IMG/VR virus record: IMGVR_UViG_3300045942_000027
Location: 1 to 40,732 of that record
Strand: one strand, 5' to 3'
DNA from: a virus
Length of the DNA stretch: 40,732 bases
Shown: one piece after another, positions 1 to 40,732 of the stretch
How the letters are laid out: each line of letters starts with the position of its first letter
Position numbering within the stretch: position 1 is the stretch's first letter
Notes under the pieces: generated by a model
Told to the model about the DNA's origin: nothing
Seen by the model: only the letters and a program-made list of their open reading frames with translations
Databases searched by the model: none
Program-made: the position numbers and the translations under genes

Positions 1-127
1 ATGAACGGCGTCAACAACTACCTCGGTGCATTCGATGAAAAAGCCGACGCCATCAGGGCGCGCAAGAAATCGGAAATTGAAAACGGTTTTCACCCAAACC
101 ATGGGCGCGCCGCCTGATCGCCCCCCC
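1..127. repeat. Terminal overlap, identical to 40606..40732
   Basis: Exact 127-nt identity read directly (atgaacggcgtcaacaac...gatcgccccccc). Bases 1..117 duplicate the 3' end of the HNH-AP2 gene at 40201..40722. Confidence 0.95.
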
Positions 128-132
128 CCCCC
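121..132. repeat. C12 homopolymer tract just after the HNH-AP2 stop codon
   Basis: Twelve consecutive C at 121..132. The right-end copy is cut off after 7 C by the contig end. Confidence 0.9.
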
Positions 133-177
133 AATTCGATCTAGCCCGCACGGTCGGGCATCAACGGAGATACGCAG

Positions 178-348
178 ATGTTCAATCGAAAGCGCAATGC
201 AGCAAGCTGGCAGGAAGACGCCGCCCTGTACGCACAATGGGCTCGCGAAGCTTTGCTTAATGGCAAAATTCAGCAGGCAACTTCAGATCAAAAGCTTGCG
301 GCCTATTACGCCCAGCTTGCCCGCGACGAGATGAACATCGCCGCCTGA
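178..348 (+). CDS. Small hypothetical protein (56 aa, below the ORF-track cutoff)
   Basis: ATG at 178 preceded by GGAGA (165..169) at 8-nt spacing. Open to TGA 346..348. Helical-looking sequence MFNRKRNAASWQEDAALYAQWAREALL... Confidence 0.4.
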   Translation: MFNRKRNAASWQEDAALYAQWAREALLNGKIQQATSDQKLAAYYAQLARDEMNIAA

Positions 349-394
349 CCAATCCCCTTCCGGCGCAATCCAATTCGATCTCAACCAACTGAGG

Positions 395-715
395 ATGAGT
401 AACATGTCAGAGACAGTGAAGCATACGCCCGGACCGTGGATGTCTCGTCCACACTGGAGAGATAATGCACGCTTCGAAGTATACCCTGACAGAAAGGTTA
501 GCTTTGGAGATCCTGCTGAGATCGCAGTGGTTTCAGGTCATTATGCGGATAATGTTGAAGTCGAGATCGCAGAGGCAAAAGCCAATGCCGACCTGATCTC
601 TGCGGCGCCTGATCTCTTGGATGCGCTTAAGGACGCACGGTACGCCCTATACGGTAATGGGCCCGCCAACCCGAAGATTGACGCCGCCATCGCCAAAGCG
701 GAGGGCCGGTCATGA
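395..715 (+). CDS. Hypothetical early protein (HTPGPW ... ISAAPDLLDALK motifs)
   Basis: ORF track. The ATG at 404 has better SD spacing (GAGG 391..394). Its stop overlaps the next start (ATGA at 712). Confidence 0.6.
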   Translation: MSNMSETVKHTPGPWMSRPHWRDNARFEVYPDRKVSFGDPAEIAVVSGHYADNVEVEIAEAKANADLISAAPDLLDALKDARYALYGNGPANPKIDAAIAKAEGRS

Positions 716-1080
716 CCTCACCCGCTTACACAATCGGAAAAGACGAACTGCTTCTGATCACGACGCGCTGGAGCGATGGCTCGACCGTGATGCTCGAAAC
801 TGAGATGCGACCTTACAAGGCTGCGGAGATCCAGGCGCTCATTGACGAGACCGTTTCCGAGAAGTGCACGGTGATCGATGTCGAGGCATACGACCGCGTC
901 AAGAAGTGCGGCATGTCGATCGCAGAAGACTTCGACGTTCGTTCCTTTGCCGAGCGCGAAGAAGACCGGCGCGAACAGGAATACGAGGAAGAGCTTCGTT
1001 ACCCTCGCGTCTACAACGCCCGTCGTCTTCCCGCAGGCAACCTCACACACGCGGTGCAGGGTTTAGGAGCGGGGGTATGA
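712..1080 (+). CDS. Hypothetical early protein, acidic C-terminus
   Basis: ORF track. ATGA coupling at both ends. Confidence 0.6.
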   Translation: MTSPAYTIGKDELLLITTRWSDGSTVMLETEMRPYKAAEIQALIDETVSEKCTVIDVEAYDRVKKCGMSIAEDFDVRSFAEREEDRREQEYEEELRYPRVYNARRLPAGNLTHAVQGLGAGV

Positions 1081-1376
1081 GCATTCATAGCCGGCAGGAC
1101 TGGATTGATACAGCTCGAGCTATCGTGCCTCGTTTGCCCAATTACATGGCAAGCATAAGCGGCCAAGTTGACCCCGACATGGTCGAGGCAGAGCTTTCGC
1201 GGCTTCTTACGGCTGAAGACTGGGAAGGTCTTCGCAAACGCTTTCACGAAATTTGGTGGTGGCTCCCGGACAGAGCCGACATTCGTCGACATCCATTCGG
1301 CTCTCTTTGCGACCTGTGTTCCGAAGACTGGGCTTTGAACGAAGCGCCCTCCCACCGGGCATCAAACAAGGGATAG
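1077..1376 (+). CDS. Hypothetical early protein (99 aa)
   Basis: Internal ATG of ORF 864..1376 that overlaps the upstream stop as ATGA (1077..1080). The longer form would overlap the 712..1080 gene. Confidence 0.55.
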   Translation: MSIHSRQDWIDTARAIVPRLPNYMASISGQVDPDMVEAELSRLLTAEDWEGLRKRFHEIWWWLPDRADIRRHPFGSLCDLCSEDWALNEAPSHRASNKG

Positions 1377-1380
1377 GGAA

Positions 1381-1734
1381 ATGGACCAGATAACGCGTGA
1401 CGCGCTGGAATCTTCAATCAAGCACTGGCAGGAAAATGTCGCTGTCACCTCATTCGGGCAGGCAACGATTGGTCCTCATGACTGCGCACTTTGCAACCTC
1501 TTCAATGTCTATGAAGATAAGCTTGAAGAACGCAACTGCATTGGTTGCCCAGTCCGTAAGGCAACAGGCCAGAGGTACTGTTGTGGGAGCCCCTTCGAAA
1601 AGGTGTGTAGCGCCCACCGGGCCTTTCAGGGTGATGACGCCAATCTTCAAGAATTCAGAGACGCGGCGCAAGCCGAGCTTGATTTCCTGATCTCGCTTCG
1701 CCCCGCCGAAGCCTCCCCCTCCACCCCCTCGTAA
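1381..1734 (+). CDS. Cys-rich hypothetical protein (117 aa)
   Basis: ORF track. Contains CxxC and CxxC...CC patterns. Starts 5 nt after the previous stop. Confidence 0.6.
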   Translation: MDQITRDALESSIKHWQENVAVTSFGQATIGPHDCALCNLFNVYEDKLEERNCIGCPVRKATGQRYCCGSPFEKVCSAHRAFQGDDANLQEFRDAAQAELDFLISLRPAEASPSTPS

Positions 1735-1757
1735 CCTCAGCACAGCGGGATGAGAAG

Positions 1758-1877
1758 ATGCTCGATGAAATCCCAAACGCAGAAGAGCCGAAGACGATTG
1801 CTGGCCGATTTTTCCGATGGTTGCTCATCTGGATTTTCATACTCGGAAACATGCTCTTCGTCAGGCCCGATCGATAA
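1758..1877 (+). CDS. Possible 39-aa membrane peptide
   Basis: ATG 1758 to TAA 1875..1877 in an otherwise empty 155-bp gap. Hydrophobic core FFRWLLIWIFILGNMLFV. Weak SD. Confidence 0.3.
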   Translation: MLDEIPNAEEPKTIAGRFFRWLLIWIFILGNMLFVRPDR

Positions 1878-1889
1878 CCCACCCCGGCT

Positions 1890-2198
1890 TTGTCCGATAC
1901 CCGCATGAAGGGGAAGACTATGGCAGATAGCAAGAACATTGATGATGGCGGCTTCGCCTTTCCTGCGACGGCATCAACCTACGGCTTGAATGGCATGACA
2001 ATGCGCCAGTGGTTCGCGACACACGCTCCAGAGCCAAGCCCGGAAGATGTCAGATTCGAAATGGATCGGGACGTTAGCCGGAACCCACACAACGATTACC
2101 ACAAGCCAGCGCGGCGTGGGAGGCTGCAGATCATTGCCGACCTCAAGTTCGCCTATGCCGACGCCATGATCGCGGCATCTCGTGGAGGCCGCTCGTGA
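1890..2198 (+). CDS. Hypothetical early protein
   Basis: ORF track. Alternative start at ATG 1920 (MADSKN). Stop overlaps the next start. Confidence 0.55.
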   Translation: MSDTRMKGKTMADSKNIDDGGFAFPATASTYGLNGMTMRQWFATHAPEPSPEDVRFEMDRDVSRNPHNDYHKPARRGRLQIIADLKFAYADAMIAASRGGRS

Positions 2199-2431
2199 TG
2201 GACGCTTTCACCACACCAGAGGCAGAGCTTCACGACGAGATCGTGGTTGACCTGCACTCGCTCAACAAGCGCCAAGAGCGGATTGCCGCCAAGCTTAGGA
2301 AAGCCGAGCGCGTCGAACTCGTAACGATGATTCTCATGTGCTGCGCCCTGATGGCCGGCGGCTGCCTGGCGCTGGAACGCACTCTCTCAATTCAGGCGAA
2401 GCAACATCAGGAGGTACTTGCCAAATGGTAG
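2195..2431 (+). CDS. Small membrane protein (one TM segment)
   Basis: ORF track. TM-like segment LVTMILMCCALMAGGCLAL. GTGATG overlap with the upstream stop. Confidence 0.55.
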   Translation: MMDAFTTPEAELHDEIVVDLHSLNKRQERIAAKLRKAERVELVTMILMCCALMAGGCLALERTLSIQAKQHQEVLAKW

Positions 2432-2634
2432 ACCCTTGGGACGCGCATTTCAATGGTGCAGTTGCTGCGAGACACTTGGCCATCCAGTGCCGAGCCGACG
2501 CGGCTAATGAAACTGATGCCGTCTACCGCGCAAAACTTCTTTCCGAAGCCGAGCGCCACGACGATCGTGCTGAATGGTACGAAGATTGGTGCATTCGCCA
2601 CATGCCCGCGACCGAAATGGAATACGCGGCATGA
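2425..2634 (+). CDS. Hypothetical protein (69 aa)
   Basis: Internal ATG (2425) of ORF 2338..2634, overlapping the upstream stop. The downstream gene is ATGA-coupled. Confidence 0.45.
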   Translation: MVDPWDAHFNGAVAARHLAIQCRADAANETDAVYRAKLLSEAERHDDRAEWYEDWCIRHMPATEMEYAA

Positions 2635-2843
2635 CGCCGACATTTTGCCACGACTGCGAGCATGTCTCTGACGAAACGCGGAAGCGTAGCCCGCACGGAT
2701 GGCTTTGCCTGAAACACAAACGGCTTGAGGGCCAAGGTTTCGTTCACCCCGACTACTGGTCGAACGAGGAGCCTTACCTTCGCTGCAAGGACGTTAACGG
2801 TGGGCTCTGCCCGCTCTTCGAAAAACGTAGGGAGAATAACTGA
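2631..2843 (+). CDS. Cys-rich small protein (70 aa), possible zinc binder
   Basis: Internal ATG 2631 forming an ATGA overlap. Contains a CHDC...C...C...C pattern. Confidence 0.5.
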   Translation: MTPTFCHDCEHVSDETRKRSPHGWLCLKHKRLEGQGFVHPDYWSNEEPYLRCKDVNGGLCPLFEKRRENN

Positions 2844-3466
2844 TGGCTGACATCAAAAATATCCACCAGCGCCTCGCTGCTGTGATGGAGGAAGTCGATT
2901 ACATTCAGAAGGAACGCAAGCAGGGTATGAACTATACCATCGTCTCCCACGATGCGGTGACTGCCAAGGTTCGTCCGGTCCTACTGAAAAACGGCATTGT
3001 CTACTATCCAGTACGCTGCGAGCACATCCATAACGGCAACCGCGCTGAATGCTCGCTGACGGTCCGTTTCGTCAATGTCGATCAGCCCACCGATTTCTTC
3101 GATGTTCCGACGTTCGGCTATGGCATCGACCCGCAGGACAAAGGCCCAGGAAAGGCAATGTCGTATGCCGTCAAGTATGCGCTCCTGAAAGCCCTTGGTC
3201 TTGAGACCGGAGACGACCCGGACACGGAAAGCATCAATCACTCGACCGCCGATCCTCACGTCCCACCTTTCAACCCACGCGCGGCTGCTGACAGGATCAT
3301 CAAGCGCGTCAAGGCCGCTGAATCCCTCTCTTCCCTTTCATCGGTATGGGGCGAGGAAGCCTCCATAATCAAAAGGGTCGGCGGGGCAGATCCAGCAATC
3401 GAAGCGGAGATCATCAAAGCTAAAGATGACCGCAAGGCGCAATTCACACAAAACGAGGCGGCATAA
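2843..3466 (+). CDS. erf: ERF-family single-strand annealing recombinase
   Basis: Motifs GKAMSYAVKYALLKALGLETGDDPD and the N-terminal IHQRLAAVMEEV..IQKE are typical of ERF. Sits directly upstream of SSB. Confidence 0.85.
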   Translation: MADIKNIHQRLAAVMEEVDYIQKERKQGMNYTIVSHDAVTAKVRPVLLKNGIVYYPVRCEHIHNGNRAECSLTVRFVNVDQPTDFFDVPTFGYGIDPQDKGPGKAMSYAVKYALLKALGLETGDDPDTESINHSTADPHVPPFNPRAAADRIIKRVKAAESLSSLSSVWGEEASIIKRVGGADPAIEAEIIKAKDDRKAQFTQNEAA

Positions 3467-3856
3467 ATGCAGACGCTCATCATCGCCGGCAATGTCGGCA
3501 AGGACGCAGTTCTTCGACGTACACAAGGTGGGGAGCCGGTTCTTGGTTTCTCCATCGCCGTGGACAACGGCAAGGACGCCAACGGCAACGATCGCCCCTC
3601 GACATGGTATGACTGCGCAGTCTGGGGAAAGCGCGCCGAAGGTCTAGCCAAGCACATCGTCAAGGGCTCAAAGCTCACGGTTCAAGGTCGCCCGACTGCC
3701 CGGGTGCACGAAGACAAGGCATATCTCGGCGTCAACGTCGATAACCTGACGTTCATGGGCGGACCGAAGGCGCAACAGCAGCGCCAGGAAGAGCCGGAAC
3801 GGGACAGCTACGGCAATAACTTCAGCGACGATCTAAACGATTCCGTTCCCTTCTGA
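3467..3856 (+). CDS. ssb: Single-stranded DNA-binding protein
   Basis: OB-fold N-terminus (MQTLIIAGNVGKDAVLRRTQGGEPVLGFSIAV...WYDCAVWGKRAE), a Q-rich linker and an acidic tip DDLNDSVPF. Confidence 0.9.
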   Translation: MQTLIIAGNVGKDAVLRRTQGGEPVLGFSIAVDNGKDANGNDRPSTWYDCAVWGKRAEGLAKHIVKGSKLTVQGRPTARVHEDKAYLGVNVDNLTFMGGPKAQQQRQEEPERDSYGNNFSDDLNDSVPF

Positions 3857-3864
3857 GGTTTGCC

Positions 3865-4278
3865 ATGAAGAACGAGAAGCCGCCGATATATCTTCTGCGC
3901 CGTGGCGATAGCCTGATCGGAGAAATGGAGACGGACCGGGAATGGGTTCGCCAGATCCCATACAGCGAGCGCATCAAGGTTGACCTTCGCACTGGCCGCT
4001 CTCCAAAGCGACTTCGGTTCTATTGGGCATTTCTCGGAAAGGTCGTGAAGGCAACCGAATGCGCCCCGACCGCCGAAAGTCTGCACGAGTTGGTGAAACT
4101 GGAAACTGGCTTCACCACCCCAATCAAGGTCAAAGGCTACACGGTTCTGGTCCCGGCGAGCATTTCGTTTGGCTCAATGCAAGAGCCAGAGTTTGAGCAA
4201 TTTCTTGAAAACGCCATCCGTTACATTGCCGACACGTTCGGCGTGACTCCTGAGATGGCCTTTGCGGAGGCAGCATGA
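3865..4278 (+). CDS. Hypothetical protein, DUF1367-like by recollection
   Basis: ORF track. SD GAGG 7 nt upstream. The RSPKRLRFYWAFLGKVV pattern resembles recombination-associated lambdoid proteins. Family assignment unverified. Confidence 0.5.
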   Translation: MKNEKPPIYLLRRGDSLIGEMETDREWVRQIPYSERIKVDLRTGRSPKRLRFYWAFLGKVVKATECAPTAESLHELVKLETGFTTPIKVKGYTVLVPASISFGSMQEPEFEQFLENAIRYIADTFGVTPEMAFAEAA

Positions 4279-4433
4279 TGAATTCCGTTCGCAAGCATAT
4301 CCTGAAATATCCCAACGCCCGCACTTCAAGCCTTCAGTATCTCGCCAAGCGAGATGAAATGACCGAGGCGCTAAAGCGGTACGTCGATGCAAAGACGCCC
4401 TGGTGGAAGAAGCTGCTGCGGAGGTTCGTGTGA
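4275..4433 (+). CDS. Small hypothetical protein (52 aa, below the ORF-track cutoff)
   Basis: ATGA overlap with the upstream stop (4275..4278) and TGATG overlap with the downstream start (4431..4435). Confidence 0.4.
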   Translation: MMNSVRKHILKYPNARTSSLQYLAKRDEMTEALKRYVDAKTPWWKKLLRRFV

Positions 4434-4825
4434 TGGCCAGACGCGAGTTCACTAAGTCCGTATACGCCCAGATCGTGAAGCGCGCCTTGCATCCGAAGCA
4501 TGGCATATGCTGCGAAGGCTGCGGCTTGGTGCTTGGCAAGAAGCCATATCACGTTGATCACACTGTCCCCGATGCGCTGCAGATCGACAAGAGCCGCAAG
4601 CTGACGGCAGACGATGGCAAGCTGCTCGGCGTCGAATGCTGCCATAAGCCAAAGACGCAAGTTGATGTTGCCGTGATCGCGCAGGCCAAGCGCCGGGAAG
4701 AGAAGTTCCTCGGAATGCGCCGCCCGAAGCAGACGATCAAGTCTCCCGGCTTCCCCAAATCAGAAAAGCCGAAGAAGGAAATCGTCTTCCGGCCCTGCAC
4801 CTTTTACCGCGAGGATCAGAGATGA
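4433..4825 (+). CDS. HNH endonuclease
   Basis: CCEGCG...HVDHTVPDAL...CCHKPKT is a zinc-finger HNH signature. Start chosen at the internal ATG coupled to the upstream ORF. Confidence 0.8.
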   Translation: MARREFTKSVYAQIVKRALHPKHGICCEGCGLVLGKKPYHVDHTVPDALQIDKSRKLTADDGKLLGVECCHKPKTQVDVAVIAQAKRREEKFLGMRRPKQTIKSPGFPKSEKPKKEIVFRPCTFYREDQR

Positions 4826-5196
4826 GCATAGAAGCAATCAAGAAGGCGCTGAAGAAGGTCTACATTGGGGAGTGGTATATCTCTGGTGTGAAAACGAATG
4901 GCTTGAGCGTTGTCCACAATGCCGCTGATAGCAGCATGTTCGGGATTACGGCGGAGACTTTTGAAGCTGAATACATCTGCGCCGCAAACCCATTCGCTGT
5001 CACCGACCTCATTTCCGAGATCGACCGGTTGCAGCGCGAGAACGAGGCTCTCCGCGAGGCTTTAACCCCTTTCAGTCGTGTTGCCGATATGAGCAACAAA
5101 TTTCCTTCAGGCGGAACTGTCGGCGTAAACGTTGATCGTTGCCGTGATGCCCGCAAAGCCCTCGCCAGCACAGGAGGCGACCACCATGGTAACTGA
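4822..5196 (+). CDS. Hypothetical protein with a coiled-coil segment
   Basis: ORF track. ATGA coupling at 4822. Confidence 0.55.
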   Translation: MSIEAIKKALKKVYIGEWYISGVKTNGLSVVHNAADSSMFGITAETFEAEYICAANPFAVTDLISEIDRLQRENEALREALTPFSRVADMSNKFPSGGTVGVNVDRCRDARKALASTGGDHHGN

Positions 5197-6106
5197 GACC
5201 GATCGCAACAAGGCACGTTCCGCAGTCGTGGTGGCTTATCACGCTCTCGATTGCGTTACGATCCCGTTTTCATTCCTGCATGCGTTTGCAGACGCGGCGG
5301 TTGACGCAGTATCGACTGACGCGGGGCCGGTGGGAGAGCCGCTAGAATTGCCGTACAAAAATTGGCGTGGCGAAATTTCCACGCGCAAAATTCAGCCTGT
5401 CCGGCTCGAATTCGGCGCGACAGAATGGCACCCGGAACCGCAATGGCTATTAGTCGCCACTGACATCGAGAAAAACGCAGAGCGATCATTTGCGCTGAAG
5501 GACTTCAACCCGCAACAGACCGCGCCAGCCGTCGCGGTGAAGGAACTGAGCTGGAAAGGGCCGGATAGCAGCGGCGAATATCATTCGCTTGACGGCCTCT
5601 GGGGCTACATCATCCGAGCGGAGAGTGTCGGTGGATTTTGGTTGACCGAAATCGGCAGGTATTTTCGCTCGCCGAAGGCCGCTCAGGCCGCCGCCCAAGC
5701 CGACTACGAGGCCCGCATTCGCTCCGCCCTCTCCGCACAGGTGCAGGACGTGGCGGGGAACGAAGACCTTGATGAGAACGCTCTTTCTCTCGCGGCTCAA
5801 GCATACCAACGCAAGTTCCAAGATATGTTGGGCCCCGCGCCAACAGAAGAACCAAAAGCTGGCGACGGTCCTCTTGGCTATGCAATCCGAGCCTATCTGT
5901 CTTCCGTCTCTGTAAAGGTGCAGGACTCGGATGTGCTCGAAAGCAATCCTGAAACGCTTCGCTGGTGGTGCCAACAGTTGCTCGACATCATCGAGAACTA
6001 TGACATCTCGCACGATGCCCCTGAGGAAGAGATTGCTCTCCTGAACGATATCAGAGCGGCGGTTGATCCCGCCTCCCCCGCCTCCAAGCATGGAGATGCA
6101 GAATGA
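5186..6106 (+). CDS. Hypothetical early protein (306 aa) carrying an AAAQADYEARIRSAL module
   Basis: ATG 5186 preceded by AGGAGG (5172..5177). The ORF-track start at 5132 lacks an SD. Shares a module with the minus-strand gene 35355..35720. Confidence 0.6.
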   Translation: MVTETDRNKARSAVVVAYHALDCVTIPFSFLHAFADAAVDAVSTDAGPVGEPLELPYKNWRGEISTRKIQPVRLEFGATEWHPEPQWLLVATDIEKNAERSFALKDFNPQQTAPAVAVKELSWKGPDSSGEYHSLDGLWGYIIRAESVGGFWLTEIGRYFRSPKAAQAAAQADYEARIRSALSAQVQDVAGNEDLDENALSLAAQAYQRKFQDMLGPAPTEEPKAGDGPLGYAIRAYLSSVSVKVQDSDVLESNPETLRWWCQQLLDIIENYDISHDAPEEEIALLNDIRAAVDPASPASKHGDAE

Positions 6107-6576
6107 GCGATATCGTGGAACGCCTGCGTTATCTTCGTGGAAATTCGACCCATCCAGCATTCATGGTTTATTCACAGGCCGCCGACGAGATCACCCGCCT
6201 CCGCACAGCCCTATCCGAAGCAGAGCAGCGCGCAAGGCGTGAGGCGCTGGAAGAGGCGGCAAACGCTGTCGACAATATCCCGTGCATCGGGCCATGCTAC
6301 GCTCATTATGACGCAATGTCAGCCGCCATCCGCGCCCTCATCCCATCAGAGCCTCTCAACGCTGACGGATGGGCGTTTGCCCAGGGCGATTACGTTTGTA
6401 AGAAATCAGGATCGTGGTGGGCGGGTCGCGTCGTCGGAACCTACGCTACCGAGCAAACACCGCGCGGCTATGCCGTGCAGCTGGATAAGCCGTTCGGCCC
6501 GGTGCAGATCTACCCGGAAAGCGCACTCGAACGCTTCATCCCATCAGAGCCTCATGATGCGGAGGGCCGGGAGTGA
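6103..6576 (+). CDS. Hypothetical protein with an internal IPSEP repeat
   Basis: ORF track. ATGA coupling at 6103. An 18-bp exact direct repeat lies at 6338..6355 and 6536..6553. Confidence 0.6.
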   Translation: MSDIVERLRYLRGNSTHPAFMVYSQAADEITRLRTALSEAEQRARREALEEAANAVDNIPCIGPCYAHYDAMSAAIRALIPSEPLNADGWAFAQGDYVCKKSGSWWAGRVVGTYATEQTPRGYAVQLDKPFGPVQIYPESALERFIPSEPHDAEGRE

Positions 6577-6785
6577 TGAAGCTGACCGGGAAGCAAAAGC
6601 ACGAATTGGGCCAGCTTGCTGCCCTTGGCCCTTTTGAGAGCCTTTGGTCTGGCGTCGAGCCCTACAACAGCGACGAGGATTTGTCTTTCTATCTGGCCAA
6701 TGGTCTTGTTCGGCATCGAGGCCAACGTAAAGGCTACGCCATCACCGACGCAGGCCGAGCGGCGCTTGAAAGGAGCGAGGGATGA
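6573..6785 (+). CDS. Small hypothetical protein (70 aa)
   Basis: ORF track. GTGATGA overlap with the upstream stop. Confidence 0.5.
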   Translation: MMKLTGKQKHELGQLAALGPFESLWSGVEPYNSDEDLSFYLANGLVRHRGQRKGYAITDAGRAALERSEG

Positions 6786-6958
6786 CGACACCAGCCCTTG
6801 TAAAGCAAGCTGATCTGAAAAGGGCCGCTGAAGTCGCAAACGGTTCTGGATGCAAGATTGAGATCAAAATAGGGGAAGCCGTGATTACGGTAATTCCAAG
6901 ATCAGAGATCGACTTCGAGAAATCAAAGGGAATTGACTATTCCCGTCCAGTGCTGTGA
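6782..6958 (+). CDS. Small protein (58 aa) just upstream of int, in the excisionase position; function unknown
   Basis: ATGA overlap at 6782..6785. Open to TGA 6956..6958. Below the ORF-track cutoff. Confidence 0.4.
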   Translation: MTTPALVKQADLKRAAEVANGSGCKIEIKIGEAVITVIPRSEIDFEKSKGIDYSRPVL

Positions 6959-6967
6959 CATCGCACC

Positions 6968-8053
6968 ATGCCAAAAAAGCTGTACCCACACGTCCACAAA
7001 CAAAAGACCCGCCATAAAAAGTGGGTCTTTTATTTTCGTGTCGGGAAAGGACCGCGCATACGGCTTCCAAACCCGACTGACCCAACATTCAAAGACACTT
7101 ACATGGCTGCCCTCAACGGGTCGCCGTTAAAGGTTCAAGTAGCTCATGACGGCACCTTACAATGGCTTTGGGAGAGGTATACGACCGAGAGCGCGAAGTG
7201 GGCGGGATACAGCCCCGCAACAAAGAAATACCAACAGCTGATCATGGATAAGGTGCTGGCAAGCGCCGGCAAGTCCGCTTTGAAGGTTATAACGCAAGAC
7301 GTTATCCAGGCAGGGGTTGATAAGCGCCACGAGACGCCAGCACAGGCCGGCAACTTTCTCAAAGTCATGCGAGGTTTATTTGGCTGGGCAAAGAAGATGC
7401 GCCTTGTCGCCGTAGACCCAACGCTTGGCGTCGAGCCCCCGGGCTATAAAACGGGCGGCTTTCCAGCTTGGACGATCGATGATGTCAAGGCATTCAGGGA
7501 GGTTCACAAGATCGGAACAACAGCTAGGCTGGCAATGGAATTAATGCTGCTTGCCGGCCTAAGACGCTCCGATGTGGTGAAAGCTGGGCGGCAGCACATA
7601 AATGGCCGGGTGCTTTCAATGAACACGGAAAAAACTGGCGCCAGAGTGACGGTAGAGCTTTCCGATGCGCTGATTTCGCTCATAGAAGCCACGCCACGGA
7701 AGGGCCTGCATCTGGTTGAGACCATGCATGGCAAGCCTTTCGTCAAGGAAGGATTCGGGAATTGGTTCCGGGAGAAGTGTGATGAGGCCAATGTGACAAA
7801 GTCTGCGCATGGGCTGCGAAAACTGAGCGCCACGCTGGCAGCAGAGGGAGGCGCGGCCACCCATCATTTGTTGGCGCAGTATGGCTGGACCAACATTGCA
7901 ACAGCGGAAATTTACACGAAGGGGATTGATCGTCGGCGTCTGGGCATCGAAGCAAGCCGCATCGTCGCGGACCAGATCGGGAACATAAATTCCCCTCACC
8001 CAAATTCAGGTGAGGGATTGAGTGAAAATGATAAAACGAAATCAAATACTTAA
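6968..8053 (+). CDS. int: Tyrosine recombinase (phage integrase)
   Basis: Catalytic-core motifs LAGLRRSDV (Arg), HGLRKLSAT (His-x-x-Arg) and GWTNIATAEIYTK (Tyr), with an N-terminal arm/SAM-like region. Confidence 0.9.
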   Translation: MPKKLYPHVHKQKTRHKKWVFYFRVGKGPRIRLPNPTDPTFKDTYMAALNGSPLKVQVAHDGTLQWLWERYTTESAKWAGYSPATKKYQQLIMDKVLASAGKSALKVITQDVIQAGVDKRHETPAQAGNFLKVMRGLFGWAKKMRLVAVDPTLGVEPPGYKTGGFPAWTIDDVKAFREVHKIGTTARLAMELMLLAGLRRSDVVKAGRQHINGRVLSMNTEKTGARVTVELSDALISLIEATPRKGLHLVETMHGKPFVKEGFGNWFREKCDEANVTKSAHGLRKLSATLAAEGGAATHHLLAQYGWTNIATAEIYTKGIDRRRLGIEASRIVADQIGNINSPHPNSGEGLSENDKTKSNT

Positions 8054-8330
8054 TTTTCTGATTGTGGTCCTCTCGTGGACACCAAAATTTGCCGATAGAC
8101 ACATACATAAATTATTGATTTTGCGATACTATTTTGATTTTAGCGAGAAGTAAAAACCCTCACCTATCGGCCTTTAACAGCCATTGATTCCATTGCACAT
8201 CCTGCAATCCGCCCCTCACCTTTTGATAGGTGGTGAGCAAGGGTTGACTCCCTTCCCGATCAGAACGTAATGAGAACTCGACAGGCAGCTTGGCGGCCTA
8301 TCTGTCACCGACATGCGGCGATTGAAACTC
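8054..8330. other. Probable attP region (AT-rich, non-coding, repeat-rich)
   Basis: Lies directly downstream of int. G+C visibly drops. CCCTCACC occurs at 7993, 8157 and 8213, with inverted copies at 8009..8016 and 8232..8237. The core cannot be defined without the host attB. Confidence 0.4.
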
Positions 8331-8348
8331 TGATTGAGGAGAGAAGCC

Positions 8349-8687
8349 GTGCGTGACGATGAACCATATATGCCGAAGCTCGACTGGCAGCAGCACAAAG
8401 ACGCACCCCACCATTACAACGTTTATATCGACGGGAAACAGGCCTGTCATATTGGAAGGCGTTATAGAGCAGATCTCGAAAAGGTGTGGGACTGGAGCGT
8501 CTTTCCCGATAACTTCAAGCGCCGGATGCTCAAAGGCGTCAAGCACGAGGGTTATGAGAAGACGGCTCGGCTTGCTGTGCGACGTGCCGAAGAGGCCTTT
8601 GAAATGGTCATGCAGCAGCCGACATATGAATCAAACCCTGTAATCAACATCCCGGATCATCCACAAAGCCACCACAGGCGGCGGTAG
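8349..8687 (+). CDS. Hypothetical protein beside attP (possible cargo gene), His-rich C-terminus
   Basis: The ORF track begins at TTG 8334. GTG 8349 sits 7 nt after GAGGAG (8336..8341). Convergent with the late operon. Confidence 0.5.
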   Translation: MRDDEPYMPKLDWQQHKDAPHHYNVYIDGKQACHIGRRYRADLEKVWDWSVFPDNFKRRMLKGVKHEGYEKTARLAVRRAEEAFEMVMQQPTYESNPVINIPDHPQSHHRRR

Positions 8688-8689
8688 GC

Positions 8690-9130
8690 CTACCTTCGAA
8701 CCCCTTTGTTCAAGTTGGCCTCAAGCCTCTGCAGAATCTCTTTCATAACCTGAATGTCGCTGGACTGTCGGTTAAACTCGGCTTGAAGTTCTTTGATTGC
8801 GGTTGAAATATTGACGGTGGTCTGTTCGGTTACAGTCACGCGATAGGTGAGGTTATCCGCCTTTCTCTCCGATTCCGAACTCTTCTGCTCCAGGGCAGAC
8901 AGGCGCATATTCACGGCTTGCTCGATCGTCTTGACCTCGACCAGTCTTTCCTTGTGAAGCTGCTCGTGGGCGACTTTCCAGTCTTGGAGTTCCTGGATGT
9001 CCCGGCTCTTGTCCACCCAGATCACCACACCACCCATAACCATGCCGCCCAGGGTGATGAGTTGAATGATGGTATTTAGGTTCCACTCCATCTTTGGTGC
9101 GCGTGATATCACTTTGTCGTCTCCCGCCAT
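8690..9130 (-). CDS. Membrane-anchored coiled-coil protein (146 aa), function unknown
   Basis: One TM segment (TIIQLITLGGMVMGGVVIWV) followed by heptad-like sequence. Separated from the spanins by a 137-bp gap with a sigma70-like promoter candidate (TTGCAA 9180..9185, N17, ATATTA 9157..9162 on the minus strand). Confidence 0.6.
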   Translation of the reverse strand: MAGDDKVISRAPKMEWNLNTIIQLITLGGMVMGGVVIWVDKSRDIQELQDWKVAHEQLHKERLVEVKTIEQAVNMRLSALEQKSSESERKADNLTYRVTVTEQTTVNISTAIKELQAEFNRQSSDIQVMKEILQRLEANLNKGVRR

Positions 9131-9267
9131 GCCCCCTGCTTTCCGCGCCCTGCACTTAATATTTCGGAAAGCAAAACTGTTGCAAAATATTGCCAGCCAT
9201 TGCGATCCTTATCCGATCGTAGTGGTTAGATCCGGCGTCCTGCTCGAACAGGGCGTCGGGTCGATTG

Positions 9268-9576
9268 TCATTTTGCGCCGAAGCGCGTCTGCACCCCATC
9301 GTAGAACGATGCGCATCGGCCCGTGCGTCGGTCAACGAAGTCCGCGGCAAACTCCCACCGGAGTTGCGTGTTGCGCGGCTTCTCAGTTCCGTATTTAGGA
9401 ACAACGCGGGCCATCTTCTGCCGGCACTCGTCTGGAAGGTCTGGAAGGATCACGCCGGCCGACGCCCTTCCCTGCGCTTCACCGGCCGCAATGAGCCTCG
9501 CCTCTTTGCTTGCACAGCCAGATCCGATCAGAATCCCGCCACCTATAGTCACCATCATCAGGATTCGCATTATCAT
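9268..9576 (-). CDS. o-spanin candidate (outer-membrane lipoprotein)
   Basis: Internal start MIMRILMMVTIGGGILIGSGC gives a signal peptide plus a lipobox-like GSGC. The 5' end overlaps the i-spanin 3' end by about 98 nt in another frame. Confidence 0.55.
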   Translation of the reverse strand: MIMRILMMVTIGGGILIGSGCASKEARLIAAGEAQGRASAGVILPDLPDECRQKMARVVPKYGTEKPRNTQLRWEFAADFVDRRTGRCASFYDGVQTRFGAK

Positions 9577-9856
9577 TGCGGATAGCCTCTTCGAGTTGGG
9601 CTTCAAGCTTTTGCTGGGTGAGCGCATCGGCCACGGCGCGCTTGCGGTATTCTTCGAGCGTCTGGGTTGCTGCGTTGCGCTGGCGCTCCATTTCGTTCGC
9701 CTTGGCTTCGGCTGCAGTCTTCTCGGACAGGAGGACGTAGCCCTTCAGGATCTCGGAATCGTGTGAGGCGAGCCAGATACGAAAGCCGCCATAGAGCGAC
9801 AGGACGATGAGGATCGCCGCAACGATGCGCCATATGATTGAGGTGGGGAAGATCAT
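9479..9856 (-). CDS. i-spanin candidate
   Basis: Start ATG 9856 is ATGA-coupled to the endolysin stop. N-terminal TM (IIWRIVAAILIVLSLYGGF) followed by a charged coiled coil. Confidence 0.6.
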   Translation of the reverse strand: MIFPTSIIWRIVAAILIVLSLYGGFRIWLASHDSEILKGYVLLSEKTAAEAKANEMERQRNAATQTLEEYRKRAVADALTQQKLEAQLEEAIRNDNANPDDGDYRWRDSDRIWLCKQRGEAHCGR

Positions 9857-10452
9857 AGGCCGCTCACACACAGCTCGGCTTCACCGATGCGCTGGGCATC
9901 GCCATTCTCGCGTCTGTTGACTAGGCCGCCGACAACCCGCCCCCCGGCCCGGTTGAACGCCGTCTGGGCTTCGCACGCGGCCCGCCACTGACCGGCCTCG
10001 ACACGAGCCTTTGCCGTCGATCGGCACCAAGCGCCAACGCCGAAGTTATAGGAACCGGAAATCATGGAGGCGCGAACGCTGATCGGCGCTCTTGAGAGGT
10101 TTGGAGAGCACGCCATGATCTGCTGGTAGTAGTCGTCATGCACGCGGCGAAGCAGCATGTCTTTGCACTGCGGCTGGGTGAAGGACATCCCCGGCGCCAC
10201 CGGCTTGCCATTGATGCGCGTCTCGCCATAGCAGACGTCATAGATCTTGGCGAACTGGTCCCAATGCGAGCGGAGAACTAGGCCCTCCCATGGAATGATG
10301 GCCTTCTCGACAGCCAGGATGACGGCAGGGTCCATTTTCGCCGTCGTGGCATACCGGTCATAGGCGGCATAGCCACCAGCCGCGATCGTCGCCAAGACGC
10401 CCGCTATGGCAGCCTTACCGCGCTTCGTCGGCGCAATCTTATTGATCGGCAT
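9853..10452 (-). CDS. SAR endolysin, T4/P21-type lysozyme (GH24-like)
   Basis: The Gly/Ala-rich weakly hydrophobic N-terminus KAAIAGVLATIAAGGYAAY is SAR-like. Catalytic region WEGLVLRSHWD...VCYGET has Glu and Asp spaced 9 apart as in P21 R. The internal start MPINK overlaps the holin end. Confidence 0.8.
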   Translation of the reverse strand: MPINKIAPTKRGKAAIAGVLATIAAGGYAAYDRYATTAKMDPAVILAVEKAIIPWEGLVLRSHWDQFAKIYDVCYGETRINGKPVAPGMSFTQPQCKDMLLRRVHDDYYQQIMACSPNLSRAPISVRASMISGSYNFGVGAWCRSTAKARVEAGQWRAACEAQTAFNRAGGRVVGGLVNRRENGDAQRIGEAELCVSGL

Positions 10453-10660
10453 CGTTCGGGCCTTTCTGGACAAGGATTCGGGAGATGAAGGCGGCACACG
10501 TCGCGACGGCAGACAGCGCAGCGAATACGCCTCGCGGCACGTCCCAATAGCCGTCGATCAGGGGAAGGAAGACTTCGATCCCTGACAGAAAGCCGGCGAG
10601 CACAATCCAGCGGATGGACCAGGCGCGTTTAAGCACCTCCCGCCAATTAGCGATGAGCAT
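10439..10660 (-). CDS. Holin candidate (73 aa, two TM segments)
   Basis: Sits immediately upstream of the endolysin. Two hydrophobic segments and a charged C-terminus. SD AGGAA 6 nt upstream. Confidence 0.6.
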   Translation of the reverse strand: MLIANWREVLKRAWSIRWIVLAGFLSGIEVFLPLIDGYWDVPRGVFAALSAVATCAAFISRILVQKGPNDADQ

Positions 10661-10687
10661 GGGGAGTTCCTGATTATTGGGTTAAGC

Positions 10688-12187
10688 CTACGAGGCAGGC
10701 CGAAGCCGAGTAACAACGTCCCGCATGTAAACCGCCGTGATGGCATTCATCGCGGTCGTTGGGTGAAGGTTATCCCCAATGCGATAAGTCAGGTCTGTAG
10801 GGTCTGCCGTTTCGGGGATTTGCCGGATATCGAAGAATGCAGAAACCCCGTGCGCCTGATACTGTTGAGAAATGAGATCGGCCATCAGATAACGGTTGGC
10901 CTGTCGGGCCGCGTTACCTTCTGTCCACCCGGCGATTATGACCTTGACCCACCCTGCAGTTCTCCCGTCGAGATATTCCCACAGCTTATCGACGTAGGCC
11001 TGCCCCTCAAGTGACGGCCACGCATTGCCACTTTCCCAGACAATGAGGATGTTCGTAACGCCTGGGGTGAATTTCGGGTCAACGTCGGTCGTGACGTCGC
11101 CAAGCATGCTGATGATTGACTGACCAGACACGGCCACGTTGTTTTTAGAAAATGCTTTTTCGCTGATCCCAGCTAGCGTGACCATCTGTTCAGGCCAAGC
11201 GGTTTGACCATTCGCACCCGCTGCGCTCATCGAATTTCCATCAACGACGAGCTTTGCAGATGTCAGATCGTAATACGTCACGCTATGCGGCGCGCAGGCT
11301 GCCAAGGCGGCATCCAATATATCAGCTTGCGCATCGGTAAGATCATTCTGGAATAGCGCACGCGCTGTCACACCTGCATGCGTCACTTGGCTTGGGTTCG
11401 TGGTGTTGTTGTTTGCCCCGTACACGACTGGCCGCACGGCATCGACGGCTGCAGCGTTTCCGACCGGCCACGTCGGCGCGCCAACCGTCTTAACGCCGTC
11501 GAGTGTTATCGACTGCGTACCGGCTGCGTAACTAACCCTAGAAATCGCTCGGTGCCATTTGTTAGCACCGATGTTCATGCTGACGGTGGAAATCGTCTCC
11601 GCACTCTTTCGGGATTGATTGCTGATTTGTCCCGCCGTCGTCATATTCATAGCTGATCGGGGGGAACCGACCGTAGTCGATGTCACGAAGATTAGCGGGG
11701 ATGTGACTGCTGCTGATCGAGCATGGAAGCACGCAGCCATTGCAATACTTGCCTGGCCTGTGGTGAACGCTTGAGTTCCGGGCAGTTCGAGGAACCGCTT
11801 AGTGCCGTCTGTCAGTTCATACGGATGTCCGTCATTGATGATGAGGCGCGGCTGATTTGCCGCTGTCGAGCGCGTGGCATGTCTCCCGTTACCCGTCTGA
11901 TCATAAAAGGTGACAATGAAAGGCGCATATTTGCACCACGCGACGATTGCCGACACATCCAGCCTCTGGGTGTCAGAGCGGGGCGTGAAGTCCCGTTCTT
12001 CGTTCGTAAGAGGGTGCCTCAGACGGATAGTGGGCTGCCCTAAGAAAGTGGAGAGTAGGCAAGTCGGAGCATGCAGAGCATACGGGACCGCTCCACTCGC
12101 GATCAAAGCATCAAATACGGGTGGGGCAGGCCCAACAACGCCCCGGCCCATAGCGAGGGAAAGAGAAGTGAGTTCGCCGGCCATCAT
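10688..12187 (-). CDS. Tail fibre/spike protein with a C-terminal SGNH (GDSL-like) esterase domain
   Basis: SGNH blocks read in the C-terminal third: VVDGNSMS (block I), VWESGNAW (block III), GDNLHP (block V). Start chosen at the ATGA overlap with the upstream gene (12187). Confidence 0.65.
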   Translation of the reverse strand: MMAGELTSLSLAMGRGVVGPAPPVFDALIASGAVPYALHAPTCLLSTFLGQPTIRLRHPLTNEERDFTPRSDTQRLDVSAIVAWCKYAPFIVTFYDQTGNGRHATRSTAANQPRLIINDGHPYELTDGTKRFLELPGTQAFTTGQASIAMAACFHARSAAVTSPLIFVTSTTVGSPRSAMNMTTAGQISNQSRKSAETISTVSMNIGANKWHRAISRVSYAAGTQSITLDGVKTVGAPTWPVGNAAAVDAVRPVVYGANNNTTNPSQVTHAGVTARALFQNDLTDAQADILDAALAACAPHSVTYYDLTSAKLVVDGNSMSAAGANGQTAWPEQMVTLAGISEKAFSKNNVAVSGQSIISMLGDVTTDVDPKFTPGVTNILIVWESGNAWPSLEGQAYVDKLWEYLDGRTAGWVKVIIAGWTEGNAARQANRYLMADLISQQYQAHGVSAFFDIRQIPETADPTDLTYRIGDNLHPTTAMNAITAVYMRDVVTRLRPAS

Positions 12188-12603
12188 GGCTCCAATGCTA
12201 TCAGGTGTAGAGTTGCGGCGATCGGCGTCGGGTTGATCGACAAAGCGCCAAGCAAAAGAGACAGGAGACCAGCCGACACGCGGTTGATTTGGAACGTGCA
12301 CTGCGTGTTTGAAGGCGTCCCCATGACCTGCACGTTGAAAAGGTCGGTGTTGCCGCTAGGGACTTGAACGATCCCATTCACCACCGGAACGACACCCGCA
12401 TCGAAAGGTGTGGGGTAAATCCACACATAGGTGGTTGCAGCCGATGACATCGTGACCCGCGACTTGCGCGCCTTGCTGGCGTGGGTGTGATCCTCAAGCG
12501 CGTATCGGGGAATGCTGCCCTTCGTGCCGCTGTCAGACACCCCCGGAGGCATTGCCGTTGCTGGCTGCGGGACATCAGGAAGCGTATTATAGAAATTTGG
12601 CAT
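12184..12603 (-). CDS. Tail fibre-associated protein (139 aa)
   Basis: SD GGGAGGG upstream. The YALEDHTHASK motif resembles motifs seen in phage fibre proteins. Position in the fibre cluster. Confidence 0.5.
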   Translation of the reverse strand: MPNFYNTLPDVPQPATAMPPGVSDSGTKGSIPRYALEDHTHASKARKSRVTMSSAATTYVWIYPTPFDAGVVPVVNGIVQVPSGNTDLFNVQVMGTPSNTQCTFQINRVSAGLLSLLLGALSINPTPIAATLHLIALEP

Positions 12604-12614
12604 GCCGCCCTCCC

Positions 12615-13022
12615 TCAGGTGAAGAACAGGCTAGAGAAGGTTCCTCCTACCGCCGTTCCAAGCACGGCAGCAGTGGCGCCGAAGGGCCAGATGGATGAGC
12701 CGAGAGGAACGTTGATTGTGACAGATCCGGTTGTAAGGGTGAAAATCACCGTTCCGGCGGTCGTCACGCCGCTGACAAGGACGGCATTCCCCGCAGTAGA
12801 CCCCACAGTCGTTGCACGGTTATAGGTCTGGTTTATCCCAGCCAGAGCGACCGTATCAGGCGCAACCGGGACGGACGACGCAGCCGCCGCGCGCCCTGGA
12901 GGAAGAGCCGTCTGCGGCGCGCCTGTGGCCGGGTCTAAGGATACCGTTGCTACAAGGTCAGCCTGTCGCTGCTGCCCTGCCTGAATGTAATTGTAGGTAT
13001 CGCCAGCGGGTTGGATGGTCAT
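12615..13022 (-). CDS. Gly/Ala/Thr-rich virion-associated hypothetical protein (135 aa)
   Basis: Internal ATG 13022 avoids overlapping 13037..13300. The 232-aa ORF-track form has an Arg-rich, improbable N-terminus. Confidence 0.5.
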   Translation of the reverse strand: MTIQPAGDTYNYIQAGQQRQADLVATVSLDPATGAPQTALPPGRAAAASSVPVAPDTVALAGINQTYNRATTVGSTAGNAVLVSGVTTAGTVIFTLTTGSVTINVPLGSSIWPFGATAAVLGTAVGGTFSSLFFT

Positions 13023-13036
13023 GGGCTGCCCCTGTT

Positions 13037-13300
13037 TTAGAGTTTTGAAGCGGAAATGAAGAAGTCGTTGAGCTGATGCTCGGTGAAGCCCATGGCGGTG
13101 AACCCGGCCTGCATCATCGGCTCTTCGCGGACGAAGTTGCTGCTGTACTCGTAGGCCACCTGAACAACTTCGGGCTGCTCGGACACCCACGCATCCACTG
13201 CGGATTTGAGGCCAGAAAGAACGAGTTGCATTTTGAATTGACGGGAGGTGACGCTTACTGGGACGGCTACGGGCGCAGGGTTGATCTTTATGATACTCAT
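13037..13300 (-). CDS. Hypothetical protein (87 aa)
   Basis: ORF track. ATGA-coupled to the upstream gene at 13297..13300. Confidence 0.5.
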   Translation of the reverse strand: MSIIKINPAPVAVPVSVTSRQFKMQLVLSGLKSAVDAWVSEQPEVVQVAYEYSSNFVREEPMMQAGFTAMGFTEHQLNDFFISASKL

Positions 13301-13512
13301 GCGCCAACTCCATCGGTCAGGTCAGAGGCATCTACCATCCAAGCCATGCGTTCGCTTCGGTCTGCCGGGATATCGGCAACATCTACGACCTTGTAGGGCT
13401 TTCCGGCTGGGATGGCTGCTTTGGCGTCTTCTACTGTATAGCCGCCCGCATAATTTGGGGCGATCACTGAAACGCCGCCGTCATCGTTCTGATAAACAAT
13501 CCGCTGTTCCAT
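13297..13512 (-). CDS. Hypothetical protein (71 aa)
   Basis: Internal ATG 13512 preceded by GGAGG and the stop of the fibre gene (GGAGGCTGAGAATG). Confidence 0.5.
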   Translation of the reverse strand: MEQRIVYQNDDGGVSVIAPNYAGGYTVEDAKAAIPAGKPYKVVDVADIPADRSERMAWMVDASDLTDGVGA

Positions 13513-13514
13513 TC

Positions 13515-14795
13515 TCAGCCTCCTATGAAAATCACATCGACCTCGGGGAGATCGCCCGCTCCAACGGCGCCAGTCACGGAGCCGGTAGTAATCCGGCATG
13601 ACGTGGCGGTTTTGGCTGCGGGAGAATTCAATTCGATATAGCCTCTACCCCCTCCCGGCACTGGCGGCGCACCCATGCCCGCAACCACATAATTGCCGCT
13701 AGGAAGAGGAGTCGCGAAATTGACGGTGTAATCGCCAGTTCCATTGTCCGTGATGGAATTAACATTTTTGCTGGCTCGAATGGCGACCGTGCCTGTGCCG
13801 TTGAAATTGACCCATGCCCTAACATCACTGCTTTCTGGTACTGGTGGGATGGGCGCTCCATTTATGCCGCCAGTTCTGACCAGTGACCCAATAAGCCGTT
13901 TTCGGTCATAGCTCGCCGGTATCGTCGGAGCCGTCGAGGAAAGCGAAAACAGTACATCCGTGACAAGCGTGTCAGAACGCTGGATGAGCCAAATGTAATA
14001 GGTTGCCGCAGCGGAGACGGATCCGGTATCAAGGCCCCCTTGGTTTGTGCCGACTGCCCAATTCGCATCCAGACGCTTTGTGAGAGCGGCCCCAAGCTGC
14101 ATCAGATAGAAAGGCGGTGCATCCGAAGCAGCAGCACCAGCAGCAATATCAACGTCATTCGCTGCGTCTGCTACGTTTGTCGAAAGCGCAAGACCGGATG
14201 AAAAGCCCTGAATTTGCGGGCCGGCCAGCGGATCACCAGAAAGCTCGGTAGCAAAGGATGTGCCATTGCAATAAACGCGGGCAATCTGACCTGTTTGCAC
14301 AACAACCGTCGCGGCACCATCGATCGTTTCCGCCGCGTTCGGGTCTATCACGACATTGCCGTTGGTGGCCTGGATCTCACACCACCAGTTCGCGCCAAGG
14401 GTGGCGGCGGCTGTGAGGTTCAACGTAGCCACAGCGGTGAAACGGAATGCCGTAGCGTTATCGGCCTTGACCGCAGTGTAGGTCGCGCTCTTTGTTGAAA
14501 ACTTCAGAGCGTTATAGGCCACAGAATCCGTTGCGCCGGTAACCGCCGTCTCCATTTGCCCCTTCGTGACAGCATCCGCCGGGGCCGTCCCGTCACCCAA
14601 GCCGGTAATACGGAACGTGTTCATTTTGAGGTTGCCGATCATCGGCGCCCGGCCATCGCGCACAAGAACAGCGCTCAACCCTTGGGCAACGATATCTTCA
14701 AGCGGTGGGTTGTGCTGTGATGGCTGGATGGTCTGGCCGGCTATGGCGAGGTATCCGGGGGTTAATGAAAATACCCCGTTCGAGTCATACGGCAT
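13515..14795 (-). CDS. Tail fibre protein
   Basis: N-terminal pattern (NPPLEDIVAQGLSAVLVRDGRAPMIGNLKMNTFRITGLGDGTAPADAVTKGQ) is typical of phage fibre N-termini. The remainder is Gly/Ala/Thr-rich. SD GGAGG present. Confidence 0.7.
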   Translation of the reverse strand: MPYDSNGVFSLTPGYLAIAGQTIQPSQHNPPLEDIVAQGLSAVLVRDGRAPMIGNLKMNTFRITGLGDGTAPADAVTKGQMETAVTGATDSVAYNALKFSTKSATYTAVKADNATAFRFTAVATLNLTAAATLGANWWCEIQATNGNVVIDPNAAETIDGAATVVVQTGQIARVYCNGTSFATELSGDPLAGPQIQGFSSGLALSTNVADAANDVDIAAGAAASDAPPFYLMQLGAALTKRLDANWAVGTNQGGLDTGSVSAAATYYIWLIQRSDTLVTDVLFSLSSTAPTIPASYDRKRLIGSLVRTGGINGAPIPPVPESSDVRAWVNFNGTGTVAIRASKNVNSITDNGTGDYTVNFATPLPSGNYVVAGMGAPPVPGGGRGYIELNSPAAKTATSCRITTGSVTGAVGAGDLPEVDVIFIGG

Positions 14796-14811
14796 GTTGC
14801 CTCCATAGAAA

Positions 14812-14835
14812 AAGGCGGCTCAATGAACCGCCCTT
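14812..14835 (-). terminator. Weak hairpin plus U-tract upstream of the tail fibre gene (possible attenuator)
   Basis: Minus-strand RNA reads GGGCGG-UUCAUUGAG-CCGCCUUUUUCU. The stem is only 5-6 bp. Confidence 0.3.
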
Positions 14836-14888
14836 ATTTCCAAATTCGAATTAATCCGTCATACTCCCCCCTTTCTTTGGGGGATCTC

Positions 14889-15161
14889 ATGAATTACGCC
14901 ATTACCGTATTGGCTTGCGTTGCCTTGTCTTCCTGCGTCGGAAAGCCCGTGCAGGAGATGACATACACTGAACGGCGTGAGCTAGCCGGCCAGCTTGTTA
15001 AACGTTGCCTGGACCAAGGCGTGAAGCTGCAAACACCAGAGATGAGTGAGTGCACAAAGCAAGAGGCGTTACGGGAGGTCACTATTCGTCAAAAGGCTGA
15101 TATTGATAGGCGAAGCGCGGTGGTCTGCAATAACTTTGGAGTGACTACGGTCTGTAATTAA
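14889..15161 (+). CDS. Small lipoprotein on the opposite strand inside the tail module (moron)
   Basis: Signal peptide MNYAITVLACVALSSC with lipobox LSSC. Four further Cys in the mature part. Lower G+C than its neighbours. Its stop overlaps the convergent stop of 15158..16516. Confidence 0.65.
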   Translation: MNYAITVLACVALSSCVGKPVQEMTYTERRELAGQLVKRCLDQGVKLQTPEMSECTKQEALREVTIRQKADIDRRSAVVCNNFGVTTVCN

Positions 15162-16516
15162 TTGCGGCTTTGACCCTGGGAAAGAATTAACGCCCGAATC
15201 ACTGCTTCTACCCCACGCGGGAGCTGCGCTGCCGTCGGGGCGTCCTTGAGCATCTGTTCGTAAAGTGGCGAACGCATCCGAACAACGCTATCGGCCTTCG
15301 AAAGGGCCTTCTTCGTCAGGTACTCAGAAACAGCTTTTGACGCAGCCCCCACCACGGGAGCGGCAAGCCCCACTGCCCCCATAGCGGGGTTTCCTGTCGC
15401 GAGGACCGCGCCACCACCGGCCAAGGCCGTAGACGCGGCGGCACCCAATCCGCCGCCGCCGCCAAGATAATTGCCAGCAGCGCGCGTGAGATTCGTTGGA
15501 CCGTCGCCCCTCGCTATTTTTTCAATGAGGGCTCTTTCGACGTCGTTAAATCCAGATAGACGCTTGGGGTTTTCGACAAGCGCGGCAATTCGTTGACGGA
15601 TTGCGTTGGCCGTATTGGCTCCAGAATTTGAGGCTGCGGCTCGCAATTCTGCGGCGTCTTGGATGCGTAGGAGCGAATCTGATCGTTTACTAGCCGCGAG
15701 ATTTCCTCTGGCGTTAGCGATTGTCCGCGCGGCTTCATCGGCCTGCCCGGAAACAACAGCTCCTTCAGGAGGCCCCATAAGAAACTCGTCCAACTCTCCC
15801 CTAACCCTCTTGCCTGCAGCTCTGTCAGTTGGGTTTGCGAAGTCTTGGCCGATCTTGTTGAACGATCGCCGTGCTGCATCAACGTTGGAAAGCGTCGCGA
15901 CACTGTTTGGGGGAGGTTCTGAGAGCCTTTGGAGCGTTGCGAAGGTTTTGGGGGCTGTGACATCGGAAAATCCATCAGCCTCTAAAGCGGCTCCCGTTCT
16001 TTTTGCCATGTCTGCGACGGATTGGGAAGAGTATTCTACTCCCATTTCCCGCGCGGCTTTATAGCCGTTATCCGCCGCCTCCTTGAGGGATTCCGCGCTC
16101 GGCGGATCCACATGCGGCTTCTTGAAAGTATTCCCGGCCCCAGCAATGACCTTCTCGCCGGCCCTCACCGCAGGATTTATCGGGCTGATCAACCCGGCCA
16201 AATCCGCGCTTCGCCCAATAGCTTCAGGCGTCACATGACCATCAGGCCCCATAACCTCAAGATTGCCATTCAAGGCGTCACCTGGGGCCATCACGCCGCC
16301 CGCGATACCTTCATAGATACCTTTGGCGAGATCAGGAATCCCCGTTATGACCTTCGGAAGCGCCCATTCATTCTGGCCTGTGGCAGTGTTTCGGGCCATA
16401 GGAATGATATACGAACGCTGCAAAGGATCGCTGGCCGGCGCTGGGGTGGTAGCTTCAGCACGCGCCCTGGCACGAGCCATCGCCATTGCACGCTGCTGCT
16501 CAATGGTCATTTCCAT
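15158..16516 (-). CDS. Internal virion / ejection protein candidate (452 aa)
   Basis: Position between the large internal protein and the fibre. Gly-zipper-like C-terminal segment GGGGGLGAAASTALAGGGAVLATGNPAMGAVGLAAPVVGAA. Confidence 0.5.
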   Translation of the reverse strand: MEMTIEQQRAMAMARARARAEATTPAPASDPLQRSYIIPMARNTATGQNEWALPKVITGIPDLAKGIYEGIAGGVMAPGDALNGNLEVMGPDGHVTPEAIGRSADLAGLISPINPAVRAGEKVIAGAGNTFKKPHVDPPSAESLKEAADNGYKAAREMGVEYSSQSVADMAKRTGAALEADGFSDVTAPKTFATLQRLSEPPPNSVATLSNVDAARRSFNKIGQDFANPTDRAAGKRVRGELDEFLMGPPEGAVVSGQADEAARTIANARGNLAASKRSDSLLRIQDAAELRAAASNSGANTANAIRQRIAALVENPKRLSGFNDVERALIEKIARGDGPTNLTRAAGNYLGGGGGLGAAASTALAGGGAVLATGNPAMGAVGLAAPVVGAASKAVSEYLTKKALSKADSVVRMRSPLYEQMLKDAPTAAQLPRGVEAVIRALILSQGQSRN

Positions 16517-18633
16517 AGGCTACGTTCCTCGGGGGTCATATGCTGCCAAAGGCCAGGGTCAACACCTTCCGGCACTTGTTCTGGGGCGGTCGGTGCCGAT
16601 GGAGGGCTAGGAGGAGATGGGGGAGCCGGAGGCTGTGAGGCCATGTCAGGCATAGTGACGCTAAACAGAGCCCTCTCCCTATCGAACCCCGCGCCAGGCG
16701 GATAGACTTGGTTGAGCCTATCCATGTGGCTGGAAATTGCTGCAGTCCCGGCCCTCTCCATGATCCCGAGCAGGCGTCGAATTGTTTGATCGTTAAGCTC
16801 TATGCTTCCGCCAGCAGCTTTCTCCGCAAATTCACGATCGGCGTTAGATATTTGAGTGCTGCCCACCGTGGCCTTCATGGTGGCGGCGACTTGTGGGGCA
16901 ATAGCGGAGCGGAACGTTTCGGTGTTGACGATCACATTGGGGTCCGCAACGCCCAATAGCGCGCCAACTCTTTGTAGCCCAAGACGTGCGTTTGCCCCCG
17001 CCCCTGAAATGATCCCACCTTCAACAGCGTTCCTGGCCTCTCTTAGAGCGTTCAAACCGACGGCGGCTGATTTCGCCCCAGATGCAGATTCGGCGACAGC
17101 ATCAAAGACTTGCTTATTGTCGCCGCCTCCGACTGTGACGCTCGTCGCGCCAGCTTTCTTGTTCGCGAGCATGAAGTCTGTGATTGACCCTGTATACCCG
17201 CGCTCCTTGGCATACTCATATTCTTTGATATCATTCGTCTTGAACGAATTCTGCTTTTCCCAATCGAACTTTTCACGCGCAAGCTGATCTCCGGGCGTAA
17301 GCCGCGGATTGCGCATGTTTTCGATTTCAAGCTGAGATTTCTCAAGACCAAGCCGATAGGCCGGATCGTTCTGCTTCATCTGCAGTTCTCGCTGGGCCTG
17401 CTGCTGCTGCATCTGCTGCTGTATTATAATCTGAGCGATACCACGCGTTCCCGGGCTTGCCCGCGGATCTGTGATAGCACGGACAAGCGCCTCATTCATG
17501 ATTGGAGACTGCGCCGGCGCCTGTGGTGGAGCCGGTGGGCTTGGAGGCGCCGGCGGGGCGGGATATTGCCCGTTCTGCGCGACTTCCTGGGTCGGCACAG
17601 ATGCCACGGCTGGCGCTGGCGAAACAGTCTGCGGGGCGTCAAGTGCAGGCACGGCAGCATTTGGCTGAACCGATACCATTGGATCGATATAACCGGACTG
17701 TGGCGCCGCTTTCTCGATTGCCGCGGCTGCTGGAGGCATACCTGCAGAAGGGTCAAGGCTGGCAACCTGCGTCGGCGCGCCATTGGTTAGCGCTGACAGA
17801 ATCATGCTGTCAGGGTAGAGATTGCTGGACTTGCCGTGCTCCTGCATCATGAGCCCGCGCATGAACTTTGCCGCTTTGGTCGGATCGTTCAGACCGATAT
17901 CGTCATCAGGTCCGATTCCCGCATAACGAGCCACATTCGCGGCTGCCTGAAAGTTGCCAGGCGTCCATCCCATGTTGCCGGCGATGATCTGGTTCGGTGT
18001 GAGCTTGCCGCCATTGTACTTTTTCAGCAGCAGTGAATGCATTGCACGCATCCCGCTCTCTGGCGTATCGAATACGGCCTGTGGGTCGCCTTGGTCGGTG
18101 TTCACGCTCGGGCCGACAATGCCGGGGACTTTCTGACCAACAAACTTGATGTTGCCAGGGTTGTTGTTGCGCATGCCAGCAGGTAGCGTTGCGCGACGGC
18201 TTTCATCCGCAAGGTAGGCGTTAAGCTCTGTGGCGTCTGGCAACGCAGAAACGCCCGCAGTAGCAACGCGCGGAGACGTGCCAGATACTTCACTTGCTGC
18301 ACCTGACATTGGAATAGATGCCCGAGTTGGCGCCGCTGCAGGAGAGGAAGACGCCGTGGCGGCTGATGCCCCGCTATACGACTTGATCGCATCAGCTAGC
18401 AACGACGCATTATAGTCGGTCAAATCCTTCTGCTCAGCGCCCGCCATGCGATCGTCTATCGCGCCCATGACGCCCTGAGCTACGCGGGCCAAGCCCTGTG
18501 ACCAATGGCCGACCGGGGAATAATCCATCCCCTGTTTCATCAGCGCCTCGGCGACCTTCTTCTCTTGGTCAATTTGGTCCTGCGTCAGCTTTCGACCACC
18601 GCGACCCCAAAAGAATGCCTGTTCTGCGGCCAT
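16507..18633 (-). CDS. Large internal virion protein (708 aa) with a central RNNNPGNI domain and two Pro-rich linkers
   Basis: Size and position match T7-type internal proteins. MRNNNPGNIKF...GMRAMHSLLLKKY resembles virion-associated cell-wall-active domains I recall. Function not verified. Confidence 0.55.
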   Translation of the reverse strand: MAAEQAFFWGRGGRKLTQDQIDQEKKVAEALMKQGMDYSPVGHWSQGLARVAQGVMGAIDDRMAGAEQKDLTDYNASLLADAIKSYSGASAATASSSPAAAPTRASIPMSGAASEVSGTSPRVATAGVSALPDATELNAYLADESRRATLPAGMRNNNPGNIKFVGQKVPGIVGPSVNTDQGDPQAVFDTPESGMRAMHSLLLKKYNGGKLTPNQIIAGNMGWTPGNFQAAANVARYAGIGPDDDIGLNDPTKAAKFMRGLMMQEHGKSSNLYPDSMILSALTNGAPTQVASLDPSAGMPPAAAAIEKAAPQSGYIDPMVSVQPNAAVPALDAPQTVSPAPAVASVPTQEVAQNGQYPAPPAPPSPPAPPQAPAQSPIMNEALVRAITDPRASPGTRGIAQIIIQQQMQQQQAQRELQMKQNDPAYRLGLEKSQLEIENMRNPRLTPGDQLAREKFDWEKQNSFKTNDIKEYEYAKERGYTGSITDFMLANKKAGATSVTVGGGDNKQVFDAVAESASGAKSAAVGLNALREARNAVEGGIISGAGANARLGLQRVGALLGVADPNVIVNTETFRSAIAPQVAATMKATVGSTQISNADREFAEKAAGGSIELNDQTIRRLLGIMERAGTAAISSHMDRLNQVYPPGAGFDRERALFSVTMPDMASQPPAPPSPPSPPSAPTAPEQVPEGVDPGLWQHMTPEERSLWK

Positions 18634-19613
18634 TATTCTGCCTCCGTCGCGGCGAGGTAATCAACCATTTTGAAGCCATTCGGCTGAATATGCACTGCGG
18701 CGGGCGCGATCTGCTCGACTTCATCAGCCATCAGGCCAATCTCAGTGACGTTTGAACCCTTCATTCGGTACGAATAGATGGGCAAGCCATTGTCGAGTGT
18801 TCCGACGCGCTTGATGTCTGTCTTTAGGCGTCGGTCGGAGTACTTGATGCCGGCTGTCAAACCGGTGCCAAGCAGGCCGAAAAGGCCGCCCATTTTGGCG
18901 TTTTGGGATTGAACCTGCGTTTGATAGTTTGAATTCACGAGACCGGTGTAATCCACCCCGCCAACATTTGCCTGGGGCGTGTTCACGAACTGAGGTTGGC
19001 TGACCTGGGCGCCACTTAGGAGCGACGAAATCTCATTGAGTGGCTGGCTTCGCTCCGCATATGCTTCCTGAAGAGCCTGGCTTCGACCGGTCAGATACAG
19101 GTTATTATAAGCATCGTTCTTCGTCTGCCCAAGCTGCTGCATCTGCTGGTCAAACGCTTCCGAGCCGGGGCGAATGCCGGATGCGATCAGACGAGAACGC
19201 AGGGCTTCTTCCTCGCGCGCGAATCGAGGATCGAGGCGAGCAGAGCCGAGTTCATTAAGACGAGATTCCGCCTCTGTGGTATCGGCCTTGAACGGCGTGC
19301 TGAGGTAGTCCGTCAGGAACTTCGACTGCTGATTAGCCAATGTTCCAAGATTAAGCTCCGCCGCGTCCGTCTGGTCTTTGATCGCCTGCTGGCCTGCCGA
19401 AAGTGAAGTCGTTGCGGTGTATTTCGGAATAGTGACCGTTTGGCCCTGAGAATTGACGAACGTATTATTCCCGTTTTGCGTATAGGTCAGCGTGCCGTCA
19501 GGCCCGACCTGATCCACCATGTTTGTCAGCTGCTGAGCCTGCGCAGTATCGACGTTCATGCCGGCCTGCGCGGCTGCAGTTTCCTTCGGATCGGGCGCTT
19601 TAGGTGTTTTCAT
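18633..19613 (-). CDS. Virion protein with a C-terminal peptidase-S74 intramolecular chaperone domain
   Basis: C-terminus YSDRRLKTDIKRVGTLDNGLPIYSYRMKG...IGLMADEVEQIAPAAV matches the auto-cleaving chaperone domain of fibre and endosialidase proteins. Confidence 0.7.
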   Translation of the reverse strand: MKTPKAPDPKETAAAQAGMNVDTAQAQQLTNMVDQVGPDGTLTYTQNGNNTFVNSQGQTVTIPKYTATTSLSAGQQAIKDQTDAAELNLGTLANQQSKFLTDYLSTPFKADTTEAESRLNELGSARLDPRFAREEEALRSRLIASGIRPGSEAFDQQMQQLGQTKNDAYNNLYLTGRSQALQEAYAERSQPLNEISSLLSGAQVSQPQFVNTPQANVGGVDYTGLVNSNYQTQVQSQNAKMGGLFGLLGTGLTAGIKYSDRRLKTDIKRVGTLDNGLPIYSYRMKGSNVTEIGLMADEVEQIAPAAVHIQPNGFKMVDYLAATEAE

Positions 19614-19993
19614 CTCAAAAACCTATATTCACTTTTCAGGATGCCAATGATGAGGCCATTGCGGCCCGGCCCGTAGAAATCTCGCATTTCGCCCTCGCGC
19701 TTACCGCCGAGGCGTTCAGCCAGGCGCGCAACGGTCTCTTGCTCTGTGGTGAAGGTCATTCGGATGCAGCCAATTTGCCGGAAAACGTATTCCCCAACCT
19801 CTGCCAGAAATTTCCTTGTCCACGCCTGCCCCGCTACCGTCACCTCGACACTCGGCCCTGTGAAGCAGTTGAACACTGCGCCAGCAACGATCGTGCCGTT
19901 TTCCTCGATGCCGATAGCTGTGAAGGGCGGGTATAGAGCGACCTGCAATGAATCGCTGACAAAGCGGATAACCCGCTCATCCGAGACAATCAT
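19610..19993 (-). CDS. GNAT-fold acetyltransferase-like protein (127 aa)
   Basis: The C-terminal half (FLAEVGEYVFRQIGCIRMTFTTEQETVARLAERLGGKREGEMRDF) resembles the RimJ/RimL-type GNAT core. No canonical Q/RxxGxG/A motif seen. ATGA-coupled on both sides. Confidence 0.45.
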   Translation of the reverse strand: MIVSDERVIRFVSDSLQVALYPPFTAIGIEENGTIVAGAVFNCFTGPSVEVTVAGQAWTRKFLAEVGEYVFRQIGCIRMTFTTEQETVARLAERLGGKREGEMRDFYGPGRNGLIIGILKSEYRFLR

Positions 19994-21807
19994 GTGATTG
20001 GCTGCGCCACGTCGTAGGTGATCTCAACCCGGATAATCTCGGTGTCGAGAGGTACCGTGCTGCCGCTTGTGATCTGAGCGCATGGAGCAAGGGAATACCC
20101 CGTCCCGCTTACAGAAACCCATGCCAGCATGGTCTTTAGGCTCGTTGCCAGGCCCCACACTGCTTCGCCCCACTTGCCTACACCCCATTCGCTCGATCCT
20201 TCCACAGGATAAGCAGAAGGCGTTTGCTGGTCCTGAAAGGTATAATCGAACTGCATCGTGAGCTTGGCTTTCGCATCACGAGGGCCGCGCAAGAACACGC
20301 GCCCGTTCGAGGGGATCTTGAGAGACGCAGGCGTGCGCAGATCATCAAAAAGCGGTACGAACAGGCCGGTATATGGCGCCCCCTCGTCGGCCCCGGTCAC
20401 ATTCGCCTCAACCACACGACCATTCGCTGATCCAAAGAACAAGCGACCATTGAAAAGCTCAAGGCACCTTCCGTCCCAGCCTGTATATTCGGCCCAAGCG
20501 CCGGTCCTGGCATTCGAAACGATCATGGTGGCCGGCTGGTCATTGACGGTAGGCAACGCCACCACAACCATCTGGGATTCCGGCCATACTTCGCAGTTCC
20601 ATTCCCTCACAGGGCGCAGCGCGACAAAGTTGTTCCATTCCGTTTCGATCGGATAAGACACCGCCGCGGGCGAAAGAGCCGCATAGTCGCGCTGGATAGC
20701 CTGAGACAGCGGCACGAAGCCCACGTCTGTCGCTATTACCAGATCACCCCCGGCGCGAATGAATGCTTTCGGCCCGAGAGGCTTGCCAATGCGATATATT
20801 CCGACCTTCTGCCATGTCGTTGCGTCCGTGGGGTCAATGCCCTCATAAATCAGGACTTCACCCTCGGTGCTAAAGAATGCCGTGGTGTCGTGGAGACCAT
20901 TGCCGGAGTCGAGCGACCATGACGCCCCGAACATGAGTGAACCACCGCGGGTAAATTCTCCCCCGAGGGGCAGTTTTTTGGCAACTCCACCAACGCTGTC
21001 TGCAGCCAGATACCAAGCGTTCATGCTGTTCTCTTCAATGAAGAACAATCGCGCCTTGGAAGGCCAGACATAAGCCAAAGTGTTGGTTGGAACGCCCGTA
21101 AGCGCTACGAAAAGTGTCTGCGCTGGGCCGTTGACGGTTGCTGATCCACCACCGCCCGAGATAATCTCATTATCCTGGAAGCCAGAACCAGCAATGGTCC
21201 CGAGAATGAGGTATCCAGAGGATCCGTTATCTACCTGTCGCTTGATGACAGCGGTGGATCCCGATGTTGCACCAGTGATTGTTGCGCCAACGGTGAAATT
21301 GGCAGTCTGTGCATCGAAATTCAGGCGATTAACCGGCTCATTCGTGATCGCATACCAGTCGGAACCGTCATAGATCTGCATCGGGTCGGACGCATTGACG
21401 TTGACGAGAAACGCGCCGCCGGTCGTTGTAAACTGAGCCGACGACCATTTTCCGCTCGTGAGACCAGAGACGTCAGGCGCCGGCGATACCAAGGGATCAA
21501 CGACGTTCGTCACGTCGTAAATGGCGCCATTGGTCGCGGCAAACAGGTTTTCAATATTGCCGTTCTTGTAGGCCATCATGGATTCGACCGGAAAAGAACC
21601 ATCACCTACCGTCGCATACCGCTGAGACCCGCGACGCAGGATATTGCTCGTAGAGGTTGGGAACATGTTGCGCAGCTTGAACGCGCCCTGTGGAGCGTTC
21701 CTGTCCGGCTGGGCAAGGTTCTGGTTCGCCACCCACCCACCAGTCGCCGCGGCAAACGTCGCGCTCTTGGCAATGCGCGGCTTATTCGGAACCGCAGGCT
21801 TCCTCAT
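19990..21807 (-). CDS. Large tail (nozzle / tubular-B-like) protein, 605 aa
   Basis: Position after the putative adaptor in a T7-like order. Start at the ATGA overlap (21807). The longer ORF-track form has an Arg-rich, improbable extension. Confidence 0.45.
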   Translation of the reverse strand: MRKPAVPNKPRIAKSATFAAATGGWVANQNLAQPDRNAPQGAFKLRNMFPTSTSNILRRGSQRYATVGDGSFPVESMMAYKNGNIENLFAATNGAIYDVTNVVDPLVSPAPDVSGLTSGKWSSAQFTTTGGAFLVNVNASDPMQIYDGSDWYAITNEPVNRLNFDAQTANFTVGATITGATSGSTAVIKRQVDNGSSGYLILGTIAGSGFQDNEIISGGGGSATVNGPAQTLFVALTGVPTNTLAYVWPSKARLFFIEENSMNAWYLAADSVGGVAKKLPLGGEFTRGGSLMFGASWSLDSGNGLHDTTAFFSTEGEVLIYEGIDPTDATTWQKVGIYRIGKPLGPKAFIRAGGDLVIATDVGFVPLSQAIQRDYAALSPAAVSYPIETEWNNFVALRPVREWNCEVWPESQMVVVALPTVNDQPATMIVSNARTGAWAEYTGWDGRCLELFNGRLFFGSANGRVVEANVTGADEGAPYTGLFVPLFDDLRTPASLKIPSNGRVFLRGPRDAKAKLTMQFDYTFQDQQTPSAYPVEGSSEWGVGKWGEAVWGLATSLKTMLAWVSVSGTGYSLAPCAQITSGSTVPLDTEIIRVEITYDVAQPIT

Positions 21808-22508
21808 AGAGCGCCCAACGGCTTGGGATAGGCGGTATGCACATCGCCGCCCCATCGCTTGTGAGAGCCTTGAAGAATACGCGCGCCGCGGTCGTCGGAC
21901 GACACCTGAGCCATGCGAATTTCGTAGTTCTGCAGATCCTCGGCATATTCCAAACGCTTCTGAGCGCGCCATTTCCAGATAAGGCCGAGCGTCAAAAGGC
22001 TTTCGTCAAGGACGAAATCATCCTCATCCTTGGTGAACTCCGCCTTTCGTGACTGGTCGTCACCGTCAATCACCGCGTTCTTGCTGATATAGTAAAACTC
22101 TGCGGTGGTAGACGCCCCGATCGGCGGGCTGAACTGGAACTTGCCGTCAAGAATGATCCAATAGCCAGGGCTTGGCGACATAAGTCCGTTGATCAGGTCG
22201 TTCCAGAAATTAAGGCTTGGCGCATCCACATAGCCCCATGTGTACCAGTTGGCGCGGGTGACACGTCCGCTCTTGGGCATCCTGTCGTAGTCATCTGGCT
22301 TGTCGAAAGCCATGGTAACGCCGTTCCCAACCATCTGGTGCTTCACAATAAGTGACCGCCACTCGCAATATTTCACGATATCGCGCACCACGTCCTTGGC
22401 GAGGTCAACAATCTCCATTTCGAACGTATTCTGGCTCGAAACGAAGGTCGAAGGCTTTTGGCCAATAAGACGGATAGCTGCGCTCTGTGCGGCGGTCAAA
22501 AAGGTCAT
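21804..22508 (-). CDS. Tail adaptor / tubular-A-like protein, 234 aa
   Basis: Start ATG 22508 lies 1 nt after the upstream TAA. Position-based call only. Confidence 0.4.
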   Translation of the reverse strand: MTFLTAAQSAAIRLIGQKPSTFVSSQNTFEMEIVDLAKDVVRDIVKYCEWRSLIVKHQMVGNGVTMAFDKPDDYDRMPKSGRVTRANWYTWGYVDAPSLNFWNDLINGLMSPSPGYWIILDGKFQFSPPIGASTTAEFYYISKNAVIDGDDQSRKAEFTKDEDDFVLDESLLTLGLIWKWRAQKRLEYAEDLQNYEIRMAQVSSDDRGARILQGSHKRWGGDVHTAYPKPLGAL

Positions 22509-22509
22509 T

Positions 22510-23262
22510 TTACTTGGCCTCTGCAGCCAGTTCGTCGGCCATCTTGACCAATGTTTCATGCGAAGGATTGCCACGCGGCTTGCTGCCAGACTTCTCCGCG
22601 ATGTATTCCTTGAGCAAACCATCGTCCCAATCCTCGAATTCAGAGACGGGGGCTGGTGCCGGCTGATCGTCGGTATAGCCGAGATCATCAGAAATGCGCT
22701 CGTCGCCCTGGTTGGGACGCTGCGCAAGCTCTGCCTTGAGACGCTCGACTTCGGATTTGTAGAACTCGGCTTCACTGGCAAGCTTGGTGACGTTTGCCGA
22801 ACCGGCGGCGTTGTCGAGGTAGGCCTGCGCCTGGTTCTTCCACTCGCGCCCGCCCTGCCCGAGCGTCTTCAGCGGTTGACCGTCGAGTGCTGCAAGAGAT
22901 TCGGCGGTGTAGATATGCAAAGCCTTGAGCTCCATGCGCTTGGCCTTCGTGAGGAAGGGAAGCTCTTCGAGAGGCGTGCCGGCCTGGGTCTGCGCAACGC
23001 CCTTCTTGAACTCAAGATACTGGCGATTGTACTTCTGCGCATAAGTGACCTTCTCGGTCGTGCCGTCTTCGCGCTCAACCCAGCCTGGGGCCTCAGCGTG
23101 AGCGGGGAAAACTGGAGAGTTGAGCCGATCGCCGCTCATGCGAATGCGGCAAACCTCGACATCGTCATAGATCGGGCGCTGCGCTTCTTTGCTCTTGGCG
23201 ACGTTGACCTGTGGGAAGTTCTCGAACGTCACCACAATGCGGCTGTCATCTGAAATTGCCAT
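22510..23262 (-). CDS. Virion-module hypothetical protein (250 aa) with an acidic C-terminal half
   Basis: ORF track. Lies between the capsid-decoration gene and the tail genes. Confidence 0.5.
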   Translation of the reverse strand: MAISDDSRIVVTFENFPQVNVAKSKEAQRPIYDDVEVCRIRMSGDRLNSPVFPAHAEAPGWVEREDGTTEKVTYAQKYNRQYLEFKKGVAQTQAGTPLEELPFLTKAKRMELKALHIYTAESLAALDGQPLKTLGQGGREWKNQAQAYLDNAAGSANVTKLASEAEFYKSEVERLKAELAQRPNQGDERISDDLGYTDDQPAPAPVSEFEDWDDGLLKEYIAEKSGSKPRGNPSHETLVKMADELAAEAK

Positions 23263-23291
23263 TTCGATTGATCCTGTCTGAGAGGGAGGAA

Positions 23292-23309
23292 GAGGGGCCG
23301 AAGCCCCTC
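23292..23309 (-). terminator. GC-rich UUCG-tetraloop hairpin after the capsid/decoration genes (partial terminator or RNA stabiliser)
   Basis: Minus-strand RNA reads GAGGGGC-UUCG-GCCCCUC followed by UUCCUCCCUC. Lies in the 54-bp gap 23263..23316. Confidence 0.45.
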
Positions 23310-23316
23310 AAGATTG

Positions 23317-23625
23317 TCAGATCGCGGTCTTCTTGAACCACGCGTAGTTGTTGATCGGAACGCCACCCGTGACAGTGGGAGCGGTCCAGGCGCCGGCACC
23401 TGTTGCCATGGTCATGGCTGGCTCGGTGAGTACGCAGACAGCACCCGAAGCGATCGCCGCCGATGCCTGGGCAAAGATATAGTCGTGGCCGTCGTTGGCC
23501 TTGACAACCGCGCCGAGTTGCGGCGACGGGACAGCGCGACCCGCGTCCCAATAGCCCAGAGTGCCGACCAGACCATTGTTGATGCTGATGGTCGGGCCAA
23601 GTGATGGAGTGATATGAAATGCCAT
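23317..23625 (-). CDS. Small capsid-associated protein (decoration/cement-like, 102 aa)
   Basis: Directly downstream of the major capsid gene. SD GAGGAGG. Gly/Ala-rich, beta-rich-looking sequence. Family unverified. Confidence 0.4.
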   Translation of the reverse strand: MAFHITPSLGPTISINNGLVGTLGYWDAGRAVPSPQLGAVVKANDGHDYIFAQASAAIASGAVCVLTEPAMTMATGAGAWTAPTVTGGVPINNYAWFKKTAI

Positions 23626-23638
23626 TTGTCAGGCCTCC

Positions 23639-24655
23639 TCAAGCTGCAGGGTTGGAGTCGTAAAGTCTCCAATTAAACAATGGGTTGGTCATGGTCAGTT
23701 CGCCCATGAAGCCGAGGTACTGCGCAACGGCGTCCTGGTTGATTGGCTTCTGCCCGTCGCCTTCGAACAGTTTGTCCATGTTGCGATCCGGGTGGTAGCG
23801 CATACGGAAGGTGTCGGAGTTGAGACCGAACGTGGTGTTAGCCGGGATAGCCGCACCAATACCGCCAGCCATGACGACTTCGACCGAGCGACCGGCGCCG
23901 ACGTATTCGATCGACTGGAAACCGAGAGAGCCCAGTGAGCCAGGCTTGATGATGCGCTGGGCAGCAACAAGCGCTGCGTCATAGGCCGCATAATGCTCGT
24001 TCGACATGAGCAGGATATCCGCCGACTGCTGGCCGCGAGACCGCTGGAGAAAGATCTGCGTCAGGATTGGGCGAATGGTCGTCGCATTGATCTGGGTGAT
24101 GCCCGAGAATGCCGAGTTTGCATCGAAGGTCGTGGTGCGCCAAAGGGCGTACTGCGAACGGTCGATACCACCGTACACACCGGTGTTGGTGATGATCGGA
24201 ACAGCCGCGGCAAGGCCGGTGAGCTGCTTGCCGTTGTTGGCCGTGCCATCGGAATAAAGACCGGTTTCGATCGTCTCCGTCAGCGCGGTTTCGGCTGCAT
24301 CCATGTACGCCGTCATTACGTCCATGATTTCAGCTTCGCCGCTGTTGTTCAGAATTTCCTCCATAGTGAGGGAAATCGGAACGGCGACCATCTTGGGCGT
24401 CCAATAGGCGTCATTGTAGAGTTCGATAGGCGGGTTATCGAGGAAGTCGTAGCCAGAATACCACTGGCCGGTCGGCTTCGCGATCTGGAGCGTCTGACGG
24501 ATACGTGGGCCCGAATAGGTGCTCCACATGCCCTTGCGCTTCATGAGTGCGAGGAGCGCGATCTGGTTCGATACCAGGTCTTGACGACCGGGACCGCGAT
24601 CCTCAAGTGCCATGGAAAGCACCTGCTGATAGTTGATTGATGAGTTGATAGGCAT
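23639..24655 (-). CDS. Major capsid protein
   Basis: 338 aa, directly after the scaffold gene and before the decoration gene. Size and composition fit an HK97-fold coat protein. Confidence 0.75.
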   Translation of the reverse strand: MPINSSINYQQVLSMALEDRGPGRQDLVSNQIALLALMKRKGMWSTYSGPRIRQTLQIAKPTGQWYSGYDFLDNPPIELYNDAYWTPKMVAVPISLTMEEILNNSGEAEIMDVMTAYMDAAETALTETIETGLYSDGTANNGKQLTGLAAAVPIITNTGVYGGIDRSQYALWRTTTFDANSAFSGITQINATTIRPILTQIFLQRSRGQQSADILLMSNEHYAAYDAALVAAQRIIKPGSLGSLGFQSIEYVGAGRSVEVVMAGGIGAAIPANTTFGLNSDTFRMRYHPDRNMDKLFEGDGQKPINQDAVAQYLGFMGELTMTNPLFNWRLYDSNPAA

Positions 24656-24667
24656 TTGTTTTTCCCT

Positions 24668-25792
24668 TTAAGCGCCTGCGCGGGCCATTGCCCGCTTCAC
24701 GGCCTCTGCGTTGGATGAAGGCACAGACTTTTTCGCTGCGGGGCTAATGCCCCCGGTCGGTGCGCCTGACACTGATTTTGCCCCTGCGGGGTTGAAAGCC
24801 GGTGCCTGGGTTTGAGCCGGGACACTTTCTGCCGGTTTGAGCGGCTGGCTGGTCTGCGCTGCGTTTGAGGCAGGCGCTTTAAGGACGGATGCGAGCTCGT
24901 AAGCCGATGGCAAGTCCTTGGCAGTTCCAGTCTTGAGGAGCGTTGCGATCACGTCGGAAAGCTCGTCAAAACGGTCATGTGACGCCGCAAATTCTGCGAC
25001 GATATCGGGGGCCTTTGCAGCCATTTCCATCTGCTGGATTTTGGCTTCAAGCTCCTGAATGCGGGAATGGGCTTGCTGAACCTGCACATTCGGGTTCTGG
25101 CCCATGATGTGGGCTGCGACGGCCTGCAGATTGATTCCGAAATGATCGGTGACGCGCTTCAAACCCTCGATCGGGTTGCGTGCAAAAGCGTCTTCGATCT
25201 CGGCAACCTGCTTTAGGGACTCGTGGACACCTTCGCGGCCATTCTTGCGGGCCAGGTCGTCCCATTCACGGACCTTCTCGTATCGCTCAGCCGATTCCTT
25301 GTATTTCTTGTGACCCTCTTCGAGTTCACGCTGCATGCGGTGAACTTCTTCCTGCACCGTTTCGGGTGTGGTGGCCCAGTCGCGCTTGCCATGCTCAAGG
25401 AACCGTGCAGGCGGCTCATGGTGAGGCTTCCGCCCCTCAGACGTTTGGTTGCCTTCCGGCTTCGCCTGCACAGTCCCCTTGGCATCATCCGGCGTATTGA
25501 CCGGCGATTGCTTGGCTTCTGCCTTCGGTGCTGGTTTTGCCTCGGCCTTCGGATCGACTTTCACGTCCTTGGCTTTGGCTTCCGCCTGGGCTTGCGCCTT
25601 TTCCTTTGACGCTTCGAGCGCACGCTTTACGGCTTCCGAATTGTTCTTCGGCGCTTCCGGTTTGGCCTCTGGTTGAGGCTTGCGTGTCGCATCTTCGGGG
25701 ATCTGGCTGCCAAGCTCGTGATTAGTGGGATGGGCATCGGTAATGATTGCGCCGCCGGATGCGTCCGGGGCCGCTGCTGGTGCATCGGTCAT
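24668..25792 (-). CDS. Scaffolding protein
   Basis: Ala/Lys/Glu/Pro-rich, low-complexity helical protein between portal and capsid. Confidence 0.65.
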   Translation of the reverse strand: MTDAPAAAPDASGGAIITDAHPTNHELGSQIPEDATRKPQPEAKPEAPKNNSEAVKRALEASKEKAQAQAEAKAKDVKVDPKAEAKPAPKAEAKQSPVNTPDDAKGTVQAKPEGNQTSEGRKPHHEPPARFLEHGKRDWATTPETVQEEVHRMQRELEEGHKKYKESAERYEKVREWDDLARKNGREGVHESLKQVAEIEDAFARNPIEGLKRVTDHFGINLQAVAAHIMGQNPNVQVQQAHSRIQELEAKIQQMEMAAKAPDIVAEFAASHDRFDELSDVIATLLKTGTAKDLPSAYELASVLKAPASNAAQTSQPLKPAESVPAQTQAPAFNPAGAKSVSGAPTGGISPAAKKSVPSSNAEAVKRAMARAGA

Positions 25793-25815
25793 GGTGGTTT
25801 CCTGTCTGAGAGGAG

Positions 25816-26163
25816 TTAGACGCGCTCGCCGCGGCGCTCGCCGCGGAGATAGCGGGCTTTGGCCTTTTCAATGGAGTCGCGGTAAACCTTCGGGTCTACC
25901 TTCTCCTTATTCTTCGGGCGCAGACGGGCAGGATCGTTGCCTACCTCAATAGCGCCGGCTTCCCGCGTGATGCGAGAGAACGTCGATTTGCTGGTGTAAT
26001 ATTTGCCGTCGATCGGATGCTGAAGCGGCTCGGTGGTGTCGCTGATGAAATAAGGCACGGGAAGGCCTTCCGACTGCCCTTCGGAAGCGACGGGATAGCA
26101 TTCAAGCGGCCACTCTTCCGTTTCATGCCATTTGCTGCACATGCGGCAGAAACGCTGCCTCAT
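25816..26163 (-). CDS. Hypothetical protein (115 aa) with an N-terminal Cys cluster
   Basis: ATGA-coupled to the portal stop. Contains CRMCSKWH...EC. Confidence 0.5.
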   Translation of the reverse strand: MRQRFCRMCSKWHETEEWPLECYPVASEGQSEGLPVPYFISDTTEPLQHPIDGKYYTSKSTFSRITREAGAIEVGNDPARLRPKNKEKVDPKVYRDSIEKAKARYLRGERRGERV

Positions 26164-28511
26164 TCGTCTGCCTCCTTGCTTTCCTGCATCTTCGCCTGTG
26201 CAGTCGCAGCACTGATCTCCACGCCGTGCTCCTTTGCCTCAATGTCGGCGTCGGTCTTGGCGATATGGGATTGCGTCGAAACCTTCGTCTGGTCGATCTT
26301 GGCGCGCAGCAGCTCGATGTTCAGAACACCAAGCTCAAGCTCCTGAGCGTGCTTTTTTGCTTCCTGTTCTGACTTCAGCTGGATCGCCTGCACCTCATGA
26401 GCCGTCTTGGCCTCAAGCATTTTCGCCTGATGGTCGGCCAGTTGACCCTTGATCTGCATATCCGTCTGCGCTGCCTGTTGCTTGCGCGCCTCGTCAGCCT
26501 GTGATGTCTGCTGCTTCAGCTGTGCGTCCAGCTGCTTTGCCTGCATGTCGGCCTGTGTCTTCTGTTGTTCCATTGCCAAACGCTGCTGCTCTGCCTGTGC
26601 GGTTGCCTGCGCTGCGTCAGCCTCTGGGTTTGGTGCCGGCTGCGATGCCATGTTCTTCATCGCATCGGCAAACTCGCTGATTGTCGTATCGAGTTCGCGA
26701 CCGGCCCTGAACTGGCTGGCAACGTACTTGAGCATGTCCGACACCAGCGGCGCGGCCTGCGGCATGGCCTGAAGAAGCGGGAACGCCTGCCCCATATACC
26801 CGCCGACTGCCGTCACAAACTCGGTTGCGCGCTGCTTCTGAGCGTTCTCATCTGGGGCGATCGTGGAATCTGTCTCAATGTCGAGGATGAACGGGCGTAG
26901 ACGCTGCTCACGCAACAATTCCATGACCTGATCAATGGTCACGGTTTCGCCTTCTTTGCGGATTTTCTCCTGAAGCTGGGCGGTCTGCTGTTGCGTCTGC
27001 TGCTGGAGCTGTTGAGCGGCTTTCTGCGCCTCTTCCGGGTTCTCTTGCGCCTTCTGCTGCATCTGCGGATTAGCTATGGCCTCCTTGGCCTGCTTCCCTG
27101 CGGACTTCACCAGCTCCTTGCCCTGGTCTTCGAGAGCCTTGACCTGCTTCTTCACGTCAGCGTCGGTCGGCAATTCCATTTGGCTCATGTCTTCCAGAGT
27201 TTTCTGCTGGAAGTTCTCAGCCATGATCTCCGCGGCAATGCGGGTAATATCGCGGGCTATGCGCACAAGCTCGTTCTGGCGATCCCTCACTCGAATTGAG
27301 CCGTACTGGCTCTTCAGTTCCTGGGCTCCAAGCGTCTCGTTTGCGTCTGTCGAGCCACGCATGATGTCGGATAGTCCGGTGATCTGGTACACGTCATCAA
27401 TCAGTGAGCGTCGAAGTTCGACAAGACCGGTGATGGTCTGGGCAACCATATCGATCGGCAGCCAGATGATCTGTTCGCCAGAACCGCCGAATGCTGCCCA
27501 ATTGGCGATCGGCACCATGATGGTGCCTTCGTCATTGCGCGCCAGTGCGGATTCGATCGCTTCGCCAACCTCACCACCGCCGGGATAGAAGCCCTTGAGC
27601 TTGACGGCCTCAGTGAGAGCAGCGATGCGCGTCGTGAGCTGGTTGATTTCCTCGATCTGGTCCTTGTAATAGACGTAATCAGGAACCGGTACGAGAGAGC
27701 CAGGCTGCACGGTGGCGTAGGCAGGCCGCGGGCATGGGAAAAATCCCTCAAGTTTCAGGTGCGGCTCATCGCTGTCAAGAACAGTATCAACGCCTTCGAC
27801 AACCCAAACGACGCGGTCTTCAGACTTGGACCAGATTTCCCAAACGCCAGCCTTCTTGATCGGGTCGCGGTTGCCGTTTTCCTTTCGGTCGCGGTCGTTC
27901 TCCTGAAACGCAGCCGTTTTCCAGTCATCTCCGCCGAAGCGATCCTGCATTTCTTCGGCAGTCATCCAGGCACGACGAGCAACCCAATCGACTTCCTGCC
28001 ATTTGCGTGCTGGTGCGCACAACCAATCACGACGATCGACATGCTCGATGCAAACGCGCTCGTTCTTCTTGCCGCGCTTCTCTTTGTCTTCGTAGCGAAT
28101 CCATGCGCAGCCTCGTGCAAGGCGCGTCAGGTCGTCACGAATGAGGATCATCGTGGAATCGATATCCTCCAGTTCGAACTGCACCGTTGTGGCGCGCTCC
28201 AGAAGCTCGGAGGCGGTCTGTGCAACAGGCTTGCGGCCACGGAAGCGAGGCGTGACGACAGGCACGGGAGGACGCGAATAGATCGACGGGCCGAGCACCT
28301 GGATATTTGCCCAGAATAGCTGAAACTCACGATCACGCCCCACGCCGGCAAGGCGCGACAGATCAGCAAAACGCTTGTCAATGTTGTCGCACTTCTGCTG
28401 CCAGTCGTGCATCGCATTTTCGGCGTCTTCGATCAGATTGAGCCACGCCTTAGAGCTTTCAGGCTCTAAGGACGGGTCATAATCTGGCTGTTCGAACTGA
28501 GCATCAACCAT
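26160..28511 (-). CDS. Portal protein with a long C-terminal Gln/Ala/Lys-rich coiled-coil extension
   Basis: 783 aa, immediately downstream of TerL. About 250 aa of heptad-like QQ/AQ/KQ repeats at the C-terminus. Confidence 0.75.
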   Translation of the reverse strand: MVDAQFEQPDYDPSLEPESSKAWLNLIEDAENAMHDWQQKCDNIDKRFADLSRLAGVGRDREFQLFWANIQVLGPSIYSRPPVPVVTPRFRGRKPVAQTASELLERATTVQFELEDIDSTMILIRDDLTRLARGCAWIRYEDKEKRGKKNERVCIEHVDRRDWLCAPARKWQEVDWVARRAWMTAEEMQDRFGGDDWKTAAFQENDRDRKENGNRDPIKKAGVWEIWSKSEDRVVWVVEGVDTVLDSDEPHLKLEGFFPCPRPAYATVQPGSLVPVPDYVYYKDQIEEINQLTTRIAALTEAVKLKGFYPGGGEVGEAIESALARNDEGTIMVPIANWAAFGGSGEQIIWLPIDMVAQTITGLVELRRSLIDDVYQITGLSDIMRGSTDANETLGAQELKSQYGSIRVRDRQNELVRIARDITRIAAEIMAENFQQKTLEDMSQMELPTDADVKKQVKALEDQGKELVKSAGKQAKEAIANPQMQQKAQENPEEAQKAAQQLQQQTQQQTAQLQEKIRKEGETVTIDQVMELLREQRLRPFILDIETDSTIAPDENAQKQRATEFVTAVGGYMGQAFPLLQAMPQAAPLVSDMLKYVASQFRAGRELDTTISEFADAMKNMASQPAPNPEADAAQATAQAEQQRLAMEQQKTQADMQAKQLDAQLKQQTSQADEARKQQAAQTDMQIKGQLADHQAKMLEAKTAHEVQAIQLKSEQEAKKHAQELELGVLNIELLRAKIDQTKVSTQSHIAKTDADIEAKEHGVEISAATAQAKMQESKEADE

Positions 28512-29921
28512 TCAAAGCTTTATCCGTCTTGATGAGCTCGCCATGGGAGGCGGCGGGGCAAGGATTTTGCCCTTTGGAATGATGAGCGGAGGCGGCGTAT
28601 CAATCGTCGGAATGGAGCGCCATGAAAGAGCAAGGTATCGAAAGGCATCGGACAGGTGAGAAGACCAGTCATGCACCTCAGACGCCTTGAACGTCTTCTT
28701 CTCGTCGTCCCATTCGCGTCGGTATTGCTCTAGTGCCGAAATTCCTTGATCTTCACAGTCTGGGTGGAATAGGCACAGGGGCAAGGTTTTGCGAACAGCG
28801 TTGATACCGTCCATCTTCGTAGCCATGGGCACCAGAAACGGCTTGAGGCCATACTCTCGCATCGTTTCGACGCGGGTGCGGCCCGTCCCCCATTCCTTCA
28901 CCTTGGCGTCGTGAGGGACGAAATCAGTGCCGAGCTTCCACCCGCGCTCCTGGTGGCGATTGTGGACAACATCGGCGTAATGATCGAGGCCGACGCCAGA
29001 CTGCGAGTAGCAATCCAGCACGAACACCTGAGCACCGCGGACCTGAAACCACCAGATAGACGTGTCGTCCTTTACTCCGATATCCCACGCTCTGTGCACA
29101 GGCAGGCTTAAATCAGGCTCGCACTCTTCGGTGATCCGTCCTTCGCGCCGTACCGCGACCATTTCTCTGGCATAGAAGGCGCCAAGGATAGCCGCGTTGA
29201 ATGAGACCTCGTATTCCTGCTCAAACTGCGCTCTGCCGATGTCCTCGCCATACAGCGCGATATACTCCGACAAGCTTTCCTTGATCTGCTGTGGCGATAG
29301 AGCCCCTGTCTCGTGGATGCTTAACGTTTCAGCGAACCAACGCGGGTTGTTCCTTGCCATCTCATACATTGAGTGAGCATGGTTGCGACCGCGGGGCGTG
29401 GTAATGAAAGCTGCCCAGCCGTCGTTCTCTTCGATCATGGGGCGGATGTAACCCCAAGAACTCGGGTTGCCCAAAGCCCACTCAGAGAAAACCACGCCGC
29501 CGACGCCCGCGCCTACGAGGCTGTTGTATCGGTCAGATCCGACTAGCTGCCATGTGCTGCCGTTCCTGAACTTGATCTTCATTTCCGTGGCGTTTGGCTC
29601 GCCGTCGATCAGCTCTTGAGGGAACGCCTCGAATATGCGCCTCTTGCCCGTATGTGCCGATACCGCGTCCCATATGGCTTTGCGGCACTGGTTATACTCG
29701 GGCAACATGTGCCAGTAGTTGGCAACGCGCTCATGTGCAGCGATCGCCGTCCGGTGAAGGATCACGTCGTCCTTACCCGCGCGACGGTGCCAGATGCCAA
29801 TTGCTCTTTTGCCGCCTCTTTCCAGATAATCCCAAAGCGGTCGCTGGTACGGCCTTGGAGACCAGCCGTTAGGAAGTCTTATCCGCAAAGCGGACGATCT
29901 CCAGAACCATCGGGCCCCCAT
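28512..29921 (-). CDS. terL: Terminase large subunit
   Basis: Walker-A-like WHRRAGKDD near the N-terminus and nuclease-domain-like C-terminal half (VHRAWDIGVKDDTSIWWFQ, DWSSHLSDAFRY). Start uncertain: ATG 29921 or TTG 29888. Confidence 0.85.
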   Translation of the reverse strand: MGARWFWRSSALRIRLPNGWSPRPYQRPLWDYLERGGKRAIGIWHRRAGKDDVILHRTAIAAHERVANYWHMLPEYNQCRKAIWDAVSAHTGKRRIFEAFPQELIDGEPNATEMKIKFRNGSTWQLVGSDRYNSLVGAGVGGVVFSEWALGNPSSWGYIRPMIEENDGWAAFITTPRGRNHAHSMYEMARNNPRWFAETLSIHETGALSPQQIKESLSEYIALYGEDIGRAQFEQEYEVSFNAAILGAFYAREMVAVRREGRITEECEPDLSLPVHRAWDIGVKDDTSIWWFQVRGAQVFVLDCYSQSGVGLDHYADVVHNRHQERGWKLGTDFVPHDAKVKEWGTGRTRVETMREYGLKPFLVPMATKMDGINAVRKTLPLCLFHPDCEDQGISALEQYRREWDDEKKTFKASEVHDWSSHLSDAFRYLALSWRSIPTIDTPPPLIIPKGKILAPPPPMASSSRRIKL

Positions 29922-30150
29922 CCTTGCCGCTGTGCTCAATGCTGGCGAGCTTTGCATGCACGTAAGGCGCAGCCTTCTCAGCAGCCCACATGCGATCCTT
30001 TACGTCAGCCTGCTCATTGCGCAGTATCTCAAGCATGTATTCAAGAGGGGTTAGGCCTTCTGTTGAAGCCTTCTCCGCAAGCTCTCTGTTTTTCTCGGTC
30101 AACGCGCCGCTTGGCCGGCCCGCGCCTTCGCGTTTACCTCCGCGCGCCAT
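29869..30150 (-). CDS. terS: Terminase small subunit
   Basis: MARGGKREGAGRPSG...LTPLEYMLEILRNE...RMWAAEKAAPYVHAKL is a classic small-terminase pattern. ATG 30150 has AAGGAAA upstream. Confidence 0.75.
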   Translation of the reverse strand: MARGGKREGAGRPSGALTEKNRELAEKASTEGLTPLEYMLEILRNEQADVKDRMWAAEKAAPYVHAKLASIEHSGKDGGPMVLEIVRFADKTS

Positions 30151-30291
30151 TGTTTGATTTCCTTTGATTAAATTCAAACGAGGCAGCCTGTACGGCCTCA
30201 CTGTGTTATTCCGGTTTGCCCACTTGAGCGCCGCCACGCAAAATTATTTCATTCAGCCGGTGAAGGCCTGGCATTTCTCGATAATGTTTTT

Positions 30292-30549
30292 CTACGAGTT
30301 GAGGGCTTCTCTAGCCTGTGGGCCATCAAGCCTCGTCAGCAAACGGCTGATAACCTCATCTTTGGTAATCCCAGAGTCCGGCGGCAGATACTGCGCTAGA
30401 TCCTGCTGGCAGTCCTTCACGAGGCGGATAAGCTTTTGGGTCTGGCTCATCACCCTCTCCCGCTCTTGCTCTGTGGTGGTCATGGGGTCAGTAGCCTCGA
30501 GCTGGGTTATCGCAGTACCCATCACGGTCATAATGGCGGCTGCGCTCAA
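30292..30549 (-). CDS. Hypothetical protein (85 aa or shorter)
   Basis: ORF track only. First ORF after the non-coding leader. Confidence 0.4.
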   Translation of the reverse strand: MSAAAIMTVMGTAITQLEATDPMTTTEQERERVMSQTQKLIRLVKDCQQDLAQYLPPDSGITKDEVISRLLTRLDGPQAREALNS

Positions 30550-31320
30550 CTGGCGCCGAGGCTTGCTGCATATATGCCACCGTCATTGCATACCGAGCGT
30601 CTGTCTTCATCCGGGGCCGACGAACTTTCGGCTTCTGGCCAAGAACCAATCCACGGTTAAGGTTCTTGCTTTATCGCACGTGGCTTAGCCACCCCCGAGC
30701 ACACTGTGCCTTGGGCACATGCGCGAAAAGGTATGGGGGCCAAGCAATCCCGTCGCGACTGAGACATCTCGGCCAAGCTCCTGCATATTCGCCTACGGGA
30801 CCGGAACCCTCTATGGTGCCAGCTAGGAGGAGCTACCTCTTTCGCGGCTTCGGCTACTTGCGATCACTGCTCTTCCCAATTCGGTTTAAGCTTTGTCTCT
30901 CACAACACGGCCTATCTGATAGTCAACGTGTTTTGAGTGTCATGGGTGGTGGTCAAATAAGAACCCGGGGCCGTGCCGCCACTCCCCGGGCATTCGCAGA
31001 AGCAAAGATCATTCACGATGTAGCGGCCATCACGGTCAGAAACTTTGCTTCGTCTGCATCCCGTCGCTTCGCCTCTTCGGCTCTCACTGACGGGTGCTGA
31101 CATCGACAGGAAGGGAACGACCGAGCACTCCCAATCTTCTCGAACCGAAGTCCGCCCTTCCTGATTTGCTGCGAGGGCCACACGCTACCGTGGCTTCCGG
31201 GTAAATCGTGATCGGTTGTGCGTCGCATTGACGCCAGCTCCGCGATTTCGGCCCCTGCCTTCAATGGGGCGCTTCTGCGTTTCAGCGCCGCCTCGCATTA
31301 CGTTGCCCTGATGGGCGAAA
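30550..31320 (-). promoter_or_regulatory. 770-bp non-coding, hairpin-rich leader ahead of the packaging/structural operon (candidate late control region)
   Basis: No credible ORF in any frame. Many GC-rich stem-loops (30616..30632, 30638..30669, 30680..30692, 30705..30717, 30964..30990, 31109..31161). Confidence 0.45.
30952..30990 (-). terminator. Intrinsic terminator on the minus strand inside the late leader
   Basis: Minus-strand RNA reads CCCGGGG-AGUGGCGGCACGG-CCCCGGG followed by UUCUUAUUU. There is no T-tract on the plus strand. Confidence 0.55.
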
Positions 31321-31842
31321 TTAACCTGTTGCCACCTTCAAAGGGTTCGACCGCTGCGCAACTGGCTTACCTTCTTTTCGGTGCCTATGCGCATCTTTGG
31401 CGTTGTCTGAAGCATTACCCCAATAAAGATGCTTTGGGGTGACGCATCCTAGATGCCCATTGCCGCAACGGTGAAGCGCCATAGCCTTTGGGTCTTCTGG
31501 AAGCTTGTTCACCTTTAGGCACATTGCGCGGTGCGCTGGCATTCTCTTAAAATTGAATGTCACCATGCCACGAGGCGAAGCTGCTGTAGTGAACGGATAA
31601 ATTATGCACTGATCGCCTTCATACGCAGAGAAAAGCTTTATCCAAAGCTCACTAGAGCCAGAACGAACTTTGCTAGGGCAAACGCTATTCCCTGGCAGCC
31701 GCACCACTCTTTGCTTCCAGCCAACATCAACGTGCTTACCCAGGCATTGGGTAACGAACTCGTGAGCTGCTTCCAAAAGAAATTTGTCGGGGGTCTTCGT
31801 CCCACAGTATCTCAAGTGCATTGGAATTGTATGCCGGTTCAT
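31321..31842 (-). CDS. HNH (HNH_3-type) homing endonuclease-like protein
   Basis: AHRAMCL...HRCGNGHLGCVTPKHLYWGNASDNAKD is the phage HNH_3 signature. Confidence 0.75.
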   Translation of the reverse strand: MNRHTIPMHLRYCGTKTPDKFLLEAAHEFVTQCLGKHVDVGWKQRVVRLPGNSVCPSKVRSGSSELWIKLFSAYEGDQCIIYPFTTAASPRGMVTFNFKRMPAHRAMCLKVNKLPEDPKAMALHRCGNGHLGCVTPKHLYWGNASDNAKDAHRHRKEGKPVAQRSNPLKVATG

Positions 31843-31951
31843 GGGCGCATTTCTCCCATATGTGGGAGTTGGATGCTCCCGGCTTGGCCGTCGAGTATTC
31901 CCTTTTGTAATGACGAAAGGTCCGACTGAAACGCCAAATCACTGCCGAACA

Positions 31952-32578
31952 TTAGCTTGCCATCGCGAAATTTGCAATAGGCCCCTCGCCTTCAAGGCTT
32001 TCCAATTCCTTGAGAATCAACAGGACTCTTTCGCGAGTTGGAGCCGATAGCTCTTCCATGGCTTGCTCAGCAGCATATCTCATAGAGACCTTCTTTCGTC
32101 GGCCTTTTGGTAATATCAGGCCCAGCTGGCGATTGAGGGCGTTTCGGCGCTGTTGGTTGGCAAGCTTCAGCTTTGCTTCCCTCTCCTGCTCGTAGATCGA
32201 TTTGCGCTCGAGATCGGCGAACATGAGGGTGCCGATATCTTCCGCCTCACGAAAGCAGGCGGGGCCACCGTCACGTGATGATCTCAGGAAGCACATGACA
32301 CCTTCGGTCCTGCGCACCTTCTCGAACTCGCCGTCTGCGATGTTGACGAACACATACCCGACCAGCAACGGAAAACGCTTGGCGACAACCTTGTTAGTGC
32401 GCTGGTGCCTCACGTCCCGCCAGAAAGACGGCATGTAAACGTCAATGCCCTCATTGCGCAGATTGCGCTCGATAATACTCTCACCCTCGCGCTTCGCCGG
32501 CACGTTGGCAGCCATAGACGCCATGCGCTGAGTGCCTGGCATTGGTCGGATTGCGTACCACTTGGTGTTCGTTTTCAT
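31952..32578 (-). CDS. NusG/RfaH-like NGN-domain protein without a KOW domain (candidate late antiterminator)
   Basis: KWYAIRPMPG...ERNLRNEGIDVYMP...AKRFPLLVGYVFVNI...VRRTEGVMCFLRS follows the NGN consensus. The C-terminal 90 aa are charged and helical, not KOW-like. Confidence 0.7.
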   Translation of the reverse strand: MKTNTKWYAIRPMPGTQRMASMAANVPAKREGESIIERNLRNEGIDVYMPSFWRDVRHQRTNKVVAKRFPLLVGYVFVNIADGEFEKVRRTEGVMCFLRSSRDGGPACFREAEDIGTLMFADLERKSIYEQEREAKLKLANQQRRNALNRQLGLILPKGRRKKVSMRYAAEQAMEELSAPTRERVLLILKELESLEGEGPIANFAMAS

Positions 32579-32597
32579 TGCCGCCGCCCTTCTGCTG

Positions 32598-32801
32598 TTA
32601 CGAAAGAACCAAGATCGTGCTCACCTTGTCGCTGCCTTCGCGCGTGTAGCCTGCTTGGTTCTTGTAGAATTGTCCTCGCTTGATCGTCAGGCTCGGGTCC
32701 GGTGTAGCGAGGAGCAAAGCCAGAATGGCAGACTCCGTTTCATTGTCCGGCGTCAGAACAATCTGCTTTGTGCCTTCCTCTACAAACAATGCCATTTTCA
32801 T
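32598..32801 (-). CDS. Hypothetical protein (67 aa)
   Basis: ORF track. Starts 1 nt after the stop of the upstream micro-ORF. Confidence 0.45.
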   Translation of the reverse strand: MKMALFVEEGTKQIVLTPDNETESAILALLLATPDPSLTIKRGQFYKNQAGYTREGSDKVSTILVLS

Positions 32802-32802
32802 C

Positions 32803-32973
32803 TCAATCCCCTTGTTTGTTTCTACCGAGAATTCGCTTGATCTCGTCCATGCACGCAGATGCGCCGCGCCCCTGCTGGTATTGGTCGAGAATGCGATGAA
32901 TAGCCGTCTCGCGCTTCTTGCGGTCGCTATTCGCCGCCTTGGCTTGGTGAATTGGTTGAGGAATAGCGCTCAT
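32803..32973 (-). CDS. Small hypothetical protein (56 aa, below the ORF-track cutoff)
   Basis: ATGA overlap with the HNH-AP2 stop at 32970..32973. Open to TGA 32803..32805. Confidence 0.4.
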   Translation of the reverse strand: MSAIPQPIHQAKAANSDRKKRETAIHRILDQYQQGRGASACMDEIKRILGRNKQGD

Positions 32974-33578
32974 GTAGGGGCGCCCTCCCTTTCAGCCTTG
33001 CGAGCTCGTGCAAACTGGTTGGGGGGGTCGTCGGTCCGAGTGAAGCCAAGAACTCTCTCGGCAGCTTTTCGAGCTATGTTCGCTTCGTGCAGCGTTCGGA
33101 AGGCGCCCAAATAAACATGCCTGGGGCCGTTCCAGATACGAGCCACCCACCTCCCGTCGCCGGGATTGTTGTTATATTTGGGCTTCCAATTTACGCCATG
33201 GACGCCCGAGGTGTTGTTGACACGTTGCGCCGCGTTGCGCTGGTTTTCGCTTTTCGTGACCTTCCGAAGATTTCCCCATCGGTTATCGGTCGGATCTCCG
33301 TTGATGTGGTCTATTTCGTATTCAGGATAAAAGCCGAACTCTCCGGTCATCATCAACCAGATCACACGGTGGGCATGATAATATGCCCCGTCAATGATCA
33401 CCTTGCGATACCCCTCAAACTTGAGGATCGATCCAGCTGGCTTGCCAACCCTTTTTAGGTGTTTGGCGTATGCGGCGGCGGTAAATTCAGCCCGGGGCCG
33501 CTCATTGAATAAAAGTTGACCTGTCTCTGGATCGTAATTGAAATATTCATTCGCTCGTGCTTGTGTGAGCGCAGCCAT
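32970..33578 (-). CDS. HNH_3 endonuclease fused to an AP2 DNA-binding domain
   Basis: AHRVIWLMMTG...IDHINGDPTDNRWGNLRKVTKSENQRN (HNH), then SGVHGVNW...GRWVARIWNGPRHVYLGAFRTLHEANIARKAA (AP2). Paralog of 40201..40722. Confidence 0.8.
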   Translation of the reverse strand: MAALTQARANEYFNYDPETGQLLFNERPRAEFTAAAYAKHLKRVGKPAGSILKFEGYRKVIIDGAYYHAHRVIWLMMTGEFGFYPEYEIDHINGDPTDNRWGNLRKVTKSENQRNAAQRVNNTSGVHGVNWKPKYNNNPGDGRWVARIWNGPRHVYLGAFRTLHEANIARKAAERVLGFTRTDDPPNQFARARKAEREGAPT

Positions 33579-34203
33579 TTGGAGCTCCTACCGGACTACT
33601 TTGGTTAGAACCAAGATTGAGTTGCCGCTCTTTCTTGGTTCGATTTTTATACCATATCGGGATCACATTTTCACTGTTAACACCTTGTTTTTTCGACATT
33701 TCCAGAGATATTTTGGTTACTGCAAATAAAGCACTGGTATGGTCACGCCCGCCGAATACTCTCCCTAGTTCTGGGAAGCTCATATGGGGCTTAACAAAAG
33801 TCTTTACCTCCCACATGACTAAATGACGCGCCGCCACTACAGCCCTTCCCCTATTGGGACCAATGAGAGTCTCGTAATCTATCGCTAGCTCAACCGCTCT
33901 CAACCTGATGTATTCCTTGCAACTCAACTGAAGCTCACCGTTTTCCAGTAGCCATTGCTTGATGTGGGCATCAAAACTGATCGCTTTGGTCTTCCACTCT
34001 GGTTGTCGATCAACCACGAGATGTTTCTGTTTAATCGCCACCCTCGACGCCGGTGCTGCGGAAAGCTTTGGTGCATCATCAAAATATGCGATCGTCTTTG
34101 GTTCGGTTAGCTTCTTTGCCGCTTCAAGTTTTCGCATAGCGCGGGCTTTAGCCGCCTCGTGAAATGCAGCCTGTGAGGGCGTTATCGGCTGGTGCATGTT
34201 CAT
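33547..34203 (-). CDS. DnaA domain-IV (DnaA-box-binding HTH) protein, candidate replication initiator or regulator
   Basis: C-terminus RGRAVVAARHLVMWEVKTFVKPHMSFPELGRVFGGRDHTSALFAVTKI aligns with DnaA domain IV, including FGGRDHT. No AAA+ Walker motifs. Confidence 0.75.
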   Translation of the reverse strand: MNMHQPITPSQAAFHEAAKARAMRKLEAAKKLTEPKTIAYFDDAPKLSAAPASRVAIKQKHLVVDRQPEWKTKAISFDAHIKQWLLENGELQLSCKEYIRLRAVELAIDYETLIGPNRGRAVVAARHLVMWEVKTFVKPHMSFPELGRVFGGRDHTSALFAVTKISLEMSKKQGVNSENVIPIWYKNRTKKERQLNLGSNQSSPVGAPNGCAHTSTSE

Positions 34204-34562
34204 CTGAAACTCCTCTCCGATCGCTCTCTCTCGCGCCGGATGTACTCTTCTCGGCTCTCGGCCTGGCGGGCGACGGGCGATATGGTGTAGCTTCCGAATG
34301 GTGGTGGACGATCAGTGCCGGCGTGTGGAAGCTTGGCGCGAGCGTTGGTAAACCAGTCCGATCGAAAGCCTTGCCAACCGTGGAGGATCTGCATTTCAGC
34401 CGCCTCCTGTGGGCTGCCGGTCTTCTCGTATTCCTTGACGAGGAGCTTGGCCGCATACACGGTGAGGGGCTTCTTTACCGTCTTCTTGCGGTGCTCGATC
34501 AGAGCGTCGGCCAGATCGTCGCCAACGCAGTCTGCAAGAACCTTTCTGATGTCTTCGGTCAT
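34200..34562 (-). CDS. Hypothetical protein (120 aa), replication-module position
   Basis: Internal ATG 34562 overlaps the rusA stop (TAATG). ATGA-coupled to the DnaA-like gene. Confidence 0.5.
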   Translation of the reverse strand: MTEDIRKVLADCVGDDLADALIEHRKKTVKKPLTVYAAKLLVKEYEKTGSPQEAAEMQILHGWQGFRSDWFTNARAKLPHAGTDRPPPFGSYTISPVARQAESREEYIRRERERSERSFR

Positions 34563-34927
34563 TAGGCTGCCAATCCTTCCGCTGCTTCTGTAACAACCAC
34601 CACGCATGGCGCAGGTAGACCAACGCCCCATGTCATCGTGAGGCGCTGGCACTTGCTGTCATCCTGAATGACGCCGTGCATAACGAGGAAATCCGAAATC
34701 GTCTTCTCTGTGTTAGCTAGATCCCGCGCGCGCTTGTCCGGCGCCTCAAGGCAGATCGCAATGTGGTAAGGGCCGATGTGCTGGCGATGTCTGTCACGCA
34801 CGTGCAGTGACGCTTCTGCTATCCAGGCGTTATATCGTGCCGTCTTGTGCCGACCACGCTTGTTGCCGCCGTTGGCGTATGCTGCGTTGACGGATATGGG
34901 AAATGGGAGATGAAGAGTGACGCTCAT
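34562..34927 (-). CDS. rusA: RusA-family Holliday junction resolvase
   Basis: LPFPISVNAAY...RARDLANTEKTISDFLVMHGVIQDDSKC matches the RusA pattern (PxSxN, catalytic Asp cluster). Confidence 0.8.
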   Translation of the reverse strand: MSVTLHLPFPISVNAAYANGGNKRGRHKTARYNAWIAEASLHVRDRHRQHIGPYHIAICLEAPDKRARDLANTEKTISDFLVMHGVIQDDSKCQRLTMTWGVGLPAPCVVVVTEAAEGLAA

Positions 34928-35121
34928 GGCAACCTCATCTTCTCTTCAAAGACGAAGACAGGCAGATCGTCTATGATAACCTCGCCTGTCGCGCGGTCGA
35001 AGTCAGGCGATGCGCCCGCGCAAGCAACGTGGCGCGGCCCTGGGGCGCCTTTTATGGGGCGAAGAAGATCGCCTTCATTGAAGTGCTCGCCGCAGATCGG
35101 GCATGGGTTTGGAACAAACAT
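34924..35121 (-). CDS. Small zinc-ribbon-like protein (65 aa)
   Basis: Internal start MFVPNPCPICGEHF overlaps the upstream stop (TAATG at 35119..35123). Confidence 0.45.
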   Translation of the reverse strand: MFVPNPCPICGEHFNEGDLLRPIKGAPGPRHVACAGASPDFDRATGEVIIDDLPVFVFEEKMRLP

Positions 35122-35351
35122 TATCCCGCCCTCCGCTTCTGCGACTGCTCGGCGCGGCGGCAAAGCTCTTCGACCTTGCGTGCGAACTCCAAACGTCTGC
35201 GCTTTCTGGCAATGTTGATGTCAGGCCATTTCTTCGGTCCGGCGCTGAACTTCGATAGCCAGTCCTCAAGCTCAACCTGATAGAGCTGCGCTTCGTCGGC
35301 TATGTCCTGGTAGGAGTTGAAGGCGTGTTCGTTCTCTTGAGTGGAGGGCAT
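35121..35351 (-). CDS. Hypothetical protein (76 aa)
   Basis: ORF track. Starts 4 nt after the upstream stop. Confidence 0.45.
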   Translation of the reverse strand: MPSTQENEHAFNSYQDIADEAQLYQVELEDWLSKFSAGPKKWPDINIARKRRRLEFARKVEELCRRAEQSQKRRAG

Positions 35352-35354
35352 GGG

Positions 35355-35720
35355 TTAGGCCTCCACCAGTGCTGAACGGACGCGCTTTTCGTAGTCGGCT
35401 TGAGCGGCGGCTTTCGCTTCTTTTACTGTGTCGAACTTTGCTAGCGGCGTTTTGGCTCTGTTGAAGTATATGTACGAGAGGCCGCCTAACAGGTTGATGT
35501 CGTACTTGCCGACCACCGAAGCCGTGGTGCACTCACCGTTGTCGAACGTAAACCATTCCAACGGTTTAATCTGCACTGGCCGGTCTCTCTCCGCCATGAT
35601 GGCGCGGGCGATGATCTTGACAGCGTCGTCCCAGTCATTCACCGGGACCATATTCCACGCGGTTTGATCAAGCGCATATTCCGCAGCCTTCATCACGTCT
35701 TCGGGGATTTCAGTCTGCAT
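35355..35720 (-). CDS. Hypothetical protein (121 aa) ending in an AAAQADYEKRVRSAL module
   Basis: ATG 35720 preceded by AGGAG. The 184-aa ORF-track form overlaps the upstream gene. Shares a module with 5186..6106. Confidence 0.5.
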   Translation of the reverse strand: MQTEIPEDVMKAAEYALDQTAWNMVPVNDWDDAVKIIARAIMAERDRPVQIKPLEWFTFDNGECTTASVVGKYDINLLGGLSYIYFNRAKTPLAKFDTVKEAKAAAQADYEKRVRSALVEA

Positions 35721-36033
35721 GGGAGGACTCCTGCCTGGAGAAGTTAGAAACCACGTATGCTTGCTGCCAGTCGATGTTTCCCTTAGGCAGCACTTGGCTA
35801 AAATAGATGACGCGCCCCCACTTCGGGTCTGGGTGAATGCTGACGAAACCAATCGGCACATACTCGGTCCCCGTAACGACCTCTTCTTGAGCGGAAATGC
35901 CAGCCTCAAGCATGAGCTTGGCGCGGTCGCGAAAACGAACCTTGTCGACGGCTCCTAAAGCATCAAATGTGCGACCAGCAAAATCGGCGTCTGCTCGAGC
36001 TGCCCTGTCAATCATCTCGTCACTTATCGACAT
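35710..36033 (-). CDS. Hypothetical protein (107 aa)
   Basis: ATG 36033 lies 7 nt after GAGGAG. Confidence 0.5.
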   Translation of the reverse strand: MSISDEMIDRAARADADFAGRTFDALGAVDKVRFRDRAKLMLEAGISAQEEVVTGTEYVPIGFVSIHPDPKWGRVIYFSQVLPKGNIDWQQAYVVSNFSRQESSHAD

Positions 36034-36092
36034 TGTTGTTCTCCTCATCCGTCAGCTCAGGACAAATCCACTCAGCGAACCAAGCGGCCCAA

Positions 36093-36482
36093 TCACGCGC
36101 CCACATCGCCAGAGCGTGTCTCCGCTCGAAGCTTAGCCATTGCACGAAGGCGGGCGGTCTTTTCGATGTATTCTGCATGGTCTTGCCGTGCCCTCCGCAC
36201 TTGTTCTGCGGTCTCGTAAAGTTCCATCATCTGGAAATGCTTCACGATTTCGCTTTCTTTGTTCCACCACCCTCGTAGGCGGCGCTCGGTCCATTTGTTC
36301 TGCGGGTCTTCCTTGTGCGGGAACCGCTTGTTCAGTTCCTTGACTGCGGAGTAGAACATTTCTCCGACACGGCGCTTTCCGCCGATCACTTCGATCAAGC
36401 TGTTAGCCATCGCTACATCAGACATTTGCTTGCTCATTCCCTTATCAAGGCTTCCCGAATCTTCGGGGGAAATACCCGGCAT
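36093..36482 (-). CDS. Hypothetical protein (129 aa)
   Basis: ORF track. Its SD GGAGA (36491..36495) lies inside a 10-bp stem. Confidence 0.55.
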   Translation of the reverse strand: MPGISPEDSGSLDKGMSKQMSDVAMANSLIEVIGGKRRVGEMFYSAVKELNKRFPHKEDPQNKWTERRLRGWWNKESEIVKHFQMMELYETAEQVRRARQDHAEYIEKTARLRAMAKLRAETRSGDVGA

Positions 36483-36485
36483 GTT

Positions 36486-36530
36486 CTGCGTCTCCTGTGG
36501 TTATCTGCTCTCGTTCACACGGAGACGCAG
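36486..36530 (-). promoter_or_regulatory. 10-bp stem / 25-nt loop hairpin sequestering the SD of the 36093..36482 gene
   Basis: ctgcgtctcc (36486..36495) pairs perfectly with ggagacgcag (36521..36530). On the minus-strand RNA the 3' arm GGAGACGCAG contains the SD 8 nt from the ATG. Confidence 0.5.
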
Positions 36531-36662
36531 ATGGGCCACAGGCATGAAAATGATGGGATCGCAGGCAAAGCTGGTAACGATGTCCGCGATCCCGGCCCGC
36601 CGCATCTGACGAACCTAATTTCGTTTCCAAAGAGCAAAACGCCGCTTCCCCGCTCTTTGGCT

Positions 36663-36698
36663 GCCGATGGCGAGCCGCCCTTGCCATCGGCTTTTATT
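36663..36698 (+). terminator. Plus-strand intrinsic terminator inside the minus-strand early operon, preceded by a second 9-bp hairpin (36627..36660)
   Basis: GCCGATGGC-GAGCCGCCCTT-GCCATCGGC followed by TTTTATT. On the minus strand no U-tract follows the stem. Confidence 0.5.
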
Positions 36699-36819
36699 GA
36701 TCTAGGAGAAGCTACACAGGCCGTCGTGTTGAGACTGGCGAAGGGCTTTCCGAAGATAAAAGTTTTGCGGGCTGATGACTGGGAGGAAGACACCAGCCCG
36801 CGCTAACCGCCCCTGGAGT

Positions 36820-36927
36820 TCAGCGGTCAGAACTTGCGCGCATAAGCGCCAGGACAAATACGGTGATGATTGAGCCGGACATTGCGCCGGCAAAGAACCA
36901 TGCCCCCGCTTGGAAAGCACCACTCAT
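36820..36927 (-). CDS. 35-aa hydrophobic peptide (possible membrane micro-protein)
   Basis: ATGA-coupled to the upstream micro-ORF. Sequence MSGAFQAGAWFFAGAMSGSIITVFVLALMRASSDR. Confidence 0.35.
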   Translation of the reverse strand: MSGAFQAGAWFFAGAMSGSIITVFVLALMRASSDR

Positions 36928-37052
36928 GCCGCCACCCATTCACGGTTGATGCGGTCTACCTCTTCCAGCGCGGCGTATTCAGCCACGGGGATGAGGATTG
37001 CTTCGAGCGCAGTTTCGGTGAGCTTGTCTTTGATGGAGGGGCGCTTCTTCAT
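36924..37052 (-). CDS. 42-aa micro-protein
   Basis: ATGA-coupled to the ACP stop (37049..37052) and to the next ORF (36924..36927). Sequence MKKRPSIKDKLTETALEAILIPVAEYAALEEVDRINREWVAA. Confidence 0.4.
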   Translation of the reverse strand: MKKRPSIKDKLTETALEAILIPVAEYAALEEVDRINREWVAA

Positions 37053-37285
37053 GCCAGCGTCCTCTCAATGAGCAGAACGGCGTCAGCTACAGTCTCAACC
37101 TTCTCAGCAGCGTCGTCATTCAAGATGATGGCAAACTCATCCTCGACAGCCATAAGGATTTCGATGCTGTCCAAGCTGTCGGCACCAAGATCGTCCACCA
37201 GCTTTGAGGACATGGTGACGCTTTCGAGTGGGACACCAACGCAATCCGAAACAATGGTCGCAAACCTATCGAAAATCAGGCTCAT
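37049..37285 (-). CDS. acp: Acyl carrier protein (78 aa) with an intact DSL phosphopantetheine-attachment motif
   Basis: Collinear, same length and roughly 45 % identical by eye to E. coli AcpP. [23 protein letters not shown] aligns with [23 protein letters not shown], with Ser36 conserved. Confidence 0.85.
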   Translation of the reverse strand: [78 protein letters not shown]

Positions 37286-37419
37286 GCTCGCTTCTCCTCC
37301 CGAATATCCCTTGGTGAAATTGCCTTGGCCTTCTCGTAGCCTTCGATCTGTTGCTGAGCGGATAGGTCGATCATTACCGCTTGGAGCTTTGTCTTTTGAC
37401 GGGCTTGGAAAGGGGTCAT
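37282..37419 (-). CDS. 45-aa micro-protein
   Basis: ATGA overlaps at both ends (37416..37419 and 37282..37285). Confidence 0.4.
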   Translation of the reverse strand: MTPFQARQKTKLQAVMIDLSAQQQIEGYEKAKAISPRDIREEKRA

Positions 37420-37847
37420 GCTGCCCTCACATCGTCCTTGTGACCGCTACCGCCGCAATGAGGGCAAGCATTCTCGCCATCTTCGATGAAGCGCGCTTCC
37501 GGGTTGGTGTCGACAAATGCGCGACCTTCCGCGATCATCTTCTTCAACTCTCCAGGCGCGAGGCTCGATGCACCACGTCGAACCTTAGACTCCACGCTCG
37601 GATGTTCCGGCACAACGAAGTGCTGCCAAGCGATCGGCTGCTCACCATTGGCAAAGCCAGACCAGCGGCCAGCATTCTTGCCAACTGGCGGGATCCAGTA
37701 GGACTTGATCACCTTGCCACATCCCGTCGCCGCCCAGATGTAATCCGGAACGAAATCGCTGATCTGGTGAATGCGATCGCCTACCTTACGCTCGCTGTGT
37801 ACCGTCTTGCCGCATGGGGCGGCGGTAATGTCGAAATCCCAGGTCAT
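37416..37847 (-). CDS. Hypothetical protein (143 aa) with a C-terminal CPHCGGSGH zinc knuckle
   Basis: Start MTWDFDI is ATGA-coupled to the upstream stop. Confidence 0.55.
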   Translation of the reverse strand: MTWDFDITAAPCGKTVHSERKVGDRIHQISDFVPDYIWAATGCGKVIKSYWIPPVGKNAGRWSGFANGEQPIAWQHFVVPEHPSVESKVRRGASSLAPGELKKMIAEGRAFVDTNPEARFIEDGENACPHCGGSGHKDDVRAA

Positions 37848-38155
37848 GCTGCCACCTCTGCAGCCGCAATTGCGCGGCGCATGCACTTGAGGACGGCCTT
37901 ATGACCGTGCCCGTCGTTGAACTCGAAAATGGATTGTTTGCCGCAGGCATTGCGCACCGCGCGGATCGCCGCGCCGTAGTCGTCGCCAGAGCATTTCACC
38001 CTCTGGATCGCGCCGACGATATCGAAGCTCTTGGCATGCTCAGAAGAGGGTTTCACTTCATTGCCTCGGGCGTCAAAGGCGATACCGTCACGCGCCCATT
38101 TGTTTGGGCTGGCAATGATCGACAGTGCTTCGGAAAGTACAGCTGCGGCACTCAT
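37844..38155 (-). CDS. Hypothetical protein (103 aa)
   Basis: ORF track. ATGA-coupled to the cro-like gene. Confidence 0.55.
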   Translation of the reverse strand: MSAAAVLSEALSIIASPNKWARDGIAFDARGNEVKPSSEHAKSFDIVGAIQRVKCSGDDYGAAIRAVRNACGKQSIFEFNDGHGHKAVLKCMRRAIAAAEVAA

Positions 38156-38394
38156 GCGACTGTCTCCGGAATGGCGAAGAACTCCTCAGCGTCGAGCTTG
38201 ATCTGGTTTGCCTTTGCATACGCCAACAGTGCTGGCGCATCGCCTTGCGGGATTACGCCGCCAGTACCGCCCCGATCCTTCGGGTACATCCAACGATATA
38301 CGCGAGAGACGTGCTTACCGGTGATCTCAGACACCTTGTCGATGCCGATCTTGGCGATGATGGATTTTGCTGGGTCGAGATGTTTTTCGCTCAT
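38152..38394 (-). CDS. Cro-like HTH regulator (first gene of the leftward early operon)
   Basis: HTH-like KVSEITGKHVSRVYRWMY. Divergent from the CI gene across the operator region. No SD, so possibly leaderless. Confidence 0.6.
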   Translation of the reverse strand: MSEKHLDPAKSIIAKIGIDKVSEITGKHVSRVYRWMYPKDRGGTGGVIPQGDAPALLAYAKANQIKLDAEEFFAIPETVA

Positions 38395-38399
38395 GGAGG

Positions 38400-38486
38400 T
38401 ATAATTGCGATGATCGCAAAATTAAGTCAAGCGATTTTTGCGATATCCGCTATAGCAAAATTTGCGATGTTCGCCAAAATCCGCGC
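38400..38486. promoter_or_regulatory. Immunity control region: three operator-like 15-mers plus divergent promoter candidates
   Basis: Perfect palindrome TTGCGATGATCGCAA at 38405..38419. Imperfect copies start at 38438 and 38462. Leftward promoter candidate TTGACT (38425..38430 rc), N18, AATTAT (38401..38406 rc). Rightward candidate ATAGCA (38452..38457), N17, CAAAAT (38475..38480). Confidence 0.6.
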
Positions 38487-39167
38487 ATGACCGATACTAG
38501 AAAAGAAATCATCGAGTGGATCAGGAACGAACTGGACCGAATGGGCCACGGCGCGAGGATCAAGCTCGCCTCTCATCTAGGCATACGGCCAGAAGGCGTT
38601 ACGCGCATGTTAGGTAAACCCGGCAAGGAAGGTCGAGGCGTTGCCGGGCCGGAACTGGTCAAAATCAGCGAGTTCTTTGGATCGACGCCGCCTGGTCTTA
38701 AATTGGACCTCAATCCGATCGACGTTCAGATTGACACCATCCCTGTACGTGGGAAGGTGGCCGCCAGTTCATGGATGGATGTCGAGGATATGGATTTCGG
38801 CTGGGAGGATATGGAGCCGGTTCCGACGATCAGCGGATACCCAAAAGAGTATCAGTTCGCGTTGATGGTTGAAGGGAACTGCTTAAACAAAAAAGCGGCG
38901 CATGGCGACGTGCTGATTTGCCTTGATATCATCAAAGCTGGCGTACCCTTCAAGGAAGGCCAACTCGTCGTTGTCGAGCGCAAGAAATACGATGGGCAGA
39001 TGGTTCAACGGACGGCTAAGCGAGTTCGGATGACAGCCAAGGGATACGAGCTTTGGCCGGAAAGCACAGACCCGGCGCATCAAGACCCCATTATCCTATA
39101 TGAGGAATCGCCCGGTGAAAGCGCGGTGGTGATCGGCGTTGTTCTATGGATCTTTCGGAAACCTTAG
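38487..39167 (+). CDS. cI: CI-like repressor (HTH plus LexA/S24 peptidase-like C-terminal domain)
   Basis: C-terminal domain aligns with lambda CI: FALMVEGNCLNKK...HGDVLICLD...RTAKRVRM. Start at ATG 38487; the upstream part of the ORF is the operator region. Confidence 0.85.
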   Translation: MTDTRKEIIEWIRNELDRMGHGARIKLASHLGIRPEGVTRMLGKPGKEGRGVAGPELVKISEFFGSTPPGLKLDLNPIDVQIDTIPVRGKVAASSWMDVEDMDFGWEDMEPVPTISGYPKEYQFALMVEGNCLNKKAAHGDVLICLDIIKAGVPFKEGQLVVVERKKYDGQMVQRTAKRVRMTAKGYELWPESTDPAHQDPIILYEESPGESAVVIGVVLWIFRKP

Positions 39168-39343
39168 AACTTCCTCCACCAGACTGACTCGTCAGGCTTC
39201 ATATGCAGCCACATGTAAAGCGTGGTGAGCCTGTCTCGCTCGATCTTGATCCATTCATCTTCGTGACGGCTAGCGCAGCGAGCGACCAAATCTTTCTGGT
39301 CATCGCTCATCCGATGTGTCTGTGTTTGAAGGTATTCGATCAT
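39164..39343 (-). CDS. Small hypothetical protein (59 aa), convergent with cI
   Basis: ATG 39343 lies 6 nt after AGGAGA. Overlaps the cI stop by 4 nt. Confidence 0.45.
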   Translation of the reverse strand: MIEYLQTQTHRMSDDQKDLVARCASRHEDEWIKIERDRLTTLYMWLHMKPDESVWWRKF

Positions 39344-39596
39344 CTCTTTCTCCTTTAGATACACCTCCCCCTTTCGCTTACTGCCCCCATCTCTGGGCTG
39401 CGAACCGGGCAGGACATTTTCAATCACGGTATAGCCAGAGTACCGTTCCCCTTGCGGGAGGTGGTCAACCCCTGCCCCTCTACTGAACCGAAAGACCGAA
39501 ATCGGAATACCGATATCGAGAAAATCAGTCTGGCGTAGACCCTGTGTCAGGTTCCGGCGAACCGGATGGGTTTGTTTGCTCTAGTTATTCCTCAGC

Positions 39597-39857
39597 TCAT
39601 GTCAGCATTCGGACGGTTGAAGCTTCTCTCGAAGTAAGACCCGCCGTGATTTCCGCCTCAGCCTGGGAGACGTCACCGCTTGGGATTGATTTGCCGGAGT
39701 GATCGGCGGCGCGGGGCAAGCCCTCAAAAACCGCTGCCTTTGCACCTCTAAGCGCATTATCTTGGCGGGAACCTCCGATCAGACCCAAGATTTTGTGCTT
39801 TTCAGCGCCTGACAGCACGCGCAACCATTGCGAAGATATACCATTTTTGGTATGCAA
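39597..39857 (-). CDS. Possible small protein (86 aa)
   Basis: ORF track only. Weak SD. Downstream of a leftward promoter candidate. Confidence 0.3.
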   Translation of the reverse strand: MHTKNGISSQWLRVLSGAEKHKILGLIGGSRQDNALRGAKAAVFEGLPRAADHSGKSIPSGDVSQAEAEITAGLTSREASTVRMLT

Positions 39858-39881
39858 TAGCTCTCAAAGCGGCATGCTATC

Positions 39882-39916
39882 AGCCCCGGTCGGATCATCC
39901 CGCCGGGGCTTTTCTT
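39882..39916 (+). terminator. Plus-strand intrinsic terminator upstream of the rightward early promoter
   Basis: AGCCCCGG-TCGGATCATCCCG-CCGGGGCT followed by TTTCTT. Confidence 0.55.
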
Positions 39917-40001
39917 ATGCGCCATGATTCGGTGCGTGTCAAAAATATTTTGCGATCATCGCAATTTTCTGTTTGACAATCTTTTGCGATTGCCGCAAAT
40001 T
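39914..40001. promoter_or_regulatory. Second operator cluster with divergent promoter candidates (rightward early promoter)
   Basis: Perfect palindrome TTGCGATCATCGCAA at 39950..39964. Imperfect TTGCGATTGCCGCAA at 39984..39998. Rightward TTGACA (39973..39978), N17, CAAATT. Leftward TTGACA (39937..39942 rc), N17, CATAAG (39914..39919 rc). Confidence 0.55.
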
Positions 40002-40200
40002 CTCCTCATCAGCCCACCGACTGAAGCTTCCTTGGGAACGACGAAACGGCAGGCGGAATAACAGAACCCCGGAGGTCGCCATGTGAAGGACTGCCCGGAC
40101 AACAGCTATCGGGCCGGGCCTCGAGCACTCCGGTAGCGACCACCAGCCAACCGATGATCTCCCAAGCGGACGAGCGCGGTAGCTGCGAAGAGGAACAAAG

Positions 40201-40722
40201 ATGATCACCCAGTCAGAGCTAAAGCAGCGAATGGATTATGACCCGGCGACGGGCATCTTCACCAGAAAGCATAAAGCGGCTGGATCGCGAAACGCTGCTT
40301 CCTGGAACGCTCAGTTCGCCGGCAAAGTCGCAGGCAGCGCTAACGGTCGCGGGTATGTTTACATCGTTATTGATCGCGTCGCCTACGCAGCGCACCGCCT
40401 TGCCGTCCTTTACGTGACCGGCGGCATTGAAGGCTTCGAGGTCGACCACATCAACGGCATCAGATCGGACAACAGGTTTGAAAATCTGAGACGCGTGAGC
40501 CGAACCGAAAACGCCAGAAACATGCCTCGCAGTAAACGCAACAAGTCGGGAGTGACTGGCGTGTACTGGAACAAGAAGCATCGGAAGTGGACCGCTCAAA
40601 TACTCATGAACGGCGTCAACAACTACCTCGGTGCATTCGATGAAAAAGCCGACGCCATCAGGGCGCGCAAGAAATCGGAAATTGAAAACGGTTTTCACCC
40701 AAACCATGGGCGCGCCGCCTGA
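40201..40722 (+). CDS. HNH_3 endonuclease fused to an AP2 domain; first gene of the rightward operon
   Basis: AHRLAVLYVTG...VDHINGIRSDNRFENLRRVSRTENARN, then SGVTGVYWNKKHRKWTAQILMNGVNNYLGAFDEKADAIRARK. Its 3' end is duplicated at 1..117. Confidence 0.8.
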   Translation: MITQSELKQRMDYDPATGIFTRKHKAAGSRNAASWNAQFAGKVAGSANGRGYVYIVIDRVAYAAHRLAVLYVTGGIEGFEVDHINGIRSDNRFENLRRVSRTENARNMPRSKRNKSGVTGVYWNKKHRKWTAQILMNGVNNYLGAFDEKADAIRARKKSEIENGFHPNHGRAA

Positions 40723-40732
40723 TCGCCCCCCC
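40606..40732. repeat. Terminal overlap, identical to 1..127
   Basis: Exact identity read directly. Confidence 0.95.

What the first reader, a model, noticed from the sequence alone, without database searches (positions are those of the whole stretch)
30550..32578. Candidate late-gene switch: NGN-only NusG paralog followed by a 770-nt structured leader with an intrinsic terminator
The last early-left regulatory-type gene (31952..32578) has a clear NGN domain, but a charged helical tail replaces the KOW domain. Downstream, after an HNH gene, lie 770 bp with no credible ORF and many GC-rich stem-loops. One is a strand-specific terminator on the transcribed strand (CCCGGGG...CCCCGGG-UUCUUAUUU, 30952..30990). 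Next come a small ORF, terS, terL and about 21 kb of late genes on the same strand.

The arrangement parallels lambda Q/tR' and RfaH/ops logic: a specialised NusG paralog loaded in a long leader to read through terminators. A weaker hairpin plus U-tract before the fibre gene (14812..14835) would be another target.

The leader is much longer and more structured than a promoter and terminator need. It may also hold an ncRNA or the packaging site.
Basis: partly seen in the sequence, partly recalled or inferred. Interest (0 to 1): 0.7.

Follow-up and report, generated by a model that had tools for sequence, protein, structure and literature searches.

The report
Phage NusG-like late switch, RNA leaders
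A temperate rhizobial phage carries, where lambda carries Q, a NusG-like protein that lacks the usual second (KOW) domain, followed by two conserved, undescribed structured non-coding elements and a terminator ahead of the late genes; it is probably a new variant of a late-gene antitermination switch, but this is untested.

Summary
ORF 31952-32578(-) is an NGN-only NusG paralog (Pfam E=1e-9; AlphaFold pLDDT 90; best fold match RfaH). An all-helical tail replaces KOW. The gap 30550-31320 is non-coding, and 30955-30990 is a strand-specific hairpin plus U-tract.

Comparison with about 140 related prophage loci changes the picture in four ways.

1. It is a 100-nt two-hairpin element ("PNE", 31843-31942) directly after the NGN stop. 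It occurs in 50 distinct versions, both stems covary, and 46 of 49 genuine copies sit 35-82 nt behind an NGN gene.
2. The His-Me/HNH gene is an insertion between PNE and the leader.
3. The leader starts with a 175-nt multi-stem element ("E", 31152-31326). Its closing helix covaries, and it pairs with a downstream terminator-like hairpin. It also follows unrelated regulator genes, so it is not NGN-specific.
4. An ops-like CGGTAGCGTG match is probably coincidental.

Neither element matches Rfam. Folding energies of E and the unique 400 nt do not beat shuffles. An RfaH/Q-like antitermination logic is plausible by position, fold and linkage, but no experiment supports it.

The parts
31952..32578 (-). 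NGN-only NusG paralog, 208 aa. NGN fold at residues 5-110. The helical tail (111-195) carries a conserved basic LPKGR-RKK motif.
   Evidence: Pfam NusG E=9.6e-10 and no KOW; AF2 pLDDT 90; Foldseek best hits RfaH and NusG; PHROG 25909 'transcription antiterminator' E=5e-72; family alignment A2 with invariant L152, G159, R160.
31843..31942 (-). PNE, the post-NGN element. Order of blocks: a GTGATTTGGC (31942-31933), b GTCGGACC (31926-31919), hairpin H1 (31920-31901), c GGGAATACTCGACGGCC (31902-31886), hairpin H2 (31880-31864), e GAGAAATGCGCCC (31855-31843).
   Evidence: Conserved after the NGN stop in relatives with only 43-57% protein identity. There are 50 distinct versions: H1 forms at least 4 bp in 49/50 and H2 at least 5 bp in 50/50, with 33 and 44 different sequences. 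46 of 49 genuine copies lie 35-82 nt behind an NGN ORF. No Rfam hit.
31321..31842 (-). His-Me/HNH-type endonuclease gene, inserted between PNE and element E.
   Evidence: PHROG 1872. Absent at this place in L016-L018 and L060, where PNE is followed by E within about 60-90 nt.
31152..31326 (-). Element E, a conserved multi-stem leader element. P0 is 31316-31305. P1 is 31297-31291 paired with 31176-31170. P2 is 31288-31269. P3 is variable. P4 is 31194-31177, and its loop holds the ops-like CGGTAGCGTG.
   Evidence: Exact-pattern scans; covariance model R1 scores 137.8 bits here; covariation counts; G-U wobbles fit this strand only.
31057..31092 (-). Conserved island M3 (CGTCAGTGAGAGCCGAAGAGGCGAAGCGACGGGATG).
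   Evidence: Shared at 90-100% identity with L016, L027, L040, L043 and L044.
30955..30990 (-). T2, a terminator-like hairpin plus UUCUUAUUU.
   Evidence: Shared with L040 and L044, with a compensatory change in the inner stem. It occupies the place that hairpin T1 holds in about 35 other loci.
30484..30954 (-). Non-coding stretch with no similarity in any related locus. A possible place for cos/pac or promoter signals; function unknown.
   Evidence: Zero BLAST coverage from 30500 to 30890; flat codon-position GC; MFE z = -0.25.
30292..30483 (-). Small late ORF, 63 aa from ATG 30483. The start region (MTTTEQERE) is conserved.
   Evidence: 32-nt island M5 is 93-100% identical in more than 25 loci; GC3 = 0.70.
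29869..30150 (-). Small terminase subunit candidate.
   Evidence: PHROG 15261 and weak PHROG 641 'terminase small subunit'; gene call in L061.
28512..29957 (-). Large terminase subunit. The start codon is uncertain. The portal gene follows at 26160-28511.
   Evidence: PHROG 2 'terminase large subunit' E=1.4e-24.
14806..14835 (-). Canonical intrinsic terminator inside the late region (GGGCGGUUCAUUGAGCCGCC followed by a U-tract).
   Evidence: MFE -19.2 kcal/mol, z = -2.9.

Best explanation
The window is a lambdoid-style temperate rhizobial phage. One long minus-strand transcription unit runs from about 36.5 kb through replication genes, RusA and the NGN gene into about 21 kb of late genes.

The 208-aa NGN protein is the functional analogue of lambda Q or RfaH. 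Its NGN domain binds the elongating host RNA polymerase at the NusG site. Having no KOW domain, it cannot recruit Rho or S10.

The protein is loaded at the 100-nt PNE that is transcribed immediately after its own stop codon. In this model, hairpin H1 followed by the invariant single-stranded block GGGAAUACUCGACGGCC acts as a hairpin-assisted pause and recognition site, read either as nascent RNA or as non-template DNA. The basic helical tail possibly contacts the RNA.

The modified polymerase then reads through T2 (30955-30990) and later terminators such as 14806-14835, which delays late expression until the protein has accumulated.

Element E plus its terminator-like hairpin is a separate, exchangeable leader cassette shared with phages that use other regulator genes.

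Shown: the protein fold, the absence of KOW, the gene order, the non-coding status of the gap, covariation in PNE and E, and the NGN-PNE linkage. Inferred: RNA polymerase binding, loading at PNE, antitermination, timing, and any role for E.
For: - NGN fold with RfaH as best structural match; no KOW.
- The helical tail is conserved across about 25 clusters at 50% identity.
- Q-like position: RusA at 34562-34927, a DnaA_C gene, then NGN, then terS/terL. A terL-sized ORF lies 1.6-3.5 kb downstream in every locus with enough downstream DNA, 22 listed.
- PNE follows the NGN stop in all NGN subfamilies, including phiLM21 and RHph_TM3_3_3. Block c is nearly invariant, while the NGN proteins fall to 43% identity.
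- Both PNE hairpins are kept through 33 and 44 different sequences.
- 46 of 49 genuine PNEs are 35-82 nt behind an NGN ORF. Of the other three, L115 has a gene inserted between the two.
- T2 is a hairpin plus U-tract on the transcribed strand only, conserved with a compensatory change.
- A strong terminator lies inside the late operon.
- The phiLM21 homologue is annotated as an antiterminator that closes the early region (PMC12429752).
Against: - There are no expression or biochemical data for any member of the family.
- Sequence similarity to solved NusG/RfaH is weak (E about 1e-3; hhalign probability 7.5%).
- Of the RfaH residues that read ops, only the R23 equivalent (R38) is kept.
- PNE could equally be a 3'UTR stability or translational element, or a DNA-level site.
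- H1 is short (4-7 bp). The hairpins were scored per sequence, not on a structural alignment; RNAalifold on the MAFFT alignment found nothing.
- T2 is a single pattern match, and such matches are not enriched in this region.
- A late promoter downstream of T2, for example in the unique 390 nt or near island M6, would make read-through unnecessary.
Confidence: 0.45

Rival explanations
1. The NGN protein acts without a specific loading site. As a KOW-less decoy it displaces host NusG from all polymerases (or from those nearby), blunts Rho-dependent termination on the long phage transcript, and may disturb host transcription. PNE would then be a 3'UTR stability, processing or translational-coupling element for the NGN message.
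For: The isolated RfaH NGN domain works without ops in vitro (established knowledge; see PMC7593976). There is no KOW, so no Rho or S10 contact. RfaH's DNA-reading residues are mostly absent.
Against: Tight co-inheritance of PNE with NGN across 43-100% protein identity, with a 17-nt near-invariant block, is more than a generic 3'UTR needs. PNE stays linked even when a gene is inserted between the two.
Confidence: 0.2
2. Element E together with its 3' hairpin (T1 elsewhere, T2 here) is an autonomous RNA device, not a target of the NGN protein. It could be a protein-independent processive antitermination RNA (like HK022 put or Bacillus EAR), a processing or tRNA-like punctuation signal, or a discrete non-coding RNA.
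For: E follows at least five unrelated regulator-position gene families. Most NGN+PNE phages have no E. T1 occurs only downstream of E, in 35 loci plus one truncated one. In L023 the E-T1 pair sits between terL and portal, so read-through must be built in. tRNA genes are inserted between E and T1 in L039 and L052. The topology of P1 (7 bp), a 2-nt linker, P2, a variable arm, and P4 abutting the P1 3' strand resembles a cloverleaf.
Against: No conserved promoter lies upstream of E. ARAGORN and Rfam find nothing. The folding energy is not better than shuffles. Part of the P1 covariation rests on four or five divergent sequences whose 3' strand was located by complementarity.
Confidence: 0.3
3. 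Part of the gap is the DNA packaging site. An HNH-type endonuclease gene next to terS/terL is the HK97-style arrangement in which cos lies between HNH and terS. The unique, unconserved 30500-30890 stretch would be cos plus terminase-binding sites.
For: Gene order is HNH, gap, small ORF, terS, terL, portal, the same order as in phiLM21. The unique stretch co-varies with the packaging module, not with the NGN module.
Against: The endonuclease is a His-Me type inserted at this spot and absent from the closest relatives. Two further HNH_3 genes in the genome look like homing endonucleases. No ends are known, and no repeats or cos-like symmetry were looked for in detail. E and PNE also occur with Sf6/P22-type headful modules, so they are not cos.
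Confidence: 0.25
4. PNE is a DNA-level late promoter and loading region, as pR'/qut is for Q. The conserved blocks would be promoter or operator elements, and the hairpins incidental.
For: PNE lies immediately after the regulator's stop codon, like pR' after Q. Block c contains CTCGAC, which is 5/6 of the rhizobial -35 consensus CTTGAC (consensus recalled from memory). GGTCGGACC is a DNA palindrome.
Against: No -10 lies at a fitting distance. The spacing between blocks varies by 10-30 nt. Two hairpins are kept through many compensatory changes, which points to a single-stranded form. The sigma-70 scan finds nothing here.
Confidence: 0.12

Closest known systems
RfaH with its ops element (Enterobacteria)
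   Same: A specialised NusG paralog whose NGN domain is the closest structural match (5ond, 8pen). The proposed logic is the same: load at a specific site in a leader, then read through terminators and polarity signals in a long horizontally acquired operon.
   Different: There is no KOW domain at all; RfaH has a fold-switching KOW. The ops-reading residues K10, H20 and R73 are not kept. The candidate site is a 100-nt two-hairpin element rather than a 12-nt non-template DNA motif. The gene is encoded directly upstream of its presumed target. The 10/12 ops match in E does not track with NGN.
Lambda Q with qut/pR'/tR'
   Same: Same genome position: after the nin/RusA-type genes, the last early gene, directly before a non-coding leader with a terminator and then the late operon. 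A cognate cis element sits right after the regulator's stop codon.
   Different: The protein family is unrelated. No late promoter was identified. In Stx phages tRNA genes also sit in this leader, which parallels the tRNAs seen here in relatives (from memory).
LoaP (Bacillus/Firmicutes NusG paralog) with its leader RNA hairpin; UpxY in Bacteroides
   Same: NusG paralogs encoded next to the operon they control. LoaP uses an RNA hairpin in the leader (PMC12691694 and PMC11685472, listed).
   Different: Both keep a KOW domain. They are cellular, not phage late switches. There is no sequence relation between the cis elements.
Lambda N with nut (boxA + boxB); HK022 put; Bacillus EAR RNA
   Same: Structured or hairpin-plus-linear RNA signals in phage or operon leaders that make polymerase terminator-resistant. 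PNE (conserved linear block between hairpins) resembles nut in layout. E resembles put/EAR in being portable inside an operon.
   Different: No sequence or model match (Rfam). A boxA-like TGCTCTTTAAC was seen in only one relative (L013).
Sinorhizobium phage phiLM21 gp34 'transcription antiterminator' and Rhizobium phage RHph_TM3_3_3 'NusG-like antiterminator'; PHROG 25909
   Same: True homologues (65-68% DNA identity) with the same synteny and a PNE.
   Different: They are annotated by homology only. Their records and PMC12429752 describe no cis element, no KOW loss and no mechanism. They lack element E.

Membership tests
NusG/Spt5 family | NGN domain (PF02357) with the RNAP-binding alpha/beta fold | tested here: met
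   39.3 bits against cutoff 22.2. The AF2 model matches RfaH/NusG NGN domains with probability 1.0 and TM up to 0.81.
NusG/Spt5 family | At least one C-terminal KOW beta-barrel domain | tested here: not met
   No KOW in Pfam at E<0.1. A PDB profile search matches only the NGN part. The model is all-helical after residue 110. All 120 listed homologues carry PF02357 only or nothing.
RfaH subfamily | ops-contacting residues (K10, H20, R23, Q24, R73) and an alpha-hairpin/beta-barrel fold-switching KOW | tested here: not met
   hhalign (low confidence) keeps only the R23 equivalent, R38. No KOW sequence.
RfaH subfamily | ops element (GGCGGTAGnnTG) in the leader of the target operon | tested here: inconclusive
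   CGGTAGCGTG occurs once in the window, at 31181-31190 on the minus strand; the chance mean for the looser pattern is 0.62. It forms the loop of P4 in element E. It is present with non-NGN regulators and absent from several NGN-linked copies of E (L016, L046, L052, L007).
Lambda Q-type antiterminators | Q protein family homology | tested here: not met
   No Pfam or PHROG Q family hit. The only hits are NusG and PHROG 25909.
Lambda Q-type antiterminators | Regulator gene directly upstream of a late leader with terminator and late operon | tested here: met
   Gene order; T2.
Intrinsic (Rho-independent) terminator | GC-rich hairpin immediately followed by a U-tract on the transcribed strand | tested here: met
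   T2 has a 7-bp GC stem plus a 3-bp inner stem, then UUCUUAUUU, on the minus strand only. Termination activity was not tested.
Any Rfam RNA family or tRNA/tmRNA | Covariance-model or ARAGORN match | tested here: not met
   No hit at gathering thresholds in the whole window. Only noise at E<10 in 30200-31400 and 31780-32010. No tRNA or tmRNA.
HK97-type HNH-terminase cos packaging module | HNH endonuclease gene adjacent to terS/terL with cos between them | not testable with these tools
   The adjacency is present, but the gene is an insertion absent from close relatives, and no virion end data exist.

The most novel reading that the evidence does not exclude
Rhizobiales temperate phages use a previously undescribed late switch. 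A NusG paralog that has lost KOW and gained a conserved basic helical tail is loaded onto RNA polymerase by a dedicated two-hairpin element (PNE) transcribed right after its own gene. Many of the same phages also carry an exchangeable structured leader cassette (E plus hairpin T1/T2) that is a new RNA class, possibly a protein-independent antitermination or processing device.
Probability: 0.35. Interest if true: 0.75.

Novelty: new variant of a known kind. Interest (0 to 1): 0.62.

Why it matters
Specialised NusG paralogs (RfaH, LoaP, UpxY, TaA) are the main known way bacteria exempt long foreign operons from termination. How each is recruited is known for very few.

A phage family that pairs a KOW-less NGN protein with a co-inherited, easily mutated 100-nt cis element would give three things:
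- a compact, testable system for asking what an NGN domain alone can do;
- a case of NusG-paralog recruitment outside the enterobacterial ops paradigm;
- the late switch of prophages that a recent survey (PMC12429752) reports as the most prevalent in Sinorhizobium meliloti and that also occur in Agrobacterium and Rhizobium, whose late regulation I found no study of.

The two elements are also candidate new RNA families for Rfam, with covariation support already in hand.

Tried and rejected
1. ops as the NGN loading site. The 10/12 match at 31181-31190 looked striking, but it is the loop of P4 in element E. It occurs mostly with non-NGN regulators and is missing from several NGN-linked copies of E.
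2. Element E as the NGN target. Only 6 of the first 31 E loci have an NGN gene upstream, and none of the 70 loci found with PNE block c (about 50 of them genuine PNEs) has E.
3. A small peptide in PNE. A 37-aa ORF (31839-31952) overlaps the NGN stop (TAATG) and the HNH start (ATGA). In relatives the same nucleotides are read in other frames with indels.
4. boxA/nut. TGCTCTTTAAC occurs in one relative only.
5. Sigma-70, sigma-54 or ECF promoters in PNE or E. Nothing convincing by scan or by eye.
6. A high-copy intergenic repeat (RIME-like). E is single-copy per contig and rare in metagenomes, with 10 hits. There are no hits in cultured phages or plasmids.
7. Coding potential of the gap and of the + strand ORFs 30666-31100 and 30164-30688. 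Rejected on codon-position GC.
8. Thermodynamic evidence for structure. Not significant.
9. RNAalifold on a MAFFT alignment of PNE. It failed because the stems are not alignable by sequence, so I used per-sequence folding instead.
10. Function of the alternative regulator-position proteins (DUF6362-like and others). All are 'hypothetical'.
11. The genome-contig scan gave only 3 loci.
Full report
**What the window is.** The 40.7-kb window looks like a complete, circularly permuted temperate phage of the Rhizobiaceae.
- On the + strand lie an S24 (LexA/CI-type) repressor candidate (38367-39167), ERF and SSB recombination genes (2843-3856) and an integrase (6968-8053).
- On the minus strand, ORFs run without a change of direction from about 36.5 kb to about 8.7 kb. 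The order is RusA (34562-34927), a DnaA_C-domain protein (33547-34203), an HNH_3 endonuclease (32970-33578), a 67-aa ORF, the NGN protein (31952-32578), a His-Me/HNH-type endonuclease (31321-31842), the gap, a small ORF, terS, terL, portal and the rest of the late genes.
- The nearest cultured relatives are Sinorhizobium phage phiLM21 and Rhizobium phage RHph_TM3_3_3 at about 65-68% DNA identity over the NGN gene. Their homologues are annotated 'NusG-like transcription antiterminator'.

**The protein.**
- Pfam finds the NusG NGN domain (E=9.6e-10, above the curated cutoff) and nothing else.
- An AlphaFold2 model built on 41 homologues is confident (pLDDT 90, pTM 0.76). Residues 5-110 form an NGN fold. 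These are followed by a 45-residue helix and two shorter helices, with no beta-barrel.
- Foldseek ranks RfaH (5ond, 8pen, 8pfg) and NusG first. Among viral models only four RfaH/NusG-like proteins match.
- A profile search of PDB sequences matches only the NGN part, and weakly.
- A low-confidence profile alignment to E. coli RfaH (sequence from memory) keeps the equivalent of R23 but not K10, H20 or R73.
- The tail is conserved in the family, including an LPKGR-RKK basic motif.
- The family is small. Of 1.84 billion cluster representatives, 105 reach E<=0.001 and 42 reach E<=1e-10. All named members come from Rhizobium, Agrobacterium, Sinorhizobium, Neorhizobium or Shinella.
- So it is a NusG-family protein by its NGN domain. 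It fails the two-domain definition, and it is not an RfaH orthologue.

**Position.** In every related locus with enough downstream sequence (22 listed), a terL-sized ORF begins 1.6-3.5 kb after the NGN stop. With RusA just upstream, this is the lambda Q position. [quoted passage not shown] Reviews of NusG paralogs mention rfaH-like genes on prophages only in passing (PMC7593976; PMC7819879).

**The gap.** The stretch 30550-31320 has flat GC across codon positions, unlike every gene around it, and the overlapping + strand ORFs are equally flat. A gene caller on an identical contig leaves it empty. It has no tRNA and no Rfam match. Its predicted folding energy is no better than dinucleotide shuffles. 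'Highly structured' therefore cannot be claimed from thermodynamics.

**Element E.** Comparison with closer relatives (NGN 83% identical; L016-L018) showed short islands of 92-97% identity inside otherwise unalignable DNA.
- Exact-pattern scans with two islands found them together, on the same strand and 93-158 nt apart, in about 20 IMG/VR prophage contigs. Ten metagenome loci matched the 5' island.
- Together they define element E (window 31152-31326, minus strand). It has a 4-bp hairpin P0 (GCCC-N4-GGGC), a linker AAMGNAAU, and a helix P1 that closes a junction holding P2, a variable arm and P4.
- In the main family P1 is invariant, while P2 and P4 show compensatory changes. Six or seven pairs change on both sides, against 1-2 in shuffles and 0-3 when the partners are slid.
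- A looser pattern brought in divergent members (L007/L069, L062, L064, L065, L071; also L016). In these P1 is replaced by different but complementary sequences: ACGGUGCGG/CCGCACCGU, ACAGGCG/CGCCUGU, UCGGGGAGG/CCUUCCCGA and UGGCAGG/CCUGCCA.
- On an alignment of the two flanks, 100% of cells pair and 6 of 7 P1 pairs show double changes.
- Caveat: I located the 3' strand in the divergent members by complementarity. The count therefore leans towards the structure, and it rests on four or five independent lineages.
- G-U wobbles in P0, P1 and P4 fit the minus (sense) strand only.

**E is not specific to the NGN protein.** Only 6 of the first 31 E loci have an NGN gene upstream. The others have DUF6362-like or unknown proteins in that place, all 'hypothetical'. 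In L023, E lies between terL and portal.

**What follows E.**
- Within 220-460 nt in most loci comes a hairpin, T1 (AGCCCCGCC-CGUAACAA-GGUGGGGCU). Its 30-nt probe matches at 100% identity in nearly all of about 35 loci.
- T1 is often followed by a U-rich run, or by AGGAG-N-AUG of the first small late gene. It is never seen without E.
- In a few phages tRNA genes sit between E and T1.
L040 and L044 share T2, one with a compensatory change in its inner stem.
- After T2 come about 390 nt with no similarity in any locus. Then comes a 32-nt island covering the start of a small ORF (MTTTEQERE; ATG 30483), conserved in more than 25 loci, and a further island just after that ORF's stop.

**PNE.** The stretch right after the NGN stop is conserved wherever the NGN gene is, even at 43-57% protein identity. 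This includes phiLM21 and RHph_TM3_3_3.
- It is not a peptide, because frames and indels differ between relatives.
- It has a fixed order of blocks: GUGAUUUGGG, GUCGGACC, hairpin H1, the nearly invariant GGGAAUACUCGACGGCC, hairpin H2, then (G)AGAAAUGCGCCC. In the window this is 31942-31843.
- Among 50 distinct versions in 74 loci, H1 forms at least 4 bp in 49 and H2 at least 5 bp in all 50. They do so through 33 and 44 different sequences. Mean z against mononucleotide shuffles is -3.0 and -1.7.
- A scan for the invariant block found 71 viral contigs. Of the 61 with enough upstream DNA, 46 have an NGN ORF ending 35-82 nt upstream. Of the other 15, 12 are chance hits lacking the other blocks.
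- Of the three remaining copies, L115 has a gene inserted between NGN and PNE, L077 has a 262-aa ORF upstream but is too short to show an NGN gene, and L080 has no NGN ORF detected upstream. L009 (an earlier locus) has an HNH gene inserted between NGN and PNE.
- There is no Rfam match.
- In the window the His-Me/HNH gene is inserted between PNE and E. In the closest relatives (L060 at 97% NGN identity; L017) E follows PNE within 60-90 nt.

**Interpretation.** Three facts point to an NGN-type elongation factor loaded at PNE that carries polymerase through T2 and later terminators, such as the strong one at 14806-14835: the co-inheritance of PNE with the NGN gene, the Q-like position, and the RfaH-like fold.
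- One register of the invariant block fits the elemental pause consensus G(-10)...Y(-1)G(+1), and H1 ends where a pause hairpin would. This is my inference from known pause rules, not a result.
- Lacking KOW, the protein would also exclude host NusG and hence Rho stimulation.
- All of this is inference. A late promoter downstream of T2 would make it unnecessary, and PNE could be a 3'UTR or a DNA-level element.
- E with T1/T2 is best seen as a separate, portable leader cassette of unknown function: put/EAR-like antitermination, processing, or a discrete RNA.
- The packaging site may lie in the unique 390 nt, but E and PNE also occur with Sf6/P22-type headful modules, so they are not cos.

**Verdict.** The finding is a new variant of a known kind (specialised NusG-paralog antitermination) and comes with two candidate new structured elements. 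It is worth an experiment, but nothing functional has been shown.

Noticed in passing
window 31321-31842, 32970-33578, 40201-40722: Three HNH/His-Me endonuclease genes in a 40.7-kb genome. The first is clearly an insertion relative to close relatives, between PNE and E. In other phages HNH genes are inserted between NGN and PNE (L009). This looks like homing-endonuclease traffic around the early/late junction.
   Followed up: partly
window 6103-6576 (+): The 157-aa ORF just upstream of the integrase has an R67-type dihydrofolate reductase domain (PF06442, E=4.8e-17), the fold of plasmid-borne type II trimethoprim-resistance DHFR.
   Followed up: no
related loci, e.g. L017 6140-6170; about 35 loci: Hairpin T1 (CACC-AGCCCCGCC-CGTAACAA-GGTGGGGCT) matches its 30-nt probe at 100% identity, loop included, in nearly all E-bearing phages that are otherwise very diverged, and it is never found without element E. 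The U-tract after it is often poor, so it may be more than a terminator.
   Followed up: partly
L023 5544-6260: In this contig the E-T1 cassette lies between terL and portal instead of at the early/late junction. T1 there has a very good U-tract directly before the portal gene.
   Followed up: partly
L039, L052-L054, L035, L044, L064: tRNA genes are inserted in the same non-coding region: between E and T1, just before E, or just after T1. L064 has a second copy of the P0 hairpin after its tRNA. L027 has a tandem partial copy of E (26.9 bits).
   Followed up: no
window 30451-30500 and 30267-30298: Two short islands are conserved across phages with different packaging modules. One is 93-100% identical in more than 25 loci and covers the start of the small ORF (MTTTEQERE). 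The other, just after its stop codon (TCGTAGAAAAACATTATCG...GAAATGCCA), is shared by fewer loci (about 8, at 89-92% identity). Either could be a module-boundary sequence or a regulatory site.
   Followed up: partly
L013 3668-3677: A perfect boxA-like TGCTCTTTAAC lies about 25 nt after a CGGTAGATTG, roughly 470 nt downstream of the NGN gene in one distant relative. It was not seen in the others.
   Followed up: partly
loci L026, L029, L033, L035, L043 and others (ORF upstream of E): Several unrelated protein families of about 180-290 aa occupy the regulator position upstream of E. These include DUF6362-like proteins, PHROGs 37864, 21451 and 6836, and many that end in an arginine-rich ...RREREARKREAA tail. 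All are annotated hypothetical. They may be alternative late regulators.
   Followed up: partly
window 14806-14835 (-) and 36663-36691 (+): A strong canonical terminator lies before the 13515-14795 ORF (z = -2.9). A 12-bp hairpin with a U-tract lies in the divergent region between the minus-strand operon and the + strand genes.
   Followed up: partly

Follow-up and report, generated by a model that had tools for sequence, protein, structure and literature searches.

An AcpP-type acyl carrier protein under purifying selection

On the evidence of its sequence and predicted structure, the open reading frame at 37049..37285 of the window (the whole stretch of 40,732 nucleotides, or 40.7 kb, that was analyzed) is a genuine AcpP-type acyl carrier protein (ACP). 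The window belongs to a temperate phage of the Agrobacterium/Rhizobium group, and the gene lies in the cro operon of its lambda-like immunity region, where it forms an exchangeable accessory cassette rather than the core of a dedicated module. We tentatively favor the explanation that it is a functional early carrier, loaded by the host AcpS, that shifts host lipid metabolism, and we would put this at slightly under an even chance.

37049..37285, minus strand: AcpP-type acyl carrier protein, 78 aa (profile, structure, Ser37 and dN/dS evidence)

The protein matched the Pfam PP-binding profile PF00550 at 36.7 bits, above the cut-off of 20.8, as well as the NCBIfam models NF002148 (77.3, cut-off 71) and NF002150 (68.2, cut-off 66). 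The equivalog model of housekeeping AcpP, TIGR00517, gave 69.6 bits, its cut-off being 70.45, and other equivalog models scored 75 against 92 and 68.8 against 106. PHROG 5934, "acyl carrier protein", was matched with an E value of 1.1e-17 (65 bits, profile positions 18-88 of 93). The phage ACP and E. coli AcpP, each of 78 aa, align without gaps over 70 residues at 46% identity, and the best PDB matches of the phage protein are type-II ACPs throughout. The AF2 model (pLDDT 75.8) is a four-helix bundle with helices at residues 3-16, 37-51, 57-61 and 66-77, and a Foldseek search with it returned 85 matches at E <= 1e-3, with TM scores of 0.85-0.93 to type-II ACP structures. The first-pass annotation had described a canonical AcpP-like protein with a DSL serine and had proposed both a PF00550 search and a structure prediction of the ACP alone; the PP-binding and NF002148 matches, the four-helix model and the alignment to E. 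coli AcpP bear this description out.

The attachment serine is likewise present, although the residue that had been numbered Ser36 becomes Ser37 when the initiator Met is counted. It lies within DLGADSLD at the first residue of helix II in the AF2 model, and the acidic motif of this helix is collinear in the alignment with the recognition helix of E. coli AcpP. Ser37 is invariant among the 23-25 aligned homologues, and the serine is kept in all eight annotated phage ACPs that were compared, suggesting that attachment of the prosthetic group, or at least recognition by AcpS, matters. Such conservation would be equally expected if the ACP merely titrated AcpS.

The ACP is under strong purifying selection, with dN/dS values of 0.08-0.19 over five loci at dS values that reach about 1.2. 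This argues against a neutral passenger that was captured from a bacterium and has no role in the phage, which we regard as very improbable even though most of the related prophages do lack the gene: selection at a dN/dS of about 0.1 is not expected of a passenger, and the ACP belongs to a phage-wide family. A recent capture from the host was also rejected, since the ACP shares no more than about 46-52% of its residues with AcpP of alphaproteobacteria and E. coli. Among the matches listed in a contig search with the ACP, ordinary bacterial ACPs appeared only as distant ones, at 33-47% identity.

The ACP stands alone in the phage genome

A six-frame scan of the whole window covered all 121 ORFs of at least 95 aa and some shorter ones. 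Among the 121 ORFs, no Pfam match was found to phosphopantetheinyl transferase (PPTase), fatty-acid synthesis (FAS; fabD/fabG/fabF) or polyketide families, consistent with the earlier statement that the ACP stands alone, and any modifying enzyme or partner must therefore be supplied by the host. The window also encodes a repressor, cro, an integrase, terminase-region genes and tail genes. A role as an NRPS or PKS carrier protein was considered and rejected, because the window holds no partner enzymes of these pathways (adenylation, ketosynthase, acyltransferase or condensation) and because the best profiles are AcpP models rather than those of PKS/NRPS carriers.

A repressor-controlled operon of seven ATGA-coupled genes

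The gene order in the operon is cro, DUF6197, 143 aa, 45 aa, ACP, 42 aa and 35 aa, all on the minus strand. The control region and the first two genes are as follows.

38487..39167, plus strand: CI-like repressor with Peptidase_S24, divergent from the chain (Pfam Peptidase_S24, 2.3e-06)
38405-38421, 38438-38454 and 38462-38478, no strand: three 17-nt palindromic operator-like sites of the TTGCGATGATCGCAA type (repeat and inverted-repeat search)
38401..38430, minus strand: sigma-70-like promoter, TTGACT, 18 nt spacer, AATTAT (consensus scan, 9/12 positions; pattern match only)
38152..38394, minus strand: cro-like gene, 80 aa, first in the operon (position opposite the repressor)
37844..38155, minus strand: DUF6197 protein, 103 aa, ATGA-coupled to cro (Pfam DUF6197, 3.8e-10)

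The repressor is likely to start at ATG 38487 (226 aa), its longest ORF running from TTG 38367. The window's cro-like protein had no significant Pfam match of its own; the genes at the cro position in the related loci L001 and L002 match P22_Cro/YdaS Pfam families. A DUF6197 gene occupies the equivalent position in L029 (an ACP-bearing prophage in assembly GCA_900472145.1), in the ACP-less Agrobacterium relative L034 and in L035. The stretch that separates cro from the S24 repressor contains the three operator-like sites, in agreement with the earlier placement of the ACP in a repressor-controlled early operon. The sigma-70-like site, directly upstream of cro and overlapping the first operator, is presumed to be the early promoter of the chain, and together with the operators it suggests early, repressor-controlled expression of the ACP. 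No promoter- or terminator-like sites were found flanking the ACP itself. Its start is preceded at about 10 nt by the Shine-Dalgarno sequence GGAGG, the strongest in the whole chain.

All six junctions between the seven genes are of the ATGA type, and the ACP gene overlaps each of its neighbors by 4 nt. The first-pass annotation had described a five-gene ATGA-coupled run; its coordinates and junctions were right, although the chain comprises seven genes because cro and the DUF6197 gene are also coupled. The ATGA run was considered as the mark of a special operon, but this was rejected, since such a junction is common throughout the genome (for example at 34927, 34203, 32578, 26163, 19993, 4822 and 6103) and appears to be its default. 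An Rfam scan of 36000-39300 gave no match, and neither did a megablast of 35000-39500 against GenBank phages.

The neighboring micro-genes are real but are not specific partners of the ACP

The genes that flank the ACP in the chain are listed below.

37416..37847, minus strand: 143-aa protein (homologues in Agrobacterium, Rhizobium and Neorhizobium)
37282..37419, minus strand: 45-aa micro-protein (alignment; exact sequence called by IMG)
36924..37052, minus strand: 42-aa micro-protein of the "MKKRP...EVDRINRE.VAA" family (5-member alignment)
36820..36927, minus strand: 35-aa single-pass hydrophobic peptide, family T1 (alignment)

In the 143-aa protein, the N-terminal domain (residues 1-83) is conserved, rich in beta structure and in Trp, and modeled by AF2 with pLDDT values of about 88 or more; the tail that follows is variable, ends in CPHCGGSGH and is disordered (pLDDT <50). 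Fold searches against PDB and BFVD returned nothing significant, the weak DUF551-like matches having E values of at least 0.5. The zinc knuckle that had been assigned to this protein is not borne out: it consists of the single CPHCGGSGH in the low-confidence tail, with a sub-threshold Pfam E value of 0.036, and the motif is found in one homologue only.

In the relatives, the ACP slot is preceded by a CxxC...CxxC zinc-ribbon family of 55-59 aa, and from the common motifs LS.A.QIE and ISPRDIREEK the 45-aa micro-protein is recognizable as a Cys-less derivative of this family. The 42-aa family occurs in the ACP-less loci L033, L034/L035, L044 and L058 as well. Of T1, IMG calls a 39-aa version that starts at ATG 36939, whereas the homologues start at the ATGA-coupled Met; a near-terminal Cys of the family has been lost in the window copy. 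Contrary to what had been supposed, routine annotation does not miss these small genes, since IMG has calls for the ORFs of 45, 42 and 39 aa and also names the ACP. On the other hand, the conservation of the micro-ORFs on which the first-pass annotation had staked its reading was indeed found, as they are kept in related prophages with in-frame indels, including an 8-codon indel among the five members of the 42-aa family. These neighboring micro-genes are real, but they are not specific ACP partners.

An exchangeable cassette between conserved linkers

We found the ACP in 5 of 28 related loci, the five copies being close kin (78-96% identical), and in none of 18 IMG/VR loci that were collected through the 143-aa family. 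As most relatives in this phage group lack the gene, the ACP is dispensable. In L033, the slot of the ACP is taken by an unrelated gene of 92 aa, with conserved linkers of 40-46 nt on its two sides.

37282..37327, minus strand: upstream cassette linker (91% identical to L033 at the DNA level; in L033 another gene comes next)
36923..36962, minus strand: downstream cassette linker, 3' end of the 42-aa gene (97.5% DNA identity to L033)

The upstream linker consists of the 3' end of the small gene from the zinc-ribbon family, along with the Shine-Dalgarno sequence and the ATGA, and the downstream linker also matches L001 and L035. Related prophages that have no ACP contain the 42-aa family and further families of small membrane peptides, and this, together with the slot swap in L033, shows that the ACP is an exchangeable accessory cassette.

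These data bear on whether the ACP and the downstream micro-proteins, especially T1, form a dedicated membrane module in which the small proteins tether the ACP or are themselves acylated. Such a module would be in keeping with the tight ATGA coupling of the genes and with the presence of T1 in 4 of the 5 ACP-bearing loci compared with 1 of 23 ACP-less ones (L033), and it also recalls flavobacterial jumbophage ACPs that adjoin secreted and lipoprotein candidates (PMC13573597). However, ATGA coupling is genome-wide, each of the two is found without the other, T1 in L033 and the ACP in L002, the 42-aa gene and T1 are set apart in L029 by a gene of 108 aa, and the near-terminal Cys of T1 is missing from the window copy. 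Moreover, because the five ACP loci are such close kin, their sharing of T1 may be simple co-inheritance. A dedicated module therefore seems quite improbable, and the unit of ACP and flanking micro-proteins that the first-pass annotation had implied is not supported, in view of the ACP-less prophages, the 18 loci and the L033 swap; of the co-occurrence that it had proposed to survey among relatives, an association with T1 was seen, and both T1 and the 42-aa family also occur without the ACP. A more specific form, in which the ACP and T1 would be an early-gene device that takes a carrier with its acyl load to the inner membrane and there remodels envelope lipids or acylates a phage or host target, is a shade less probable again.

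The exchange of genes in this slot also raises the possibility that the acidic four-helix protein is a decoy, mimicking the host AcpP to neutralize a host factor that uses ACP, such as a Rel/SpoT-type stringent-response enzyme or some defense protein. A hypervariable early-operon slot with small genes swapping among relatives is a pattern typical of counter-defense loci, and E. coli ACP does bind SpoT and other non-lipid partners (PMC3896788). Against this, PADLOC found no defense-family match for the ACP, its chain partners or the next genes, and the genes that take this place in relatives (of 92, 83, 70, 66 and 107 aa, among others) had no informative function in Pfam or PHROG. In addition, no defense system was identified in which an ACP is a component, and an invariant serine is unnecessary for simple mimicry. 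We consider an anti-defense decoy improbable.

An early carrier that may act on host lipid enzymes

The explanation that we favor is that of a functional carrier directed at host lipid metabolism. The ACP would be made early upon induction or infection, and the host AcpS would turn it to the holo form at Ser37. The conserved acidic helix II may then dock it onto ACP-dependent enzymes of the host, namely those of FAS II and the acyltransferases for lipid A and phospholipids, so that membrane-lipid metabolism would be shifted during lytic growth, whether up or down. The neighboring micro-proteins would be independent small early genes rather than obligate partners.

Alternatively, the protein might be an inhibitor that arrests growth, the ACP being overproduced early, building up mostly as apo-ACP or as excess holo-ACP, and blocking host phospholipid synthesis or titrating AcpS and CoA, so that membrane growth and division are halted while the phage replicates. 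In E. coli, excess ACP halts growth through inhibition of glycerol-3-phosphate acyltransferase, apo-ACP being the stronger inhibitor (review PMC3896788). The place of the gene in the early operon, its strong Shine-Dalgarno sequence and a phage that brings no PPTase of its own would all fit such a host-shutoff role. However, the acyltransferase behind the E. coli effect is PlsB, a type that is mainly gammaproteobacterial, and alphaproteobacteria are thought to use PlsX/PlsY. Maintenance of the whole acyl-pocket architecture under the selection described above is also not obviously needed by an inhibitor. We therefore regard host shutoff as unlikely, if still deserving of consideration beside the carrier that we favor.

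Orphan ACPs recur in phages of many bacterial phyla, and the ACP-T1 device, if true, would give these widespread proteins a first function. The phage described here is small, genetically simple and temperate, its ACP lies in a defined repressor-controlled operon, and ACP-plus and ACP-minus relatives are available for comparison. It is thus a convenient system in which to address whether the host AcpS loads phage ACPs and whether these proteins boost, block or redirect host lipid metabolism.

Comparison with known carrier proteins and mosaic elements

The phage ACP resembles housekeeping AcpP (TIGR00517/PRK00982; E. coli 1L0H, Brucella 2N57) in length, four-helix fold, DSLD motif and acidic helix II. 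It differs in lying outside any fabD-fabG-acpP-fabF cluster, in being phage-encoded and dispensable among relatives, and in the I-P-D loop, where Pro55 is replaced (L-N-D).

Prophages of another alphaproteobacterial group, the Rhodobacteraceae, also carry acpP as an auxiliary metabolic gene (AMG), and it was reported in eight of them, in some as the sole AMG (PMC8224337). Three of these prophages have fabG, acpP and fabF side by side as fabG-acpP-fabF, either as flanking host DNA, perhaps, or as a true piece of the pathway, whereas in the window the ACP is alone.

The variable presence of the ACP, and its replacement by unrelated genes between short conserved boundaries, are features shared with the moron-like mosaic genes of lambdoid early operons. 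Unlike a moron, the ACP gene lacks its own promoter and terminator and is read through by translational coupling, and it is therefore not a moron in the strict sense.

The closest counterparts are the orphan phage ACPs of PHROG 5934, exemplified by those of Erythrobacter phages vB_EliS_R6L and ZS04, Olleya phage Harreka_1, Brevundimonas phage Bajun, Ralstonia phages phiRSL1 and RP13, and Vibrio phage helene. Like the window protein, they are of about 78-93 aa, carry a DS(L/I/F) serine, and lie among hypothetical genes of early or replication regions with no adjoining PPTase or Fab gene. The neighbors of eight other phage ACPs were unrelated hypothetical genes, with no conserved neighbor that would point to a pathway. 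Genes of 129-147 aa downstream of the ACPs of Harreka_1, RP13, phiXF1 and BCSR5 were considered as AcpS-like PPTases and rejected, as they had no PPTase Pfam match and are mutually unrelated.

The function of orphan phage ACPs was described as one that "remains unclear" (PMC5463345), and similarly in PMC7760394. An interface between a phage ACP and the host FabZ was predicted in a preprint (bioRxiv 10.64898/2026.03.01.708874), and a "host-interface island" of flavobacterial jumbophages places ACPs beside secreted and lipoprotein candidates (PMC13573597). Both of these studies are in keeping with a role of phage ACPs in lipid metabolism or at the membrane.

The window ACP shares only 36-48% identity with the named phage ACPs, and it differs from them in belonging to a 40.7-kb temperate phage, in its location in a cro operon and in being a demonstrable exchangeable cassette. 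The novelty that had been attached to it nevertheless falls away, as orphan phage ACPs already constitute PHROG 5934, about 51 phage records contain an annotated one, and several papers have discussed them. The window ACP is one further member of a catalogued and annotated phage family, and not a new kind of element.

Organization and regulation of the ACP operon

The acyl carrier protein (ACP) gene belongs to a chain of seven minus-strand genes, given here in transcription order:

38152..38394, minus strand: cro-like gene
37844..38155, minus strand: DUF6197 gene (Pfam 3.8e-10)
37416..37847, minus strand: 143-aa gene
37282..37419, minus strand: 45-aa ORF
37049..37285, minus strand: ACP, 78 aa
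36924..37052, minus strand: 42-aa ORF
36820..36927, minus strand: 35-aa hydrophobic ORF

All six junctions are ATGA stop/start overlaps, and a purine-rich Shine-Dalgarno-like stretch lies upstream of each start, the strongest (GGAGG) being that of the ACP. The overlaps described in the first-pass annotation are therefore real, but the chain that it gave as five genes has seven and starts at cro; its label "early-left" reflects orientation only, this being the cro-side operon, which runs on into replication and late genes. Since ATGA is the usual gene junction across the whole phage genome, this coupling is no special mark of the ACP chain.

A 17-nt palindromic site of the TTGCGATGATCGCAA type occurs three times in the 92-nt gap between the cro start (38394) and the repressor ATG (38487), and its first copy is overlapped by a sigma-70-like promoter pointing toward cro. 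As in lambdoid immunity regions, the chain would be silent in lysogens and expressed early upon induction or infection. Downstream of the chain, a 340-nt gap (36483..36819) holds a strong, GC-rich, 12-bp hairpin (36663..36691, plus strand, opposite to the chain) followed by TTTTATT, which may mark the end of a convergent or antisense transcript. A search of this region with Rfam returned nothing; at the equivalent place two related loci, L001 and L003, carry opposite-strand ORFs of 65-66 aa, whose proteins had no match in the window.

The ORF encodes an ACP under selection

Profiles and fold agree, and the protein can be securely annotated as an ACP. The protein passed the Pfam PP-binding model (36.7 bits against a cut-off of 20.8), matched PHROG 5934, "acyl carrier protein", at 1.1e-17, and scored above the cut-off of both NCBIfam AcpP subfamily models (NF002148 and NF002150), falling one bit short for the TIGR00517 equivalog (69.6 against 70.45). 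It is 46% identical to E. coli AcpP (the sequence of PDB entry 1L0H) over 70 gapless residues, each protein being 78 aa long, and all of its best matches in a PDB sequence search were type-II ACPs. The AlphaFold model (pLDDT 75.8) has four helices, with helix II beginning at the DSL serine, and Foldseek aligned it with apo-, holo- and acyl-ACPs (TM 0.85-0.93), including ACPs complexed with AcpS, FabZ, FabD and LpxD. This serine, residue 37 with Met counted and equivalent to Ser36 of mature E. coli ACP, is invariant across 23 database homologues and present in all eight annotated phage ACPs compared.

Among the five related ACP loci, dN/dS was 0.08-0.19 with dS up to about 1.2; selection clearly maintains the gene. 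These values speak against the ACP being a neutral passenger, the least probable of the readings considered here and one to which we give very little weight.

With its DSLD motif, acidic helix II and fold intact, the protein is predicted to be one that AcpS and ACP-dependent enzymes can recognize. The phage itself encodes neither a phosphopantetheinyl transferase (PPTase) nor an acyl-processing enzyme. The most economical reading, which we tentatively prefer, is that host AcpS would load the ACP and that, early in lytic growth, the loaded protein would join the FAS II and acyltransferase chemistry of the host, with an effect in either direction. Its main rival, that excess ACP inhibits the host, seems unlikely: the glycerol-3-phosphate acyltransferase targeted by excess ACP is mostly gammaproteobacterial. 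The same inhibition, through this enzyme, is nevertheless documented in E. coli (PMC3896788).

The ACP stands alone in a temperate phage genome

Every six-frame ORF of 95 aa or longer (121 in all), together with some shorter ones, was scanned with Pfam. No 4'-phosphopantetheinyl transferase, fatty-acid synthase, polyketide synthase or adenylating enzyme was matched, bearing out the earlier observation that the ACP stands alone. The IMG contig, of 40,732 bases, is that of a temperate phage and is complete-looking. It encodes an S24 repressor, ERF, SSB and integrase on the plus strand, a DnaA_C-like protein, RusA, HNH and a NusG-like protein on the cro side, and an SU10-type adaptor, a Peptidase_S74 fibre domain and a lysozyme among its structural and lysis genes. 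PADLOC matched neither the ACP nor its neighbours to any defence family, which weighs against the ACP being a decoy or anti-defence protein, an improbable reading that we rank below inhibition.

Several other features were noted. Beside the integrase, a 157-aa ORF (6103..6576, plus strand) has a clear dihydrofolate reductase domain of the plasmid-style R67 type (type II; Pfam DHFR_2, 4.8e-17, residues 91-144), an unusual cargo for a temperate phage that could serve trimethoprim tolerance or nucleotide metabolism. Just upstream, a 324-aa ORF (5132..6106, plus strand) matches the WYL domain weakly (E = 0.0025, short of the cut-off) and may regulate cargo expressed in lysogens. The NusG-domain protein (31952..32578, minus strand; Pfam 9.6e-10), encoded between the terminase region and the replication/HNH genes, could act in the antitermination of late genes or as a processivity factor. 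Pfam matches in the structural block (8690..31264) include the SU10 adaptor and Peptidase_S74, which serves tail fibres as an intramolecular chaperone; a weak match to the Mtd second domain (5.4e-4) may reflect a tropism determinant like that of Bordetella phage. Near the terminase, nucleases of the homing type seem to have built up, with two HNH_3 endonuclease genes in this 40-kb phage (2e-17 and 2e-15; one at 32970..33578, minus strand) and a weak His-Me finger match at 31321..31842.

The neighbouring genes are conserved in relatives

Close ACP homologues (78-96% identical) were found in prophages or phage contigs L001, L002 (recovered again as IMG/VR locus L025), L003 and L029; where the contig shows it, the gene follows closely on a repressor/cro pair (L001, L002) or on a DUF6197 gene (L029). 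The 143-aa protein has homologues named for Agrobacterium tumefaciens, A. radiobacter, Neorhizobium and Rhizobium, which places the host within this group.

The micro-ORFs fall into families with members in relatives:

Family Z: 55-59 aa CxxC...CxxC zinc-ribbon protein; window member 37282..37419, minus strand, 45 aa
Family M: "MKKRP...EVDRINRE.VAA", with an in-frame 8-codon indel; window member 36924..37052, minus strand, 42 aa
Family T1: single-pass membrane peptide; window member 36820..36927, minus strand, 35 aa
Families T2 and T3: two more membrane-peptide families, found in relatives

Family Z is represented in the window by the 45-aa ORF, a derivative without the cysteines that shares the motifs "LS.A.QIE" and "ISPRDIREEK". 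Protein-level conservation, in-frame indels and retained ATGA coupling argue that the micro-ORFs are real genes, so that a lack of conservation in relatives, named in the first-pass annotation as a ground for rejection, does not apply. They are not, as had been supposed, missed by routine annotation: IMG already calls ORFs of 45, 42 and 39 aa and names the ACP, and stored gene calls of relatives contain ORFs as small as 29-42 aa. The 39-aa call reflects the IMG start of the T1 peptide; that T1 homologues begin at the ATGA-coupled Met favours the 35-aa start.

Residues 1-83 of the 143-aa protein form a confidently modelled beta-rich, Trp-rich domain, conserved across 15 homologues, with no significant fold match in PDB or BFVD. 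Its tail varies, closing with "LEDVGGGA" in most homologues and with CPHCGGSGHKDDVRAA in the window protein and homologue P0032 (alignment A7). The proposed zinc knuckle is unsupported, since model confidence in the window tail is low (pLDDT <50) and the Pfam zinc-ribbon match there is below threshold (E = 0.036). In most members of the family formed by window 37416..37847 and P0032-P0046, the "LEDVGGGA" C-terminus follows a disordered linker, and the conservation of so short a tail suggests a docking motif for some partner.

The ACP is an exchangeable cassette

We surveyed 28 loci, comprising the window, nine found via protein look-ups and 18 IMG/VR loci found via the 143-aa family. The ACP was present in five, none of them among the 18 from IMG/VR, while families M, Z and T2 occurred in several ACP-less loci (L033, L034/L035, L036/L037, L043-L045, L058). 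These families are thus not ACP-specific. In L033 the order is Z, an unrelated 92-aa gene, M, a 70-aa gene, T1 and a 66-aa gene, and its DNA match to the window is confined to two short linkers bracketing the ACP:

Upstream linker: window 37282..37327, minus strand; L033 4847..4892; 91% identity
Downstream linker: window 36923..36962, minus strand; L033 5230..5269; 97.5% identity

These 40-46 nt gene-end stretches, which contain a Shine-Dalgarno sequence and ATGA, are conserved at 91-97.5% between phages despite a wholly different gene between them, and look like recombination linkers for cassette exchange. The pattern is a textbook case of mosaic exchange, with the gene boundaries conserved. 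Several alternative genes occupy this accessory slot, and the ACP is one of them: a swappable early-operon cassette whose micro-ORF neighbours are real yet independent of it.

T1 was the sole family enriched with the ACP (4 of 5 ACP loci versus 1 of 23 ACP-less loci), as would be expected if the two formed a dedicated module. However, the ACP loci are close kin, and T1 occurs without the ACP in L033 and the ACP without T1 in L002, so that co-inheritance accounts adequately for the pattern; we consider such a module highly improbable, below the decoy reading.

Comparison with known phage ACPs

The first-pass observation was right in its essentials, and the type of gene is familiar. About 51 phage records, with hosts from many phyla, contain annotated stand-alone ACPs, which form a named family (PHROG 5934). 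They have been handled as auxiliary metabolic genes whose function "remains unclear" (PMC5463345); eight Rhodobacteraceae prophages are reported with acpP (PMC8224337), an interface between a phage ACP and host FabZ has been predicted (bioRxiv 10.64898/2026.03.01.708874), and flavobacterial jumbophage ACPs adjoin secreted and lipoprotein candidates (PMC13573597). The neighbours of eight other phage ACPs included no PPTase and no recurrent partner. Nothing in the sequence points to a new mechanism; the window ACP is a further orphan phage ACP, of a kind already catalogued, and its small temperate phage would be a convenient place to test what phage ACPs do.
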